Assembly (NCBI GenBank): GCA_045652845.1
Contig: JAZOLJ010000002.1
Coordinates: forward strand, 1 to 47,078
Reading direction: 5' to 3'
DNA: 47,078 nt
DNA from: Eubacteriales bacterium
Lineage (GTDB): Bacteria > Bacillota > Clostridia > Oscillospirales > CAG-272
In this document: positions 1-47,078 of the stretch, piece after piece
Layout: the number at the start of each line of letters is the position of its first letter
Numbering within the stretch: position 1 is the stretch's first letter
The notes under the pieces: generated by a model
The model's database searches: none
What the model saw: the letters and a program-made list of their open reading frames with translations, nothing else
What the model was told of the DNA's origin: nothing
Program-made: the position numbers and the translations under genes

Positions 1-2
1 AT

Positions 3-230
3 TGCGCCTACGTGGATCACCACGTTGCCGACGAAGGGAAGCACATGGGTATTGATAATATCAGGCGCGTGGTGGCAAGACTCACGGAGCTTGGCGTAGC
101 CACCGACACCACCAAGCACGCCATCAACCATTTTGCGCACACTGCGGCATCGCTGCAGGATATGCTTGAGGAGCTGGTAAGGGAGGACGGGTATCTCGTT
201 GCCTACGACGGGTGCACGGTAGAGCTTTAA
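3..230 (+). CDS. 3' end of an unidentified protein-coding gene (5'-partial; frame open to the window edge)
   Basis: Frame 3 is open from nt 3 to TAA at 228-230 (...EELVREDGYLVAYDGCTVEL). A strong hairpin terminator follows 30 nt downstream. I cannot recognise a family from the 75 C-terminal residues. Confidence 0.5.
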   Translation, partial: CAYVDHHVADEGKHMGIDNIRRVVARLTELGVATDTTKHAINHFAHTAASLQDMLEELVREDGYLVAYDGCTVEL

Positions 231-259
231 GCATTTAAAGATTGGCTAAAAAGCAAAAA

Positions 260-291
260 GGAGCACGGGCGTATCGCCCGTGCTCCTTTTT
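260..291. terminator. Rho-independent terminator shared by two convergent genes
   Basis: 12-bp stem GGAGCACGGGCG / CGCCCGTGCTCC with loop tat, followed by TTTTT. An A-run lies on the 5' side, so it can work on both strands. Confidence 0.8.
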
Positions 292-310
292 GTGTGCTGT
301 TTTAACGTTA

Positions 311-1003
311 TCAGCAGTATTCACGCAGTGTATCGAGTGCGCTTTTTTCAATGCGGCTCACGTAGGAGCGTGAAATGCCAAGCCTTGCCGCCACCTCGCG
401 TTGGGTAAGCGGCGGATTGCCGTCAAGCCCATAGCGCAGTGAAATGATCTCGCGCTCGCGTGCGTCAAGCACAGTTTCCACCAACCGTCGCACACGCGTG
501 GAGCGAATGCTTCGATCTACCTCCTCCTCCACGTTGTCCTCGGTGGCGATCACGTCAATGTAGGTTAAGGGATTGCCGTCGCGGTCTACGTCTATCGTTT
601 CGTTGATCGAAACCTCGGCGGAAAGCTTTTTTTGCGCGCGAAAATGCATGAGGATCTCGTTTTGAATGCATTTGGCACCGTAGGTGGCAAAACGCGCACC
701 GTTTTGGGGGTTAAAGGTGTCAACCGCCTTTACCAGTCCAATCGTGCCGATCGAAACAAGATCCTCGCTGTTTTTTGCGGCTCCGTAGTATTTGCGCACG
801 ATATGTGCAACCAGGCGCAGGTTGTGTAGGATCAGCCTTTCGCGTGCCGCCATGTCGCCCAAAGCCTTTTTGGCAAATGCCTCGCGCTCCTCGGCGGCGG
901 TGAGCGGCGGCGGAAAATTTTGCGGTGTGCTGATGCCAAGCAGCATATGGACCGCACCCAAGATCAGCGAGATCAGAGCAGAAAACAAAAAAATCACCTC
1001 CAA
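311..1003 (-). CDS. sigK: Sporulation-specific sigma-70 family sigma factor with a hydrophobic pro-sequence, most similar to pro-sigma-K
   Basis: HNLRLVAHIVRKY and ISRSYVSRIEKSAL match my memory of B. subtilis SigK (HNLRLVAHIVKKF, ISRSYVSRIEKRAL) better than SigE. NFPPPLT follows a roughly 20-25 aa hydrophobic leader. No spoIIGA lies upstream. Start is ambiguous: the longest ORF begins at TTG 1003, but GGAGG (1001-997) sits 8 nt upstream of in-frame TTG 988, which I favour (225 aa). Sigma-factor call about 0.95; sigK versus sigE about 0.6. Confidence 0.85.
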   Translation of the reverse strand: MEVIFLFSALISLILGAVHMLLGISTPQNFPPPLTAAEEREAFAKKALGDMAARERLILHNLRLVAHIVRKYYGAAKNSEDLVSIGTIGLVKAVDTFNPQNGARFATYGAKCIQNEILMHFRAQKKLSAEVSINETIDVDRDGNPLTYIDVIATEDNVEEEVDRSIRSTRVRRLVETVLDAREREIISLRYGLDGNPPLTQREVAARLGISRSYVSRIEKSALDTLREYC

Positions 1004-1059
1004 CTAACCTTATGAGCCGTCGCCTGTCCTAAATAACAACGGATTATGTTTGTTTTTGC

Positions 1060-1088
1060 TTGACACCCGACACAAACTTTGCTATAAT
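1060..1088 (+). promoter_or_regulatory. Sigma-A-type promoter for the phosphofructokinase gene
   Basis: TTGACA (1060-1065), 17-nt spacer, TATAAT (1083-1088), 35 nt upstream of ATG 1123. GGAGG RBS at 1111-1115. Confidence 0.7.
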
Positions 1089-1122
1089 TTTTTTGTAAGT
1101 AATTTCTCTTGGAGGTTTTGCA

Positions 1123-2364
1123 ATGAAAAAGCTGATCGGCAATGCCGTGGTAGGGCAGTCGGGCGGACCGACCGCCGCCATTAACGCAACGCTTGCGGGT
1201 GTCATTCGCGGCGTGCTTGAAAACGTGGGGGACGGCGCTATTAAGACCCTTTACGGTATGAGAAACGGCGTTGAGGGGCTGCTCATGGAGCGCCTTGTGA
1301 ATTTAAACGAGATGTTTGCGGATGAAAGGAATATTGACATGCTGGAGCACACTCCCGCCGCAGCACTGGGCTCCTGCCGCAAAAAGCTGCCCAAAATGGG
1401 GGAGGATGATGCGGTTTACGAAAAGCTGCTTGCTATCTTCAAAAAATACGATATTCGCTATTTCTTTTACATCGGCGGCAACGACTCCATGGATACCGTA
1501 GCAAAGCTCTCTGCATACACCAAGGGGCACGACTACGAAATGTGTATCATGGGCGTGCCGAAAACCATTGATAACGACCTTGTCGTTACCGATCACACAC
1601 CGGGCTTTGGGTCTGCCGCCAAATACATTGCCGTGACCATGCAGGAGATCATTCGTGACTGCGCGGTTTATACCGTTCCCGCCGTGACCATTGTTGAAAT
1701 TATGGGGCGCGACGCAGGGTGGCTCACCGCGGCTGCGGGCATTGGGCTTGCCGCAAACGGCATTGTGCCCGATCTTATTTATTTGCCCGAGCGTAGCTTT
1801 AGCAAGGAGGAGTTCTTTGAGGACGTGCGCGCGGCACTGAAGAAGCACCCCAACGTGGTGATCGCCGTTTCCGAGGGCATTCATTTTGCCGATGGCACTT
1901 ACGTTTGCGAGGGCTTTGGTATTGCCTCGACCGATGCGTTTGGCCACAAGCAGCTGTCGGGCACGGGCAAGGCTCTTGAATACGCGGTGAAGGCAGAGCT
2001 TGGCTGCAAGGTGCGCTCGGTTGAGCTGAACATCTCCCAGCGTTGCGCAGCACACATTGCCTCCGCTACCGACCTTGCGGAATCGGTTGCCGTGGGCAAA
2101 GCTGCCGTAAAGGCTGCCTGTGAGGGCGTGACGCGCGAAATGATGACCATTGTGCGCGACAGCACAAGCCCCTACACCTATCATATTGACCACAGCGACG
2201 TGTCAAGGATCGCCAATCAGATCAAAAGAGTGCCCGATGAATTTATCAACGAGCGTGCCAATCACGTGACCCGCGCTTGCGCCGAGTATCTGCTCCCACT
2301 CATTGCAGGGGAGGGGCTGCCGACCTACGAAAACGGCTTACCGCAGTTTTTTGTGATTGATTGA
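1123..2364 (+). CDS. pfp: 6-phosphofructokinase, long (about 415 aa) PPi-dependent-type (diphosphate--fructose-6-phosphate 1-phosphotransferase-like)
   Basis: GQSGGPTAAINATLAGV N-terminus, GGNDS, MGVPKTIDNDL, GFGSAAKY, EIMGRDAGWL. The Asp in GGNDS and the Lys in PKTIDND are the residues reported to distinguish PPi- from ATP-dependent PFKs. Confidence 0.85.
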   Translation: MKKLIGNAVVGQSGGPTAAINATLAGVIRGVLENVGDGAIKTLYGMRNGVEGLLMERLVNLNEMFADERNIDMLEHTPAAALGSCRKKLPKMGEDDAVYEKLLAIFKKYDIRYFFYIGGNDSMDTVAKLSAYTKGHDYEMCIMGVPKTIDNDLVVTDHTPGFGSAAKYIAVTMQEIIRDCAVYTVPAVTIVEIMGRDAGWLTAAAGIGLAANGIVPDLIYLPERSFSKEEFFEDVRAALKKHPNVVIAVSEGIHFADGTYVCEGFGIASTDAFGHKQLSGTGKALEYAVKAELGCKVRSVELNISQRCAAHIASATDLAESVAVGKAAVKAACEGVTREMMTIVRDSTSPYTYHIDHSDVSRIANQIKRVPDEFINERANHVTRACAEYLLPLIAGEGLPTYENGLPQFFVID

Positions 2365-2385
2365 CACAAAAAAACACGATAAAAA

Positions 2386-2417
2386 ACACACCAAGCAAAA
2401 TTGCTTGGTGTGTTTTT
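2386..2417. terminator. Bidirectional rho-independent terminator
   Basis: 13-bp stem ACACACCAAGCAA / TTGCTTGGTGTGT, followed by TTTTT and preceded by an A-run. It sits between the convergent pfk and PH-domain genes. Confidence 0.8.
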
Positions 2418-2447
2418 CGTATGTATTGAAACGAGCACAGCATTTTA

Positions 2448-2933
2448 TTACTGTATTGTCATGCGGCGCACGGCTCCGGTTGTATGGATCAGCATGCCGT
2501 CCAAATGCTTTTTGACTGTATGCGGATCCCTAACACCTGTGATTCTGATCACGCCCATATCAAGCAGATTGATCTGTACCGTACCGTAATGAAGGATCTG
2601 TCCGATGAGCGATTGCTGTATTTCAGTACCGCGAATGCCCGAAAACACCTCGCTTCTTTCCGAAGGGGAGAAAAATCCGCTTTTGAAAACCGCACGATCT
2701 TGAAGGATCTTTACCACCTCGTACTTTAACAAAAAGATCTGAAAGGCGATGACACATGCCGTACCCACAGATATGAGCAGCAGCAGCAGAGGCCAAGCGC
2801 TTTTCAACACAATTGCTAACGCGACACCCAAGAGTAAGGGAACAAGGAAGAGGGTCAGCTTTAAGGGTGAGAGGACGGTAAAACGGCTTTTTGTTATCAG
2901 TAATTCAGCCGTGTTTGATTCTTGAGCGTTCAT
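2448..2933 (-). CDS. Membrane protein with a C-terminal bacterial PH-like (YdbS/YdbT, bPH_2-type) domain
   Basis: Two N-terminal TM helices (LKLTLFLVPLLLGVALAIV, WPLLLLLISVGTACVIAFQIFLL). These are followed by a roughly 85-aa soluble domain (...RGTEIQQSLIGQILHYGTVQI...IRITGVRDPHTV) typical of bPH_2 proteins. No clear SD; the gene follows the upstream gene by 19 nt. Confidence 0.6.
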   Translation of the reverse strand: MNAQESNTAELLITKSRFTVLSPLKLTLFLVPLLLGVALAIVLKSAWPLLLLLISVGTACVIAFQIFLLKYEVVKILQDRAVFKSGFFSPSERSEVFSGIRGTEIQQSLIGQILHYGTVQINLLDMGVIRITGVRDPHTVKKHLDGMLIHTTGAVRRMTIQ

Positions 2934-2952
2934 AGAAGGCTATCGTTAGTGA

Positions 2953-3534
2953 TTATTGCTGAGCAGCATAATCGGCAACGGTAACTTCCTTTGCCTGGCT
3001 GTTAATGATGATAGCGCCGAGCATGTCAACGATCTCAGTGGCAACTGCATTGTTTACAACAACCTTAAGGGTGCCGGTGCTCTTCTTGCCAAGACCCTTG
3101 CCGCCCATAGCACCGATAGAAAGGGAAGAGCCTTCCGAGTCGCGTGTGGTGATGCTCAGGGTGAGTGCACCGCCGCGAAGCTTCAGAATGCCAACAACGA
3201 CAACGATGCCGCCAAGGATAAGGAAGACGGGCAGAAGAGCTGCAACGCCTGCCTTTGCGGACAGGATGATGCCTGCGATCATAATGAGAACGCCGAGGAT
3301 GATGGTCATAATGGGGCGAACCTTGGATTTCGTAGCGTGAGACATGTGCACAGCCTTTACGTCGTGCAGCTGGATCTCATCGCGGGAAACCTCAAGCTTG
3401 TTGCGGACATCGTGAACAATGCGTTTGTTCGTTACGGTGAGGGTAGCCTTGGTCTTGTTCAGATCTGCAACACCGGTTTTGGATGTTGCATACTCCCACT
3501 CACGAATGATGTGTTCGTTGTTTGCGAGTTGCAT
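2953..3534 (-). CDS. Hypothetical membrane protein with an N-terminal PH/GRAM-like segment and two central TM helices
   Basis: AAGGAGG RBS upstream of ATG 3534. IIREWEYA...ATLTVTNKRIVH...IQLHDVKAV looks PH-like. TM region is IMTIILGVLIMIAGIILS...LLPVFLILGGIVVVVGIL. No family assignment. Confidence 0.6.
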   Translation of the reverse strand: MQLANNEHIIREWEYATSKTGVADLNKTKATLTVTNKRIVHDVRNKLEVSRDEIQLHDVKAVHMSHATKSKVRPIMTIILGVLIMIAGIILSAKAGVAALLPVFLILGGIVVVVGILKLRGGALTLSITTRDSEGSSLSIGAMGGKGLGKKSTGTLKVVVNNAVATEIVDMLGAIIINSQAKEVTVADYAAQQ

Positions 3535-3807
3535 AAAAATGCCTCCTTAAAAAAGTTTTGCCGGAAGAAGCTTCTTCCAATTTTAATTATACAATTTCGC
3601 GAAATAAAAGTTAATTGTGTAGTATTGACATTGTTTCGTTGTTTTTTTGTTTGTGTTGCACAAAATAGGAGGCGAAAAATTTTGCGGAGTGGGTAAGAGG
3701 CGTTTTCTTGCGAGATAAAAATAAGCCGAGGGCTTGCCGTATTTGCAGCCTTTTACATAGAATTCCTCCGCTTTGCGCACACTACAAAAAAACAGAGGTA
3801 TGGGAAT

Positions 3808-5211
3808 ATGTTAGAGCTCACAGAACAGTATACGGAAAACGTGCGGCTTTTTGAGGAAGAGCTGCGCGTAAATGACAATTTTGATATCATCAAAAAGGTG
3901 CTGCGGATCGGCAAGGATGAGGTTACGCTCTTTTATATCGACGGACTCATTAAGGACGGCGCGATGCAAAAGCTGTTTATTTATCTGCTTTCTCAAAAGC
4001 AGCTGCCGCCCGATGCCAAAACCTTTCTTGAAACGAATATGCCCTACGTTGAATGCGACGTAACGGGCAATGCCGCGCTCATGCTGCAAATGATACTGTC
4101 GGGTGCCACCGTGCTGTTTGGCAGCACCTTTGGTGCTGAAGGAATGGTGATAGACGCGCGCACTTACCCCGCGCGCGAAACGGCAGAGCCCGAAAACGAC
4201 CGCGTGATGCGCGGCCCGCGTGACGGGTTTGTGGAAACGCTGGTTTTCAATACTGCTCTCATTCGCCGCCGCATTCGCGACACGGCTCTTACCATGCACT
4301 ATACCACCATGGGCAAGGCATCAAAAAGTGACCTTGTGATCTGCTATATGCAGGGGCGTGCCGACCCCAAGCTGATCAAATATATCAAGGAAAGGATCAG
4401 CGGTATCAAGACCGATGCGCTTAGCATGGGGCACGAATCGCTTGCCGAAACGCTGATTCGCTCTCGTTGGTATAATCCGTTTCCGAAAATACGCTACACC
4501 GAGCGCCCCGACGTTGCCTCCGCGCATTTGCTTGAGGGCAGCGTGATCATTTTGCTTGACAACTCACCCGCCGCCATGATTTTGCCAACGGCTATCTTTG
4601 ATTTTTTGCAGGAGAGCAGTGATTTTTACCTGCCGCCACTCACGGGCACCTATTTGCGTATGGTGCGCCACGCCGTTTTTTGGCTTACGCTCTTTATGAC
4701 GCCGCTTTGGTTTCTTGGTGTGCTCAACCCCCAATACGTGCCCGAATGGTTGGCGTTTGCGCTACCCGCCGAGCGCGGTAAGCTACCCATTTATCTGCAG
4801 CTCCTGCTTGCGGAATTTGTAATCGACGGGCTGCGCATGGCATCCATGAACACCCCCGATATGCTTGCAAATTCGCTCTCGGTGGTGGGGGGCTTGATTC
4901 TTGGTGATTTTGCCGTTGACGTGGGGTGGCTGATCCCAGAGGTTATTCTTTATATGGCGTTTGTGGCGATCGCCAATTTTACGCAGACCAGCTTTGAGCT
5001 GGGGTACGCCCTTAAATTTATGCGCTTGCTGCTGCTTACCCTAACGGCGTTTTTCAATCTTTGGGGATTTGCTGCGGGCGTGGTGCTGATCCTTTTGTTG
5101 ATCGTTTCCAATAAAACGGTAAACGGCGGGCACAGCTATCTTTACCCCTTGATCCCGTTTTCCTTCAAGGCACTGCTCTCACTTTTCGTGCGGCGCAAAA
5201 AACAGTCTTGA
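3808..5211 (+). CDS. GerA-family spore germination protein, A-subunit type (GerAA/SpoVAF-like), orphan
   Basis: 467 aa. Soluble N-terminal half contains RGPRDGFVETLVFNTALIRRRIRD. C-terminal multi-TM half (FDFLQESSDFYLPP..., LLAEFVIDGLRMAS...) is typical of GerA A subunits. No B or C subunit genes are adjacent. Confidence 0.8.
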   Translation: MLELTEQYTENVRLFEEELRVNDNFDIIKKVLRIGKDEVTLFYIDGLIKDGAMQKLFIYLLSQKQLPPDAKTFLETNMPYVECDVTGNAALMLQMILSGATVLFGSTFGAEGMVIDARTYPARETAEPENDRVMRGPRDGFVETLVFNTALIRRRIRDTALTMHYTTMGKASKSDLVICYMQGRADPKLIKYIKERISGIKTDALSMGHESLAETLIRSRWYNPFPKIRYTERPDVASAHLLEGSVIILLDNSPAAMILPTAIFDFLQESSDFYLPPLTGTYLRMVRHAVFWLTLFMTPLWFLGVLNPQYVPEWLAFALPAERGKLPIYLQLLLAEFVIDGLRMASMNTPDMLANSLSVVGGLILGDFAVDVGWLIPEVILYMAFVAIANFTQTSFELGYALKFMRLLLLTLTAFFNLWGFAAGVVLILLLIVSNKTVNGGHSYLYPLIPFSFKALLSLFVRRKKQS

Positions 5212-5265
5212 CTTTCCCTTTGCTTCCTGCTATAATGGTGAAAACGAAAAAAGTGGGGTAACGGT

Positions 5266-5769
5266 ATGCAAAAAACGCAAAATGAACGGCATTACGGCAT
5301 CACGGTGGCGGGTATTGTGATACTGGCGCTTTCCATTTGCATTATCTTTTTATCAATTTTTGTGCCGCGTGTGCGAGAAAACAGGATCCTGCGTGAGCGC
5401 GTTAGCCTGCTGCTGTACGCCGAATACGAGCGCGTGCTGCTTTGTGACCCGTTGCTGGAAACGGGGGGCGCGTTGCCCGACCGCGGGGCGCAGGTCATGC
5501 TGACCGCAGCCGAGGTCGATACCCTGCGTGAAAAGCTGGCGGCGGTAGCGGATGGGGGATTTCAAAACGGCGAAAATTTGACTATGCCCGAGGGTGCTTG
5601 GGATGTAAAGCTGCAGCTTCGCACTACCTCGGGGGAGTATGCCGATCTTTATTTTACCGATGCTGCACTGTATTTTTATGCCGAAGGCACGGCGTTTTGC
5701 TTTGAGGCAAAGGACGTGGCGGCATACAATGCGCTGCTTTCCTTTTTGCAGGCTCTTTTGACAAATTAA
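5266..5769 (+). CDS. Hypothetical membrane-anchored protein (single N-terminal TM)
   Basis: ATG 5266 lies 54 nt after the gerA-like stop, with TM helix GITVAGIVILALSICIIFLSIFV. A terminator follows immediately. No recognisable domain. Confidence 0.55.
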   Translation: MQKTQNERHYGITVAGIVILALSICIIFLSIFVPRVRENRILRERVSLLLYAEYERVLLCDPLLETGGALPDRGAQVMLTAAEVDTLREKLAAVADGGFQNGENLTMPEGAWDVKLQLRTTSGEYADLYFTDAALYFYAEGTAFCFEAKDVAAYNALLSFLQALLTN

Positions 5770-5775
5770 CGCTTG

Positions 5776-5813
5776 GGGTGCGGCTCGACCTACGATCGAG
5801 CCGCACCCTTTTT
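5776..5813 (+). terminator. Rho-independent terminator
   Basis: 13-bp stem GGGTGCGGCTCGA / TCGAGCCGCACCC followed by TTTTT. Confidence 0.85.
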
Positions 5814-5964
5814 GTATATTTATGCACACACGCGCTTGCCTTTGATTTGAAAGGCGATTTGGTTAAATTTGCTAACGCCCGAAAATATCCCCCCTGCAAA
5901 TTCTTGCCGTGTACAGGCTAAAAAAGAGGTTTTTGGCTAAAAGGTAGAAAATTGCTGTGCTTGA

Positions 5965-5994
5965 TTGACAGAACGGACTTCAATATGTTAAAAT
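5965..5994 (+). promoter_or_regulatory. Sigma-A-type promoter (extended -10) for the giant secreted-protein gene
   Basis: TTGACA (5965-5970), 18-nt spacer, TGtTAAAAT (-10 at 5989-5994), about 50 nt upstream of ATG 6045. Confidence 0.6.
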
Positions 5995-6044
5995 AAACCA
6001 TAACTCGTTTAATGTGCGTCGCGCACATAGAAAGGAGAACATAC

Positions 6045-9000
6045 ATGAAAAAACAGATGCGAGTTGTTCTTTTTGCGGTGTTGGTACTGTTACTGGTAAC
6101 CGTTACTGCAATTGCGGCATCCGCCGCCACGCCGTTTAGCACGGGTGAGAAAAGCTATGCCACGCTTGCGGAGGCTGCGGCTGCAGTCACCAACGGTGGC
6201 ACCATTACCGTGACGGAGGACGTTAGTCTTTCCGCCAACGCCACGCTCTCTGCAACAAAGACCTATACCCTGCAGGGAAGCACAGCCACCCGAAAGATCA
6301 CCTTCACCGGTGGCGGCTTGGTGATCAGTGCGGGCAACGTTACCATTAAAAATCTTGCCATTACGGCAAACGCTGCCAACGCCATTACGGTGAAAAATTC
6401 CGAAACCAAGCTCACCGTCAGCACCGGTGCGGTCATCACCTCAAATGGCAAAACCGACACGACGGGTCTTTCCGTGGCAGTGGCAGGCGATGCCACCCTG
6501 CTGATCGAGAATGGCAAGCTGACGGGTGCTGTCGGCTCAACCGATGAAAATGCTGCGAAGGGTGCTACTATCAAGATCACGGGCGGCACGCTGAACTCGA
6601 ACCCCAACACGCCCGCAGGCCACGTGCTGCGCGTCACCGGAGCAGACTTTCATTTAACCGTTGAGGGCGGCACCTTCAATTTTACCAGTACAAGTAACAG
6701 CTTGTCTTCCTTGCTGTATGCTGACGACACCTCCGCCACGGTCACCATCACGGGCGGCACCTTTTGGGGCAGAGGCACTGATGGCGCACCCATGCTTTAT
6801 TGCAAAAAGGGAACGTATTCCGTCAGCGGCGGCGCCTTTTACTCACAGATCCCCGGAGCAAGTGGCAATGAATCTGTCGTTTTTTGGGCAAATGGCAGCA
6901 ACTCCTCGAAGTCGGACTATACCATCTCCGGCGGCAGATTTTATGCTTATGGCGACGGCTATACCTACCCTCTTGCTGTAGATGCTTGTACCTCTATGAA
7001 GATCACGGGCGGCTTTTTTACCTTCGTTGATACGCTGGAGAGCCCCGATGACATTGATCTTACTAAGGCGAATAAAGAATATTACGTAAACTCTTTCGGC
7101 AAAGATTATTGCAACGGTGTAAGAATTCAAACCTCCACCCTCGTGGAAATTGGCGGCGGCACCTTTATGGGCGGTAAAAGCAATGCGGCACTTAACATTG
7201 CGGCAACAACAGTAAACGTGCTGATCTCGGGCGGCACCTTCTACGGCCACCGTGCGATCCAAATCAAGTCTACGGGCGGTGCGCTAACCGTTACGGGCGG
7301 CAATTTTTACCCCAACCCGGGGCAGCAGAACTGTAAGCTGCTCGATATAGATAGCTCAACTGCCGTGGTGAATATCTTCGGCGGTAACTTTGATGCCGAA
7401 TATACCGCCGCGGGTAACGTGACCTCGGGCGCGGTGATCTATTTTAAAACTTCAGGCACCGTAAACGTATACGGCGGCACCTTTCACTGCGCCTCTACCT
7501 ATAGCTCTAAAGAGAGCTCTTTGGTCAGATTTGATGCTGCCGGTACGCTTTTGCTTGACAAGGGCACCGTTGTGGTTGGCAACGGCACCTTTACGGGTAA
7601 CGGTGCCACGGTAACGTGCGGTGGTGTTGCCACAATGTTCCGCATGTGCACTGACAACGCTACCCTTACCGTAAACGCAGGCAATTTTGTGATCTCTGAT
7701 AAAGCCACCGGTATTTATGCCGAGGCGGCAGCTGTCACCACTACCGTGAACGGCGGCAGCTTCACCTCGGGTGATACCGCAACCGTGATGAACCTTCTTG
7801 CAGGCAATGTTACCGTAAACGGCGGTAGCTTCACCGGCACGGGCGCGTATTTAATTAATGTAAACATACCGAAGGATAGTGGCAGAGTTACCGTAAACGG
7901 CGGCAGCTTCACCTCGGGTGATACCGCAACCGTGATGAACCTTCTTGCAGGCAACGTTACCGTAAACGGCGGTAGCTTCACCGGCACGGGCGTGTGCCTT
8001 ATCAACGTGCTCATGTCGAAGGAAAACGGCAGCTTTACCGTAAACGGCGGTGTGTTCACGCTGAATTCCGGCTTCGCCTCCGCGGGTGGCGCCATCATTC
8101 GCACGGACATTCAGTTAATTCCGCAAAACGCAGATCAGAATTACGACCCCACCGATTTCTACTATACCTGCGATGCAACGATCGTGCTGGCAGGCGGCTT
8201 GTTTGTGGATAACAGCTCTACCAACCGCGCCATTATTGATACCACGCTCGGAGAAGCCGTTGTTGTGTATGACGGCGCGATCTTCCTTTCCCGTTACCTC
8301 CAAGCATATATCATTGCTTCCAACAACAACGTAGCTCCCAGTCTTGCCCTTGCCCCCAACGCGGCAACCTGCTCTTACCTTGGCAGCAGCTACTATTGCT
8401 ATATGACCACCGCCACCACTGATGCTAACAAGGCACCCGTAATGGAGGGCGGTGCCGGCGTTACCATCACCTCCGCGTACGAGGGCATTCGCTTTACCTC
8501 CTACATACCTGCCGCTGTGGCAGCAAATTTGCCCAAAGGCTACTCCTTTGGCACGTTGATCGCGCCTGCCGATTACGTGGTGGCAGCAGGCGGCTTTACC
8601 CATGCAAAGCTGAATGAATGGAAGGCTGCCAATAGCTCTGTTGGCACCGTATACGTTGATATCGTAGCAAAGAACAGTATAGAGGAAAATACCGACGGCA
8701 GCATTTCCTTTAGCGGCGCGCTGGTTTCCTTGAAGCAGCAAAACTACACGCGTAGCATGGCAGCCGTGGCTTACGTGCTTGCCGACGGCGTGTACTATTA
8801 CAGCACCTACGACCCCGATCAAAACGCGCGCTCGATGGCGTACGTTGCCAAGGATGCATATACGGCAATTGTAGATGCCTCCGACGAAGACCACATGAAC
8901 CACTCTCTTTATAAGAAGGGCGCACACAGCGCCTTTACCGAAGCGGAGCAGCTCATTCTCAAAGCCTACAGTGCTTATAATCACACGTGGGATAAGGCAC

Positions 9001-11540
9001 TCGTAAGTATTTCCACCAAGGTTACCTGGGGTAGCGATGCAAGCCCGAACCTGAAAACGGCAGCAGAAAACCTGAAGACCACACTGCAAGCCATGGGCTG
9101 CACCACCACCGGTGCGGTGATCCTTGTGGGTAACACGGGTGATGCCGAGGTGGCGACCGCCCTTTCCGAAATTGAAGGGAACGGCTACTACGTTGGTGTG
9201 ATCAACGGCAAGCTTGTGATCGTGGGTACCACCAACGCACTTACCATGCAGGCATTTGCATACTTTACAGGCACGTATCTTACCTCTGCCGCTGCGGGCA
9301 GGCAGGTTGAGATCTCAGAAAAGGTTGTTTCCAACGCTAAAATGGTTACGCTTAATGCAGATGCCTCCTTTGTGTTCCAGCACACCCGTGAGGGCAATCC
9401 TTACAAAAACAGTGGCGATTTGAACAAGGATATCGACTTTAACATCAGCGAAAACCACCTTTACAACTACGAGGACAACAGCAAATACGTTGACTATCCC
9501 TTGGTTGCCGCCTTTGAGATCGCCGTGGCGCTTGACGGCTCGGCAGACTATTACAATTACCTGCCCGATAACGAGGCGTTTGGCAACGCAAACATTCACG
9601 TAGGTATTACACAGCTTGCCCTTTCCACCCTGCTTGCGGGCAAGGACGTGGGCTATTACGGCTACGCACTCAAGGATGGCAACGTGATCATTTCCTCCTT
9701 TGACGATGCAACGCTGCGTCTTGCAAAGAAGCTCTTTATCGAAGATCTTGCCGATTTTGCCGCAAACGGCACCTACATGATCCCCGTGGATTATGAATTT
9801 GAAAAGGGCTATTCCGATGGCTTTACGGGCGCATTTAACAGCTATTCAAGTGATGCAACCATTCAGGCGGGCGCAAACCTTGTTGCCAAAGAGCTTTCGC
9901 TGCTTGTCACCGACTTCCCGCGCCCCAAAGATCTGCAGCTTTCGGGTGCGGTAAACGTTGATAGTAACTCGCTTGAGCTTTACTATCAAAATGTAGATGT
10001 CACCGATTACACTGCATATTGTGCATTGCTTGAGCAAAAGGGATACGACGTATACATGGCAGAGCGCGCGGTGGAGGGCAACCGCTTTGTAACCTACTAT
10101 CATCCCACCAAAAAGATCACGCTTCACGTGATGTACAATCAATATCGCTATGCCGCAAGAGAGGAGACCAACAACGGCACGTCACTCTCAAAAATGTTTA
10201 CGCCTACCCTGCGCGTGGTGGCAGCCAAGGTAGATGGCACGTACGTCAACCTTTTGCCCGAGAAATATCTCGCTCCCCAAGCTACGGGTCATAAGACCGC
10301 CACAAGGCTCACAGTTCTCGAGCTCAGCGATGGCAACTTTGGCTACTGCTATATTTACACGCTTGAGGACGGTACGTTTGTAGTCCTTGACGGTGGCGGC
10401 GGCGCTAATAACGCGGTTGATGCCGAGCGTCTTTATAACGTGCTCTCTAAGTTGCATACTGATCTTCACGGCAAGCCCGCAACCGGCAACCCCATTGTGA
10501 TCTCCGCGTGGTATGTCTCTCACGGCCACGGTGACCACATGAGAATGATGGAGTACTTTATTTCCAAGTATTGTAATGTTGAACGGGTATCCGGACTTGG
10601 CAGCATCGCTGGCTACAACTCTACCGTTCGTGTTGATGCAATCATTGGTAACTTTGCCTCCAACGACGAGGCATACAACACGTTTGACCCCAAGCAGGAC
10701 ATAGCAAACATGCTTGGCACCGATGAATGGTTTAAGAACAACGGCAAGGCAATTCCTTACTACAAGGTACACACCGGTCAGAGGTTCTATATCAAAAACC
10801 TTGAGTTTGAGGTTATGTACACGCACGAGGATATTCATCCTTGGAGCATGGACTACTTTAACAACACCACAACCGTTATCCGCCTGACGGCGCATGAAAC
10901 AGACGGCTCCGGCAGCATTCTTGCCGGTAAAAATGCGATCAGCACCATGATCCTCGGTGACCTGCAGGCACGCGGCAGCATGGTTATGCGCGCTACGTGG
11001 GGTGATTACGCCAAGTCCGATATCGTTATGTCCGCGCACCACGGCGGCCAAGGCTGTGAGGGCAAGCTCTACGAGCTGATCGACGCACAGGTCATTCTGT
11101 GGTCGCACCGTGCGCTGGGTCTGCAAAACATGCCCAACGACCTCGCGGATGCGACGTCGGCTACCCAAAAAGAAAATTTTGTATGGTTCTCGAATACCAG
11201 ATGGCTCTACATTATTACGAGTATGTCTCTTGATGCAGTCGTAGGTGACAATGCGAACTATAACGTTACCATGACGCTGACTAAGGACGGTATTGTGGGT
11301 CTTGCCGAGGGCGAGGCTGCAGCCCAAGAGTTCCTTGCGGGTCTGGATAACGTTTACGCCGGCAAGGCAGAGAAACTTGCCTTGGGTACGGGTATCATGA
11401 ACGGTGGCGATTACGTGGGCAACGGCGTGATCTTGTGGCGCGGCAACTTCACGTATCCCATGCCCGCACCCCGTCATCCTGATCCTATGGACAGCAAATC
11501 TGACACCTTTGATGAGAATCTGGTCGATATTCTTGACTGA
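6045..11540 (+). CDS. Giant (1831 aa) secreted multidomain protein: signal peptide, beta-helix-like region with a GGxF repeat array, a beta-sandwich-like middle region, and a C-terminal roughly 840-aa module ending in a metallo-beta-lactamase-fold domain
   Basis: AAAGGAGA RBS at 6031-6038 supports ATG 6045 rather than the ORF-track start at 6012. Signal peptide is MKKQMRVVLFAVLVLLLVTVTAIAASAA. About 19 [IV]xGGxF repeats. C-terminal motifs in order: VLDGGGG, SHGHGDH (10521-10538), YTHED, ILGD, SAHHGGQG. The C-terminal module aligns with both lipoproteins at 35836-40604. Confidence 0.9.
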   Translation: MKKQMRVVLFAVLVLLLVTVTAIAASAATPFSTGEKSYATLAEAAAAVTNGGTITVTEDVSLSANATLSATKTYTLQGSTATRKITFTGGGLVISAGNVTIKNLAITANAANAITVKNSETKLTVSTGAVITSNGKTDTTGLSVAVAGDATLLIENGKLTGAVGSTDENAAKGATIKITGGTLNSNPNTPAGHVLRVTGADFHLTVEGGTFNFTSTSNSLSSLLYADDTSATVTITGGTFWGRGTDGAPMLYCKKGTYSVSGGAFYSQIPGASGNESVVFWANGSNSSKSDYTISGGRFYAYGDGYTYPLAVDACTSMKITGGFFTFVDTLESPDDIDLTKANKEYYVNSFGKDYCNGVRIQTSTLVEIGGGTFMGGKSNAALNIAATTVNVLISGGTFYGHRAIQIKSTGGALTVTGGNFYPNPGQQNCKLLDIDSSTAVVNIFGGNFDAEYTAAGNVTSGAVIYFKTSGTVNVYGGTFHCASTYSSKESSLVRFDAAGTLLLDKGTVVVGNGTFTGNGATVTCGGVATMFRMCTDNATLTVNAGNFVISDKATGIYAEAAAVTTTVNGGSFTSGDTATVMNLLAGNVTVNGGSFTGTGAYLINVNIPKDSGRVTVNGGSFTSGDTATVMNLLAGNVTVNGGSFTGTGVCLINVLMSKENGSFTVNGGVFTLNSGFASAGGAIIRTDIQLIPQNADQNYDPTDFYYTCDATIVLAGGLFVDNSSTNRAIIDTTLGEAVVVYDGAIFLSRYLQAYIIASNNNVAPSLALAPNAATCSYLGSSYYCYMTTATTDANKAPVMEGGAGVTITSAYEGIRFTSYIPAAVAANLPKGYSFGTLIAPADYVVAAGGFTHAKLNEWKAANSSVGTVYVDIVAKNSIEENTDGSISFSGALVSLKQQNYTRSMAAVAYVLADGVYYYSTYDPDQNARSMAYVAKDAYTAIVDASDEDHMNHSLYKKGAHSAFTEAEQLILKAYSAYNHTWDKALVSISTKVTWGSDASPNLKTAAENLKTTLQAMGCTTTGAVILVGNTGDAEVATALSEIEGNGYYVGVINGKLVIVGTTNALTMQAFAYFTGTYLTSAAAGRQVEISEKVVSNAKMVTLNADASFVFQHTREGNPYKNSGDLNKDIDFNISENHLYNYEDNSKYVDYPLVAAFEIAVALDGSADYYNYLPDNEAFGNANIHVGITQLALSTLLAGKDVGYYGYALKDGNVIISSFDDATLRLAKKLFIEDLADFAANGTYMIPVDYEFEKGYSDGFTGAFNSYSSDATIQAGANLVAKELSLLVTDFPRPKDLQLSGAVNVDSNSLELYYQNVDVTDYTAYCALLEQKGYDVYMAERAVEGNRFVTYYHPTKKITLHVMYNQYRYAAREETNNGTSLSKMFTPTLRVVAAKVDGTYVNLLPEKYLAPQATGHKTATRLTVLELSDGNFGYCYIYTLEDGTFVVLDGGGGANNAVDAERLYNVLSKLHTDLHGKPATGNPIVISAWYVSHGHGDHMRMMEYFISKYCNVERVSGLGSIAGYNSTVRVDAIIGNFASNDEAYNTFDPKQDIANMLGTDEWFKNNGKAIPYYKVHTGQRFYIKNLEFEVMYTHEDIHPWSMDYFNNTTTVIRLTAHETDGSGSILAGKNAISTMILGDLQARGSMVMRATWGDYAKSDIVMSAHHGGQGCEGKLYELIDAQVILWSHRALGLQNMPNDLADATSATQKENFVWFSNTRWLYIITSMSLDAVVGDNANYNVTMTLTKDGIVGLAEGEAAAQEFLAGLDNVYAGKAEKLALGTGIMNGGDYVGNGVILWRGNFTYPMPAPRHPDPMDSKSDTFDENLVDILD
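6570..8210 (+). repeat. Protein-level repeat array: about 19 copies of a [IV]-x-G-G-x-F unit (irregular 25-45 aa period) inside the giant gene
   Basis: ITGGTL, VEGGTF, ITGGTF, VSGGAF, ISGGRF, ITGGFF, IGGGTF, ISGGTF, VTGGNF, IFGGNF, VYGGTF, VGNGTF, VNAGNF, VNGGSF x4, VNGGVF, LAGGLF, all read from the translation. Confidence 0.8.
7744..7992 (+). repeat. In-frame tandem duplication: two 102-nt copies (7744-7845 and 7891-7992), period 147 nt
   Basis: The copies differ at two positions only (gtgaac/gtaaac, ggcaat/ggcaac), and both changes are synonymous. Each encodes TVNGGSFTSGDTATVMNLLAGNVTVNGGSFTGTG. Confidence 0.95.
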
Positions 11541-11563
11541 TCCCCCAACCACAAAATGTAATC

Positions 11564-11600
11564 AAGCCCCCAAGCACACTGTGCTTGGGGGCTTTCTTTT
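11564..11600 (+). terminator. Rho-independent terminator of the giant gene
   Basis: Stem AAGCCCCCAAGCAC / GTGCTTGGGGGCTT followed by TCTTTT. Confidence 0.85.
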
Positions 11601-11641
11601 GCAAAATTTTTAGGGACAAGACTGCATTTGTAAACACGAAT

Positions 11642-11680
11642 AAAAAACACGGCATATCTCTTTTGAAATATGCCGTGTTT
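11642..11680 (-). terminator. Rho-independent terminator for the AEC/UDG operon (minus strand)
   Basis: 13-bp stem AAACACGGCATAT / ATATGCCGTGTTT. On the minus strand it runs into TTTTTTA. It lies about 60 nt downstream of the AEC stop. Confidence 0.7.
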
Positions 11681-11738
11681 CTATAAAACCGTCCTTTAGA
11701 GTATTGCTCTATCGGCTTTCTTTTTTTGTTGTTATCGG

Positions 11739-12704
11739 TCAAAGCCTTGCCACAAAATCACCAATGAAGTAAAGGAGTGGGAGAGTGGCAATTGAAAACA
11801 GCGAGGAGGTGCCAACCGTTTGGGCGGCGTAGCTCGGCTTGATGCCGTAAAGCTCTGCCAGCATGGTGATGGTGGCGGCAGAGGGAAGCGCTGCAATTAC
11901 CGTGCAGAACATCACGATCTCATAGCTGTTGGCCATGCCGAGGGTGCAAAGCTTGGTAACAAAGCAAATAATGAGTGGCAATATCACAAGCTTGATGGCG
12001 TTAAAGAGGTAGATGCGCGGATTTTTTACGATCTCACGCGGGCTTTGCACGGCAAGCAGTGCGCCCGTGATCAAGAGCGAGATCGGCATACAAAGGTTGC
12101 CCATATAGCCGCAGAAATCCACGACCAGCGCGGGCATGGGTAAAGCTGCCTTCAAAAGATAGAGCGCAAGACCGATGGCGCAGGGAACAGTGCCGAAATT
12201 CAGTACAGCCTTTTTGGGGGTCAGCTTAATATCGTCGCGGCCGCGCGAGAGCAGGTAGATGCCAAAGGTCCAGATATATACGTGAAAGCCGATCACGAAA
12301 AACGAGCCGTAGAAAACGCCGTTTTCGGGAAAGACCGCCGCGAGAATAGGAAAGCCGATGAAGGCGCAGTTGGTAAAGGTAAGGGCAAATTGAGAAAGCT
12401 TTTTCTCGTCGGGGTCGGTGAAGGCCTTGCCGCACAGCATGGCGATCAAGCCCATTATGGGGTGCAGAAGAAGGCCGATGCCAAGGTAAAACAGTCCTTC
12501 CTTAAATAGCTCCCAGCTGTAATCCTTGCTGATTAGTGCGCCGATGATGAGAAGGGGCTGCCCGAACTCGATAATGAGCTTTGACATACGGTTGGATGCC
12601 ACGTCGTTGATAACGCCTCGCTTGCGGCACAGAAAGCCTGCTGCCATTACCAAAAACAGCACGCCGATGATCGTTAATAAATTAAAAAAAGTTGTCAGAT
12701 CCAT
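11739..12704 (-). CDS. AEC (auxin efflux carrier / malate permease-like) family transporter
   Basis: 321 aa and about 10 TM helices. The N-terminus MDLTTFFNLLTIIGVLFLVMAAGFLCRKRGVI...SKLII and overall topology are typical of PF03547-type membrane transport proteins. Confidence 0.8.
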   Translation of the reverse strand: MDLTTFFNLLTIIGVLFLVMAAGFLCRKRGVINDVASNRMSKLIIEFGQPLLIIGALISKDYSWELFKEGLFYLGIGLLLHPIMGLIAMLCGKAFTDPDEKKLSQFALTFTNCAFIGFPILAAVFPENGVFYGSFFVIGFHVYIWTFGIYLLSRGRDDIKLTPKKAVLNFGTVPCAIGLALYLLKAALPMPALVVDFCGYMGNLCMPISLLITGALLAVQSPREIVKNPRIYLFNAIKLVILPLIICFVTKLCTLGMANSYEIVMFCTVIAALPSAATITMLAELYGIKPSYAAQTVGTSSLFSIATLPLLYFIGDFVARL

Positions 12705-12713
12705 TAAAACACC

Positions 12714-13265
12714 TCATTTCATTTCGTCAAGCCTTTGGCGCAGACGCTTCATATCCTGCAGCATATCCTCTTTTTTGCGCGGATCGCGCAGGAGGTAGGC
12801 AGGGTGGTATACGGCAGTCATCAGATAATCGCCCTTCTTAAACCATTCGCCATGCTCACGGGTGATGCGAAAATCGGGCTTGATCAGCTTCATGGCGGCA
12901 ATGCGACCAAGGCACACGATGATCTTGGGGCGAATCAGGCGCATCTGCTCGCGCAGATACTCAATGCACGCCGCCTCCTCCTCGGGCAAAGGGTCACGGT
13001 TTTGCGGCGGACGGCATTTTAAGATATTGGCAATGTAAACCTTTTCGCGCGGAATGCCTACGGCATCTAAAAATTGATTTAAGAGCTGCCCTGCGCGCCC
13101 GACAAACGGTGTGCCCGAAAGATCCTCCTGCTCACCGGGGGCTTCGCCCACAAGCATCAGCTCCGCCTCGCGGCTGCCCGCGCCGAACACGCAATTTGTG
13201 CGCGTGTCGCCAAGCGCGCATTTGTGACAGCTGCGGCACTCGTTTTCAAGTATTTCCCAATCCAT
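12714..13265 (-). CDS. Uracil-DNA glycosylase, family 4 (Fe-S type)
   Basis: [21 protein letters not shown]...[27 protein letters not shown] is the family-4 UDG signature. ATG 13265 has GAAAGGGA upstream. ORF-track ATG 13295 coincides with the predicted transcription start, so I prefer 13265. Confidence 0.9.
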
Positions 13266-13303
13266 AACGCGTCCCTTTCGTGTTGTATCACACATATGCT
13301 ACT

Positions 13304-13332
13304 ATTATAGCAAATATTGCGTGATCATGCAA
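13304..13332 (-). promoter_or_regulatory. Sigma-A-type promoter for the UDG/AEC operon (minus strand)
   Basis: On the minus strand: TTGCAT, 17-nt spacer ending TGC, TATAAT. Confidence 0.7.
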
Positions 13333-13401
13333 GTAAATATTTCGCGTTTTATCACTGTTTTTCCTGTTTTTTCAATATTCCTTCTTTTTGCAATTTGTAT
13401 C

Positions 13402-13430
13402 TTGACTTTGTGAATAGAATATATTAAAAT
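13402..13430 (+). promoter_or_regulatory. Sigma-A-type promoter for the SGNH hydrolase gene
   Basis: TTGACT (13402-13407), 17-nt spacer, TAAAAT (13425-13430). Confidence 0.6.
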
Positions 13431-13518
13431 AATTCCATAATGCTATGCCCGGAGGCATCTTACAGCATCGGTTTTGTTAGGCTGTTTTAAGGAGATTTTT
13501 TATGAGAGGAGATTTTTT

Positions 13519-14604
13519 ATGAGAATTGAAGATATTGATAGAAATTTTGTCGTCGAATCCGACGTTACCGAGCCTGATCTTGTGTGGTTTAATGTCAAGG
13601 AGACGCCCTTTCGGATCTACGGCGTAGAGTTTGAGGAGGAACAGGGGTGCTTTACCCGTGTGCCCGGAGCTGCGGCGGAGCTTGTTCCCGGTATCCTTGG
13701 CGCGCGTAAGTTAACCGCAGGCGGCCGCGTACGCTTTAAGACCGATTCCTCCTATATTGCTATCAAAGCGGTGATGAAAAGTATTGCGCCCATCTCTCAC
13801 ATGACCCAGCTCGGGCGCTCCGGCTTTGATCTGTATCAGAAAAAGCGCGGCAAGGACGTGTATTATTATTCCTTTATGCCGCCGATCGATATCACCGATG
13901 GGTATTCCTCCGGTAAAAGAACCGAAGGCAGGTATACCGATTACACCATCAATTTCCCCATTTATGACCGCGTGCTCGAGCTTTACGTAGCACTCAAAAA
14001 AGGCTCTCGCTTAAGTGCGCCCACACCCTATCGCGAGGAGAAGCCCGTGGTATTTTACGGCTCCTCGATCACGCACGGTGGTTGTGCCTCGCGCCCCGGC
14101 AACATTTATCCCGCGATGATCAGCCGTGAGCTGGATATCCATTATATCAATCTCGGCTTCTCTGGCAAGGCAAAGGGTGAGCCTGCTATGGCAGATTACG
14201 TGGCATCGCTTGATATGTCGGCGTTTGTGCTTGATTACGATCACAACACCCCCAGCGAGCAAAATCTCATTGACACGCACGAGCCCTTTTATAAAAAGGT
14301 GCGTGCGGCACATCCCGATATTCCGATCATTATGGTAACGGCACCCAATACAAAGCTGCAGGGTAACGTGAACTACGCCGGGCGCGGCTTCCTCTACAAC
14401 CGTCGCGATATCATTCGTAAGACTTATGAAAATGCAGTTGCCGCAGGTGATAAAAACGTATATTTTATCGACGGCCACACGCTCTTTGGCGGCAAGCATT
14501 GGGATTCTTGCACCGTTGACGGTACGCACCCCAACGACCTTGGCTTTTATCGCATGTCACAGGTGATCGGTAAGGTGTTAAAAAAAGCATTAAAAATGCA
14601 ATAA
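13519..14604 (+). CDS. SGNH/GDSL-type esterase with an N-terminal GxDLY beta-sandwich domain
   Basis: GFDLY motif in the N-terminal domain. SGNH blocks are FYGSSITHGG, GFSG, and DGTHPNDLGF near the C-terminus. ATG 13519 is preceded by GGAGA, and the ORF-track upstream extension lacks an RBS. Confidence 0.85.
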   Translation: MRIEDIDRNFVVESDVTEPDLVWFNVKETPFRIYGVEFEEEQGCFTRVPGAAAELVPGILGARKLTAGGRVRFKTDSSYIAIKAVMKSIAPISHMTQLGRSGFDLYQKKRGKDVYYYSFMPPIDITDGYSSGKRTEGRYTDYTINFPIYDRVLELYVALKKGSRLSAPTPYREEKPVVFYGSSITHGGCASRPGNIYPAMISRELDIHYINLGFSGKAKGEPAMADYVASLDMSAFVLDYDHNTPSEQNLIDTHEPFYKKVRAAHPDIPIIMVTAPNTKLQGNVNYAGRGFLYNRRDIIRKTYENAVAAGDKNVYFIDGHTLFGGKHWDSCTVDGTHPNDLGFYRMSQVIGKVLKKALKMQ

Positions 14605-14617
14605 TATGCCTATTGTA

Positions 14618-14664
14618 ACAATAAGCCCCGTGTATCTTGTAAAAGGATACACGGGGCTTATTGT
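14618..14664. terminator. 19-bp perfect hairpin between convergent genes (probable terminator, no clear U-tract)
   Basis: ACAATAAGCCCCGTGTATC / GATACACGGGGCTTATTGT with a 9-nt loop. It sits between the SGNH stop (14604) and the mecA stop (14730). Neither strand has a T-run after the stem. Confidence 0.45.
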
Positions 14665-14729
14665 CAGCTATAACTTTGCAAGACTTGGCATGGCAAAAGA
14701 TGCAAAAAAGTATCCGCATAGACTGTCGC

Positions 14730-15323
14730 CTATAGCTCTGCCAATATTTCTACAGCACGGCTGTTACAAAGCAGCTTGCCGTGCTCGGGTAGCATCAGCT
14801 CTGCCGCCTCGCGGCTTTCCATCTCACCGTATTCGGCAACGAAGGCGTAATCCTCGCGTGCCGTGAGAGGATCGCCCTGTTCAAGCAGAAAGAGCCAATA
14901 GCGGTGACAGTCATCAAGCCATGCGCGGCTCTCGCCGGCGTATTGTGCGGCACGCAACCGACGGCAAACGGCTATCAGGCTTGCCATGCCGTTAAAGCAG
15001 AAGGCAAGGCTGCGGCGCAGGGGCGGCACTGCATCCCTGGTCGCCCTATTGGCTGCACGATGCTTTTGTACTACCTCAATGCCCATTTTGGTAACAAAAA
15101 GCTCGCACCCTCCCTCGCGAGAGGGATACATTTGTATGTAAACCTTGTCGTCTGCGGCATCAAAGCCTGTTTCGTGCTTCATGTCGGTGAGGATCGCCTT
15201 AAAGGCGCGTCTTGTTGCGGTATCGGCATAATCGGCGGTGTCGGGGCAAAGGGCGTAGCGTGCGGTATCCTCGCGTGTGAGCATGATTTTTAATTTGTTG
15301 CTGCTGATCCTGATCCATTCCAT
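14730..15323 (-). CDS. mecA: Adaptor protein MecA (ClpC adaptor)
   Basis: N-terminus MEWIRISSNKLKIMLTREDTARYAL and ...KVYIQMYPSREGGCELFVTK resemble MecA-family proteins, and the size is about 197 aa. ATG 15323 is preferred over GTG 15332 because AAAGG lies upstream. Confidence 0.7.
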   Translation of the reverse strand: MEWIRISSNKLKIMLTREDTARYALCPDTADYADTATRRAFKAILTDMKHETGFDAADDKVYIQMYPSREGGCELFVTKMGIEVVQKHRAANRATRDAVPPLRRSLAFCFNGMASLIAVCRRLRAAQYAGESRAWLDDCHRYWLFLLEQGDPLTAREDYAFVAEYGEMESREAAELMLPEHGKLLCNSRAVEILAEL

Positions 15324-15350
15324 GGGGGTCACCGCCTTTCACTTGTTTTT

Positions 15351-15419
15351 ATAGCCGAAGAGAGCCGAACCCCAAAATATTGCGCCGAGAGGCTTATGCG
15401 TTCGGCTCTCTTCGGCTAT
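15351..15419 (-). promoter_or_regulatory. 20-bp perfect inverted repeat (29-nt loop) in the predicted mecA 5' leader
   Basis: ATAGCCGAAGAGAGCCGAAC (15351-15370) pairs with GTTCGGCTCTCTTCGGCTAT (15400-15419). It lies between a candidate minus-strand -10 (TATAAT, 15439-15444) and the mecA RBS. No U-tract on either strand. Confidence 0.5.
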
Positions 15420-15502
15420 CGCTCATCACAGTAGTATCATTATAAGCCAAAAGTGCGCTTCTGGCTACCCCTAAAATAATGGTAATTTTGTAGGCGCCGT
15501 CG

Positions 15503-15531
15503 TTGACTTTCGCTGTATACTATGATAGAAT
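15503..15531 (+). promoter_or_regulatory. Sigma-A-type promoter (extended -10) for the nuclease-helicase gene
   Basis: TTGACT (15503-15508), 17-nt spacer, TGaTAGAAT (-10 at 15526-15531). Confidence 0.6.
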
Positions 15532-15566
15532 ATAATTATAATATGCTATTAAGGGAGGTGCGCTCG

Positions 15567-17993
15567 GTGCGATATTCGACAGGGACTGCAGCCATAGAGC
15601 TTTCGGTGCGTGAGCTTTGCGCCATGGCGCACAAAAGCGGCAGCATTGATTGCCGTCACCCACATAAAAATCGCGATGCCATGCAAAAGGGCAGTGAGGC
15701 ACATCGCCGCTTGCAGGCAAAGCAGGGCGCCTCTTACCGTGCCGAGGTCACGCTTTGCAATACCACGCTCTATAACGGTATTTATTATACGGTAGAGGGT
15801 AGAGCCGACGGTGTGATCGAGGAGGGGAATACCGTTACGGTCGAGGAGATCAAAACGGTGCGCGGTCGCGGATTTTCGTTTGGCGCACGCGAGGATGCTT
15901 ACTCTCAGCTGCGCTGCTATGCGCATTTTCTTTGCGAAAGCCGTCATTTGTCGCGCATTCGCTTGCGCATGCGCCTTTTTGACCCTGAAAAGGATCTGGT
16001 GCGCGACAGCTACAGCGAAATGACCGCGGCTGATCTGCGTGCCTTTTATCATTCGCTCCTTGCACGCATTGAATATTTTGCGCGCTTTGAGGTCGCGCGT
16101 AAAACCGAATATATTCCCTCGGTTGAAGCCATCAAATTTCCCTATGACAATCCGCGAGAGGGGCAGACCGAGCTTGCCGAAGCAGTGTTTCGCGCCGTGC
16201 GGCGCGGCAAGCGTTTGTTTGCAGGTGCTCCTACGGGCATTGGTAAAACCATGTCCACGCTCTATCCCGCCGTTAAGGCATTGGGTGCCTCGCACTGCGA
16301 CCGTATTTTTTATCTTACCGCAAAGGCAAGCACACGCCGTGAGGCGTATGCCGCCGCAGGCAGGATCTTTGCTGCGGGCGCGAAGCTGCGCACCGTGATA
16401 CTTTACGCAAAGGAGCAGGTCTGCATCAACGAGGGGGGCTGTAAGCGCGGCAACGCTTCGCGCTGCAATCCCGACGAATGTCCCTTTGCGCGCGGGTATT
16501 ACGACCGTGTGGACGGTGCGCTGCAGGAGCTGCTCTCGCGCGGCAACGGCTTTCCGCGTGTGATCCTCGATGAGGTGGCAAAAAAGCATCGCGTTTGCCC
16601 TTACGAGCTCTCGCTTGATCTCTCGCTCTTTTGCGAGATCATTATTTGTGATTATAACTATGTGTTTGACCCCGCCGTTTACCTGCGCCGTTATTTTGAT
16701 GCGGTAGAGGGGGAGCGCGGCGCGTACGTGTTTTTGGTGGACGAGGCGCACAATGTCCCCGACCGCGCGCGCGATATGTATTCTGCGCGCCTTGCAAGTG
16801 AGCCGTTTGAGGCGGTATATGCGCGCGTTGACCCTGCCGACGGCAAGCTTGAGGCGGCACTTGGCGGCTTTTTGATGGCGATGCGTCGCATGGCGAGGCT
16901 TTGCGGCGAAAACAAGCAAAAGCATGAGGATGGGACCGAGAGCGGATACTATATCAATCGCGCACCTGCAGAGAGCTTTTGTGAGCAAGCGGAGCTTTGT
17001 CGCCGTGCGCTTGATGCGGTGTTGAAGGCAGAGCCCCTTCATCCCCTTGCAAACGAAATAGCCGATCTTAGCGCAGCCCTTCGCCGCTTTGGAGCGATTG
17101 CCGAATATTACGATGCACGCTTTCTTACCTATGCCGAGCTGGTGCACGGTCAATTTGCGATCCAGCTGTATTGTCTTGACCCTGCTGGTGTGCTGAACAC
17201 CGCCGCCGCACGTGCGCGCGCGGCAGTATTCTTTTCGGCAACGCTTACCCCGCTTGATTATTTCGTTGATGTGCTTGGTGGCGGCAAGGGGGCACTGACG
17301 CTGGCACTGCCATCCCCCTACGACCCGAAAAATCTTTTGGTTACCGTCGTGCCCTCAATCAGCACGCGCATGGAGGATCGCGAAAAATCCTATAAGCGCG
17401 TTGCCACCTATATTGCCGCAGCCGTGAGCGCGAGGGCGGGGAATTATATGGTCTATTTTCCTTCCTACGAGTATCTGAACCGTGTGTATGAAAAATTTTC
17501 CGCACGCTACGGGCAGGTAGAGTGCATTGTGCAGCACCCCGGCATGACCGCGCGTGAGCGCGATGATTTTCTTGCCGCCTTTAAGGCGGACGAGGGGCAT
17601 TTGCGCGTGGGCTTTTGGGTGCTTGGCGGCAGCTTTTCGGAGGGCGTGGATCTGCCCGGCAGTCGCCTCATTGGCAGTGTGATCGTGGGTGTGGGGATCC
17701 CGGGGATTTCAAACGAGCGCAATATTTTGCGTGACTACTATGAAAACAAATGCGAGCGCGGCTACGATTATGCCTACACCTATCCCGGCATGAATCGCGT
17801 GCTGCAGGCGGCGGGTCGCGTGATTCGCCGCGAGGAGGATAGGGGCATTGTGGTGCTGATCGACAGCCGCTATGCCGAGGAGCCGTATCTCCACCTTTAT
17901 CCACCGCACTGGCAGGATATTACAGCGGCAGGGGATGCCGCCTCGCTTGCACATCGCGTTGCCTGCTTTTGGAACGAAAAAAAGAACGAATAA
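15567..17993 (+). CDS. XPD/Rad3/DinG-family Fe-S DNA helicase with an N-terminal PD-(D/E)XK (RecB/Cas4-like) nuclease domain
   Basis: Nuclease motifs: GSEAHRRLQ, GRADGV, VEEIKT, YSQLRCYAHF (QxxxY). Helicase motifs: GAPTGIGKT (Walker A) and VDEAHNV (DEAH, 16740-16751). Cys cluster: QVCINEGGCKRGNASRCNPDECPF...HRVCPYE. C-terminal motif: QAAGRVIRRE. GTG 15567 is preceded by AAGGGAGG. The ORF-track ATG 15522 lies inside the promoter. Confidence 0.85.
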   Translation: MRYSTGTAAIELSVRELCAMAHKSGSIDCRHPHKNRDAMQKGSEAHRRLQAKQGASYRAEVTLCNTTLYNGIYYTVEGRADGVIEEGNTVTVEEIKTVRGRGFSFGAREDAYSQLRCYAHFLCESRHLSRIRLRMRLFDPEKDLVRDSYSEMTAADLRAFYHSLLARIEYFARFEVARKTEYIPSVEAIKFPYDNPREGQTELAEAVFRAVRRGKRLFAGAPTGIGKTMSTLYPAVKALGASHCDRIFYLTAKASTRREAYAAAGRIFAAGAKLRTVILYAKEQVCINEGGCKRGNASRCNPDECPFARGYYDRVDGALQELLSRGNGFPRVILDEVAKKHRVCPYELSLDLSLFCEIIICDYNYVFDPAVYLRRYFDAVEGERGAYVFLVDEAHNVPDRARDMYSARLASEPFEAVYARVDPADGKLEAALGGFLMAMRRMARLCGENKQKHEDGTESGYYINRAPAESFCEQAELCRRALDAVLKAEPLHPLANEIADLSAALRRFGAIAEYYDARFLTYAELVHGQFAIQLYCLDPAGVLNTAAARARAAVFFSATLTPLDYFVDVLGGGKGALTLALPSPYDPKNLLVTVVPSISTRMEDREKSYKRVATYIAAAVSARAGNYMVYFPSYEYLNRVYEKFSARYGQVECIVQHPGMTARERDDFLAAFKADEGHLRVGFWVLGGSFSEGVDLPGSRLIGSVIVGVGIPGISNERNILRDYYENKCERGYDYAYTYPGMNRVLQAAGRVIRREEDRGIVVLIDSRYAEEPYLHLYPPHWQDITAAGDAASLAHRVACFWNEKKNE

Positions 17994-18026
17994 TTCATAA
18001 AATATTATGTTTTTTGCAATTTTTTG

Positions 18027-18055
18027 TTGCAATTCTTGCGAAAATGTGCTATACT
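18027..18055 (+). promoter_or_regulatory. Sigma-A-type promoter (extended -10) for the aminotransferase gene
   Basis: TTGCAA (18027-18032), 17-nt spacer, TGcTATACT (-10 at 18050-18055). Confidence 0.65.
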
Positions 18056-18136
18056 GTTTAACAATGACGGCGAAATTTGCAATTTTCGAATTTTTCTCAT
18101 GCGAAAACGCCGTATTTCATAAGAAGGAGAACTACC

Positions 18137-19420
18137 ATGAACTATACCAAGATGAGCAACGCCGAGCTGCAAAAGGAGCTCGCCGCGCTGCAAGCAGAAT
18201 ACAAGGCATACTGCGCCAAGGGCCTTTCTCTCGATCTTTCTCGCGGCAAGCCCGGCAGCAAGCAGATCGATCTTGTAACCGATATGCTGACCTGCCTCAA
18301 AACCCCTGCCGATTGCAAGTCCTCAAACGGCTTTGATAACCGTAACTACGGCGTGCTTGACGGCATTCCCGAGGCAAAGCAGCTCTTTTCCGATCTTTTG
18401 GGCATTCCCGCCGCAAGCATTATCGTTGGCGGTAACTCCTCTCTCAATCTCATGTACGATGCAATGGCGCGTGCCATGCTCTACGGCGTTGTGGGCAGCC
18501 CCCGTCCTTGGGTGCGTGAGGAGAAGGTAAGGTTCATTTGCCCCGTACCCGGCTACGACCGTCACTTTGGCGTATGCCAGTCGCTTGGTATTGAGATGAT
18601 CAACGTTGCCATGACCCCAACCGGCCCCGATATGGCTGTGGTTGAGGAGCTGGTAAAGGATCCTGCCGTGAAGGGTATCTGGTGCAATCCCAAGTACTCC
18701 AACCCCGACGGTATCACCTATTCCGTGGAAACGGTAAAGCGTCTTGCCGCAATGAAGACCGCCGCGCCCGATTTCCGTATTTTCTGGGATAACGCTTACG
18801 TGGTGCACGATCTCTACATGCCCGAGGGCAACGATACGCTCTACGACATCTTTGAGGCTTGCCGCGAGGCAGGGAACGAGGATCGCGTATTCTACTTTGC
18901 CTCCACCTCCAAGATCTCCTTCCCCGGCGCCGGTCTTGCGATGGTTGCCGCATCCGATGCAAACATCAAGCAGATCAAGTCTATCATGGGCTCGCAGACC
19001 ATCGGCTTTGACAAGCTCAATCAGATCCGTCACGTGCGCTACTTCAAGACCGCAGAAAACATGATGGCGCACATGAAGGCGCTTGCCGATATCATCCGCC
19101 CCAAGTTTGAGGTGGTCGACCGCATCCTCAACGAGGATCTTGGCGGCACCGGCACCGCACACTGGACCAGCCCCCGCGGCGGTTACTTTATCAGCCTTTA
19201 TACCATGAAGGGCTGTGCAAAGCGCGCATTTGCCCTTTGCAAGGAGGCAGGCGTGACCCTTACCACCGTTGGTGCGACCTACCCCTACGGCAAGGACCCT
19301 GACGACAGCAACATCCGCATTGCGCCCACTTACCCCTCGGATGAGGATCTTGAGGCAGCCATGCGCGTGCTGACCCTTTGCGTGAAGATCGCAGCAGTAG
19401 AAAAGCTGCTGGCAGCTTAA
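18137..19420 (+). CDS. PLP-dependent aminotransferase (class I/II fold; aspartate-aminotransferase-like family with an N-terminal coiled segment)
   Basis: AAGGAGA RBS before ATG 18137. [17 protein letters not shown]...[17 protein letters not shown] is an N-terminus I associate with the PF12897-type Asp-aminotransferase family. [11 protein letters not shown] contains the likely PLP lysine. Confidence 0.75.
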
Positions 19421-19428
19421 TTTATTAA

Positions 19429-19464
19429 AAAACATCCGCAGCTCGCGTGGGCTGCGGATGTTTT
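19429..19464 (+). terminator. Rho-independent terminator
   Basis: Stem AAAACATCCGCAGC / GCTGCGGATGTTTT with an 8-nt loop, running into TTTT. Confidence 0.8.
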
Positions 19465-19491
19465 CGAAATGTAAGAAAAACAGGGGGCTGG

Positions 19492-19520
19492 TTGCATTTG
19501 ACCAAGGAAAATGCTATAAT
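19492..19520 (+). promoter_or_regulatory. Sigma-A-type promoter for the radical SAM gene
   Basis: TTGCAT (19492-19497), 17-nt spacer ending TGC, TATAAT (19515-19520). Confidence 0.7.
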
Positions 19521-19553
19521 AAAAGCAGAAAAATTGCCCGGGGGAAGTAAAGC

Positions 19554-20528
19554 ATGAATAAGATGACACAAGCAGAGCAAAACCCCTTTCGCTATACCGA
19601 TAGCAATAAACGCTATCACACCTACGACTATTATCTGCGCCATGCGTTTGGCGGCAAGGTGGCAAAGCTGACCATTGACGGTGGCTTTACCTGCCCGAAT
19701 ATTGACGGCACCTGTGGCACGGGCGGCTGCCTTTACTGCGGCGGAAACGGCAGCGGTTATTTTACCGCGCCTGCCTCGCTTTCCGTTACCGCCCAGTATC
19801 AACACCAGCGCACGCTGGCTGCAAGCAAATGGAAGCCACAAGGGTACATTCCGTATTTTCAAGCACACACCAATACCTACGCCCCGAAGGAGCGCTTGCA
19901 GGCGCTTTTTGAGGAGGCACTGGCACAGCCCGATGCAGTGGGTCTGAATATTGCGACCCGTGCAGATTGTCTGCCCGATGACGTGCTTCATTATCTTTCG
20001 GAGCTTTCGGAGCGCACGGTGCTAACGATTGAGCTGGGGCTGCAGACCGTGCATGACAGCACCGCTGCACAAATCAACCGCGGACATAGCTATCGGGTCT
20101 TTGAGGAAGCCTTTAAAAGGATCCGTAAAAAAGCACCCCGTGCGCGCATCGGCGTGCATTTGATTTTTGGCCTGCCCGGTGAAACGCGCGAAATGATGCT
20201 GGAGAGCGTGAGGCAGGTGGCGGCACTCCACCCCGACGAGGTGAAGCTGCATTTGCTGTACGTGATCATCGGTGCGGCGCTCTCGGACCTATATCTTTCG
20301 GGGGAATACAAGCCGCTTGAGCGCGAGGCGTATATTGAGCTTGTGGTGCGCGCGCTTGAGCTTTTGCCGCCCGACGTGGTGCTTGGTCGCTTGACGGGTG
20401 ACGGTGCTGCGGGAGAGCTGCTCGCTCCGCTTTGGAGCCGCGCAAAGCTGACGGTGCTCAATGATATTGACACCATGCTTTTTGAGGAGAATACTTGGCA
20501 GGGGAAATACTATCAAAAGCAAAACTGA
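19554..20528 (+). CDS. TIGR01212-family radical SAM protein (YtqA/YhcC-like)
   Basis: KLTIDGGFTCPNIDGTCGTGGCLYCG is the characteristic CPN-DG-x-GGC-x-C cluster of this family. About 320 aa. Confidence 0.85.
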   Translation: MNKMTQAEQNPFRYTDSNKRYHTYDYYLRHAFGGKVAKLTIDGGFTCPNIDGTCGTGGCLYCGGNGSGYFTAPASLSVTAQYQHQRTLAASKWKPQGYIPYFQAHTNTYAPKERLQALFEEALAQPDAVGLNIATRADCLPDDVLHYLSELSERTVLTIELGLQTVHDSTAAQINRGHSYRVFEEAFKRIRKKAPRARIGVHLIFGLPGETREMMLESVRQVAALHPDEVKLHLLYVIIGAALSDLYLSGEYKPLEREAYIELVVRALELLPPDVVLGRLTGDGAAGELLAPLWSRAKLTVLNDIDTMLFEENTWQGKYYQKQN

Positions 20529-20535
20529 ATTTGCC

Positions 20536-20567
20536 GTGGTGACGGGTGATGCCGTCACCACTTTTTT
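20536..20567 (+). terminator. Rho-independent terminator
   Basis: Stem GTGGTGACGG / CCGTCACCAC followed by TTTTTT. Confidence 0.85.
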
Positions 20568-20649
20568 ATATTTTTTTACCGCCAAACAGCTTTTTTTATG
20601 AAAAACGCGTATTTTTTCAAAAAAATATCAAAAAATTTGTTTTAGGGTA

Positions 20650-20679
20650 TTGACAAAAGGGAGAAAAACATCTTATAAT
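20650..20679 (+). promoter_or_regulatory. Sigma-A-type promoter of the dcw (mraZ) operon
   Basis: TTGACA (20650-20655), 18-nt spacer, TATAAT (20674-20679), preceded by an AT-rich UP-like tract. Confidence 0.7.
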
Positions 20680-20685
20680 AGACAC

Positions 20686-20721
20686 AAGTGGTAAGAAATG
20701 GGGCGAAATGTTATGAAATGT
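20686..20721 (+). promoter_or_regulatory. Four 10-bp-phased direct repeats (AAGTGG, AAATGG, AAATGT, AAATGT): candidate MraZ operator
   Basis: Repeats start at 20686, 20696, 20706 and 20716, between the -10 and the mraZ RBS. Confidence 0.45.
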
Positions 20722-20758
20722 TAAGCCCATCCACAAAAAGGGAAGGAGGAACGCAATT

Positions 20759-21205
20759 ATGCTGTCCGGCGAATACCGTCATTCTCTCGATGCCAAAAAT
20801 CGCGTTTCCGTTCCCGCTAAGCTACGCGATGAACTGGGCGAGGATTTTATGATCGTGCGCAGTGTGCGCGGAAACTGTCTGCGCTTTTATTCCGCTACGG
20901 CTTGGAAAGAATATATTGAGCCCTTAAAAAAGCTGCCCCGTAAGGTGGCAGAGGATACCTTTTGGTTTCTGTACCGTGATGCGGCACAGGTCACGCCCGA
21001 CTCGCTCGGTCGTGTGCTGATCCCCAACGGCCTTCTCGAGTTTGCGGGTGTTGCAACCAAAGCGGATGAAGGGAATAACAGAAGCCTTGTGATCGTCGGC
21101 TGCGGCGATTTCGGTGAGATCTGGTCCGAGCAGAATTACGATGCACGCGTTTCGAGCATTGACGTAGATGCCATTCGCCGTGCGCTTGAAGAAAGCGGAC
21201 TTTAA
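20759..21205 (+). CDS. mraZ: Transcriptional regulator MraZ
   Basis: [23 protein letters not shown]...GRVLIP: the duplicated SpoVT/AbrB-like MraZ signature. First gene of the dcw cluster. Confidence 0.95.
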
Positions 21206-21206
21206 T

Positions 21207-22145
21207 ATGGCACAGGAATTTTCTCACCGCTCGGTACTGCTTGATGAATGTATCGAGGGGCTTGCCATCAAGGCGGATGGCATATACGTGGATGGCACCG
21301 CAGGTGGCGGCGGCCATTCCTATCACATTGCAAAAAGGCTGACAAGCGGCAAGCTTGTTGCCATTGACCGTGACGAGGCGGCTATTGCCGCCGCAACTGC
21401 GCGACTTTCCCCCTTTTCAGAGCGCGCAGCCGTATATCGCAGTAACTTTTCCGAGGTGAGTGAGGTGCTTGATGCCCTCGGCATTGACAAGATCGACGGT
21501 ATGCTTCTTGATCTTGGCGTTTCCTCTCACCAGCTCGACACGGCCGAGCGCGGATTTTCCTATCAGGCTGACGCATTACTTGATATGCGTATGGATCGCC
21601 GTTCGGAAAAGACTGCATATACGGTGATCAACACCTACTCCGAGCAGGAATTAAAAGATATTCTTTTCACCTACGGTGAGGAGAGGTTTTCTGCCCGTAT
21701 TGCCAAAAAAATCGTGACCGAGCGCGAAAAGGCGCCCATTAAAACCACCAAGGAGCTTTCCGATATTATTAAAAGCGCAATGCCTGCATCTGCGCGCGAG
21801 GGGGGGCACCACCCCGCCAAGCGCTCCTTTCAGGCGATCCGTATTGAGGTAAACGGAGAGCTTGATGCCATCGTCCCCGCCTTGAAGGGGGCAATTGCCC
21901 GCATGAACAAGGGTGGGCGACTTGCCGTTATCACCTTCCATTCGCTGGAGGATCGCATTGTAAAGCAGACCTTTGCTTCACTTGCCGAGGGGTGCAAATG
22001 CCCCAAAAGCCTGCCGATCTGCGTTTGCGGCAACAAGCCGCAGGTGAAGGTCATTACCAAAAAACCGATCCTGCCGAGCGAGGCGGAGCTTGCAGAAAAT
22101 CCGCGCTCTCGCAGTGCAAAGCTGCGTATTGCAGAAAAGCTCTGA
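21207..22145 (+). CDS. rsmH: 16S rRNA (cytosine1402-N4)-methyltransferase RsmH
   Basis: [13 protein letters not shown]...[25 protein letters not shown] 21207 immediately follows the mraZ stop. Confidence 0.95.
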
Positions 22146-22187
22146 TCACACGTTTCTTACTGAATTTTTCAAAAAGGAGGCTGCATC

Positions 22188-22859
22188 ATGTACGGAACAC
22201 AAGTATATGAAAAGGTATATTTTCAAGATGATTATAAACAACAATTCGATGCGCTGCGCAGCCGCTATCACGATCGCACACAACGCGCGCTCGGTAAAAG
22301 AGCTGTAGATCGTGATCCTGTATCCAATATTTCCGAATTTTACAATCTGCACGAGGATCTCGATGGGGGCGTTCGCCTTTCTACCATGGATTTTGTAGAA
22401 TATTTCAACCGTCGCTACGGCGGCAGTGATCGCGTTGGTGCTGCACGTGAGGCACTTGTCAATGCCAAAAACAAGGCAGAGAAAAGCGGTGAGCTTGCCA
22501 AAAAGCACAGAAGTGAAAGATCGCTGCGCGAAGGGCGCTCGCTTACTTGCCGCACGGCATTTGCGCGCCGTCACGTGCTGCTTGTCAATACGTTTTTTGC
22601 GTTTGTTTTGATGCTTTCGATCGCGCTTCTTTCCGCTTCGGGCGTTATACTTGCGCGCAGTGAGGCAGACGTTGCGGCACTTGAGCTGCAGCTGGCGCAG
22701 GGTGAGCAGGCTGTAGCCACAGAGCTTTTTGACGCAGGCGATGGTGCTTCAAGCGCATATCTAAGACGGGCGGCAGAAAACACGACCGAGGTTTTTGAAG
22801 CGAAGAGCAACGACGGCGGCATGGAAGAGCTGCTTGCTGCACTTGCCTATCTTTGGTAA
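22188..22859 (+). CDS. FtsL-position bitopic membrane protein with a long N-terminal extension (FtsL-like, tentative)
   Basis: AAGGAGG RBS. Single TM helix (LLVNTFFAFVLMLSIALLSASGVIL) at about residue 130, followed by a short coiled segment (EADVAALELQLAQGEQ). Sits between rsmH and the PBP gene, where ftsL normally lies. Confidence 0.55.
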   Translation: MYGTQVYEKVYFQDDYKQQFDALRSRYHDRTQRALGKRAVDRDPVSNISEFYNLHEDLDGGVRLSTMDFVEYFNRRYGGSDRVGAAREALVNAKNKAEKSGELAKKHRSERSLREGRSLTCRTAFARRHVLLVNTFFAFVLMLSIALLSASGVILARSEADVAALELQLAQGEQAVATELFDAGDGASSAYLRRAAENTTEVFEAKSNDGGMEELLAALAYLW

Positions 22860-22915
22860 TAAAAATCCCATATTGAGAATAGAATAAGGATGCGCGGCGT
22901 GCCGTCGTCATCTTT

Positions 22916-22960
22916 GGGCGGTGGGATCCGTTAGAAACGGATCCCACCGCCCCTTCTTTT
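22916..22960 (+). terminator. GC-rich 16-bp hairpin plus T-rich tail inside the dcw cluster (internal terminator or attenuator candidate)
   Basis: GGGCGGTGGGATCCGT / ACGGATCCCACCGCCC with loop tagaa, followed by CTTCTTTT. It is nested within an outer inverted repeat, TCCCATATTGAGAA / TTCTCAATATGGGA. Confidence 0.55.
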
Positions 22961-22994
22961 CTCAATATGGGATATTTTTGTAAAGGAGATCGGT

Positions 22995-25229
22995 ATGCAA
23001 AACAAGGGAGCTTCGATAAGGACCTTAAAGCGCGCCTCGGTGGTGGCGTTGCTGCTTGTGCTGGTGTTTTTGTTTTTGACGGTGCGTATTTTTCTCATTC
23101 AATTTTTTGACTTTGAGCGTTATCAAAAAAAGGTGCTCGATCAGTTAACGACCGAATCCACCGTCCGCGCGGCGCGCGGCGCGATCCTTGACAGCGCAGG
23201 GCGCGTGCTTGCCACCAATCGCACGGTGTACCGTATTTCAATCTATCCAAACGTGATCGCACGGGCAGAGGCCGGTGTTGCCGAGAAAATTGTCACGGGG
23301 CTTTCTTCCTTGGTGGCGGGGCTTACCGCAGAAAAGGTGAGGGAGCATATTTCGCACACGCGCGAGCTGATGCGCACCGTGGTGCGCGAGACCGATACCG
23401 ATACCGCGAGTGCAGTGATCGCTTTTATCGCCGCCGAAAAGCTTTACGATATGATCGCGGTGGAGGCGGTCAGTGACCGTTATTATCCGTACGAGGGTCT
23501 TGCCGCGCAGGCGCTTGGCTTTACCGGCAGTGACGGGCAGGGGCTTTACGGGCTTGAATTGCAATATAATACGGCACTGTCGGGTGTGGCAGGCTCGTAT
23601 ATCACCGCGCGCGATTCCACGGGCAATCGACTCCCCAATCAATACGAGGCGTATTTGCCTGCCACCGACGGCGCAACACTACATACCACGCTTGATGCGT
23701 ACGTGCAGGCGGTTTTGGAGGAGCAGCTGGAGGCAACCATGATCGAAAGTGCCGCCGCGAACCGCGCGTGCGGTATCGTGATGAACGTGAAAACAGGTGC
23801 TGTGCTTGCTATGGCAACGGTGCCCACCTTTGATCTTAACGCCCCCTTTGTGCTAAATTCCTACGCCGAGGCGGAGCTGGCGGCACTGGGCCTCGCGCCC
23901 GATACCGAGGAGTATCAAAAAGCAAAAAACGCTCTGCTGCTTGAAAGCTGGTCAAACAAGGCGGCAACCGAGATCTATATGCCCGGCTCTACCTTCAAGG
24001 CACTCACCTGCTCGGCGGTGCTCGAGGAGGATGCCGTAACCAACCTCGAGGAGCGATTTTTCTGCAGTGGCGCATTGGCGGTGGCAGACCGCCTGATCCA
24101 CTGTCATAAGGTCGGCGGACACGGCAGTCTTACCTTTACCGAGGGGCTGCAAAACTCCTGCAATCCCGTGATGATGACGATTGCCGCCCGTATTGGCACG
24201 ACCTGCTTTTACAATTACGTCAGCTCCTTTGGGCTGCTTGAAAAAACAGGCATTGATCTGCCGGGCGAGGGCAATTCGATCTTTCACGCGGCATCAAGCT
24301 TTACCGAGCTTGATCTTGCCACGGCATCCTTCGGGCAAAATTTTAAGGTTTCGGTGCTGCAGATGATCACCGCCATCGGGGCGGTGGCAAACGGCGGCAA
24401 GCTGCTTACCCCTTACGTGGTGGAACGCATGACCGACGCCGCAGGGAACGAGATCTTTCGCCACGAGGTGGAGGTGAAGCGGCAGGTCATCAGTGAGGAA
24501 ACGGCACGCACCGTTTCAGAGATCCTTGCAGGCGGCGTTGCGGGCGACGGCGGTGCCAAAAACGCTTACGTGGCGGGCTACCGCGTGGCGGCAAAAACGG
24601 GCACCTCCGAAAAGATCGGTGACGATCGCACCGCGCGTATCGGCTCTTGCGTTGGCTTTGCCCCCGCAGACGACCCCGAAATTGCCGTTATTATTGTGGT
24701 GGATGAGCCGACAAACGGCAGTAAATACGGCAGTGTGGTGGCGGCGCCTTACGTTGGAAACGTCTTTGAGGCAGTGCTGCCGTACCTTGGTGTGGAGCCC
24801 GTTTATACCGAGGAGGAAGAGAAAAATCTCACCGTCACCGTCCCCAACTGCACGGGGTATACCGCGGCACAGGCAGAAAAGCTTTTGGGGGAGCTTGGCA
24901 TTGCCTTTAGCTTCATTGGTGAGGGGGATACCGTTACCGCACAGCTGCCGAAGGCGGGGGAGCGTGTACTGTCCTCGGGCGCGCGTGTGACGCTGACGTT
25001 GGGGGCAGCACTACCTGAAACGGTTGCCGTGCCGCAGCTGGTGGGGCTCAGTGCCGCTGCCGCCAACCGCCTGCTGCTTGATTGCGGCTTTAATATCGCC
25101 ATTGGCGGCGCAAAGGATTATTTTAAGGTGGATAAGACCGTTTCCGCCCAGCATCCGGCTGCGGGCACACCGTTGCCGCGGGGCTCTGTGGTGAGTGTTT
25201 ATTTTCCGTTTGAGGAGAAAAGGGAATAG
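22995..25229 (+). CDS. Class B penicillin-binding protein (FtsI/SpoVD/PBP2B-like) with two C-terminal PASTA domains
   Basis: N-terminal TM helix. Transpeptidase motifs: PGSTFK, SCN (QNSCNP), KTGT (AKTGTSE). Two PASTA-like repeats: VPNCTGYTAAQAEKLL... and VPQLVGLSAAAANRLL... Confidence 0.9.
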   Translation: MQNKGASIRTLKRASVVALLLVLVFLFLTVRIFLIQFFDFERYQKKVLDQLTTESTVRAARGAILDSAGRVLATNRTVYRISIYPNVIARAEAGVAEKIVTGLSSLVAGLTAEKVREHISHTRELMRTVVRETDTDTASAVIAFIAAEKLYDMIAVEAVSDRYYPYEGLAAQALGFTGSDGQGLYGLELQYNTALSGVAGSYITARDSTGNRLPNQYEAYLPATDGATLHTTLDAYVQAVLEEQLEATMIESAAANRACGIVMNVKTGAVLAMATVPTFDLNAPFVLNSYAEAELAALGLAPDTEEYQKAKNALLLESWSNKAATEIYMPGSTFKALTCSAVLEEDAVTNLEERFFCSGALAVADRLIHCHKVGGHGSLTFTEGLQNSCNPVMMTIAARIGTTCFYNYVSSFGLLEKTGIDLPGEGNSIFHAASSFTELDLATASFGQNFKVSVLQMITAIGAVANGGKLLTPYVVERMTDAAGNEIFRHEVEVKRQVISEETARTVSEILAGGVAGDGGAKNAYVAGYRVAAKTGTSEKIGDDRTARIGSCVGFAPADDPEIAVIIVVDEPTNGSKYGSVVAAPYVGNVFEAVLPYLGVEPVYTEEEEKNLTVTVPNCTGYTAAQAEKLLGELGIAFSFIGEGDTVTAQLPKAGERVLSSGARVTLTLGAALPETVAVPQLVGLSAAAANRLLLDCGFNIAIGGAKDYFKVDKTVSAQHPAAGTPLPRGSVVSVYFPFEEKRE

Positions 25230-25240
25230 GGAGGTAGGCT

Positions 25241-26707
25241 ATGCTATTAAAGGATCTGCTGATGGCGGCGGGCTATGACGGTGCTGCTTTTGAAAACGTG
25301 GAGGTTAGCGGGATCACCGCCGATTCGCGGTGTGTGCAGCGTGGCTTCGTGTTTGTGGCGGTCAAGGGGCTTTCACACGACGGATTTTCGTATATCGGCG
25401 AGGCACTCTCGCGCGGTGCGGTGCTTGTGGTGGCGCAAAAGCGCGCTATGGGCGTGCCAACGCTTGTTGTGGATAGTGCACGCGCGGCACTGGCGCGCCT
25501 GCTTGACGCTTGGTACGGGCACCCTGCCAAAGACATGCAGCTGATCGGTATTACGGGCACCAACGGCAAGACCTCAACTGCTGCCATGCTTGTTTCGATC
25601 CTGCAGGCGGCGGGCAAGCCTTGCGGCTCGATCGGCACGGTTGCAGCCACGTGCGGTGATACGGTCTTGGTGGCAAAAAATGCCGATAAGCTTGCCAATC
25701 TCACCACGCCTGACCCTGCCGAGCTGTATCGCTTGCTTGCCGAAATGAGGGATATGGGGGCGGCGTACGTTGTGATGGAGGTCACCTCGCACGCGCTGTT
25801 TTTTGAAAAGGTGGCGCCGCTTCGCTTTGCGCGTGCGATCTTCACCAATCTCACGCCCGATCACCTTGATCTGCATGGAGATATGACAACCTATTATCTT
25901 GAAAAAAGAAAGCTTTTTTTGCAGGCGGAAAAGGGTGTGATCTCCTTGTTCGGCCCCTTTGGTCAGCAGCTGGCGGATAGCCTCAGCCTGCCCTTTTACA
26001 CGGTTGGCAGAGGCAACGTGCGAGAGGTAGTGGCAAACGGTGACGTCGGCGTTTCCTTCACGCTCTTGTGGGAGGGGGAGGAGATTGATATTTTTCTCCC
26101 CGTCCCCGGGGATTTTAGCGTAGAAAACGCTGCGCTCGCGGCACTGACTGCACTCTCGCTCGGCGTTTCCCCCGAGGTGGTAAAGGGTGCGCTTGCCGCC
26201 TTTCTCGGCGTGCGTGGCAGAATGGAGCGTGTGGGTAAAAACCCCTTTGGCATCAGCGTTTTTCTTGATTATGCTCACACGCCCGATGCGCTTGAAAAGC
26301 TGCTGCTTTCGGTGCGCCGCTTTCGAGGTGCCGCGCAGCAGATTATTTTGGTGTTTGGCTGCGGCGGTGACCGCGATCGCACCAAGCGGCGTAAAATGGG
26401 GCAGATCGCCACACGCCTCGCCGACTTTACCGTTATTACCTCCGACAATGCGCGCAGCGAGGAGCCGGATGCGATCATTGCCGATATTTTAAAGGGTATA
26501 GATAAAGAAAAACCGTATAAAATAATTGCAGATCGGCAAGAGGCGATCGCTTACGCCATTGAAATTGCACGGCGCGGCGATATTATTTTGCTTGCGGGTA
26601 AGGGGCACGAGGAATACGAGATACGGGGGCGTGAGCGCCTACCCTTTAGTGAGCGAGAGATCGTGGCGGCGTGCATGGCAAGGCGCGAGGCGGGTGAGTG
26701 GCTATGA
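25241..26707 (+). CDS. murE: UDP-N-acetylmuramoyl-L-alanyl-D-glutamate--2,6-diaminopimelate ligase MurE
   Basis: GITGTNGKTST P-loop, and DYAHTPDAL. TSDNARSEEP corresponds to the DNPR region and keeps the Arg associated with meso-DAP specificity. Position in the dcw cluster agrees. Confidence 0.9.
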   Translation: MLLKDLLMAAGYDGAAFENVEVSGITADSRCVQRGFVFVAVKGLSHDGFSYIGEALSRGAVLVVAQKRAMGVPTLVVDSARAALARLLDAWYGHPAKDMQLIGITGTNGKTSTAAMLVSILQAAGKPCGSIGTVAATCGDTVLVAKNADKLANLTTPDPAELYRLLAEMRDMGAAYVVMEVTSHALFFEKVAPLRFARAIFTNLTPDHLDLHGDMTTYYLEKRKLFLQAEKGVISLFGPFGQQLADSLSLPFYTVGRGNVREVVANGDVGVSFTLLWEGEEIDIFLPVPGDFSVENAALAALTALSLGVSPEVVKGALAAFLGVRGRMERVGKNPFGISVFLDYAHTPDALEKLLLSVRRFRGAAQQIILVFGCGGDRDRTKRRKMGQIATRLADFTVITSDNARSEEPDAIIADILKGIDKEKPYKIIADRQEAIAYAIEIARRGDIILLAGKGHEEYEIRGRERLPFSEREIVAACMARREAGEWL

Positions 26708-28104
26708 GAGTTGCGCTTGCAACACCCATGCGCTCGGTTGAACGCTTGGCGGCTGTGCTTGGTATCAAGGCAATCAAGCACGGCACGCCGTGCCCGCAGC
26801 TTGTCGGCATTGCCACCGATTCGCGCGAGGTTATGGCGGGGGATCTTTTTGTGGCACTGCAGGGCACACGGTGTCACGGCAACGATTTTGCCGCAGAGGC
26901 GGTGTCGCGCGGTGCTGCCGCCATCCTTTGTGAGGGGGTATTGCCGCCGCTTGCGGGTAGCTATTGGTTGCTGCAGGTCGGCAGCGCTACGGCGGCGCTT
27001 CTTACCTTGGCAGGGGCGCGGCGCGCTCTCACGAAGGCAAGTGTGATCGCAATCAGCGGCAGCACGGGCAAGACCACCGCCAAGGAGATCGTTGCCGCCG
27101 TGCTTGGCGCGTGCGGCAGGGTAGAAAAGAGCGGCGGAAATTTTAACAGCAGTATTGGCATGCCTCTGTCGCTGCTCTCCATGGAGGAGGCTGCGTATTT
27201 CGTGTTGGAGCTTGGCATCAATCACGCGGGTGAAATGGAGCCGATGGCAAGGGCACTTTCTCCCCATCTTGCCATTTTAACAAACGTGGGGTCAGCCCAT
27301 ATTGGGCATTTTGAGGACAGCCGCGCGCTGCTTGCCGAAAAAATGAAAATATGCAGTGGGCAAACGGCAGCCGACACGCTTTTGCTTGCCGACAGTATTC
27401 CCCGTGCCGCGTGGCAGGGCGTTACACCGCGCGTGCTAACGGTAGGTGTTGGTGAGAGTGCCGACGTCCGCGCGCTGCACGTGCGGCATAGTAAGGCGGG
27501 CACGGTGGCTGACGTGGCGTTTGCGTCGCGTCTGATCTCGCAGCTTTCGTGGCAGGTGCCGGGCAGCATCGGCACCTCCTGCCTTGGCTTTGGCGCGGCT
27601 GTCGGTATGCTTTACGGTGTCAATGATAAAGAGATCAAGGAAGGGCTCTCGGCAGCTGCCGCCAAGCTGCCGCGCATGCGGCAGATAAGGATTGCCGACA
27701 GAACCGTGATCGACGATACCTACAACGCCTCACCCGAGGCGATGGTTGCGGCTCTTGAAACGCTCCTTTATATCGGCGGCGCGCAACCGCGCGCCGCCGT
27801 GCTTGGCGACATGGGGGAGCTTGGTGCACATGCCGCCGCCCTGCACGATGCCGTGGGGGAATGCGCGGCACACAGCGGCATTTGTCAGCTGTTTGCGTAC
27901 GGCACGCACGCGCATCAAATCGCCCAAGGCGCGCGGCGCGGCGGCATGCGGGAGGAGAGCGTGCATGCCTTTGACTTTGGCGAGGAGGCGGCTCTTATAA
28001 GTGCAATTTTGCATCTGGTGCCGCGGGGTGGCGTTATACTGTTTAAGGCAAGCAGAAGAACTGCGCTTGAGCGCGTGATCGAAAGGCTTGGGAGGGAAAC
28101 ATGA
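26704..28104 (+). CDS. murF: UDP-N-acetylmuramoyl-tripeptide--D-alanyl-D-alanine ligase MurF
   Basis: AISGSTGKTTAKE P-loop and DDTYNASPEAM. ATG 26704 overlaps the murE stop (ATGA). GTG 26698 is an alternative start. Confidence 0.9.
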   Translation: MRVALATPMRSVERLAAVLGIKAIKHGTPCPQLVGIATDSREVMAGDLFVALQGTRCHGNDFAAEAVSRGAAAILCEGVLPPLAGSYWLLQVGSATAALLTLAGARRALTKASVIAISGSTGKTTAKEIVAAVLGACGRVEKSGGNFNSSIGMPLSLLSMEEAAYFVLELGINHAGEMEPMARALSPHLAILTNVGSAHIGHFEDSRALLAEKMKICSGQTAADTLLLADSIPRAAWQGVTPRVLTVGVGESADVRALHVRHSKAGTVADVAFASRLISQLSWQVPGSIGTSCLGFGAAVGMLYGVNDKEIKEGLSAAAAKLPRMRQIRIADRTVIDDTYNASPEAMVAALETLLYIGGAQPRAAVLGDMGELGAHAAALHDAVGECAAHSGICQLFAYGTHAHQIAQGARRGGMREESVHAFDFGEEAALISAILHLVPRGGVILFKASRRTALERVIERLGRET

Positions 28105-29096
28105 AAACCGAGGATATCCTCACCTATACCGCGTTATTTATCGCCGTGCTTTTGCTCACGGTGGTCTATGGCAATATTTTAATTCCCATATTGCGTCGCT
28201 ACCGTGCCGATCAGCCCATTCTTGAGATCGGGCCCGTGTGGCACCTCACAAAAAAGGGAACACCCACCATGGGCGGCATCTCCTTTATCATGGCACTCTT
28301 TACCGTATGTCTTGGCTTTGGGGCTTTGCTGCTGTGGCAGGGGGAGGGGGCGCGCATACTGCCCCTTATTCTCCTGGTGCTGTTTGCCGCGCTTTGCGGG
28401 GCAATCGGCTTTGTCGATGATTACTGCAAGCTCATCAAGCGCGAAAACAAGGGGCTTTCGGCGTGGCAAAAGTATTTTTTGCAGCTGCTTGCCGCCGCCC
28501 TGCTTTTGTTTCTTGCAAATGCCCTCGCGCTGACCGATACGGCAATTTATCTGCCGTTTGTTAAGGGCCGCACAGAGCTTGGCTTCTTTTATTACCCCCT
28601 GGCTCTGCTGTTTCTCACAGGCACGGTGAACGCACTCAATCTCACCGACGGGCTTGATGGGCTCTTGTCATCCACCGTGGCGGTTTTGTCGGCTTTTCTT
28701 TTCCTTTACGGAAACGTGACGGGTGAGGGGCTCTTGTCGCTTGTCGGTGTGCTGCTGCTGGGTATGTCGCTTGGATTTCTTGTCTTTAACCATCATCCCG
28801 CCAAGGTTTTCATGGGGGATACGGGCTCGCTTTTTCTTGGCGGCATGGTGGCGGGGGCTGCGCTGCTCACGGCGCGCCCGATTTCCGTGCTTGGTGCCGG
28901 CGGCATATACGTGATCGAAGCGGCAAGCGTGATATTGCAGGTGCTGTATTTTAAATGCACCGGGGGAAAGCGACTTTTTTTAATGGCGCCGCTGCACCAC
29001 CATTTTGAAAAAAAGGGGTTTTCTGAAAACACCATCGTTCTGATCTTTTCGCTGGCGGGTGCAGCCTTTGCCGCGTTGATGCTTTGGGGAGGCTGA
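28101..29096 (+). CDS. mraY: Phospho-N-acetylmuramoyl-pentapeptide transferase MraY
   Basis: NLTDGLDGL, FMGDTGSLFLGG, APLHHHFE. ATGA overlap with the murF stop. Confidence 0.95.
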   Translation: MKTEDILTYTALFIAVLLLTVVYGNILIPILRRYRADQPILEIGPVWHLTKKGTPTMGGISFIMALFTVCLGFGALLLWQGEGARILPLILLVLFAALCGAIGFVDDYCKLIKRENKGLSAWQKYFLQLLAAALLLFLANALALTDTAIYLPFVKGRTELGFFYYPLALLFLTGTVNALNLTDGLDGLLSSTVAVLSAFLFLYGNVTGEGLLSLVGVLLLGMSLGFLVFNHHPAKVFMGDTGSLFLGGMVAGAALLTARPISVLGAGGIYVIEAASVILQVLYFKCTGGKRLFLMAPLHHHFEKKGFSENTIVLIFSLAGAAFAALMLWGG

Positions 29097-29097
29097 T

Positions 29098-30294
29098 GTG
29101 ATGGGGAGAATAAAGCAATCACTGCGCGGCTTGCTTTTCGCAAACGGCAACGTCCCCGCTGCAGATACGGCGCGGCGAGGGAGCGTTGACCTTTATTTTC
29201 TTTTGCTTGTGCTCTTGATGCTGGTGTGCGGCACGCTGATGTCGTACAGTGCAAGCGCGGTTTACGGCGCGCAATTTTACGGGGATAGCCTGTATTTTTT
29301 AAAGCGTTATATTTTGTTTGCCGTGCTTTCCTTGGCGGCAACCGCCCCCTTTGTGCTGTTTGCTACGCCCACCTTTTGGCGCGGCTTTGGTGTGGCACTT
29401 TACACGGGCGCGCTTGCCCTGCTTATTCTCGTTTTGCTCATTGGCACGGTGGGTGGCGGCGCACAGCGCTGGTTGGTGTTAGGGCCCTTAACGATCCAGC
29501 CCTCGGAGGTGGCAAAGCCCGCACTTGTTCTGGTTTTGTCGCTTGTCATGACAAAGCATGAGGATAAGATCACCGACAAAAGACCGCGTAGCGGCAGCTT
29601 TACGTACGGCGTGCTGCTGCCGGGGGGGCTTATTGCCGCCGTTTGTCTGCTGGTGGCGGCAGAGAAGCATATTTCGGGTCTTTTGATCATCGGCATGCTT
29701 GGCGTGGCGGTCATGTTTCTTGGCGGCACGCGGCTGAAGTATCTTGGGATCATGGCGGCGGCGGTGGCGGCAGCAGGCGTGCTGCTGGTGCTCGTTTCCT
29801 CCTATGCACAGGTGCGTGTGGATACCTGGATACATATCGAGGAGGTCGATCCGCTGGGGGCGGCGTGGCAGACCCTGCAGGGGCTTTACGCCATCGGCTC
29901 GGGTGGGCTTTTCGGTAAGGGGATCGGTAGGGGCCTGCAAAAGCACGGCTACGTATCGCAGCCGCAAAACGATTTTATTTTTACCGTTATTTGTGAGGAG
30001 CTTGGATTTTTCGGTGCGGCATTTGTTATTCTGCTTTTTTTCATGCTTGTGCTGCGCGGCTTTCGGATCGCGGCGCACGCCCCCGATAAGTTTACGTCGC
30101 TCGCGGTCTTCGGTATTTCCTTAAAGCTTGCCCTGCAGGCGGCACTGAATATTGCCGTTGTGACGAACTCCATGCCAAACACGGGTGTTTCCTTGCCGTT
30201 TTTCAGCTCAGGCGGCACCTTTCTTGCCATACAGATCTTTGAAATGGGGATCGTGCTTTCAATATCGCGTTACAGTACGGGGAGAACAAAATGA
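29098..30294 (+). CDS. ftsW: SEDS-family peptidoglycan glycosyltransferase FtsW/SpoVE
   Basis: About 10 TM helices. IQPSEVAKPALVL, GSGGLFGKGIG, NDFIFTVICEELG, TGVSLPFFSSGGT. Start is GTG 29098 or ATG 29101. Confidence 0.9.
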   Translation: MMGRIKQSLRGLLFANGNVPAADTARRGSVDLYFLLLVLLMLVCGTLMSYSASAVYGAQFYGDSLYFLKRYILFAVLSLAATAPFVLFATPTFWRGFGVALYTGALALLILVLLIGTVGGGAQRWLVLGPLTIQPSEVAKPALVLVLSLVMTKHEDKITDKRPRSGSFTYGVLLPGGLIAAVCLLVAAEKHISGLLIIGMLGVAVMFLGGTRLKYLGIMAAAVAAAGVLLVLVSSYAQVRVDTWIHIEEVDPLGAAWQTLQGLYAIGSGGLFGKGIGRGLQKHGYVSQPQNDFIFTVICEELGFFGAAFVILLFFMLVLRGFRIAAHAPDKFTSLAVFGISLKLALQAALNIAVVTNSMPNTGVSLPFFSSGGTFLAIQIFEMGIVLSISRYSTGRTK

Positions 30295-31385
30295 GGGTTA
30301 TTATCACTTGCGGTGGCACGGGTGGGCATATTACCCCCGCCTTGGCGATCGCCGATATGCTGCGTGCCAATATGGGCGAGTGCAAAATACGCTTTCTTGG
30401 CACCGAGGGCGGCATGGAAAACACGCTCGTTGCAAATGCGGGATATGAGCTCCACCCCTTGCGCGTGGTAGGCTTTTCTCGAAAAAATCCGTTTTTGCTT
30501 TTGCAAAGCGCCTGCTTGATGAGAGGGGCGATCCGCATAGCAAAGCGTGAGCTTGCCGATTTTTTGCCTGATATCGTGATCGGCACGGGGAGCTATGCCT
30601 GCTACCCTGCACTTGCCGCCGCCATCTCTCTCGGCATTCCTGCCGCAGTGCACGAATCCAATGCCGTCCCGGGGCTTGCCGTGCGCATGCTTGCCAAAAG
30701 GCTTGATCGCGTTTGGCTCGGCTTTGAGGCGGCAAAAAACGCGCTTCCGCGCAGTGCGCGCACGTTGGTGGTGGGCAACCCGCAGCCAAGGGGCTTTTTT
30801 CAAACCGATTTAAGAGGGGGCGGCGTGGGAAATAGAAAAACGGTGTTATCCTTTGGAGGCAGCCTTGGCGCGCCCGCCATCAACGAGGCGATCCTGCGCT
30901 TGATGGAAAAAACAAAGCACATGGATGGCGTGTATCACGTGCACGCCACGGGCAAGCGGGAGTGGGAGCGTTTTTTGGAGGCACTTCAAAAAAGGGGACT
31001 TGCGGGCGCGCCGCATTTAGAAATATTGCCCTTTATCACCGATATGCCGCGCCGCATGAGAGAAGCTGCGGTGGTGGTATCGCGCGCGGGGGCAATGAGC
31101 ATCAGTGAGATCGCCATGGCAGGGCGCGCGGCGGTGCTGGTGCCCTCGCCAAACGTTACGGGGGATCATCAGCTGAAAAATGCCGCAGCGCTTGCACAGG
31201 AGCGCGCGGCGATACTGGTTGAGGAAAAAGAGCTTGAAGCGGGGGCACTGGAAAAGGCTGTCATTGGCTTGCTTGAGGACGGTGACAAGCGCCGTGCCAT
31301 GGAAAAGGCAGTTGCCGCCTTTTGGCATCCGCAGGCAAATCGCCTGATCTATGAGGATGTTTTAAGGCTGGTTGCGGAAAAATAG
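30291..31385 (+). CDS. murG: UDP-N-acetylglucosamine--N-acetylmuramyl-(pentapeptide) pyrophosphoryl-undecaprenol GlcNAc transferase MurG
   Basis: ITCGGTGGHITPALAIA, ...VSRAGAMSISE..., GDHQLKNA. ATGA overlap with the ftsW stop. Confidence 0.95.
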   Translation: MRVIITCGGTGGHITPALAIADMLRANMGECKIRFLGTEGGMENTLVANAGYELHPLRVVGFSRKNPFLLLQSACLMRGAIRIAKRELADFLPDIVIGTGSYACYPALAAAISLGIPAAVHESNAVPGLAVRMLAKRLDRVWLGFEAAKNALPRSARTLVVGNPQPRGFFQTDLRGGGVGNRKTVLSFGGSLGAPAINEAILRLMEKTKHMDGVYHVHATGKREWERFLEALQKRGLAGAPHLEILPFITDMPRRMREAAVVVSRAGAMSISEIAMAGRAAVLVPSPNVTGDHQLKNAAALAQERAAILVEEKELEAGALEKAVIGLLEDGDKRRAMEKAVAAFWHPQANRLIYEDVLRLVAEK

Positions 31386-31458
31386 TGAGAAATTTGAGAA
31401 GACTGCACCGTTTGTCAGCACATGTCGTTTCTTTTTTAAAAATTATTACAAAAACATC

Positions 31459-31487
31459 TTGCAAAACGGTGCAAAATATATTAAAAT
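31459..31487 (+). promoter_or_regulatory. Sigma-A-type promoter for ftsZ
   Basis: TTGCAA (31459-31464), 17-nt spacer, TAAAAT (31482-31487), about 70 nt upstream of ATG 31557. Confidence 0.6.
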
Positions 31488-31556
31488 ATATAGTGAATGA
31501 TTATGATGTGAAAAATGCGTGCTTGCACGCGGTCAGAAATAACGGAGGATACATAT

Positions 31557-32801
31557 ATGACGTTTGAACGTGATAATAACTGTGAAAGCGGTGTGGTGAT
31601 CCGCGTCATCGGTGTCGGTGGTGGCGGAAACAATGCAGTCAATCGCATGATCGCGGCAAATATCCGCGGCGTGGAGTTTGTTACAGTCAATACCGACCGT
31701 CAGGCACTGCGTAAGTCCGAGGCGCCTGTGCAGATGGTGATCGGTGAGAAGATCACAAAGGGCTTTGGCGCAGGTGCAAACCCCGAGGTGGGCGCACGTG
31801 CGGCAGAGGAATCGATTGACGATATCAAGAAAATGCTTGCAGGTGCCGATATGGTCTTTGTAACCGCAGGCATGGGCGGTGGCACGGGTACGGGTGCCGC
31901 CCCTGTTGTGGCGCGCCTTGCGCACGAGATGGGTATTCTCACCATCGGTATCGTAACAAAGCCCTTCAGCTTCGAGGGCAAGCGCCGTCAAGAGCAGGCA
32001 GAGGCAGGCATCAAGGAGCTTCGCCAGTACGTTGATTCTCTTGTGGTGATCCCGAACGAGAAATTAAAGCAGGTTTCCGATACGCGCATCACGCTTGGCA
32101 ATGCCTTTGAAATTGCAGATGACGTGCTTCGTCGCGGTGTGCAGAGCATTTCCGAGCTGATCAATGTCCCCGGCTTTATCAATCTTGACTTTGCCGACGT
32201 AACCTCGGTGATGAAAAATGCGGGCTACGCACACATGGGTGTTGGCGGTGCCACAGGCTCCGATAAGGCAGAGCTTGCCGCACGCGCGGCGATCTCCAGC
32301 CCCTTGCTTGAAACCTCCATTCACGGCGCACGCGGTATTCTGATCAGCATCACCGCCTCGCACGACGTGGGGCTTGAGGAGGTTGATCACGCATCCTCTA
32401 TGATCTCACGCGAGGCGCATCCCGATGCTAACGTGATTTGGGGTCTTGCCTTTGATGAGTCGCTCGATGACGAAATGCGCGTAACCATTATTGCCACCGG
32501 CTTTGAAAATCAACAGCAGGCAGTGCCCGAGGTAGCCCCCGAGGCAGTGGCAGCACCCGCCCCCGAGGCAGTGCCCGCAGCTCCCGTAGCACCTGCAGCA
32601 CCTGCAGCACCCGTTTACACGGCTCCCGCAGCTCCGATCTATCCTGCACCGCAGGCAGAGCAGGCAGCCCCCGCCGCCCCTGCGGCACACGCACCGAAGT
32701 ATGACTCCGCCGAGGAGGATTCTTCGATCTCCGAGGATGATTTTGATAATATTATGAGCATCTTCCGCAACCGCGGTCGCCGCAACAGAGGCGATTATTG
32801 A
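31557..32801 (+). CDS. ftsZ: Cell division protein FtsZ
   Basis: [14 protein letters not shown] and [13 protein letters not shown]. Pro/Ala-rich linker and C-terminal peptide [22 protein letters not shown] before ATG 31557. Confidence 0.95.
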
Positions 32802-32802
32802 T

Positions 32803-32838
32803 AAAAAATTCCCCCGCCGTGCGGCGGGGGAATTTTTT
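32803..32838 (+). terminator. Rho-independent terminator of ftsZ
   Basis: AAAAAATTCCCCCGCC-gtgc-GGCGGGGGAATTTTTT. Confidence 0.9.
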
Positions 32839-32858
32839 ATTTGCAGCAGGGAAGAAAG

Positions 32859-32888
32859 CAGCCCCTTTGCCAAACGGCAAAGGGGCTG
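32859..32888 (-). terminator. Hairpin terminator downstream of alaS (minus strand)
   Basis: 13-bp stem CAGCCCCTTTGCC / GGCAAAGGGGCTG, 12 nt after the alaS stop. The minus-strand tail is CTTTCTTCC. Confidence 0.65.
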
Positions 32889-32899
32889 TGTTATTTGTT

Positions 32900-35545
32900 T
32901 TAGCCAATTTGGGCTGCAAGCACGTCCTTTGCTGCTGCCAGAGCCTCATCAACCTGTGAAAGCTCCTTGCCGCCTGCCATGGCGTTGTCGGGGCGTCCGC
33001 CGCCCTTGCCGCCTGTTACTGCCGCAACGGCGCCAACCAGCTTGCCGGCATGTGCGCCTGCTGCAACGGCATCCTTGCCCGCAACGGCAATAAAGCTGAT
33101 GCGCGCGCCCTCGGTGATGGCAAGCACTGCTACCACGTCGGCGTTGTTTGCCTTGATGTCGTCAGCAAGGCTGCGTGCCACGTCAGGCTGCATGCCGTCA
33201 AAGCGTGCAACGGCAAGGCGCACCTTGCCGATCTGAACGCTGCCTGCCAGCACCTCGTGAAGCTTCGAGGAGGCAAGCTTTTGGTTGAGTGCATCCAGCT
33301 CGCGGTGCATTTCCTTAACCTCCTCCTGCACGGCGTGTGCACGCTTGGCAACGTCAAGCATATTTTGTGCCTTCAGTGCCTGTGCCGTATCGCCAAGCAG
33401 CCTTTCGCGTGCAGCAAGCAGGGAAAGAACGCCCGTGCCCGTTACTGCCTCAATACGGCGGATGCCTGCGGCAACCGAGCTTTCGGATGTGATCTTGAAA
33501 AGACCGATGCGTGCGGTGTTGTTGAGGTGTGTGCCGCCACAGAACTCGATCGAGAAGGTGCCCATGCGCACCACGCGCACGATCTTGCCATATTTCTCGC
33601 CAAACAGGGCAGTTGCGCCAAGCCTTTTGGCATCCTCAAGCAGCATTTCGGTCATAGAGATCGGCACGCCTGCAAAGATGTGTTCGTTTACGATCTCCTC
33701 AACCCTTGCCAGCTCCTCCTTGGTAAGGGCGGCAAAGTGGGTAAAGTCAAAGCGGCATTTGTCTGCATCAACCAAAGAGCCTGCCTGCTCTACGTGGTTG
33801 CCAAGCACCTCGCGAAGTGCCGCCTGCAGCAGGTGTGCAACCGAATGGTTTCTGGCAGTTGCCAAGCGCTTCTCTTCATCAATACGGGCGCATACCGCAT
33901 CGCCAACGCGAAGCACGCCGCCCGTTACGGTTGCAAGGTGCAGATATACACCGTCGGTCTTTTTGGTATCGTTTACGGTAAGGGTAACGTTCTTACCCGT
34001 CAGCGTGCCAATATCGCCTACCTGACCGCCGCCCTCGCCGTAAAACACGGTCTTATCAAGCACAACGGTGCAATCACCCTCGCTGATCTCGTCAACGGTC
34101 TTGGTGCCATCCTCGTTTTCCACGATAATAGCAAGCACCTTGGCGTCGTCGGTGCGGAAGCTGTCATAGCCGCGGAAGATGGTGGCAGGGAGGTCGGCAA
34201 GCAGATTCTTGGTGGCGTTATCCCAGCCGCTGATGTTGCCGCGTGCGGCGCGTGCGCGCTCACGCTGCTCCTTCATCAATTTGGTAAAGGTTTCATCGTC
34301 AGCGGTAAGGCCGTTTTCTGCCAAGATCTCCTTGGTAAGATCAAGCGGGAAGCCAAAGGTATCGTAAAGCTTAAATACGTCCTCGCCCGCGATCACGGTC
34401 TTGCCGTTTCTTTTGGCATCCTCAACGTAGCAGGAAAGGATGGAAAGCCCTGCATCAATGGTGGCATCAAATCGCTCCTCCTCCATTGCAATGACCTTAA
34501 GAATATAGTCGCGCTTTTCGGCAAGCTCGGGATAAGCCTCTTCGTTTTCACCAATGGCAACGCGGCAAAGGTCGCAAAGGAAGGCGTGGTCAATGCCAAG
34601 CAGCTTGCCGTGACGGCAGGCGCGGCGAATGATGCGGCGCAGAACGTAGCCGCGCCCCTCGTTTGAGGGAATAACACCGTCCGCGATCATAAACATGGCA
34701 CTCTTGATATGGTCGGTGCAAACGCGGATAGAAATATCGTTATCCTTATTTGCGCCGTAGGTCTTGCCCGCGATCTCACAAACGGTATCGAGGATCTTGC
34801 GGATGCTGTCGACCTCAAACATGTTGTCAACACCCTGCATCACGCAAGCAAGACGCTCAAGACCCATGCCGGTGTCAATGTTTTTCTGCGTCAGCTCGGT
34901 GTAGTTGCCCTTGCCGTCGTTGTTAAACTGGGAGAACACGTTGTTCCAGATCTCCATGTAACGGTCACAGTCGCAGCCGGGGCGACAGTTGGGGCTGCCG
35001 CAGCCGTATTTTTCGCCGCGGTCAAAATAGATCTCGGAGCAGGGGCCGCAGGGACCGGAGCCATGCTCCCAGAAGTTATCTGCCTTGCCAAGGCGCGTGA
35101 TGCGCTCGGCGGGCACGCCGATTTTCTTGTTCCAAATTTCAAACGCTTCCTCGTCGTTTTCGTAGATCGAGGGCCAGAGCAGCTCGCCCGGGATCTCCAG
35201 CGTTTCTGTGAGGAACTCCCACGCCCACGGAATTGCCTCGTTTTTGAAGTAATCGCCAAAGGAGAAGTTGCCGAGCATCTCAAAAAACGTGCCGTGCCTT
35301 GCCGTGTGACCCACGCGGTCATGGTCGCGCGTGCGGATGCATTTTTGGCAGGGGGTCACGCGGTTGCGGGGGGGCTCCTCCTCACCTGTGAAAAACTTTT
35401 TCATGGGTGCCATGCCCGAGTTGATCAGCAACAGAGATTTGTCGTTGATGGGCACCAGAGGGTAGGAGGGAAGGCGCAAATGCCCCTTGCTTTCAAAAAA
35501 AGCAAGATATTTTTCGCGCAGGTCGTTAAGAGAAGTCCATTTCAT
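32900..35545 (-). CDS. alaS: Alanine--tRNA ligase
   Basis: 881 aa. MKWTSLNDLREKYLAFFESKGHLRLPSYPLVP, FEMLGNFSFGDYFK, and the editing-domain HSVAHLL...CGGTH motifs. Confidence 0.97.
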   Translation of the reverse strand: MKWTSLNDLREKYLAFFESKGHLRLPSYPLVPINDKSLLLINSGMAPMKKFFTGEEEPPRNRVTPCQKCIRTRDHDRVGHTARHGTFFEMLGNFSFGDYFKNEAIPWAWEFLTETLEIPGELLWPSIYENDEEAFEIWNKKIGVPAERITRLGKADNFWEHGSGPCGPCSEIYFDRGEKYGCGSPNCRPGCDCDRYMEIWNNVFSQFNNDGKGNYTELTQKNIDTGMGLERLACVMQGVDNMFEVDSIRKILDTVCEIAGKTYGANKDNDISIRVCTDHIKSAMFMIADGVIPSNEGRGYVLRRIIRRACRHGKLLGIDHAFLCDLCRVAIGENEEAYPELAEKRDYILKVIAMEEERFDATIDAGLSILSCYVEDAKRNGKTVIAGEDVFKLYDTFGFPLDLTKEILAENGLTADDETFTKLMKEQRERARAARGNISGWDNATKNLLADLPATIFRGYDSFRTDDAKVLAIIVENEDGTKTVDEISEGDCTVVLDKTVFYGEGGGQVGDIGTLTGKNVTLTVNDTKKTDGVYLHLATVTGGVLRVGDAVCARIDEEKRLATARNHSVAHLLQAALREVLGNHVEQAGSLVDADKCRFDFTHFAALTKEELARVEEIVNEHIFAGVPISMTEMLLEDAKRLGATALFGEKYGKIVRVVRMGTFSIEFCGGTHLNNTARIGLFKITSESSVAAGIRRIEAVTGTGVLSLLAARERLLGDTAQALKAQNMLDVAKRAHAVQEEVKEMHRELDALNQKLASSKLHEVLAGSVQIGKVRLAVARFDGMQPDVARSLADDIKANNADVVAVLAITEGARISFIAVAGKDAVAAGAHAGKLVGAVAAVTGGKGGGRPDNAMAGGKELSQVDEALAAAKDVLAAQIG

Positions 35546-35582
35546 AGCATAGGCCTTTCATAAAGTAAAAAATATTGAAAAC

Positions 35583-35611
35583 ATTATAGCACTGTTTTCT
35601 TCTTTCGTCAA
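35583..35611 (-). promoter_or_regulatory. Sigma-A-type promoter for alaS (minus strand)
   Basis: On the minus strand: TTGACG, 17-nt spacer ending TGC, TATAAT. The leader to the ATG is only about 40 nt. Confidence 0.7.
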
Positions 35612-35752
35612 GTGCGCGTGCGCTTTTATTTCAAAAAACATACTGCAAATCTGAAATTTTTCAGGTAATGGGCATATGGTGCAAAATGGGGAAAGCGGTT
35701 TTGTTAAAAACGCCGAAAATCGTGATGTGAATGTGAAAGATTTTGTTTTTGC

Positions 35753-35781
35753 TTGCAAAAAATGCGAAGAAATGCTATAAT
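35753..35781 (+). promoter_or_regulatory. Sigma-A-type promoter for the tandem lipoprotein genes
   Basis: TTGCAA (35753-35758), 17-nt spacer ending TGC, TATAAT (35776-35781). Confidence 0.7.
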
Positions 35782-35835
35782 TATGTAACCAAAATAAGAA
35801 AGGTATGACCAACTTAAATGGTTAAAAGGGAGTAC

Positions 35836-38196
35836 ATGATGAAAAAAAGAATTTTGTCACTTGTCCTTTGTGTTTGCATGCTTTCCTCTCTTGCACTTCT
35901 TTTTACCTCGTGCGGTAAAAAGAAGGTTGATTTCGGCAAGGGCTATAGCGTTGTTTTTGCAAATGACGTTTCCGAAAGCATGGAGGCAGAGGTCAAGAGC
36001 TTTACCCAGACCTTAAAGCAAAAAACCGGCAAGGAAGCTAAGCTTGAAGAGGTTGAGCTTAATGCTTCGCTCACTGCCGAGAACGATTACGAGATCCTTA
36101 TCGGTAACACCAATCGCCCCGAAACCCAAAAGGCGCTGAAAAAGATTAAGGGTCAAGGCTACATCGTTACCGCTATCGGCAAAAAGATCGTAGTTGTGGG
36201 CACCACTAATTTTTTAACGTCGCTTGCGCTTGACGCCTTCGCCAAGAGCTATCTTGACTCGGCCCAGAGCGTTTCCTCGCTTGACCTTGAAAAGATCGAG
36301 GTCGAGGAGATGGAAATGCTTGAGTTTACCAACAAGTGGACGTTTATTCACGCCTCTTATATTGATAGCGAACGCGACTGTGTCGGCGTGGAAATTTCCG
36401 GGATCAAAGCGATTCTCTCTTCCTTCTCCGACGTGCGCGGCACGGCTATGCCTGTACGTGTTGATACCGAAACAGCAAAGCAGGAGGTTCTTGTGGGTGT
36501 TGTAGAACGTCCCGAGGCAAAGGCTATGCTTTCCGGCATGGATGCCAACAATTACGGCATTGGCGCAAAGGATGGCAAGCTTTTGATCTCCGCGCACAAC
36601 GACGGCATGCTGGCAAAAGCCCTCACGCTTTTCAAGGATGCACTGCGCGATTCGGTTTACGAGGTTGAAGGCGAGAAGAAAATTCTGTTGCCCGCAGATT
36701 TTCTGCGCATCTACGCCGACCGCGAAAGTGCGGTCGTAACCGATTTCCCGCGCCCCGAGGGGCTTGCGCTTTCTGGCAGCATTGACGTGCACGACGGCAT
36801 GGAATATTATTACGAGGGTGACGCCGTAACGGCACAGGCTTACAATAAATACTGTGAGGCACTGGTTGCTGCGGGCTATACCGTTTATACCGATAATACG
36901 GCAGAGAACAGCATCTTCCGCACCTACGTTAACACTGAAAAGAACATTACGCTTTACGTGGCGTACAATGATTTTAAGTACGCCGCCAGGGAGGAAACCG
37001 ATCATAAGAAGGCGATCCGCATCGTGGCATCCCCGCTGGATTGCGTGAATTTGCTTGAGCCCGAAATGCTTGAGCAGGATCTCACCTTTGACAGGTGGCA
37101 AAACACCACCATTACCGCGGTGAAGATGTCTTACGCATCGGATGGTGGCGGAAACATCTACGTTGTAACGCTTGAGGATGGCTCCTTCGTGTTGCTTGAC
37201 GGCGGCGTAGAGGTGCCGCAAGATGCTAAGCGTATTTATGAAGTTCTGCTTGATCTTTACGAAAGAGGTCACGGGGGTCCTCCTACAGAAAAAAATCCGA
37301 TTCGCATTGCCGCGTGGTACGTTTCTCACGGTCATCACGATCACTTTAAATCGGCTGAGCTCTTTACCAAACAGTACTGCTCAAAATACGATGAGCACTA
37401 TATCACCATCGATCGCCTGATCGCAAACTTCCCCTCCAATGAGGAGCTATATAACTCCGAGTGGGACCGCACGCCGGGCGAAAACAACTACAATTCCTCT
37501 CTGCGCGATGGATACGCAGAGCTTTCCGCAATGATTTCCGATGCTCCCGGCGAGGAGCCCGGCTTTAAATACATCAAGGTTCACACCGGTCAGCGCTTCT
37601 TCCTTGCCAACGTGGAGTTTGAGGTGATGTACACGCACGAGGATCAGTATCCCCGTCGCCTCCACGTTTACAACGATACCTCTACGGTGATCCGCATGCA
37701 TATCGTACACACCAAGGGCGGTGGCAGAGTTTCTTCCGGCTCCCTTACCACCATGCTGTGGCTTGGCGACGCACAGGAGGATTCCAGCAGATGGATGCGT
37801 GCTATGTGGGGTGACCATCTTAAGTCCGATATGGTGCAGCTTGCGCACCACGGCGGTAAGGGCTCTGAGTTTTTGCTGTATAAGCTGGTTCAGCCCGAAG
37901 CCGCATGGTATCCGGCAGGTCTGCCGAAATACAATAGAATGCAATACTCCACACTAAAAAATGCCAATGTTGGTGAGGGCTGCACGAAAATGGTGCTTTA
38001 CAGTCTCCCCTCGCTTAAGTACTTTATCATGAGTGATGTGTGTAACTACACCGTCAGCATCACGGAAGGGGGCCCTGTTTACGCTACCTCGGGTAAGGAC
38101 TGTGTGTTTAATGCAGGTAAAGATACTAACAAGGTTTTTATTAGTGAAATAGCTACCACCACAAGCAATGGCTATCTGGAGAAAAAAGAAAAATGA
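35836..38196 (+). CDS. Putative lipoprotein (786 aa): two related alpha/beta units, a DFPRP domain and a C-terminal metallo-beta-lactamase-fold domain; paralog of 38250-40604 and of the C-terminus of 6045-11540
   Basis: AAAGGGAG RBS. Signal peptide MMKKRILSLVLCVCMLSSLALLFTSC has a lipobox-like Cys. MBL motifs: LLDGG, SHGHHDH (37327-37344), YTHED, WLGDA, LAHHGGKG. Confidence 0.85.
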   Translation: MMKKRILSLVLCVCMLSSLALLFTSCGKKKVDFGKGYSVVFANDVSESMEAEVKSFTQTLKQKTGKEAKLEEVELNASLTAENDYEILIGNTNRPETQKALKKIKGQGYIVTAIGKKIVVVGTTNFLTSLALDAFAKSYLDSAQSVSSLDLEKIEVEEMEMLEFTNKWTFIHASYIDSERDCVGVEISGIKAILSSFSDVRGTAMPVRVDTETAKQEVLVGVVERPEAKAMLSGMDANNYGIGAKDGKLLISAHNDGMLAKALTLFKDALRDSVYEVEGEKKILLPADFLRIYADRESAVVTDFPRPEGLALSGSIDVHDGMEYYYEGDAVTAQAYNKYCEALVAAGYTVYTDNTAENSIFRTYVNTEKNITLYVAYNDFKYAAREETDHKKAIRIVASPLDCVNLLEPEMLEQDLTFDRWQNTTITAVKMSYASDGGGNIYVVTLEDGSFVLLDGGVEVPQDAKRIYEVLLDLYERGHGGPPTEKNPIRIAAWYVSHGHHDHFKSAELFTKQYCSKYDEHYITIDRLIANFPSNEELYNSEWDRTPGENNYNSSLRDGYAELSAMISDAPGEEPGFKYIKVHTGQRFFLANVEFEVMYTHEDQYPRRLHVYNDTSTVIRMHIVHTKGGGRVSSGSLTTMLWLGDAQEDSSRWMRAMWGDHLKSDMVQLAHHGGKGSEFLLYKLVQPEAAWYPAGLPKYNRMQYSTLKNANVGEGCTKMVLYSLPSLKYFIMSDVCNYTVSITEGGPVYATSGKDCVFNAGKDTNKVFISEIATTTSNGYLEKKEK

Positions 38197-38249
38197 TGAT
38201 CTTATACTGCAAACAACCGCAGAACGAGGTTGAATGGAGGTTCTAAAAC

Positions 38250-40604
38250 ATGAAAAAAAGAATTTTATCCCTTGTCCTGTGTGTTTGTTTGATAGCCTCG
38301 CTTTCGGCTCTTTTTAGCTCTTGCGCAAAGAAAACCGTAGAGCTGGGTGCCGGGTATCAAGTGGTTTATGCGGGCGACGTCTCCGATAGCATATCGGCGC
38401 AGATCACCGAATTTACCGACACGCTCAAGAAAAAAGCCGACAAGAATATCAAGAAAAGCAAGGTAAAGGCCGACGAGGCATTAGAAAACGTTCAAGACCT
38501 TGAAATTCTTATCGGCAACACCAATCGCCCCGAATCACAAAAGGCTTTAAAGGAGATCAAGGGGCACGGCTACATCATCGCACTTTACGGTAAAAAGATC
38601 GTTATCGTTGGTACAACCAACCTTTTAACGGCGTTGGCACTTGACCATTTTACCGAAACCTATCTTGCGGGTAAGGAAAGCGTTTCCTCGCTTACCGTTA
38701 CAAAAACCGAGGCAGAAAACGTCCCCATGCTTGAGTTTACCAACAAGTGGACGTTTGTTCACGCGTCTTATCTTGAAAGCGATCGCGACTACGTGGGTGT
38801 GAAAATCTACGAGTTAAAAGCGATGATCCCCACCTTCTCCGACGTGCGTGCTACGGCTATGCCCTTAATTCTCGATACCGATGCCGCAAATCAAGAGATC
38901 CTGGCGGGCGTGGTAAACCGCGCCGAGGCAAAGGCAGTGCTTTCGGGCATGGATGTCACCGATTACGGCATTGGTGCAAAAAACGGCAAGCTGCTGATCT
39001 CTGCACACAACGACGGTATGATGGAAAAAGCCTTCACGCTTTTCGCGGATGCATTGCGTGATTCGGTTTGCGTGGTTGAAGACGAAAAGCAAATTCTGTT
39101 GCCTGCAGATTTTCTGTTTATCTACACCGATCGCGAAAGCTCGGTCATAACCGATTTTCCGCGCCCCGAGGGGCTTGCGCTTTCGGGCAGCATTGACGTG
39201 CACGAGGGCATGGAGTATTATTACGAGGGCGACGGCGTAACGGCACAGGCTTACGATAAGTATTGCAAGTCCTTGGTGGCTGCGGGCTATACGCTTTACA
39301 CCGATAATACGGTGGAAAACAGCATTTTCCGCATATATACAAATAAAGAAAAGAATGTAACGCTTTACGTGGCGTACAACGATTTCAAGCATGCCGCCAA
39401 GCAAAAGACCGATCACAAGAAGGCGATCCGCATTGTGGCATCTCGCCTCAGTGGCGTAAATCTACTTGACCGAGATATGCTATCGCAGGATCTTTCCTAT
39501 ACCAAGCTGCAAAATTCCTCTATCACCGCAGTGAAGATGGACTACTCTAACGACGGTGGCGGAAACCTCTACGTGGTAACGCTTGAGGATGGCTCCTTTA
39601 TCCTGCTTGACGGCGGTGCACAAACTACTGCGGATACAAATAGGATCTATCAGGTATTGCTTGCGCTTTACAAAAAAGGGCACGGTAATAATATGCCTAC
39701 CACGAATGACCCTATCCGCATTGCCGCGTGGTATCTCTCGCACGGTCACCACGACCATTACGGCAGTATGGTTGCCTTTATTCAAAAATATTGTGCAAAT
39801 TACAAACAGTATTCCATCACGATCGATCGAGTGATCGCCAATTTCGCCTCCGACGAGCAGCTCTATAACTCCGAGTTTGACCGCGATCCCGGTTCCTTTA
39901 GCACTGTGGTGCGCAACAATTTGGCAAAATACTCATCGTATATCAGCGATGTTTCGGAAGAAGAGGCAGGATTTACCTATTACAAGGTGCATACGGGTGA
40001 TACGTTCTGGCTTGCAAATATCGAGTTTGAGGTTATGTACACGCACGAGGATCAGTATCCCCGCCGCTTGCACTGGTACAATGACAGCTCTGTCGTTATT
40101 CGTATGAATATACACCATACCGAGAACCGCAAAATTTCACAGGACTCCGAAACCTCCGTGCTTTGGCTTGGTGATGCGATGGACATTTCCAGCAAGTGGC
40201 TGCGCGCTACTTGGGGAGAGTATTTGCAAAGTGATATGGTGCAGATCGCGCACCACGGCTCGAAGGGCTGCGAGCTTGCGCTGTATCAGCTGATAGCACC
40301 CACCTGCGCTTTGTGGCCGAACAGCGTTAAAAATTTCAACGACAGATACCATAACCCCAAATCCACAGACTGGCGGCGTGTTGGTTACGGCATCTGCTAT
40401 GAAATACCGACCTTGAAATATATCATTATGTGCGACGTTTATAATTATACCGTTACCATCACAAAGACGGGGGCTGATTACAGCATTGGTGGCAACACCG
40501 GTATTTGCACTGTGGGAGAAGACGTATCGTCGCCTATCCGCTACGATAGAGTTTCCTCAACCACAACGAGCGGCATAATGAAGACAAAGTATTGTACAGA
40601 TTAA
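38250..40604 (+). CDS. Putative lipoprotein (784 aa), tandem paralog with the same architecture
   Basis: GGAGG RBS. Signal peptide MKKRILSLVLCVCLIASLSALFSSC. MBL motifs: LLDGG, SHGHHDH (39741-39758), YTHED, WLGDA, IAHHGSKG. Alignable end to end with the upstream gene. Confidence 0.85.
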   Translation: MKKRILSLVLCVCLIASLSALFSSCAKKTVELGAGYQVVYAGDVSDSISAQITEFTDTLKKKADKNIKKSKVKADEALENVQDLEILIGNTNRPESQKALKEIKGHGYIIALYGKKIVIVGTTNLLTALALDHFTETYLAGKESVSSLTVTKTEAENVPMLEFTNKWTFVHASYLESDRDYVGVKIYELKAMIPTFSDVRATAMPLILDTDAANQEILAGVVNRAEAKAVLSGMDVTDYGIGAKNGKLLISAHNDGMMEKAFTLFADALRDSVCVVEDEKQILLPADFLFIYTDRESSVITDFPRPEGLALSGSIDVHEGMEYYYEGDGVTAQAYDKYCKSLVAAGYTLYTDNTVENSIFRIYTNKEKNVTLYVAYNDFKHAAKQKTDHKKAIRIVASRLSGVNLLDRDMLSQDLSYTKLQNSSITAVKMDYSNDGGGNLYVVTLEDGSFILLDGGAQTTADTNRIYQVLLALYKKGHGNNMPTTNDPIRIAAWYLSHGHHDHYGSMVAFIQKYCANYKQYSITIDRVIANFASDEQLYNSEFDRDPGSFSTVVRNNLAKYSSYISDVSEEEAGFTYYKVHTGDTFWLANIEFEVMYTHEDQYPRRLHWYNDSSVVIRMNIHHTENRKISQDSETSVLWLGDAMDISSKWLRATWGEYLQSDMVQIAHHGSKGCELALYQLIAPTCALWPNSVKNFNDRYHNPKSTDWRRVGYGICYEIPTLKYIIMCDVYNYTVTITKTGADYSIGGNTGICTVGEDVSSPIRYDRVSSTTTSGIMKTKYCTD

Positions 40605-40673
40605 CCGCAGAGCTGATGAGCTCTACTCCAAAGCTTAAAGAAGCCACTTGTTAAAAAGTGAAATAACATAAAA

Positions 40674-40702
40674 AGAGCAAACGTTTCGTTTGCTCTTTTT
40701 TA
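40674..40702. terminator. Bidirectional rho-independent terminator
   Basis: AGAGCAAACG-ttt-CGTTTGCTCT flanked by AAAA and TTTTTT. It lies between the convergent lipoprotein and coaW genes. Confidence 0.85.
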
Positions 40703-40715
40703 CTTTATTTTGTGA

Positions 40716-41567
40716 TCAGATCGTGCCGAGTGCCGCACCGATCACAGTGCCGAACTGGGCATTTTCGGGAATGATAAATTGAATGCCGAAGGTGCGCTCT
40801 AAAATTTCAAACACACGGCGGATGGGGGCAAGCGTGGTGAGATTGCCCGTTAGCACCACGCGGTCAAGACCGTAGCTGCGTGCCGCAAATACCGCAAGCA
40901 TGCCAACGGTCTCACCTACCATGTTGGCAATGCCAAGCGCAATATCGTTTTTATCGGCAAGGTCGCTCACCTTGCCAAAGTTAGAGGCGGTCAGCTCCAA
41001 ATTCATGTCAGGGTGCAGATTTTTCTTTGACATATCGCCAATGCGCAGGTCAATGTTGGCAAGATCGCCCTCGTGCGCCAGCTGCTCGATATGCTCCACC
41101 GTGTCAACGCCGAGCATCAGGCGCGAAAGACCGATCAGCGTGCCGCCGCCAACGCCCGTGCCGCCAAGATATTCAATGTCTACGTTGCCATCCTCCCGCT
41201 TTTTTGCATAGATCAGCGCAGTGCCCGTGCCCATGCTGACAACGATAGCCTCGTCAAGCCCCGAAAGGTAAAGTCCGCCGCGCCCCACACTGGCAAATTC
41301 GGGCACTACGCGGCAATCAAGCCCCTCGTAAAGCGGCTTTTCGGCAAAGGTGGAGCCAACGCCCGTCATCATGACGCGGTCAATATCGGCAAGCGAGAGC
41401 CCGTTTTCCATGGTGAACTTACCAAATGCACCGTAAATTGAGGTTAAGGGGTCGTTTGCATGCACAAATTGCGGCGCGATCAGCTCACGCACGCCGTTAT
41501 TTTTACGAAATCCAACGATTTTGGTGGCACTGCCACCTACGTCAATACCGAGTACGGCTTTTCCCAT
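40716..41567 (-). CDS. coaW: Type II pantothenate kinase (CoaW-like, ASKHA fold)
   Basis: VLGIDVGGSATKIVG, SMGTGTALIY, LGGTGVGGGTLIGLS, and a size of about 283 aa fit staphylococcal-type PanK-II. AAGGAGG lies 7 nt upstream of ATG 41567. Confidence 0.65.
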   Translation of the reverse strand: MGKAVLGIDVGGSATKIVGFRKNNGVRELIAPQFVHANDPLTSIYGAFGKFTMENGLSLADIDRVMMTGVGSTFAEKPLYEGLDCRVVPEFASVGRGGLYLSGLDEAIVVSMGTGTALIYAKKREDGNVDIEYLGGTGVGGGTLIGLSRLMLGVDTVEHIEQLAHEGDLANIDLRIGDMSKKNLHPDMNLELTASNFGKVSDLADKNDIALGIANMVGETVGMLAVFAARSYGLDRVVLTGNLTTLAPIRRVFEILERTFGIQFIIPENAQFGTVIGAALGTI

Positions 41568-41606
41568 TGTCAAGCCTCCTTAAAAGGAAAATTTCTTCTA
41601 AAGTTT

Positions 41607-41635
41607 ATTGTAGCACAGCCTTGCAAAAAAATCAA
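41607..41635 (-). promoter_or_regulatory. Sigma-A-type promoter for coaW (minus strand), overlapping the divergent HAD promoter
   Basis: On the minus strand: TTGATT, 17-nt spacer ending TGC, TACAAT. Confidence 0.55.
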
Positions 41636-41649
41636 GAGTGTGGTATGAT
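41621..41649 (+). promoter_or_regulatory. Sigma-A-type promoter (extended -10) for the HAD hydrolase gene
   Basis: TTGCAA (41621-41626), 17-nt spacer, TGgTATGAT (-10 at 41644-41649). Confidence 0.55.
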
Positions 41650-41677
41650 AATTAAAGTATAATGTATAAGGAGTGCA

Positions 41678-42508
41678 ATGTTTATGAACTTTAAAAACCC
41701 CGATATGAGCATTCTCAAGGATAAGGAGCTCTATATTTTCGACATGGACGGCACGATCTACCTCGGCTTTCAGGTATTTCCGTTTGCCATTCGCTTTATC
41801 AATCATCTGCGCGCCGCAGGCAAGCGCGTGCTGTTTTTCACCAATAACGCCTCGCACACCACGGCGTATTACGTAAACAAGCTTGAAAAGCTCGGCTTTT
41901 CGCCCCGCCCCGAGGAGATCATGACCTCGGGTGACGTTACCATTGAATATTTGAAGCGTCACCGCGCGGGCAAGACCGTGTATCTTGTCGGCACCGATGA
42001 GCTGGTAGAAAATTTCCGCGAAAACGAGATCCCGATGCTGCAGGGTAACGAGGCAAGTGCCGATATCGTGGTAACCAGCTTTGATACCACGCTGACCTAT
42101 GAAAAGCTCGATAACGCCTGCCGCCTGGTGCGCGGCGGTGCAGAGTATCTTTCAACCCACCCCGATTTTAACTGTCCCACCGAAACAGGCTTTATCCCCG
42201 ATAGCGGCGCGATCGCCGCGTTTGTCACCGCCTCCACGGGCAAAACGCCCACCTATTTTGGCAAGCCCTACAAGGAAACCATTGAAATGATCTGCGAGGC
42301 AACGGGCTACACCTGTGATCAGATGTGCATTTTCGGCGACCGTCTTTATACCGATATTGCCGTTGGCAAGCGTCACGGTGTCACGGCAGTCCTTGTGCTT
42401 TCGGGCGAAACCAAGATCGAGGATGTAGAAAAGGCGGAAGAAAAGGACCGTCCCGATTTCGTATTCCCGTCGCTTGACGAGGTAGATGGGGTAATTTACG
42501 GCAAATAA
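41678..42508 (+). CDS. HAD-IIA family phosphatase (NagD/YutF-like)
   Basis: FDMDGTIYLG (motif I), FFTNNAS, GKP, FGDRLYTDI (motif IV). About 275 aa. ATG 41684 is an alternative start. Confidence 0.85.
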   Translation: MFMNFKNPDMSILKDKELYIFDMDGTIYLGFQVFPFAIRFINHLRAAGKRVLFFTNNASHTTAYYVNKLEKLGFSPRPEEIMTSGDVTIEYLKRHRAGKTVYLVGTDELVENFRENEIPMLQGNEASADIVVTSFDTTLTYEKLDNACRLVRGGAEYLSTHPDFNCPTETGFIPDSGAIAAFVTASTGKTPTYFGKPYKETIEMICEATGYTCDQMCIFGDRLYTDIAVGKRHGVTAVLVLSGETKIEDVEKAEEKDRPDFVFPSLDEVDGVIYGK

Positions 42509-42514
42509 AAGCTT

Positions 42515-42542
42515 GGCGGGGGCTTGCTCCCGCCGCATTTTT
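42515..42542 (+). terminator. Weak hairpin plus T-run between the HAD gene and rqcH
   Basis: GGCGGG-ggcttgct-CCCGCC, then gcaTTTTT. The stem is short. Confidence 0.35.
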
Positions 42543-42559
42543 AAAGAAAGGAGCACGTT

Positions 42560-44323
42560 ATGGCATTTGATGCAGGCTTTCTCGCCGCTGTGGCGGCAGA
42601 GCTGAAAACGGTGGCGATCGGTGCCGCCATTGAAAAGATATACCAGCCCGAGCGTGATGCTATCGTGCTCGGGATGCGCACCTTTGCGGGTGGCAAGCGC
42701 TTGCTCATTAACGCAGGGTCGGCAAATCCGCGCATCGGATTTACCGAAATCCCGCTTGAAAACCCACAAAATCCGCCCCAGTTTTGTATGCTGCTGCGCA
42801 AGCGTCTGTCGGGCGCGCGCCTTTCTCGCGTGTGGCAGGAGGGCTTTGAGCGCGTGCTGGTTACCGAATGGGATACCCGTGATGAAATGGGCTTTCCCAC
42901 CAAGTGCCGCTTGATCGCCGAAATAATGGGCAAATACAGCAACCTGATTTTTACCGATGGGGAAGGAAGGATCGGTGCTGTGCTGCGCCCCGTGGACTTT
43001 ACCACAAGCACCCTGCGACAGGTGCTGCCCGGTATGCGCTATGAGCTGCCGCCCCCACAGGATAAAACCGACCCGAGAGCGGTTACAGCCGACCAATTTT
43101 TTAGGTTGCTTGAGGCAGGTGGCGATCGCCCTGCCGACAAATGGATCAGCGCAAGCTTTCTGGGTGTATCCGCCACGGTTGCGCGTGAGATTGCGTATCG
43201 CGCGGCAGGTGCTACCGATGCACTGCTCCCCACCGTTGACAAGCAAAAGCTTTTCTCGGTATTTTCCGCCATTTTTGCCGACGTGGCGGCAGAACGCTTT
43301 TCCCCTTGCCTTGTTATGGATGAAAAGGGAACGCCCCGCGAATACGCCTTTTTGCCCCTCACGCAGTACGGTGAGGTGCGTGGCTGTGATAGTCCATCCG
43401 CACTCCTTGATATTTGGTTTGGCACACGTGACCGCGAGGCGCGCGTAAAGCAGCGCGCCACCGATATTTTGCATCTTTTAAACAGCGCACGCACGCGTAT
43501 TTCGCGCAAGCTGGAGCTGCAACGCGCCGAGCTTGCCGCCTGTGAGCAAGCGGCTGCTTATAAGCGTATGGGCGATCTGATCGTTGCCAACTGCTATGCG
43601 CTGCAGCGTGGTGCTACCAAGGTAACGCTCACGGATTATGAGGATTATCGCGAGGATGGGAGCTTTGGCACGGTGGAGGTTGTGCTTGATGCGCGCCTAT
43701 CACCCACAGCCAACGCCCAACGCTATTATAAAAAATATACCAAAAGCAAAAATGCGCGTGTTGAGCTGACCCGTCAGATCGAGCTGGGTGAAGCGGAGCT
43801 TGCCTATCTTTTAACCGTGCAAACGGCACTGCAGACCGCCGAAACCCCCACCGACCTGCAGGAGATCCGCGAGGAGCTTTCGCGCAGCGGCTACGCTTCG
43901 CGCGTAAAAACCGCCGAGCGCAGGGGCAGGGGTACACCCACGCCCGCCTTTGCCGAATACCGTACCACCAACGGCTATCGCGTGCTCTGCGGCAAAAACA
44001 ATCTGCAAAACGAATATATCACGCATAAGCTTGCTGCCAAAAACGATTATTGGTTTCATGCCAAAAATAAGCCCGGCTCACACGTGGTAATGCTGCTTGA
44101 GGGCAAGCAGGAGCCGCCCGCCGCCGATTTTACCGAGGCGGCATCTATTGCGGCGATCTATTCTGCCGCCGAGGGTGCGCCTCTTACGGAGGTTGATTAT
44201 ACCATCGTGCGCAACCTAAAAAAAGCGCCGGGAGCAAAGCCCGGCTACGTGATCTATCACACAAACTGGAGCGCCGTGGTTTCCCCCGATAAGGAGGAGA
44301 TCGCAAGGCTTCGCATCAAATAA
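42560..44323 (+). CDS. rqcH: Ribosome quality control protein RqcH (NFACT / fibronectin-binding protein A family)
   Basis: MAFDAGFLAAVAAEL...IEKIYQPERDAIVL is an NFACT-N domain. A coiled-coil middle region follows. The C-terminus GYRVLCGKNNLQNEYIT...DYWFHAKNKPGSHVV is NFACT-R/DUF814. Confidence 0.9.
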   Translation: MAFDAGFLAAVAAELKTVAIGAAIEKIYQPERDAIVLGMRTFAGGKRLLINAGSANPRIGFTEIPLENPQNPPQFCMLLRKRLSGARLSRVWQEGFERVLVTEWDTRDEMGFPTKCRLIAEIMGKYSNLIFTDGEGRIGAVLRPVDFTTSTLRQVLPGMRYELPPPQDKTDPRAVTADQFFRLLEAGGDRPADKWISASFLGVSATVAREIAYRAAGATDALLPTVDKQKLFSVFSAIFADVAAERFSPCLVMDEKGTPREYAFLPLTQYGEVRGCDSPSALLDIWFGTRDREARVKQRATDILHLLNSARTRISRKLELQRAELAACEQAAAYKRMGDLIVANCYALQRGATKVTLTDYEDYREDGSFGTVEVVLDARLSPTANAQRYYKKYTKSKNARVELTRQIELGEAELAYLLTVQTALQTAETPTDLQEIREELSRSGYASRVKTAERRGRGTPTPAFAEYRTTNGYRVLCGKNNLQNEYITHKLAAKNDYWFHAKNKPGSHVVMLLEGKQEPPAADFTEAASIAAIYSAAEGAPLTEVDYTIVRNLKKAPGAKPGYVIYHTNWSAVVSPDKEEIARLRIK

Positions 44324-44338
44324 AGGGGAGGTGACCGT

Positions 44339-46447
44339 ATGGTACTCATTATCGCAGAAAAGCCAAGCCTTGCGCGCAATATTGCGGCAGGCATCGGCAA
44401 GCTCACCCGCCGCGACGGGTATCTGGAGGGTGAGGGGTATCTTATTACGTGGGCATTCGGTCATCTTTTTTCGCTTGCGGATATTGAAAGCTACGTGGGC
44501 GGCGAGCCGAGCGCGCGCTGGACTCTTGATAACCTGCCGTGTATTCCCGAAAAATTCCGCTTTGAGCTTCGCCGCGACCAAGATAAAAAGCGCGTGGATG
44601 CAGGCGTGCAAAAGCAGTTCAATATCATTGCCTCGCTTTGCAATCGCCCTGACGTTGATACCATCGTGAATGCAGGCGACGCCGATCGCGAGGGTGAGAT
44701 CATCGTGCGCCTTTGTGTGGAGCACGCACTCAAATCCCCCAAGGCGCAAAAACGCCTTTGGTTGCCTGACCAGACCCCCGAAACCGTTGCCGAGGCACTT
44801 CGCAATCTCGGTGATGCCGCAGAATATCAAAATCTTGCAAACGAGGGGCTGGCGCGCACCTATATCGATTGGCTTTACGGTGTCAATCTCACGCGCTATG
44901 CCACCATCAAATGCGGCACACTCTTGCGCGTGGGGCGCGTGATCGCACCCATTGTGCGCGCCGTTTACGAGCGCGATATGGCGATCCGCAATTTTGTGCC
45001 GGGTAAGTATCTGGTGCCCTATAGCAACGCCCAAACCAACGGCGAAGCCGTTGAGCTGACAAGCAAGCAAAGGCTTGACGATACGCCCGAGGGCAGGGAA
45101 AAGGCGGCGGCACTCTGTGCTGCCATGAATGAAGCAGGGGCAATCGTCAAATCCGTGAAGCGCAAAAAGGATACCCTGCAGCCGGGTAAGCTTTATTCGC
45201 TCTCCAAGCTCCAAAACGTGCTTGGCAAAAAATATAAAATGTCAATGGCAGATAGCCTTGCTATTATTCAAGGGCTTTACGAAAAGGGCTATCTCACCTA
45301 TCCCCGCACCAATTCCGAGTATCTTGCCACGGCAGAAAAGGATAAGATGCGCAAAATTATTGCGCAGTGTAAAAATCTTGGCTATGAGGTATGCTTTAAG
45401 GATAGTCCCAAGATCTTTGACGATAGCAAGATCGAGTCACACTCCGCCCTTACCCCCACCTATAAGATCCCCAAAAAGGGCGAGCTTTCCGAGCGTGAAA
45501 ATTTGGTTTACGCCACGGTATTCCGCCGCTTTGTGGCGGTGTTCTGTGCCGAGCCCTGTACCGCCGACCGCACCGAGATCACGGTTGCAGTAGGAGAAAT
45601 TGAGGAATTTTTACTTAAGGGCTTGGTTATCACCCAGCGCGGCTGGATGAAATACGACGATGCCACGCAAAAGGATAAGGTGCTTCCCAAGCTTTCAAAG
45701 GGCGACGTGGTGAATATTGCCTTTGCCCCCAAGGCAAAGGAAACCACACCCCCGAAGCATTATACCATCGAAACCCTTAACAATTATCTCAAAAACCCCT
45801 TCCGTGATGAAAAGGCAGCCGCCGAGGATGCCGTGGGGAGCGACGACAGTGAGGAGTATAAGGCAGTATTTGAGGGGCTTGAGCTTGGCACCGAGGCAAC
45901 GAGAACGGGTATTATCGACAATGCCCGTAAAAGTGGCTATATTGCCCTGAATAAAGATGTATATACCATTTTGCCCGGCGGCGAGTATCTTATTGAAAGC
46001 CTTGACAGGCTTGAAATTCGCATGGATAAGTTCCGCACCAGTGAAATGGGCAAGGCACTCAAAAGGGTGTTTCGCGGTGAAATGTCGGTAGAACAGAGCG
46101 TATCGCTTGCCGCAGCCGAGGTAAAGGAGGTCTTTGCCAAAAAGGAGCTGCCGATCGAGGAGGATACCGAGATCGGTGTTTACGGCGAGGAGGTAGGCAC
46201 TTGCCCCGTGTGCGGCAAGCGCGTGATCCGCGGCAAATTCAGCTACGGTTGCACGGGCTATAAGGAAGGGTGTGAGTTCCGCGTGAACACCTCCATTTGC
46301 GGCAGAGTGATCTCTACTGCCAACATGCGCCTTTTGCTTACCGAGGGTAAAACCTCAAAGATCAAGGGCTTTGTTTCAAAGAAAACAGGCAAGCCCTTTG
46401 ATGCCGCCCTGCGACTGCAGGAGGGGAAGGCGGTTTTTGACTTTTAA
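44339..46447 (+). CDS. topB: DNA topoisomerase III
   Basis: Toprim motifs LIIAEKPS and DADREGE. Active-site region GYLTYPRTNSEYL. C-terminal zinc-ribbon repeats CPVCGKRV...YGCTGYKEGCEF. Starts 15 nt after rqcH, with a GGGGAGG RBS. Confidence 0.9.
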   Translation: MVLIIAEKPSLARNIAAGIGKLTRRDGYLEGEGYLITWAFGHLFSLADIESYVGGEPSARWTLDNLPCIPEKFRFELRRDQDKKRVDAGVQKQFNIIASLCNRPDVDTIVNAGDADREGEIIVRLCVEHALKSPKAQKRLWLPDQTPETVAEALRNLGDAAEYQNLANEGLARTYIDWLYGVNLTRYATIKCGTLLRVGRVIAPIVRAVYERDMAIRNFVPGKYLVPYSNAQTNGEAVELTSKQRLDDTPEGREKAAALCAAMNEAGAIVKSVKRKKDTLQPGKLYSLSKLQNVLGKKYKMSMADSLAIIQGLYEKGYLTYPRTNSEYLATAEKDKMRKIIAQCKNLGYEVCFKDSPKIFDDSKIESHSALTPTYKIPKKGELSERENLVYATVFRRFVAVFCAEPCTADRTEITVAVGEIEEFLLKGLVITQRGWMKYDDATQKDKVLPKLSKGDVVNIAFAPKAKETTPPKHYTIETLNNYLKNPFRDEKAAAEDAVGSDDSEEYKAVFEGLELGTEATRTGIIDNARKSGYIALNKDVYTILPGGEYLIESLDRLEIRMDKFRTSEMGKALKRVFRGEMSVEQSVSLAAAEVKEVFAKKELPIEEDTEIGVYGEEVGTCPVCGKRVIRGKFSYGCTGYKEGCEFRVNTSICGRVISTANMRLLLTEGKTSKIKGFVSKKTGKPFDAALRLQEGKAVFDF

Positions 46448-46517
46448 GGATCTCATTGGGCAATTCCCGTGCGGCGATATAAGATTTGCAGAGCAAGCAA
46501 TATCCACTCTTCCGCTT

Positions 46518-47078
46518 TTAAGAGTTAATGTAGGAAATGCCGTAGCTTTTTGCGTAGCTTTCGGCATACGAGCCGGCGGGGCAGATCACGGTTACGCCGT
46601 TGCAGCCGTCAAACACTGCGTGCCCAATGCTGGTGATGCTGGCGGGTAGCGTAATGTCTAACAGGGAAGCACAATCGTAAAAGGCAAACCAGTCAATGCT
46701 TTCCGTGCCCTCGGGCACGGTCACTGCGGCAAGCGCGGTGTTGCCCTCAAACGCGCGCTCACCTATTTTTTTCACGGGATAGCCGTCAAGAGTGGCGGGA
46801 ATTTGCACCAGTGTGCAAGAGCCCTCAAAGCCCGTCACGGTCGCACCGCCGTTTTCTACACGGTAATGAAAAATCATAGAGCTGCTGCCCGTTCCGTTTC
46901 CCGTGTTGCCTTGTCCCGTGAGGATAGATAGCTGTGCCTTTAGCCCCTCTATCTCCTGTGTGAGGGCACTTTCCTTTATGTAGCTTTCTTCCTTTGTCTT
47001 TTGCAGCTCGCTTTCAAGCTCTGCAATGCGGGCAAGATTTTTTGCCTCGGTGTCGCTTGTGTCACCGTCCGTTGGCGG
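46518..47078 (-). CDS. BspA-type leucine-rich-repeat protein, 5'-partial (N-terminus lies beyond the window end)
   Basis: The minus-strand frame of the 119-aa ORF stays open for all 67 codons up to nt 47078: PPTDGDTSDTEAKNLARIAELESELQKTKEESYIKESALTQEIEGLKAQLSILTGQGNTGNGTGSSS-M.... The C-terminal part (IPATLDGYPVKKIGERAFEGNTALAAVTVPEGTESIDWFAFYDCASLLDITLPASITSIGHAVFDGC) is the LRR_5/BspA pattern. Confidence 0.7.
   Translation of the reverse strand, partial: PPTDGDTSDTEAKNLARIAELESELQKTKEESYIKESALTQEIEGLKAQLSILTGQGNTGNGTGSSSMIFHYRVENGGATVTGFEGSCTLVQIPATLDGYPVKKIGERAFEGNTALAAVTVPEGTESIDWFAFYDCASLLDITLPASITSIGHAVFDGCNGVTVICPAGSYAESYAKSYGISYINS

Follow-up and report, generated by a model that had tools for sequence, protein, structure and literature searches.

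The largest gene of the window (the whole stretch of DNA analysed, 47,078 nt) is the coding sequence of a predicted stalked metallo-hydrolase of 1831 amino acids (aa), and the question it raises is what such a long secreted chain presents outside the cell and on what substrate it acts. A sequence-only reading had proposed a Sec signal, a GGxF beta-helix, a middle domain and an MBL module common to two lipoproteins of the same window, and this order proved right. It can now be given as Sec signal, beta-helix, beta-sandwich, two GH20b-like domains, alpha+beta domain, MBL domain and acidic tail (Table 1), the two GH20b-like domains that open the module being added by this work. A "stalk presenting a C-terminal hydrolase" is thus a fair description. 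Neither Pfam nor NCBIfam has a model that scores above threshold on the protein, and neither collection returns anything for its full 1831 aa, in keeping with the earlier view that no described family covers the whole.

As judged from its sequence, the gene is intact and monocistronic, with its own promoter, RBS and terminator. Both the promoter and the terminator had been noted before and were found again, the hairpin being placed at 11564-11594 here versus 11564-11600 in the earlier account. This terminator begins 24 nt past the stop codon, no ORF lies between the two, and the next gene, Mem_trans, is convergent, in line with the earlier remark that no immunity-like ORF follows. A frameshift or assembly artefact is unlikely because full-length colinear orthologs exist (59-60% identity, 100% coverage).

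Table 1. Features of the stalked metallo-hydrolase gene, its product and the lipoprotein genes of the window.
Feature	Residues (aa)	Position (nt)	Strand	Basis or remarks
Upstream terminator hairpin		5775-5809		5' of promoter-like site
Sigma-70-type promoter-like site		5965..5994	+	TTGACA-18-TAAAAT, TG-extended; 11/12 matches
ORF		6012-11540	+	
RBS GAAAGGAG		6030..6037	+	7 nt 5' of ATG 6045; read in sequence
CDS, 1831-aa secreted multidomain protein	1-1831	6045..11540	+	stop codon included; colinear orthologs P0002-P0006, 100% coverage
Sec signal peptide	1-27	6045..6125	+	MKKQMR, hydrophobic core, ASA/A
Predicted right-handed beta-helix stalk	28-799	6126..8441	+	AF2, Foldseek, rung counts; conserved N-terminal cap aa 28-140, GGxF rungs aa ~87-720, conserved last rungs/cap aa 640-799
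Tandem duplication in stalk, 147 nt (49 aa, two rungs)		7742..8050	+	copies 88% identical; protein repeat VNGGSFTSGDTATVMNLLAGNVTVNGGSFTGTG
Beta-sandwich and helical linker	800-945, 946-984	8442..8996	+	AF2
D1, GH20b-like alpha/beta	985-1085	8997..9299	+	AF2 beta-alpha-beta-alpha-beta-beta-alpha; profile
D2, second alpha/beta	1144-1246	9474..9782	+	secondary-structure pattern as D1 (AF2)
D3, small alpha+beta	1287-1402	9903..10250	+	AF2 model
MBL-fold catalytic domain	1412-1754	10278..11306	+	ligand motifs, Foldseek, profiles
C-terminal extension specific to stalked form	1755-1831	11307..11537	+	conserved LWRGN segment, Pro-rich linker, acidic terminal peptide DTFDENLVDILD (nt 11502-11537)
Intrinsic terminator hairpin		11564..11594	+	14-bp stem, then T-run
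Lipoprotein 1	785 in all	35839..38196	+	lipobox LFTSC; module without stalk
Lipoprotein 2	784 in all	38250..40604	+	lipobox LFSSC; 61% identical to lipoprotein 1

The protein is predicted to be Sec-secreted and extracytoplasmic without a recognised anchor, and its retention at the surface is only a candidate reading. Its sole hydrophobic segment spans aa 1 to about 32 and appears to be, as had been proposed, a Sec-type signal lacking a lipobox. The putative cleavage site ASA/A is conserved, with A27 nearly invariant among orthologs, and the pattern MKKQLR...ASA recurs in paralogous giant proteins. An anchor motif had been reported as missing, and the searches agree: Pfam detects no SLH, dockerin, choline-binding or CWB2 domain in the protein, and pattern searches find no LPXTG, no hydrophobic segment at the C-terminus and no TM domain beyond the signal peptide.

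After cleavage at ASA/A, a right-handed beta-helix would fold into a rigid stalk. Modelled with AF2, the region is all-beta with periodic short strands, most 10-residue blocks between aa 30 and 680 having a pLDDT above 88, and beta-helix proteins lead its Foldseek list (autotransporter passengers, PL6 lyases and tailspikes, all weak, with E of at least 0.05). These models favour the beta-helix suggested earlier; Pfam matches no beta-helix family in the stalk. Strict [IVLF]xGGx[FY] motifs occur 16 times in aa 28-799 versus 0.26 expected (maximum 4 in 5000 shuffles) and relaxed GGxF matching gives about 21-23 rungs at a spacing of 22-34 aa, making the former count of "about 19" a fair one. A beta-helix typically rises about 4.8 Å per rung, and about 20-30 rungs would measure roughly 10-15 nm. 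Homologs have between 3 and 23 rungs, and stalk length would shift between lineages by gain and loss of GGxF rungs. Known beta-helix passengers and fibres (Pet, Hap, Ag43, EtpA, PL6 lyases, Cthe_2159) would share with the predicted stalk the long single chain, the 22-34-residue rungs and the Gly-rich turn, whereas here there is no beta-barrel translocator and no TpsB partner, and the Foldseek likeness is not significant at the E values given above.

The roughly 200-aa region that had been singled out after the repeats is real and comprises a conserved beta-sandwich and a helical linker, the latter with the motif S-x-[FY]-x3-[EQ]Q-x2-L-K-x-Y. The beta-sandwich has no sequence relative in Pfam or the PDB; by Foldseek its fold is CBM21-like (PTG CBM21 crystal chains, probability 0.94-0.99, with weak E of 0.17-0.37 and TM-scores of 0.37-0.52). 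It is common to the giant GGxF proteins P0011-P0026, where it mostly lies about 30-180 aa from the C-terminus, and on sequence grounds it appears to be the usual C-terminal domain of a giant GGxF protein family, newly described here. In related giant GGxF proteins the place of the module is taken by other hydrolases, an EEP domain in P0014 and a SASA esterase in P0024. Speculatively, the beta-sandwich at the end of the stalk may serve as a glycan- or wall-binding element.

The module itself is shared with the lipoprotein pair, encoded about 24 kb downstream. BLASTP against the lipoproteins covers aa 1026-1682 (35% identity, E 9e-98) and aa 1026-1686 (32%, 2e-95), and MAFFT carries the colinearity to about aa 985-1790. 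The claim of a colinear module therefore stands for both lipoproteins but not at the 840 aa first put forward, since these limits give a shared part of about 740-800 aa, the last 40-85 aa being specific to the stalked form. AF2 models the C-terminal module with a pLDDT of 83.8 and a pTM of 0.83, pLDDT being low past module residue 824. The family profile of its first domain, D1, matches the N-terminal domain of the GH84 enzyme BT_4395 (E 1e-3) and that of GH67 (0.07). Pfam Glyco_hydro_20b (PF02838) or GH67N (PF03648) is found in 3 of 43 module members and also in the precomputed annotations of P0204 and P0249. D1 is thus probably a homolog of the accessory N-terminal domain of GH20, GH84 and GH67 enzymes, for which the support is weak but consistent; D2 is likened to it by secondary-structure pattern, and the D1 profile matches the D2 region in P0010 (3e-8) and P0032. 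Unlike the N-terminal domains of these glycosidases (Glyco_hydro_20b, Glyco_hydro_67N), the pair precedes an MBL domain (EEP in P0014) and not a TIM-barrel glycosidase, and there is no GH catalytic domain. D3 has conserved residues Y1325, G1333 and R1390, and its PDB profile search gave nothing significant (best FosA, E 0.086). At the far end, the terminal acidic motif gave ten matches when 716 ORFs from related genome DNA, each 300 aa or longer, were compared, and nine of the ten are stalk-plus-module homologs.

The module family is large: an exhaustive search gave 4144 clusters at 50% identity for E<=1e-3 and at least 1297 for E<=1e-30. In most members the chain measures roughly 700-830 aa and has no long N-terminal extension, and the genes often stand in tandem arrays; those read individually carry lipoprotein signals, and a genome holds several to many diverged paralogs. 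A survey of architectures, as had been suggested, shows that stalk-plus-module and module-alone forms both exist. BspA-type LRR repeats precede the module in P0175, and in P0114 it is fused to an alkaline phosphatase, with GDPD+PHP, a solute-binding protein, two ABC permeases and a rhamnosidase-like gene as neighbours. Other members adjoin GH20, GH78, GDPD and PIG-L genes, and one cluster combines three MBL genes with GH106, GH31/melibiase and an AraC regulator. Such glycan-locus contexts occur in 3-4 of about 10 members examined, with no recurrence among 72 close-family loci. All related genome loci examined come from uncultured animal- or human-gut Clostridia, and database names of members are only "hypothetical" or "MBL fold metallo-hydrolase". 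The stalked module appears, by sequence, to be a new architecture on a known kind of enzyme, in a large and unstudied family, and an activity for this family would annotate thousands of genes.

The stalked orthologs occupy the same chromosomal position within a conserved housekeeping neighbourhood, which is uninformative on substrate. In its module, the protein is 40-63% identical to these orthologs versus 32-35% to the lipoproteins of its own window, and this closer kinship at a constant position indicates that the fusion is old and vertically inherited. Across the orthologs, the N-terminal part is 32-59% identical, compared with the 40-63% of the module.

The catalytic part is the MBL-fold domain. 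All metal ligands are present, namely D1449, H1493-x-H1495-x-D1497-H1498 (HGHGDH), H1576 (VHTG), D1639 and H1665/H1666, and their columns are invariant or nearly so in alignments of 16-43 homologs. The five MBL metal motifs (D; HxHxDH; H; D; H) thus appear intact and would make up a complete binuclear metal site. Foldseek aligned the model with 11 chains of solved MBL-fold structures (E 8e-7 to 4e-4), the best being the MBL arylsulfatase 8gyg (7.7e-7), and these matches are generic, with TM-scores of 0.37-0.49, rmsd above 8 Å and B3 lactamases scoring alike. Pfam Lactamase_B does not match the 1831-aa protein; it is found in 25 of the 43 module family members at E<=1e-3, and lipoprotein 1 scores 22.8 bits versus a gathering threshold of 22.7. 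MBL membership of the stalked protein rests on fold and motifs. In each of the 43 members the domain is acidic, its net charge ranging from -1 to -29.

In PDB profile searches, ComEC came first (9vc6 1e-5, 9vc9 6e-5, 9ic4 1e-4; ComEC range 1e-5 to 2e-3), with YjcS listed at 1.6e-3 and CbpE at 0.08. The NCBIfam models 6A-MBL, ComEC_Rec2, ComEC-family and Avs1a match 5-11 of the 43 members (9-10 for the ComEC models), and lipoprotein 2 has a partial ComEC_Rec2 match (E 8.5e-6). These sequence comparisons suggest an MBL domain of the ComEC/Pce type (CDD cd07731-like) whose nearest characterised relatives are the ComEC nuclease domains and CbpE/Pce, by links that are weak and partial (E 1e-5 or worse, mainly motifs IV-V). 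The C-terminal domain of ComEC is a metal-dependent phosphodiesterase and nuclease, a proven DNase with Pce as its closest solved homolog, and it works with Mn, its motif II carrying Asp and its motif III Asn (PMC8579336). Pce has an MBL fold (CDD cd07731) and strips phosphocholine from teichoic-acid GalNAc (PMC10704324). The MBL domain of ComEC/Rec2 is extracytoplasmic like that of the stalked protein, scores best in the sequence-profile search (E 1e-5 to 1e-4) and shares the motif IV-V region N-D-x-S...G-D...H-H-G, but it is attached to a membrane DNA channel and an OB fold, whereas in the present secreted chain a beta-helix and GH20b-like domains come before it. The ComEC-type substitutions are likewise absent, with canonical HGHGDH and VHTG instead of the Asp/Asn ligands and Mn of ComEC. 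CbpE/Pce of Streptococcus pneumoniae (1wra) is a secreted or surface MBL phosphodiesterase with canonical Zn ligands and non-catalytic surface-targeting repeats, and offers the closest functional parallel to an enzyme head joined to a targeting region. It differs in having C-terminal choline-binding repeats in place of the N-terminal beta-helix, beta-sandwich and GH20b-like domains found here, and its sequence likeness is marginal (E 0.08).

Taken together, the preferred explanation, to which we give about an even chance, is a secreted enzyme with a rod and a catalytic MBL head, likely a phosphodiesterase, with glycopolymers as the favoured substrate class. The rod would end in the beta-sandwich, followed by the module of about 770 aa with its two GH20b-like accessory domains, alpha+beta domain and MBL domain, in which a metal-activated water or hydroxide would hydrolyse an ester. 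A phosphodiester is the likeliest bond, given that the ComEC nuclease and CbpE/Pce are the nearest relatives to have been characterised, and the ligand set would be of the canonical Zn type (HxHxDH with a motif III His) as in Pce, unlike the Mn-type Asp/Asn set of ComEC. The best guess at the substrate is phosphodiester bonds in sugar polymers or DNA. We would favour teichoic-acid-like polymers, sugar-phosphate polysaccharides and glycans decorated with phosphocholine, phosphoethanolamine or glycerophosphate, with extracellular nucleic acid as the main alternative. The alkaline phosphatase fusion, the GDPD and glycan-gene neighbours, the EEP and SASA tips and the kinship of D1 with glycosidase accessory domains count for a phosphoester or glycan context, and tandem arrays with many paralogs per genome fit diversified substrates better than DNA. 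An acidic MBL domain would be unexpected in an enzyme that has to bind DNA, teichoic acid or another polyanion and counts against this preferred reading. Lipoprotein paralogs might hold the module at the membrane surface and the stalked form might hold or release it further out, both of which are speculation. Gut Clostridia also secrete metal-dependent EEP-family enzymes that are phosphodiesterases specific for a sugar, GlcNAc-6-PC/PE (PMC10704324). They share the taxonomic and ecological setting of the present protein and would resemble it in secretion, metal dependence and action on decorated glycans, but they are small single-domain proteins of an unrelated fold (EEP versus MBL).

An extracellular nuclease, whose stalk would reach past the wall and which would degrade DNA or RNA for nucleotide or phosphate scavenging or for biofilm remodelling, is unlikely. 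The NCBIfam matches in members to ComEC and to 6A-MBL and Avs1a, two anti-phage models that we take from their names to be nuclease-type, speak for it. So do the leading rank of ComEC in the PDB profile search and the proven DNase activity of its C-terminal domain (PMC8579336), and the alkaline phosphatase of P0114 and EEP tip of P0014 are compatible with nucleic-acid breakdown. However, the canonical Zn-type ligands differ from the Asp/Asn Mn set of ComEC, the catalytic domain is acidic throughout, and no recognised nucleic-acid-binding domain was found in the 1831-aa protein or the 43 members. A uniform substrate is also hard to square with many diverged paralogs per genome, and the informative contexts are glycan loci, not loci of nucleoside or nucleotide uptake. 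It is decidedly unlikely that the protein is a sulfatase of the MBL type, or an esterase for some other non-phosphate bond, whose targets would be decorated glycans of the host or the diet and whose beta-helix and beta-sandwich would bind carbohydrate. Arylsulfatase 8gyg as best fold match and the score of YjcS, an alkyl/aryl-sulfatase, keep hydrolysis of a sulfate or other ester in contention, as do the GH20b-like domains, the CBM21-like fold, the members in glycoside-hydrolase-rich loci and the SASA esterase in the equivalent position in P0024. The fold matches are, however, those of any MBL domain, including B3 lactamases, the sequence profile prefers ComEC, and the GDPD and alkaline phosphatase partners suggest phosphate over sulfate. 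Type III sulfatases have dimerisation and SCP-2-like domains, neither of which was detected.

Non-enzymatic and antagonistic roles fare less well than a phosphodiesterase acting on glycopolymers. An adhesin or structural surface fibril, in which the MBL module would bind and not catalyse, is improbable: the beta-helix does resemble the passengers Hap, Ag43, EtpA and UpaB, P0175 joins the module to LRR repeats and the acidic C-terminal peptide could serve as a docking motif, but the metal ligands are invariant in 43 diverse members, which points to selection for catalysis. The likeness to polymorphic toxins raised by the sequence-only reading did not hold up, and a toxin or contact-dependent effector whose stalk delivers a toxic C-terminal hydrolase to competitors is very improbable. 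The layouts are superficially alike: long beta-helices are also seen in CdiA, TPS and autotransporter passengers, the enzyme is C-terminal and related proteins have interchangeable tips. Against this, the gene is a syntenic vertical ortholog within a housekeeping region with no immunity ORF before its terminator and a convergent gene beyond, and it combines a conserved tip with a variable stalk, the reverse of the toxin layout. The module is moreover abundant as a standalone protein in tandem arrays, and pre-toxin, LXG, Rhs and secretion-partner domains were not detected in the 1831-aa protein.

A broader and more tentative possibility is that of modular display, in which a common signal, a length-adjustable GGxF stalk and a beta-sandwich form a chassis for swappable heads (GH20b-MBL, EEP, SASA) in uncultured gut Oscillospiraceae-like Clostridia. 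The GH20b-MBL head would represent a new family of glycan or glycopolymer phosphodiesterases deployed both as lipoprotein arrays and on stalks, and the beta-sandwich, the acidic peptide or both would be a means of wall attachment not recognised before. Stalk and beta-sandwich, variable rungs and swappable heads would offer a compact case of modular surface-enzyme evolution, and the chassis stands in a Gram-positive setting, in bacteria without the usual anchor motifs. The activity of the module could show by what means these little-known anaerobes of the gut remove decorations of the phosphate or sulfate type from glycans, polymers of the cell wall or nucleic acids. The organism of the window is itself a spore-forming member of the Clostridia, as seen from its GerA genes and dcw cluster.

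The longest open reading frame of the window (6012-11540, plus strand) encodes, from the ATG at 6045, the 1831-aa product that a sequence-only reading had described. The gene is predicted to be monocistronic, and the gene that lies 3' of it is convergent. Its orthologs (1797-1829 aa) cover 100% of its length at 46-60% identity, and because they align end to end, the frameshift or chimeric assembly that the reading had kept in view is unlikely. The minus-strand reading frames inside the gene are interpreted as shadow ORFs produced by its long coding sequence. HMM searches with the whole protein place it in no described family: Pfam and NCBIfam return nothing meaningful, and a sequence search of the PDB gives a single match that was judged to be due to chance.

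Coordinates of features of the gene (nt of the window) and of domains of the C-terminal module (aa of the protein)
Feature	Position	Strand	Description
Strong hairpin terminator	nt 5775-5809		ends the upstream GerA-family unit
Sigma-70-type promoter-like site	nt 5965-5994		near-consensus, TTGACA-18-TAAAAT with TG extension; 3' of the 5775-5809 terminator
Start codon ATG	nt 6045	+	GAAAGGAG 7 nt upstream; product 1831 aa
Antisense ORFs inside the gene	nt 6263-6637, 6843-7262, 7715-8110, 8115-9089, 10188-11552	-	
Tandem duplication	nt 7742-8050		147 nt, two rungs; copies 88% identical
Terminal acidic peptide	nt 11502-11537		DTFDENLVDILD; after Pro/Glu-rich linker
Terminator	nt 11564-11594		14-bp hairpin and T-run, 24 nt past the stop codon
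D1	aa 985-1085		GH20b-like alpha/beta; family profile matches GH84 BT_4395 N-terminal domain (E 1e-3) and GH67 (0.07)
D2	aa 1144-1246		beta-alpha-beta-alpha-beta-beta-alpha, as D1 (AF2 secondary structure)
D3	aa 1287-1402		small alpha+beta domain (AF2)
MBL	aa 1412-1754		metallo-beta-lactamase fold (Foldseek E 8e-7 to 4e-4)
C-terminal extension	aa 1755-1831		stalked forms only; LWRGN segment, Pro-rich linker, acidic end

The sole hydrophobic stretch of the protein is found in residues 1-27 (MKKQMR, a hydrophobic core and an ASA|A site). A27 is almost invariant among orthologs and paralogous giant proteins begin with the same MKKQLR...ASA pattern, which favors a Sec signal that is cleaved over a membrane anchor; an uncleaved signal anchor is less likely given that the AxA site is kept across paralogs. 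The following region (aa 28-799) contains 16 strict [IVLF]xGGx[FY] motifs against 0.26 expected from shuffling, and relaxed matching gives about 21-23 rungs at a spacing of 22-34 residues. AlphaFold2, run on a 17-sequence alignment, models the stalk as periodic and all-beta (mean pLDDT 81), with most blocks over aa 30-680 exceeding pLDDT 88. In a Foldseek search with this model the top matches are right-handed beta-helix proteins (Pet, Hap, UpaB, Ag43, EtpA, PL6 lyases, tailspikes and Cthe_2159), all at E values of at least 0.05. The beta-helix that the sequence-only reading had claimed is thus well supported by the motifs and the model, although not formally proven. Rung number varies from 3 to 23 among homologs. 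The length of the stalk evolves via the gain and loss of rungs, with conservation retained in the N-terminal cap (aa 28-140) and the final rungs (aa 640-799).

In the AF2 model, the stalk is followed by a beta-sandwich (aa 800-945) and then a short helical segment with the pattern S-x-[FY]-x3-[EQ]Q-x2-L-K-x-Y. Foldseek assigns the beta-sandwich a CBM21-like fold with a probability of 0.99 but an E value of 0.17-0.37, and neither Pfam nor a profile search of the PDB yields a sequence relative. The significant local domain matches of the window protein to the distant hits P0011-P0026 (1240-3050 aa) are due to this domain, which in most of them lies no more than about 30-180 aa from the C-terminus. 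In P0014 it precedes a segment that looks GH20b-like by eye and then an EEP domain, and in P0024 it precedes a SASA esterase. There is thus a family of giant GGxF proteins that share a signal peptide and a C-terminal beta-sandwich, and a few of them, the window protein included, have gained an additional downstream enzyme.

Most of P0011-P0026 share a very similar signal peptide, MKKQLR.(V/A)LFA...ASA, along with the mostly terminal beta-sandwich, and they form a paralogous family in these bacteria. Pfam finds zero domains in the giant relatives P0011-13, P0015, P0017, P0023, P0154 and P0177.

The C-terminal module (aa 985-1831) was modeled confidently by AF2, with a pLDDT of 83.8 and a pTM of 0.83. 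Some members of the module family match Pfam Glyco_hydro_20b or GH67N at D1, and the D1 profile also matches the D2 region in the homologs P0010 and P0032, while a PDB profile search with D3 returns no significant match. When the whole module is submitted to Foldseek, the MBL part alone is recognised. Its metal-ligand motifs are H1493-G-H-G-D-H1498, H1576, D1639 and H1665-H1666. Alignments of 16-43 homologs show no variation in most of these columns; conservation is 90% or more at H1495 and H1665, and for H1576 invariance is limited to the closer homolog sets. By predicted fold and motifs the protein is a member of the MBL superfamily, though it falls under the Pfam threshold.

The terminal acidic peptide has the consensus D-x-F-G-[DE]-E-[IL]-L-x-P-E in relatives and is found at the C-termini of P0002-P0007, P0009, P0027, P0029, P0031, P0032 and P0034. 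Among 716 long ORFs of the fetched DNA it is confined to this protein family, in members that combine stalk and module, and it could serve as a docking or sorting signal. The homolog at locus L005 carries the motif twice. Loci L007 and L008 each have two long ORFs that end in the C-terminal tail of the stalked form, so the stalked protein appears to be encoded twice, at a short distance, in some genomes. A D-x-N-G-D-G-x-x-D insertion between D2 and D3 (ALDVNGDGTADVYA), which looks like a calcium-binding loop, is present in P0007-P0009 and P0028-P0034; the window protein does not have it (equivalent position about nt 9760-9800).

As the sequence-only reading had noted, the module is shared with two lipoproteins encoded in the window, at 35% identity (35839-38196; E 9e-98) and 32% identity (38250-40604; E 2e-95). 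Identity between the two lipoproteins themselves is 61%. A recent fusion derived from this pair, 24 kb away, is rejected, as the local 32-35% compares with 40-63% identity to stalked proteins encoded in other genomes. The orthologs P0010 and P0007 are also found at the equivalent chromosomal position (sigma factor, PFK, GerA, the gene itself, Mem_trans, UDG, GDSL, MecA, helicase). On both grounds the fusion is old and was inherited vertically, as opposed to a recent local recombination. The lipoprotein pair (35839-40604, plus strand) immediately follows alaS (32900-35545, minus strand) and lies downstream of the dcw/ftsZ cluster. In related genomes (L076, L077, L080) the slot after alaS is occupied by tandem arrays in which three to four or more paralogs, about 790-800 aa long, follow one another.

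With regard to chemistry, a PDB profile search with the MBL domain alone places ComEC/Rec2 MBL domains first (1e-5 to 2e-3), then the alkyl/aryl-sulfatase YjcS (1.6e-3), RNase J-like proteins and CbpE/Pce (0.08). Of 43 module-family members, 5-11 are matched by the 6A-MBL, ComEC and Avs1a models of NCBIfam. The C-terminal domain of ComEC is a Mn-dependent phosphodiesterase and DNase whose closest solved homolog was Pce (PMC8579336), and Pce is an MBL-fold enzyme (CDD cd07731) that removes phosphocholine from teichoic-acid GalNAc (PMC10704324). Because these relatives act as phosphodiesterases, phosphodiester hydrolysis is the best-supported chemistry for the window module, a prediction held with moderate confidence. 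A sulfatase-type chemistry may apply instead, given the Foldseek matches of the MBL domain and the place of YjcS in the profile search. The window protein is not a ComEC protein, as its family, unlike ComEC, retains the canonical Zn-type ligand set, nor is it a recognised glycoside hydrolase. If it is indeed a phosphodiesterase, it would resemble Pce as a secreted MBL enzyme with a non-catalytic targeting region, and its layout also resembles the stalk-plus-enzyme layouts of autotransporter/TPS passengers. The earlier view of a stalk presenting a C-terminal hydrolase describes the protein fairly. The polymorphic-toxin layout it had raised is rejected: there is no immunity gene, the tip is conserved and inheritance is vertical.

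The genes around the window gene, and around its orthologs, are conserved but of housekeeping type, and thus do not indicate a substrate. Some hints come from more distant members. P0114 (L081, 7001-10501) is an alkaline phosphatase-module fusion in a same-strand run with GDPD+PHP, a solute-binding protein, two ABC permeases, a GDSL esterase and a rhamnosidase-like gene, which hints at catabolism of phosphodiester-containing glycopolymers. P0155 is flanked by GH20/GH78 and GDPD/PIG-L genes, and P0035 lies in a cluster of three MBL genes with GH106, GH31/melibiase and an AraC regulator. The contexts of three further distant members are housekeeping and uninformative on substrate, and by tblastn the glycan-type neighbors of P0114, P0155 and P0035 do not recur in 72 close genome loci. 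In gut Clostridia, secreted EEP enzymes act as sugar-specific phosphodiesterases (PMC10704324), and the EEP domain of P0014 takes the same tip position as the enzyme of the window protein. Heavy paralog expansion fits diversified substrates, and the uniformly acidic MBL catalytic domain of members argues weakly against DNA. These contexts, the EEP analogy, the expansion and the acidic domain give a thin tilt toward phosphodiester-bearing glycopolymers, with DNA the less favored substrate.

A four-sequence module profile, searched exhaustively with HMMER, matches 4144 clusters of 50% identity at E<=1e-3, and 1297 such clusters at E<=1e-30. Full-length matches are mostly 700-830 aa, and a minority carry long fused N-termini of up to 6405 aa. 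All the fetched loci belong to uncultured Clostridia of the ruminant and human gut (Oscillospiraceae, Acutalibacteraceae, 'Eubacteriales'), with several module paralogs per genome. Members are named solely 'hypothetical protein' or 'MBL fold metallo-hydrolase', and a literature search on the module family found no paper; as far as these searches reach, the GH20b-GH20b-D3-MBL module, the beta-sandwich and the GGxF stalk family are each undescribed. The interest of the window protein rests mainly on its family being large, limited to poorly known gut anaerobes and easily testable.

The window also holds a complete dcw cluster (20759-32801, plus strand: mraZ, rsmH, PASTA-domain PBP, murE, murF, mraY, ftsW, murG, ftsZ), which with GerA, MecA and a sporulation-type sigma factor marks it as core chromosome of a spore-forming member of the Clostridia. 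Directly after the GerA-family gene (3808-5211), a 167-aa ORF (5266-5769, plus strand) has an N-terminal transmembrane segment and no Pfam match; because a 181-aa gene holds the equivalent position in L001, it may encode a partner of the germination protein. Near the window edge, a 119-aa ORF with BspA-type leucine-rich repeats (46518-46877, minus strand) may encode a surface protein or form the end part of a larger gene.

Follow-up and report, generated by a model that had tools for sequence, protein, structure and literature searches.

Two adjacent genes, A and B, in the 47,078-nt stretch of DNA analysed here (the window) encode what we consider, with moderate confidence, to be lipid-anchored, binuclear-metal phosphodiesterases that form a lineage-specific tandem duplicate at a native locus and are members of a large family of extracytoplasmic proteins that has no name. 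The substrate would most likely be extracellular DNA or RNA, with a phosphodiester-linked glycopolymer as the second candidate.

Layout of the locus and architecture of the proteins

Genes A (35839-38196) and B (38250-40604) both lie on the forward strand and are separated by a 53-nt spacer (38197-38249). The features used below are as follows, with positions counted from the first letter of the window.

6012..11540, + strand: third family member, 1842 aa (family HMM 566 bits, profile positions 79-742)
35753..35781, + strand: sigma-70-type promoter-like site upstream of gene A, 10/12 in a consensus scan, presumed function
35839..38196, + strand: gene A, ORF for a predicted 785-aa lipoprotein, paralogue of B, with the full set of metallo-beta-lactamase (MBL) motifs
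38250..40604, + strand: gene B, ORF for a predicted 784-aa lipoprotein, 61% identical to A
38250..38324, + strand: predicted signal peptide and lipobox, B residues 1-25 (lipobox positions conserved, Cys25 invariant)
38325..38687, + strand: GH20b-like domain 1, B residues 26-146 (AF2, Foldseek, hhalign; motif EILIGNTNRPES)
38748..39137, + strand: GH20b-like domain 2, B residues 167-296 (AF2, Foldseek, hhalign; duplicate of domain 1)
39138..39464, + strand: small alpha/beta domain 3, B residues 297-405 (AF2, conservation)
39513..40601, + strand: MBL-fold domain, B residues 422-784 (Pfam/NCBIfam, AF2, Foldseek, conservation)
40670..40700, both strands: bidirectional intrinsic-terminator-like hairpin, found scanning each strand

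Gene A has in-frame starts at 35818, 35836 and 35839. The last is the most likely, as it gives an MKKRILSL... N-terminus, has a GGGAG (35828-35832) 6 nt before it, and matches a public 785-aa product; the original prediction had the frame right and placed the start at 35836, one extra Met upstream. Gene B has a GGAGG 9 nt upstream of its start. The ORF coordinates and a scan for terminator-like sites, which found none in the spacer, bear out the description of two same-strand genes 53 nt apart with no terminator between them. The single promoter and single terminator proposed to bracket the pair also find their counterparts, the first in the promoter-like site (TTGCAA-17 nt-TATAAT with an extended -10 TG) and the second in the hairpin, which has a perfect 14-bp stem with an A run on its 5' side and a T run on its 3' side and is common to gene B on the forward strand and the convergent coaW on the reverse strand. 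A and B are probably co-transcribed from the one to the other.

The two proteins align over their full length (61% identical, 78% similar), just as had been judged by eye, and their N-termini share the pattern MKKRILSLVLCVC...(T/S)SC. In B, MKKR is followed by the hydrophobic core ILSLVLCVCLIASLSALF and then SSC, giving a lipobox L-F-S-S-C, and this signal peptide is the sole hydrophobic segment of the protein. Cys25 is invariant in 80/80 homologues, which carry F/L at -3, S/A/T at -2 and S/A/G at -1. At the level of sequence pattern, both proteins have the charged N-terminus, hydrophobic core and lipobox [LVIF][ASTG][GAS]C of a lipoprotein, as anticipated, and the lipobox pattern is matched by 195 of 244 family proteins. 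Cys25 is the predicted site of lipidation.

An architecture of signal peptide, two domains resembling the N-domains of GH20 (GH20b) and GH84 glycosidases, a small alpha/beta domain and an MBL domain is confirmed at the level of an AlphaFold2 model (for full-length B, pLDDT 94.4 and pTM 0.89; for the N-terminal 390 residues, pLDDT 91.1) together with Foldseek, HMM and hhalign searches. Domain 1 adopts a beta-alpha-beta-beta-alpha-beta-beta-alpha topology in the model. A comparison of residues 30-146 with residues 160-296 by hhalign (probability 99.6%, E 6e-24) shows that the internal duplication giving domains 1 and 2 is real, and Foldseek searches with the N-terminal part of the protein match only GH20 and GH84 N-domains, in support of the two GH20b-like copies first suggested. 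Pfam detects Glyco_hydro_20b, NAGLU_N or GH67N in a few family members (best E 6e-9 for Glyco_hydro_20b and 4e-8 for GH67N); Glyco_hydro_20b (PF02838) is found in 4 of 56 members and falls below significance in A and B themselves. To our knowledge, GH20b-like domains otherwise occur only next to glycosidase barrels. Here, the remainder of the protein in the model is an alpha/beta domain and an MBL domain, and Pfam finds no (beta/alpha)8 glycosidase barrel (PF00728) in A, B or the 56 members.

Domain 3, which is preceded by a conserved TDFPRPEG motif and has the topology beta-beta-alpha-beta-beta-beta-beta, shows the highest conservation within the protein (82% identity between A and B). No PDB match could be attributed to it, and a possible match is a 124-aa phage 'lipoprotein' in BFVD. 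Searches against curated models returned no family that spans the full length of A or B, as the original prediction had supposed.

Family distribution and origin of the pair

With clustering at 50% identity, the same architecture is carried by at least 2051 clusters when the threshold is E<1e-30, and the count rises to 5541 with E<1e-10. The architecture had been called unassigned; this holds in that no curated full-length family covers it, and needs qualifying in that it is far from rare. The family has no curated model, solved structure or paper, and its members are labelled 'hypothetical' or 'MBL fold metallo-hydrolase' in databases. As far as seen, the hosts are only uncultured Clostridia, from digesters and from the guts of herbivores and humans, within the Oscillospiraceae and relatives. 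Arrays reach 6 tandem copies, and one MAG holds at least 7 copies. In long variants the lipobox is replaced by SPI signals or membrane anchors, which makes the family consistently extracytoplasmic, and giant variants are joined to adhesin-like or BspA-LRR regions. Gene A scores about 1000 bits against the family HMM. The third member in the window is a long variant of this kind, with an SPI-type signal peptide followed by about 1000 aa of beta-helix/adhesin-like sequence, for which Pfam gives only a weak hint of a Pectate_lyase_5 adhesive domain, and then the family module at residues 1031-1761 (DFPRP at 1301, HGHGDH at 1504, HHG at 1676).

The pair had been read as a horizontally acquired, compositionally foreign accessory island placed between the core genes alaS and coaW, and its GC content (0.500 and 0.483 for A and B) is indeed below that of alaS (0.563), coaW (0.547) and the window (0.531). 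The dip is modest, however, and the figures of 70% taken from single lines of flanking sequence exaggerate the contrast; equally low 1-kb stretches occur elsewhere in the window (0.466-0.474 at 3001-4500 and 0.474-0.484 at 12501-14000). The GC3 of A and B (0.58-0.59) falls within the range of window genes (0.576-0.69), close to its lower limit, and the deficit sits mainly in GC1 and GC2, and so reflects amino-acid composition. Moreover, family GC3 follows host GC3 in 18 loci from other genomes. No integrase or transposase is present in the ORF list of the region, no mobile-element genes are found among the recurrent neighbours, and a search of Rfam gave no matches; nor did a tRNA or a flanking repeat stand out.

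Synteny also argues against a recent acquisition. The order alaS-[1 to 4 copies]-coaW-HAD-NFACT-topA recurs in relatives, and the slot between alaS and coaW stays filled down to about 68% AlaS identity, with a single copy in lineages at 68-71% identity. Relatives with alaS directly beside coaW, which an island would lead one to expect, do exist, in that the slot holds 0, 1, 2, 3 or 4 copies among relatives and in two of them (L082, from a human gut, and L083) the gap from coaW to the next gene, alaS, is about 100-140 nt and contains no member of the family; these are the only two such cases. A neighbour-joining tree pairs A with B as sisters and places the distant single-copy loci at its base. 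As the nearest relatives of each other, A and B point to a lineage-specific tandem duplication, and they are recently duplicated copies. The island reading is thus largely refuted, and we regard it as very improbable; the pair is native to its chromosomal site and not foreign DNA. One ancestral copy between alaS and coaW would have undergone repeated tandem duplication, to 1 to 4 copies here and up to 6 elsewhere, with occasional loss.

The metal-ligand site and candidate functions

The C-terminal MBL fold foreseen from motifs is supported by the model (pLDDT 94.4) and by Foldseek, which gives probability 1.00 to many MBL-fold structures. The motifs LLDGG, SHGHHDH, YTHED, WLGDA and AHHG occur in this order in both A and B. 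PF00753 matches 45 of 56 members, with A just above the cutoff (22.9 versus 22.7 bits) and B below it (18.4). Across 80 of 80 sequences, D454, H498-x-H500-x-D502-H503, N611, D642 and H668-H669 are invariant, although the sequences are only about 28-60% identical, and HxHxDH is found in 240 of 246 family proteins; variability is greatest in the C-terminal tail (701-784). The claim of a complete ligand series stands as to the five motifs and their order, while it is doubtful that YTHED supplies the motif III ligand, since its histidine, H599, is present in 54/80 sequences (H581 in 73/80) and N611 in 80/80. N611 lines up with an Asn in solved ComEC/Rec2, within the region where ComEC is reported to carry its motif III Asn, and probably acts as the motif III ligand in place of the YTHED histidine.

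The original prediction placed the domain in the ComEC/COG2333 branch, and this assignment is upheld. NCBIfam ComEC models match 17-19 of 56 members (best E 1e-11), and the family profile aligns to solved ComEC/Rec2 (9vc9, 9vc6) through 'P...N(N/D)xS..R', 'GD' and 'HHG', which correspond to motifs III-V. By sequence, the C-terminal nuclease domain (CTD) of ComEC is the nearest named relative of the MBL domain, a remote one given TIGR00361 scores of 13.8 and 24.2 bits for the pair against a cutoff of 190. Other NCBIfam matches are to the anti-phage 6A-MBL and Avs1a MBL models, RNase J, RNase Z and, in 4 of 56 members, bla_class_B_core. Sequence similarity to characterised MBLs is weak throughout, with PDB E-values of 0.002 or worse; a PDB sequence search with profile A1 ranks the alkyl/aryl-sulfatase YjcS first (E 0.0017, 19.7 bits), in a partial alignment from motif II to the 'ThED' region. 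In structure searches of the PDB, the C-terminal part matches 1zkp (an ELAC homologue), YhfI (6kns), PNGM-1, RNase J, RNase Z and a PhnP-family diphosphatase, with E-values of 1e-7 to 1e-4.

Several of these relatives are known phosphodiesterases. In the class II MBL phosphodiesterases YhfI and RNase Z, HxHxDH holds two Zn (PMC9117128), and the ComEC CTD has been shown experimentally to be a Mn-dependent phosphodiesterase/nuclease with a motif III Asn and a His-to-Asp variant of motif II (PMC8579336). We propose that the product is exported, that its signal peptide is cleaved, and that it would then be anchored through a lipid on Cys25 to the outer face of the cytoplasmic membrane. The two GH20b-like domains, the small alpha/beta domain and the catalytic MBL domain would form one compact fold, in which D454, HxHxDH (498-503), N611, D642 and HH (668-669) serve as the putative binuclear-metal ligand set. 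A metal-activated water or hydroxide would cut a phosphodiester bond of an extracellular polymer at the cell surface, and the GH20b-like domains may shape or present the substrate. Several observations count against this reading: the intact HxHxDH is unlike the motif II of ComEC, the sequence matches to characterised MBLs are weak, and GH20b-like domains are otherwise known only in glycosidases. Pfam finds no recognisable nucleic-acid-binding domain in either protein, gene neighbourhoods reveal no functional partner, with only housekeeping genes recurring, and a divergent multi-paralogue expansion is unusual for a non-specific nuclease and better fits substrate diversification or surface variation.

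A rival reading is a glycopolymer phosphodiesterase, in which the GH20b-like domains recognise sugars while teichoic acids, phosphoglycans or capsules are cleaved at their phosphodiester links by the MBL domain. The target polymers could be the cell's own, for wall remodelling, or those of neighbouring microbes, for foraging or antagonism, with tandem paralogues tuned to different polymers. Consistent with this, the N-terminal domains match only N-domains of HexNAc-active glycosidases, the paralogues are divergent and arrayed, the tail is variable, and giants include BspA-LRR or adhesin-like regions. Among solved structures, the ComEC study (PMC8579336) places Pce/CbpE, a phosphorylcholine esterase acting on teichoic acid, nearest to the ComEC CTD; Pce/CbpE has HxHxDH, and the family keeps this motif. 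The function of GH20b domains is obscure even in glycosidases, however, so their presence is no proof of sugar binding; Pfam detects neither a CBM nor choline-binding repeats across A, B and 56 members, Pce appears neither among the PDB sequence matches at E<=1 nor among the top 50 Foldseek matches, and no teichoic-acid or glycan-utilisation genes recur nearby. We judge this reading unlikely. In its bolder form, the module would be an unrecognised class of surface enzyme cleaving phosphodiester-linked glycopolymers (teichoic acids, phosphoglycans, capsules), which uncultured gut Clostridia would have multiplied, as tandem arrays and as giants fused to adhesins, in order to feed on the envelopes of microbes around them or to attack these. 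We regard this form as quite unlikely.

A surface-displayed MBL hydrolase acting on other bonds (an alkyl/aryl- or glyco-sulfatase, lactonase, thioesterase or beta-lactamase) is suggested by the YjcS and bla_class_B_core matches and by E600 and D601, which are better conserved than H599 and presumably resemble the carboxylate ligands of MBL sulfatases. It appears decidedly improbable: the YjcS match is partial, Pfam finds no alkylsulfatase dimerisation or SCP2-like domain, motifs III-V align with ComEC instead, and the structural neighbours are phosphodiesterases and nucleases, with the partial exception of PNGM-1, which we take to be a beta-lactamase with RNase Z-like features. A large, divergent, tandemly expanding family with adhesin-joined giants might also be expected of a catalytically silent surface or binding protein (an adhesin, receptor or antigen family) on a retained MBL scaffold, but the invariance of every metal-ligand position at this level of divergence is unexpected without catalysis and makes such a role hardly credible.

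Under the favoured reading of a surface phosphodiesterase, defining the substrate would annotate thousands of surface proteins in abundant uncultured gut bacteria, give GH20b-type domains their first functional context outside glycosidases, and give the ComEC-type MBL domain a second biochemical setting. Should the glycopolymer-cleaving class prove true, it would be a phosphodiesterase counterpart to glycoside-hydrolase repertoires. For annotation, the locus illustrates that an amino-acid-driven GC dip can mimic an island.

Comparison with known systems

The family resembles the CTD of ComEC/Rec2 (COG2333; TIGR00361), which likewise faces the outside of the cytoplasmic membrane, in the succession P...N(N/D)xS..R ... 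GD ... HHG(S), with the Asn aligned at motif III. It differs in its full HxHxDH, where ComEC has the His-to-Asp variant, in its scores far below the TIGR00361 cutoff (24 versus 190 bits), in its predicted lipid anchor and three unrelated domains ahead of the MBL domain, and in lacking the OB/DUF4131 domain and polytopic competence channel; Pfam matches neither Competence (PF03772) nor DUF4131 in A, B or 56 members. The best fold matches to the catalytic domain come from class II MBL/RNase Z-type enzymes (1zkp of B. anthracis, YhfI 6kns of B. subtilis, RNase Z, RNase J, the PhnP-family diphosphatase 6b9v; E 1e-7 to 1e-4, TM about 0.5-0.6 when normalised by target length), which share the binuclear HxHxDH site. 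These are cytoplasmic, small and dimeric, are without GH20b-like domains, and are 10-14% identical in sequence to the family.

Domains 1 and 2 have the same alpha/beta fold as the zincin-like, GH20b-type N-domains of GH20, GH84, GH89 and GH67 enzymes, examples being B. bifidum lacto-N-biosidase (4h04), Paenibacillus Hex (3gh7) and C. perfringens NagJ (2cbi). Unlike those glycosidases, the family has the domain twice in tandem, and what comes next is an MBL domain and not a (beta/alpha)8 barrel. An identity as an MBL-type alkyl/aryl-sulfatase (SdsA1/YjcS) is not supported, as the accessory-domain families of these enzymes have no Pfam match and the YjcS alignment is low-scoring and limited to motifs II-III. 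Pce/CbpE is, like the family, a surface-located MBL protein with HxHxDH, and differs in its choline-binding repeats. Haloarchaeal surface nuclease homologues annotated 'ComA' offer a precedent, as they have a COG2333 MBL domain (PMC3929857); they are archaeal and carry a thermonuclease domain that the family lacks, and, compared by description, they share with it a COG2333-type MBL domain without the ComEC channel and are related to a surface lipoprotein nuclease of extracellular DNA metabolism.

The gene pair, its signals and its export

Analysis of the region between alaS and coaW confirmed that it contains a tandem gene pair, which we refer to as A and B. The features of the pair are as follows.

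35818-38196, + strand: open reading frame of gene A (ORF list)
38250-40604, + strand: open reading frame of gene B (ORF list)
35753-35781, upstream of gene A: promoter-like site TTGCAA-17-TATAAT with TG (consensus scan)
40670-40700, both strands: hairpin with a perfect 14-bp stem between an A run and a T run (scan)

The original prediction started gene A at 35836, which reads MMKKR; the gene itself stands, but the next ATG, at 35839, fits better, with GGGAG 6 nt upstream, a product beginning MKKRILSL as in gene B, and agreement with a 785-aa protein in the public collection. The 53-nt gap between the genes is free of terminator-like sites by scan, and the one promoter-like site and one terminator-like hairpin expected to bracket the pair were both found. 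Because the hairpin scores on both strands, it would also serve the convergent coaW. The two products, expected to be identical at a majority of positions, align end to end with 61% identity and 78% similarity.

Several further signals lie within or around the genes. Promoter-like sites (TTGACG-17-TATTAT, 10/12 matches) occur at equivalent positions within A and B (36782-36810 and 39193-39221, +), overlapped by short terminator-like hairpins at 36786-36801 and 39197-39212; as they are located in a highly conserved coding stretch (...IDVH(D/E)GMEYYY...), codon conservation probably explains these sites. A 12-bp inverted repeat, CTTCTTTTTACC...GGTAAAAAGAAG (35896-35925, +), scored as terminator-like within the signal peptide and lipobox coding of gene A (LLFTSCGKKK), and is probably a chance product of Phe/Leu and Lys codons. 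For alaS, a strong promoter-like site was scored at 35611-35583 (-). Long ORFs of 284-538 aa run antisense to alaS and gene A (33050-34666, +; 34709-35563, +; 36214-37344, -), and their translations, which are of low complexity with much Arg, Gly, Ala, and Cys, suggest shadow ORFs opposite G+C-rich coding sequence and not genes. An Rfam search of the whole window (1-47078) returned no family at gathering score and no detectable T-box or riboswitch near A and B, and the 290 nt upstream of alaS (35546-35835) showed no T-box leader.

At the level of pattern, both proteins carry the anticipated lipoprotein-type signal peptide, in which MKKR and a hydrophobic core are followed by (T/S)SC. The lipobox Cys is invariant, with F/L at -3, S/A/T at -2, and S/A/G at -1, and lipidation at this residue (Cys25 of B) is predicted from the sequence. 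Of 244 family proteins, 195 carry the pattern, and several of those that do not seem to have truncated starts. SPI-type signals or a membrane anchor occur in the long family variants, so the family is consistently extracytoplasmic.

A four-domain fold with an invariant metal-ligand set

The architecture proved to be unassigned, as had been proposed, with no curated model, solved structure, or paper covering it in our Pfam, NCBIfam, PDB, and literature searches. Pfam Lactamase_B scores 22.9 bits on A and 18.4 on B, and the NCBIfam model of the ComEC_Rec2 C-terminus 24 bits against a cutoff of 190. A PDB search with a single protein sequence gave nothing significant and searches with two family profiles gave marginal matches only, while literature searches on GH20b plus MBL, COG2333 secreted nucleases, and ComEC-like lipoproteins yielded no paper on the family.

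The AlphaFold2 model of the full protein, built from an 80-sequence alignment, is confident and compact (pLDDT 94.4, pTM 0.89), and the exported protein has four domains. In Foldseek searches against the PDB, matches to the N-terminal part are restricted to the N-terminal domains of GH20 and GH84 glycosidases, and a separate model of residues 26–415 (pLDDT 91.1) again returns only GH20 and GH84 entries. Pfam agrees in a few family members (Glyco_hydro_20b, 6e-9; GH67N, 4e-8; or NAGLU_N), which bears out the suggested GH20b resemblance. Domains 1 (residues 26–146) and 2 (167–296) have the same topology, and hhalign shows them to be homologous (probability 99.6%, E 6e-24); the proposed internal duplication is therefore correct. 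A third, small alpha/beta domain (residues 297–405), preceded by the motif TDFPRPEG, shows no relation to domains 1 and 2 by hhalign; it is the part most conserved between A and B (82% identity; the MBL domain has 59%, the C-terminal tail 30%). In the viral library BFVD, Foldseek aligns a 124-aa phage "lipoprotein" (A0A8S5P7D6) over ~119 columns (TM 0.52 normalised by target length), which may correspond to domain 3. Two unnamed BFVD proteins, F8UBN2 (354 aa, E 1e-13) and B6CXF5 (940 aa, E 2e-12), are MBL matches over ~365 columns and outscore every PDB match of the model.

As expected for the predicted MBL fold, the PDB matches of the C-terminal 360 residues are phosphodiesterases and nucleases of that fold: 1zkp (ELAC homologue), YhfI (6kns), PNGM-1, RNase J, RNase Z, and a PhnP-family diphosphatase (E 1e-7 to 1e-4). 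The first-named YhfI and RNase Z are described elsewhere (PMC9117128) as two-zinc MBL phosphodiesterases of class II. The five motifs originally listed (LLDGG, SHGHHDH, YTHED, WLGDA, and AHHG) are present in A and B in the same order. Across 80 homologues, 28–61% identical to B, residues D454, H498, H500, D502, H503, N611, D642, H668, and H669 are invariant; H581 is kept in 73 and H599, the His of YTHED, in 54. The claim of a complete ligand series thus holds for HxHxDH, D454, D642, and the HH pair but is doubtful for YTHED. The MBL domain has an invariant binuclear-metal ligand set, and a non-catalytic role is hardly to be expected.

ComEC models are the commonest named matches among 56 members (17–19 members, best E 1e-11), followed by the anti-phage 6A-MBL, Avs1a MBL, RNase J, and RNase Z. 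Aligned to solved ComEC/Rec2 (9vc9, 9vc6), the family profile reads yPxxxxxfNdsstviR...lwlGD...vAHHg against sPqtakggNNaScvlRi...llsGD...apHHGs. According to Silale et al. (PMC8579336), the C-terminal domain of ComEC lies outside the cytoplasm and is an Mn-dependent phosphodiesterase and nuclease; it differs from the Zn enzyme Pce in that one His of motif II is Asp and the His of motif III is Asn. We take the conserved ComEC/Rec2 Asn that aligns with N611 to be this motif III Asn; the motif II histidines are all kept, and the domain appears to be a ComEC-branch (COG2333) MBL with a classical HxHxDH. The ComEC matches and the N611/GD/HHG alignment uphold the branch first proposed. The nearest relatives by both sequence and structure hydrolyse phosphodiesters, mostly in nucleic acids or nucleotides. 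Only one signal disagrees: over motifs II-III the alkyl/aryl-sulfatase YjcS matches in part, at 19.7 bits. A non-phosphoester chemistry is improbable.

Family distribution, locus history and base composition

A word-indexed search found 147 relatives, all in Clostridia/Oscillospiraceae MAGs and named "hypothetical" or "MBL fold metallo-hydrolase". An exhaustive profile search of cluster representatives returned 9849 at E<=1e-3, of which 5541 reach 1e-10 and 2051 reach 1e-30; each of the top 150 exceeds 498 bits, and many are proteins of 1100–6405 aa with the four-domain module at the C-terminus. Species-representative genomes hold at least 390 confirmed relatives. All of the best 80 belong to uncultured Clostridia, Oscillospiraceae, or Eubacteriales; they come from the gut (deer, sheep, human, and other samples) and from anaerobic digesters, and a MAG often has several loci. 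When the fetched loci were surveyed locally with the HMM, 147 family ORFs were counted, in tandem arrays whose size ranges from 1 to 6, including five full copies plus a fragment at one locus (L026:1-13030), and single MAGs carry at least 7 copies over 3 loci (SIG702) or at least 6 loci (SGB_5146). Multiple copies or loci were also noted at L005/L019, L006, L021, L031, and L057. The survey revealed a third member in the window.

6012-11540, + strand: third family member, 1842 aa (local HMM survey)

This protein has an SPI-type signal peptide (…AIAASAA), then ~1000 Thr/Gly-rich, beta-helix/adhesin-like residues, and the module at residues 1031–1761 with HGHGDH, HHG, and DFPRP intact. Pfam gives it a weak Pectate_lyase_5 "adhesive domain" hint; this and a BspA LRR were the only informative matches in it and five long variants. 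Its locus, which has GerA and a GDSL esterase among the genes close by, shows synteny with four other loci (L053, L059, L071, and L074).

Relatives with proteins 38–47% identical to B keep them in the same place, murG-ftsZ-alaS(-)-family-coaW(-)-HAD-NFACT-topA. When neighbours were clustered across 79 loci in search of a functional partner, only housekeeping genes recurred widely: AlaS (26 loci), CoaW (25), NFACT (23), and HAD (22), plus TopA, FtsZ, and MurG. Other neighbours (a BspA-LRR protein, a transglutaminase-like protein, an AraC regulator, an ABC/ECF fusion, a GDSL esterase, and GerA) are sporadic, inconsistent, and functionally unrelated. The slot holds one copy in seven loci, including the most distant (AlaS 68–71% identical), two in the window and four distinct relatives, three in one, and four in four. 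A metagenome scan with CoaW for relatives lacking the pair gave 9 loci, most too short; in the two informative ones (L082:2677-6157, human gut, and L083:362-1597), coaW is followed by alaS on the same strand after ~100–140 nt with no family gene between (CoaW 65–67% identical; L082 AlaS 72% over 819 aa); at least one lineage therefore has an empty slot. The pair is accessory to that extent, but the family otherwise holds the slot down to the most distant AlaS. In a neighbour-joining tree of slot copies, A and B are sisters, several other lineages have their own duplications, and the single-copy genes of distant loci branch off at the base. Most simply, the slot began with one ancestral copy, which was repeatedly duplicated in tandem within separate lineages and occasionally lost; alternatively, the empty slot could reflect primary absence in a sister lineage. 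The ORF list, recurrent neighbours, and Rfam revealed no mobile-element genes or RNA features at the pair boundaries.

The pair is AT-richer than its flanks, as first noted (GC 0.500 in A and 0.483 in B, versus 0.563 in alaS, 0.547 in coaW, and 0.531 in the window), but it is not foreign in composition. GC3 (0.59 and 0.58) is at the low end of the range of other window genes (0.576–0.69), and other 1-kb stretches have equally low GC. The deficit is largest in GC1 and smaller in GC2, and is therefore due to amino-acid composition; compared with AlaS, A and B have more Tyr, Thr, and Ser and less Ala, Gly, and Arg. In 18 loci from other genomes, family GC3 tracks the host, from 0.49 (neighbours 0.53) to 0.69 (sole neighbour 0.74), and GC1 is below that of neighbours in all 18, usually by 0.05–0.13. 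Since their GC3 is within range and that of the family follows the host, A and B are ameliorated residents. We rejected horizontal transfer of a foreign island because GC3 tracks the host and distant relatives hold the same slot.

Candidate substrates and comparison with known systems

A and B would be lipid-anchored surface phosphodiesterases. We tentatively rank extracellular DNA or RNA first among possible substrates, as every named neighbour points there and haloarchaea have surface nuclease homologues with a COG2333 domain (PMC3929857). A phosphodiester-linked glycopolymer ranks second and is rather unlikely; in its favour, motif II is the classical HxHxDH, as in Pce and unlike the ComEC variant, and the arrays of divergent copies, like the fusions to adhesins, point to diversification of the substrate. 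It is also favoured by the accessory domains, since to our knowledge GH20b-type domains occur elsewhere in glycosidases only.

As a surface phosphodiesterase, the protein would work as the C-terminal domain of ComEC does, or as class II MBL phosphodiesterases do, but on the cell surface. Membership in known families was rejected in each case: A and B differ from ComEC in having no channel or OB domain and score far below its cutoff, and from GH20 in the absence of a catalytic barrel. They also fall outside both enzyme families first offered as alternatives: they lack the choline-binding repeats of Pce and the accessory domains of MBL sulfatases, and the YjcS match is low and partial. Nothing in the family as found here is mechanistically surprising, and its size and lack of annotation make it a good target for characterisation. 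The MBL-fold surface hydrolase is a known kind of enzyme, while the accessory-domain architecture is new and widespread.
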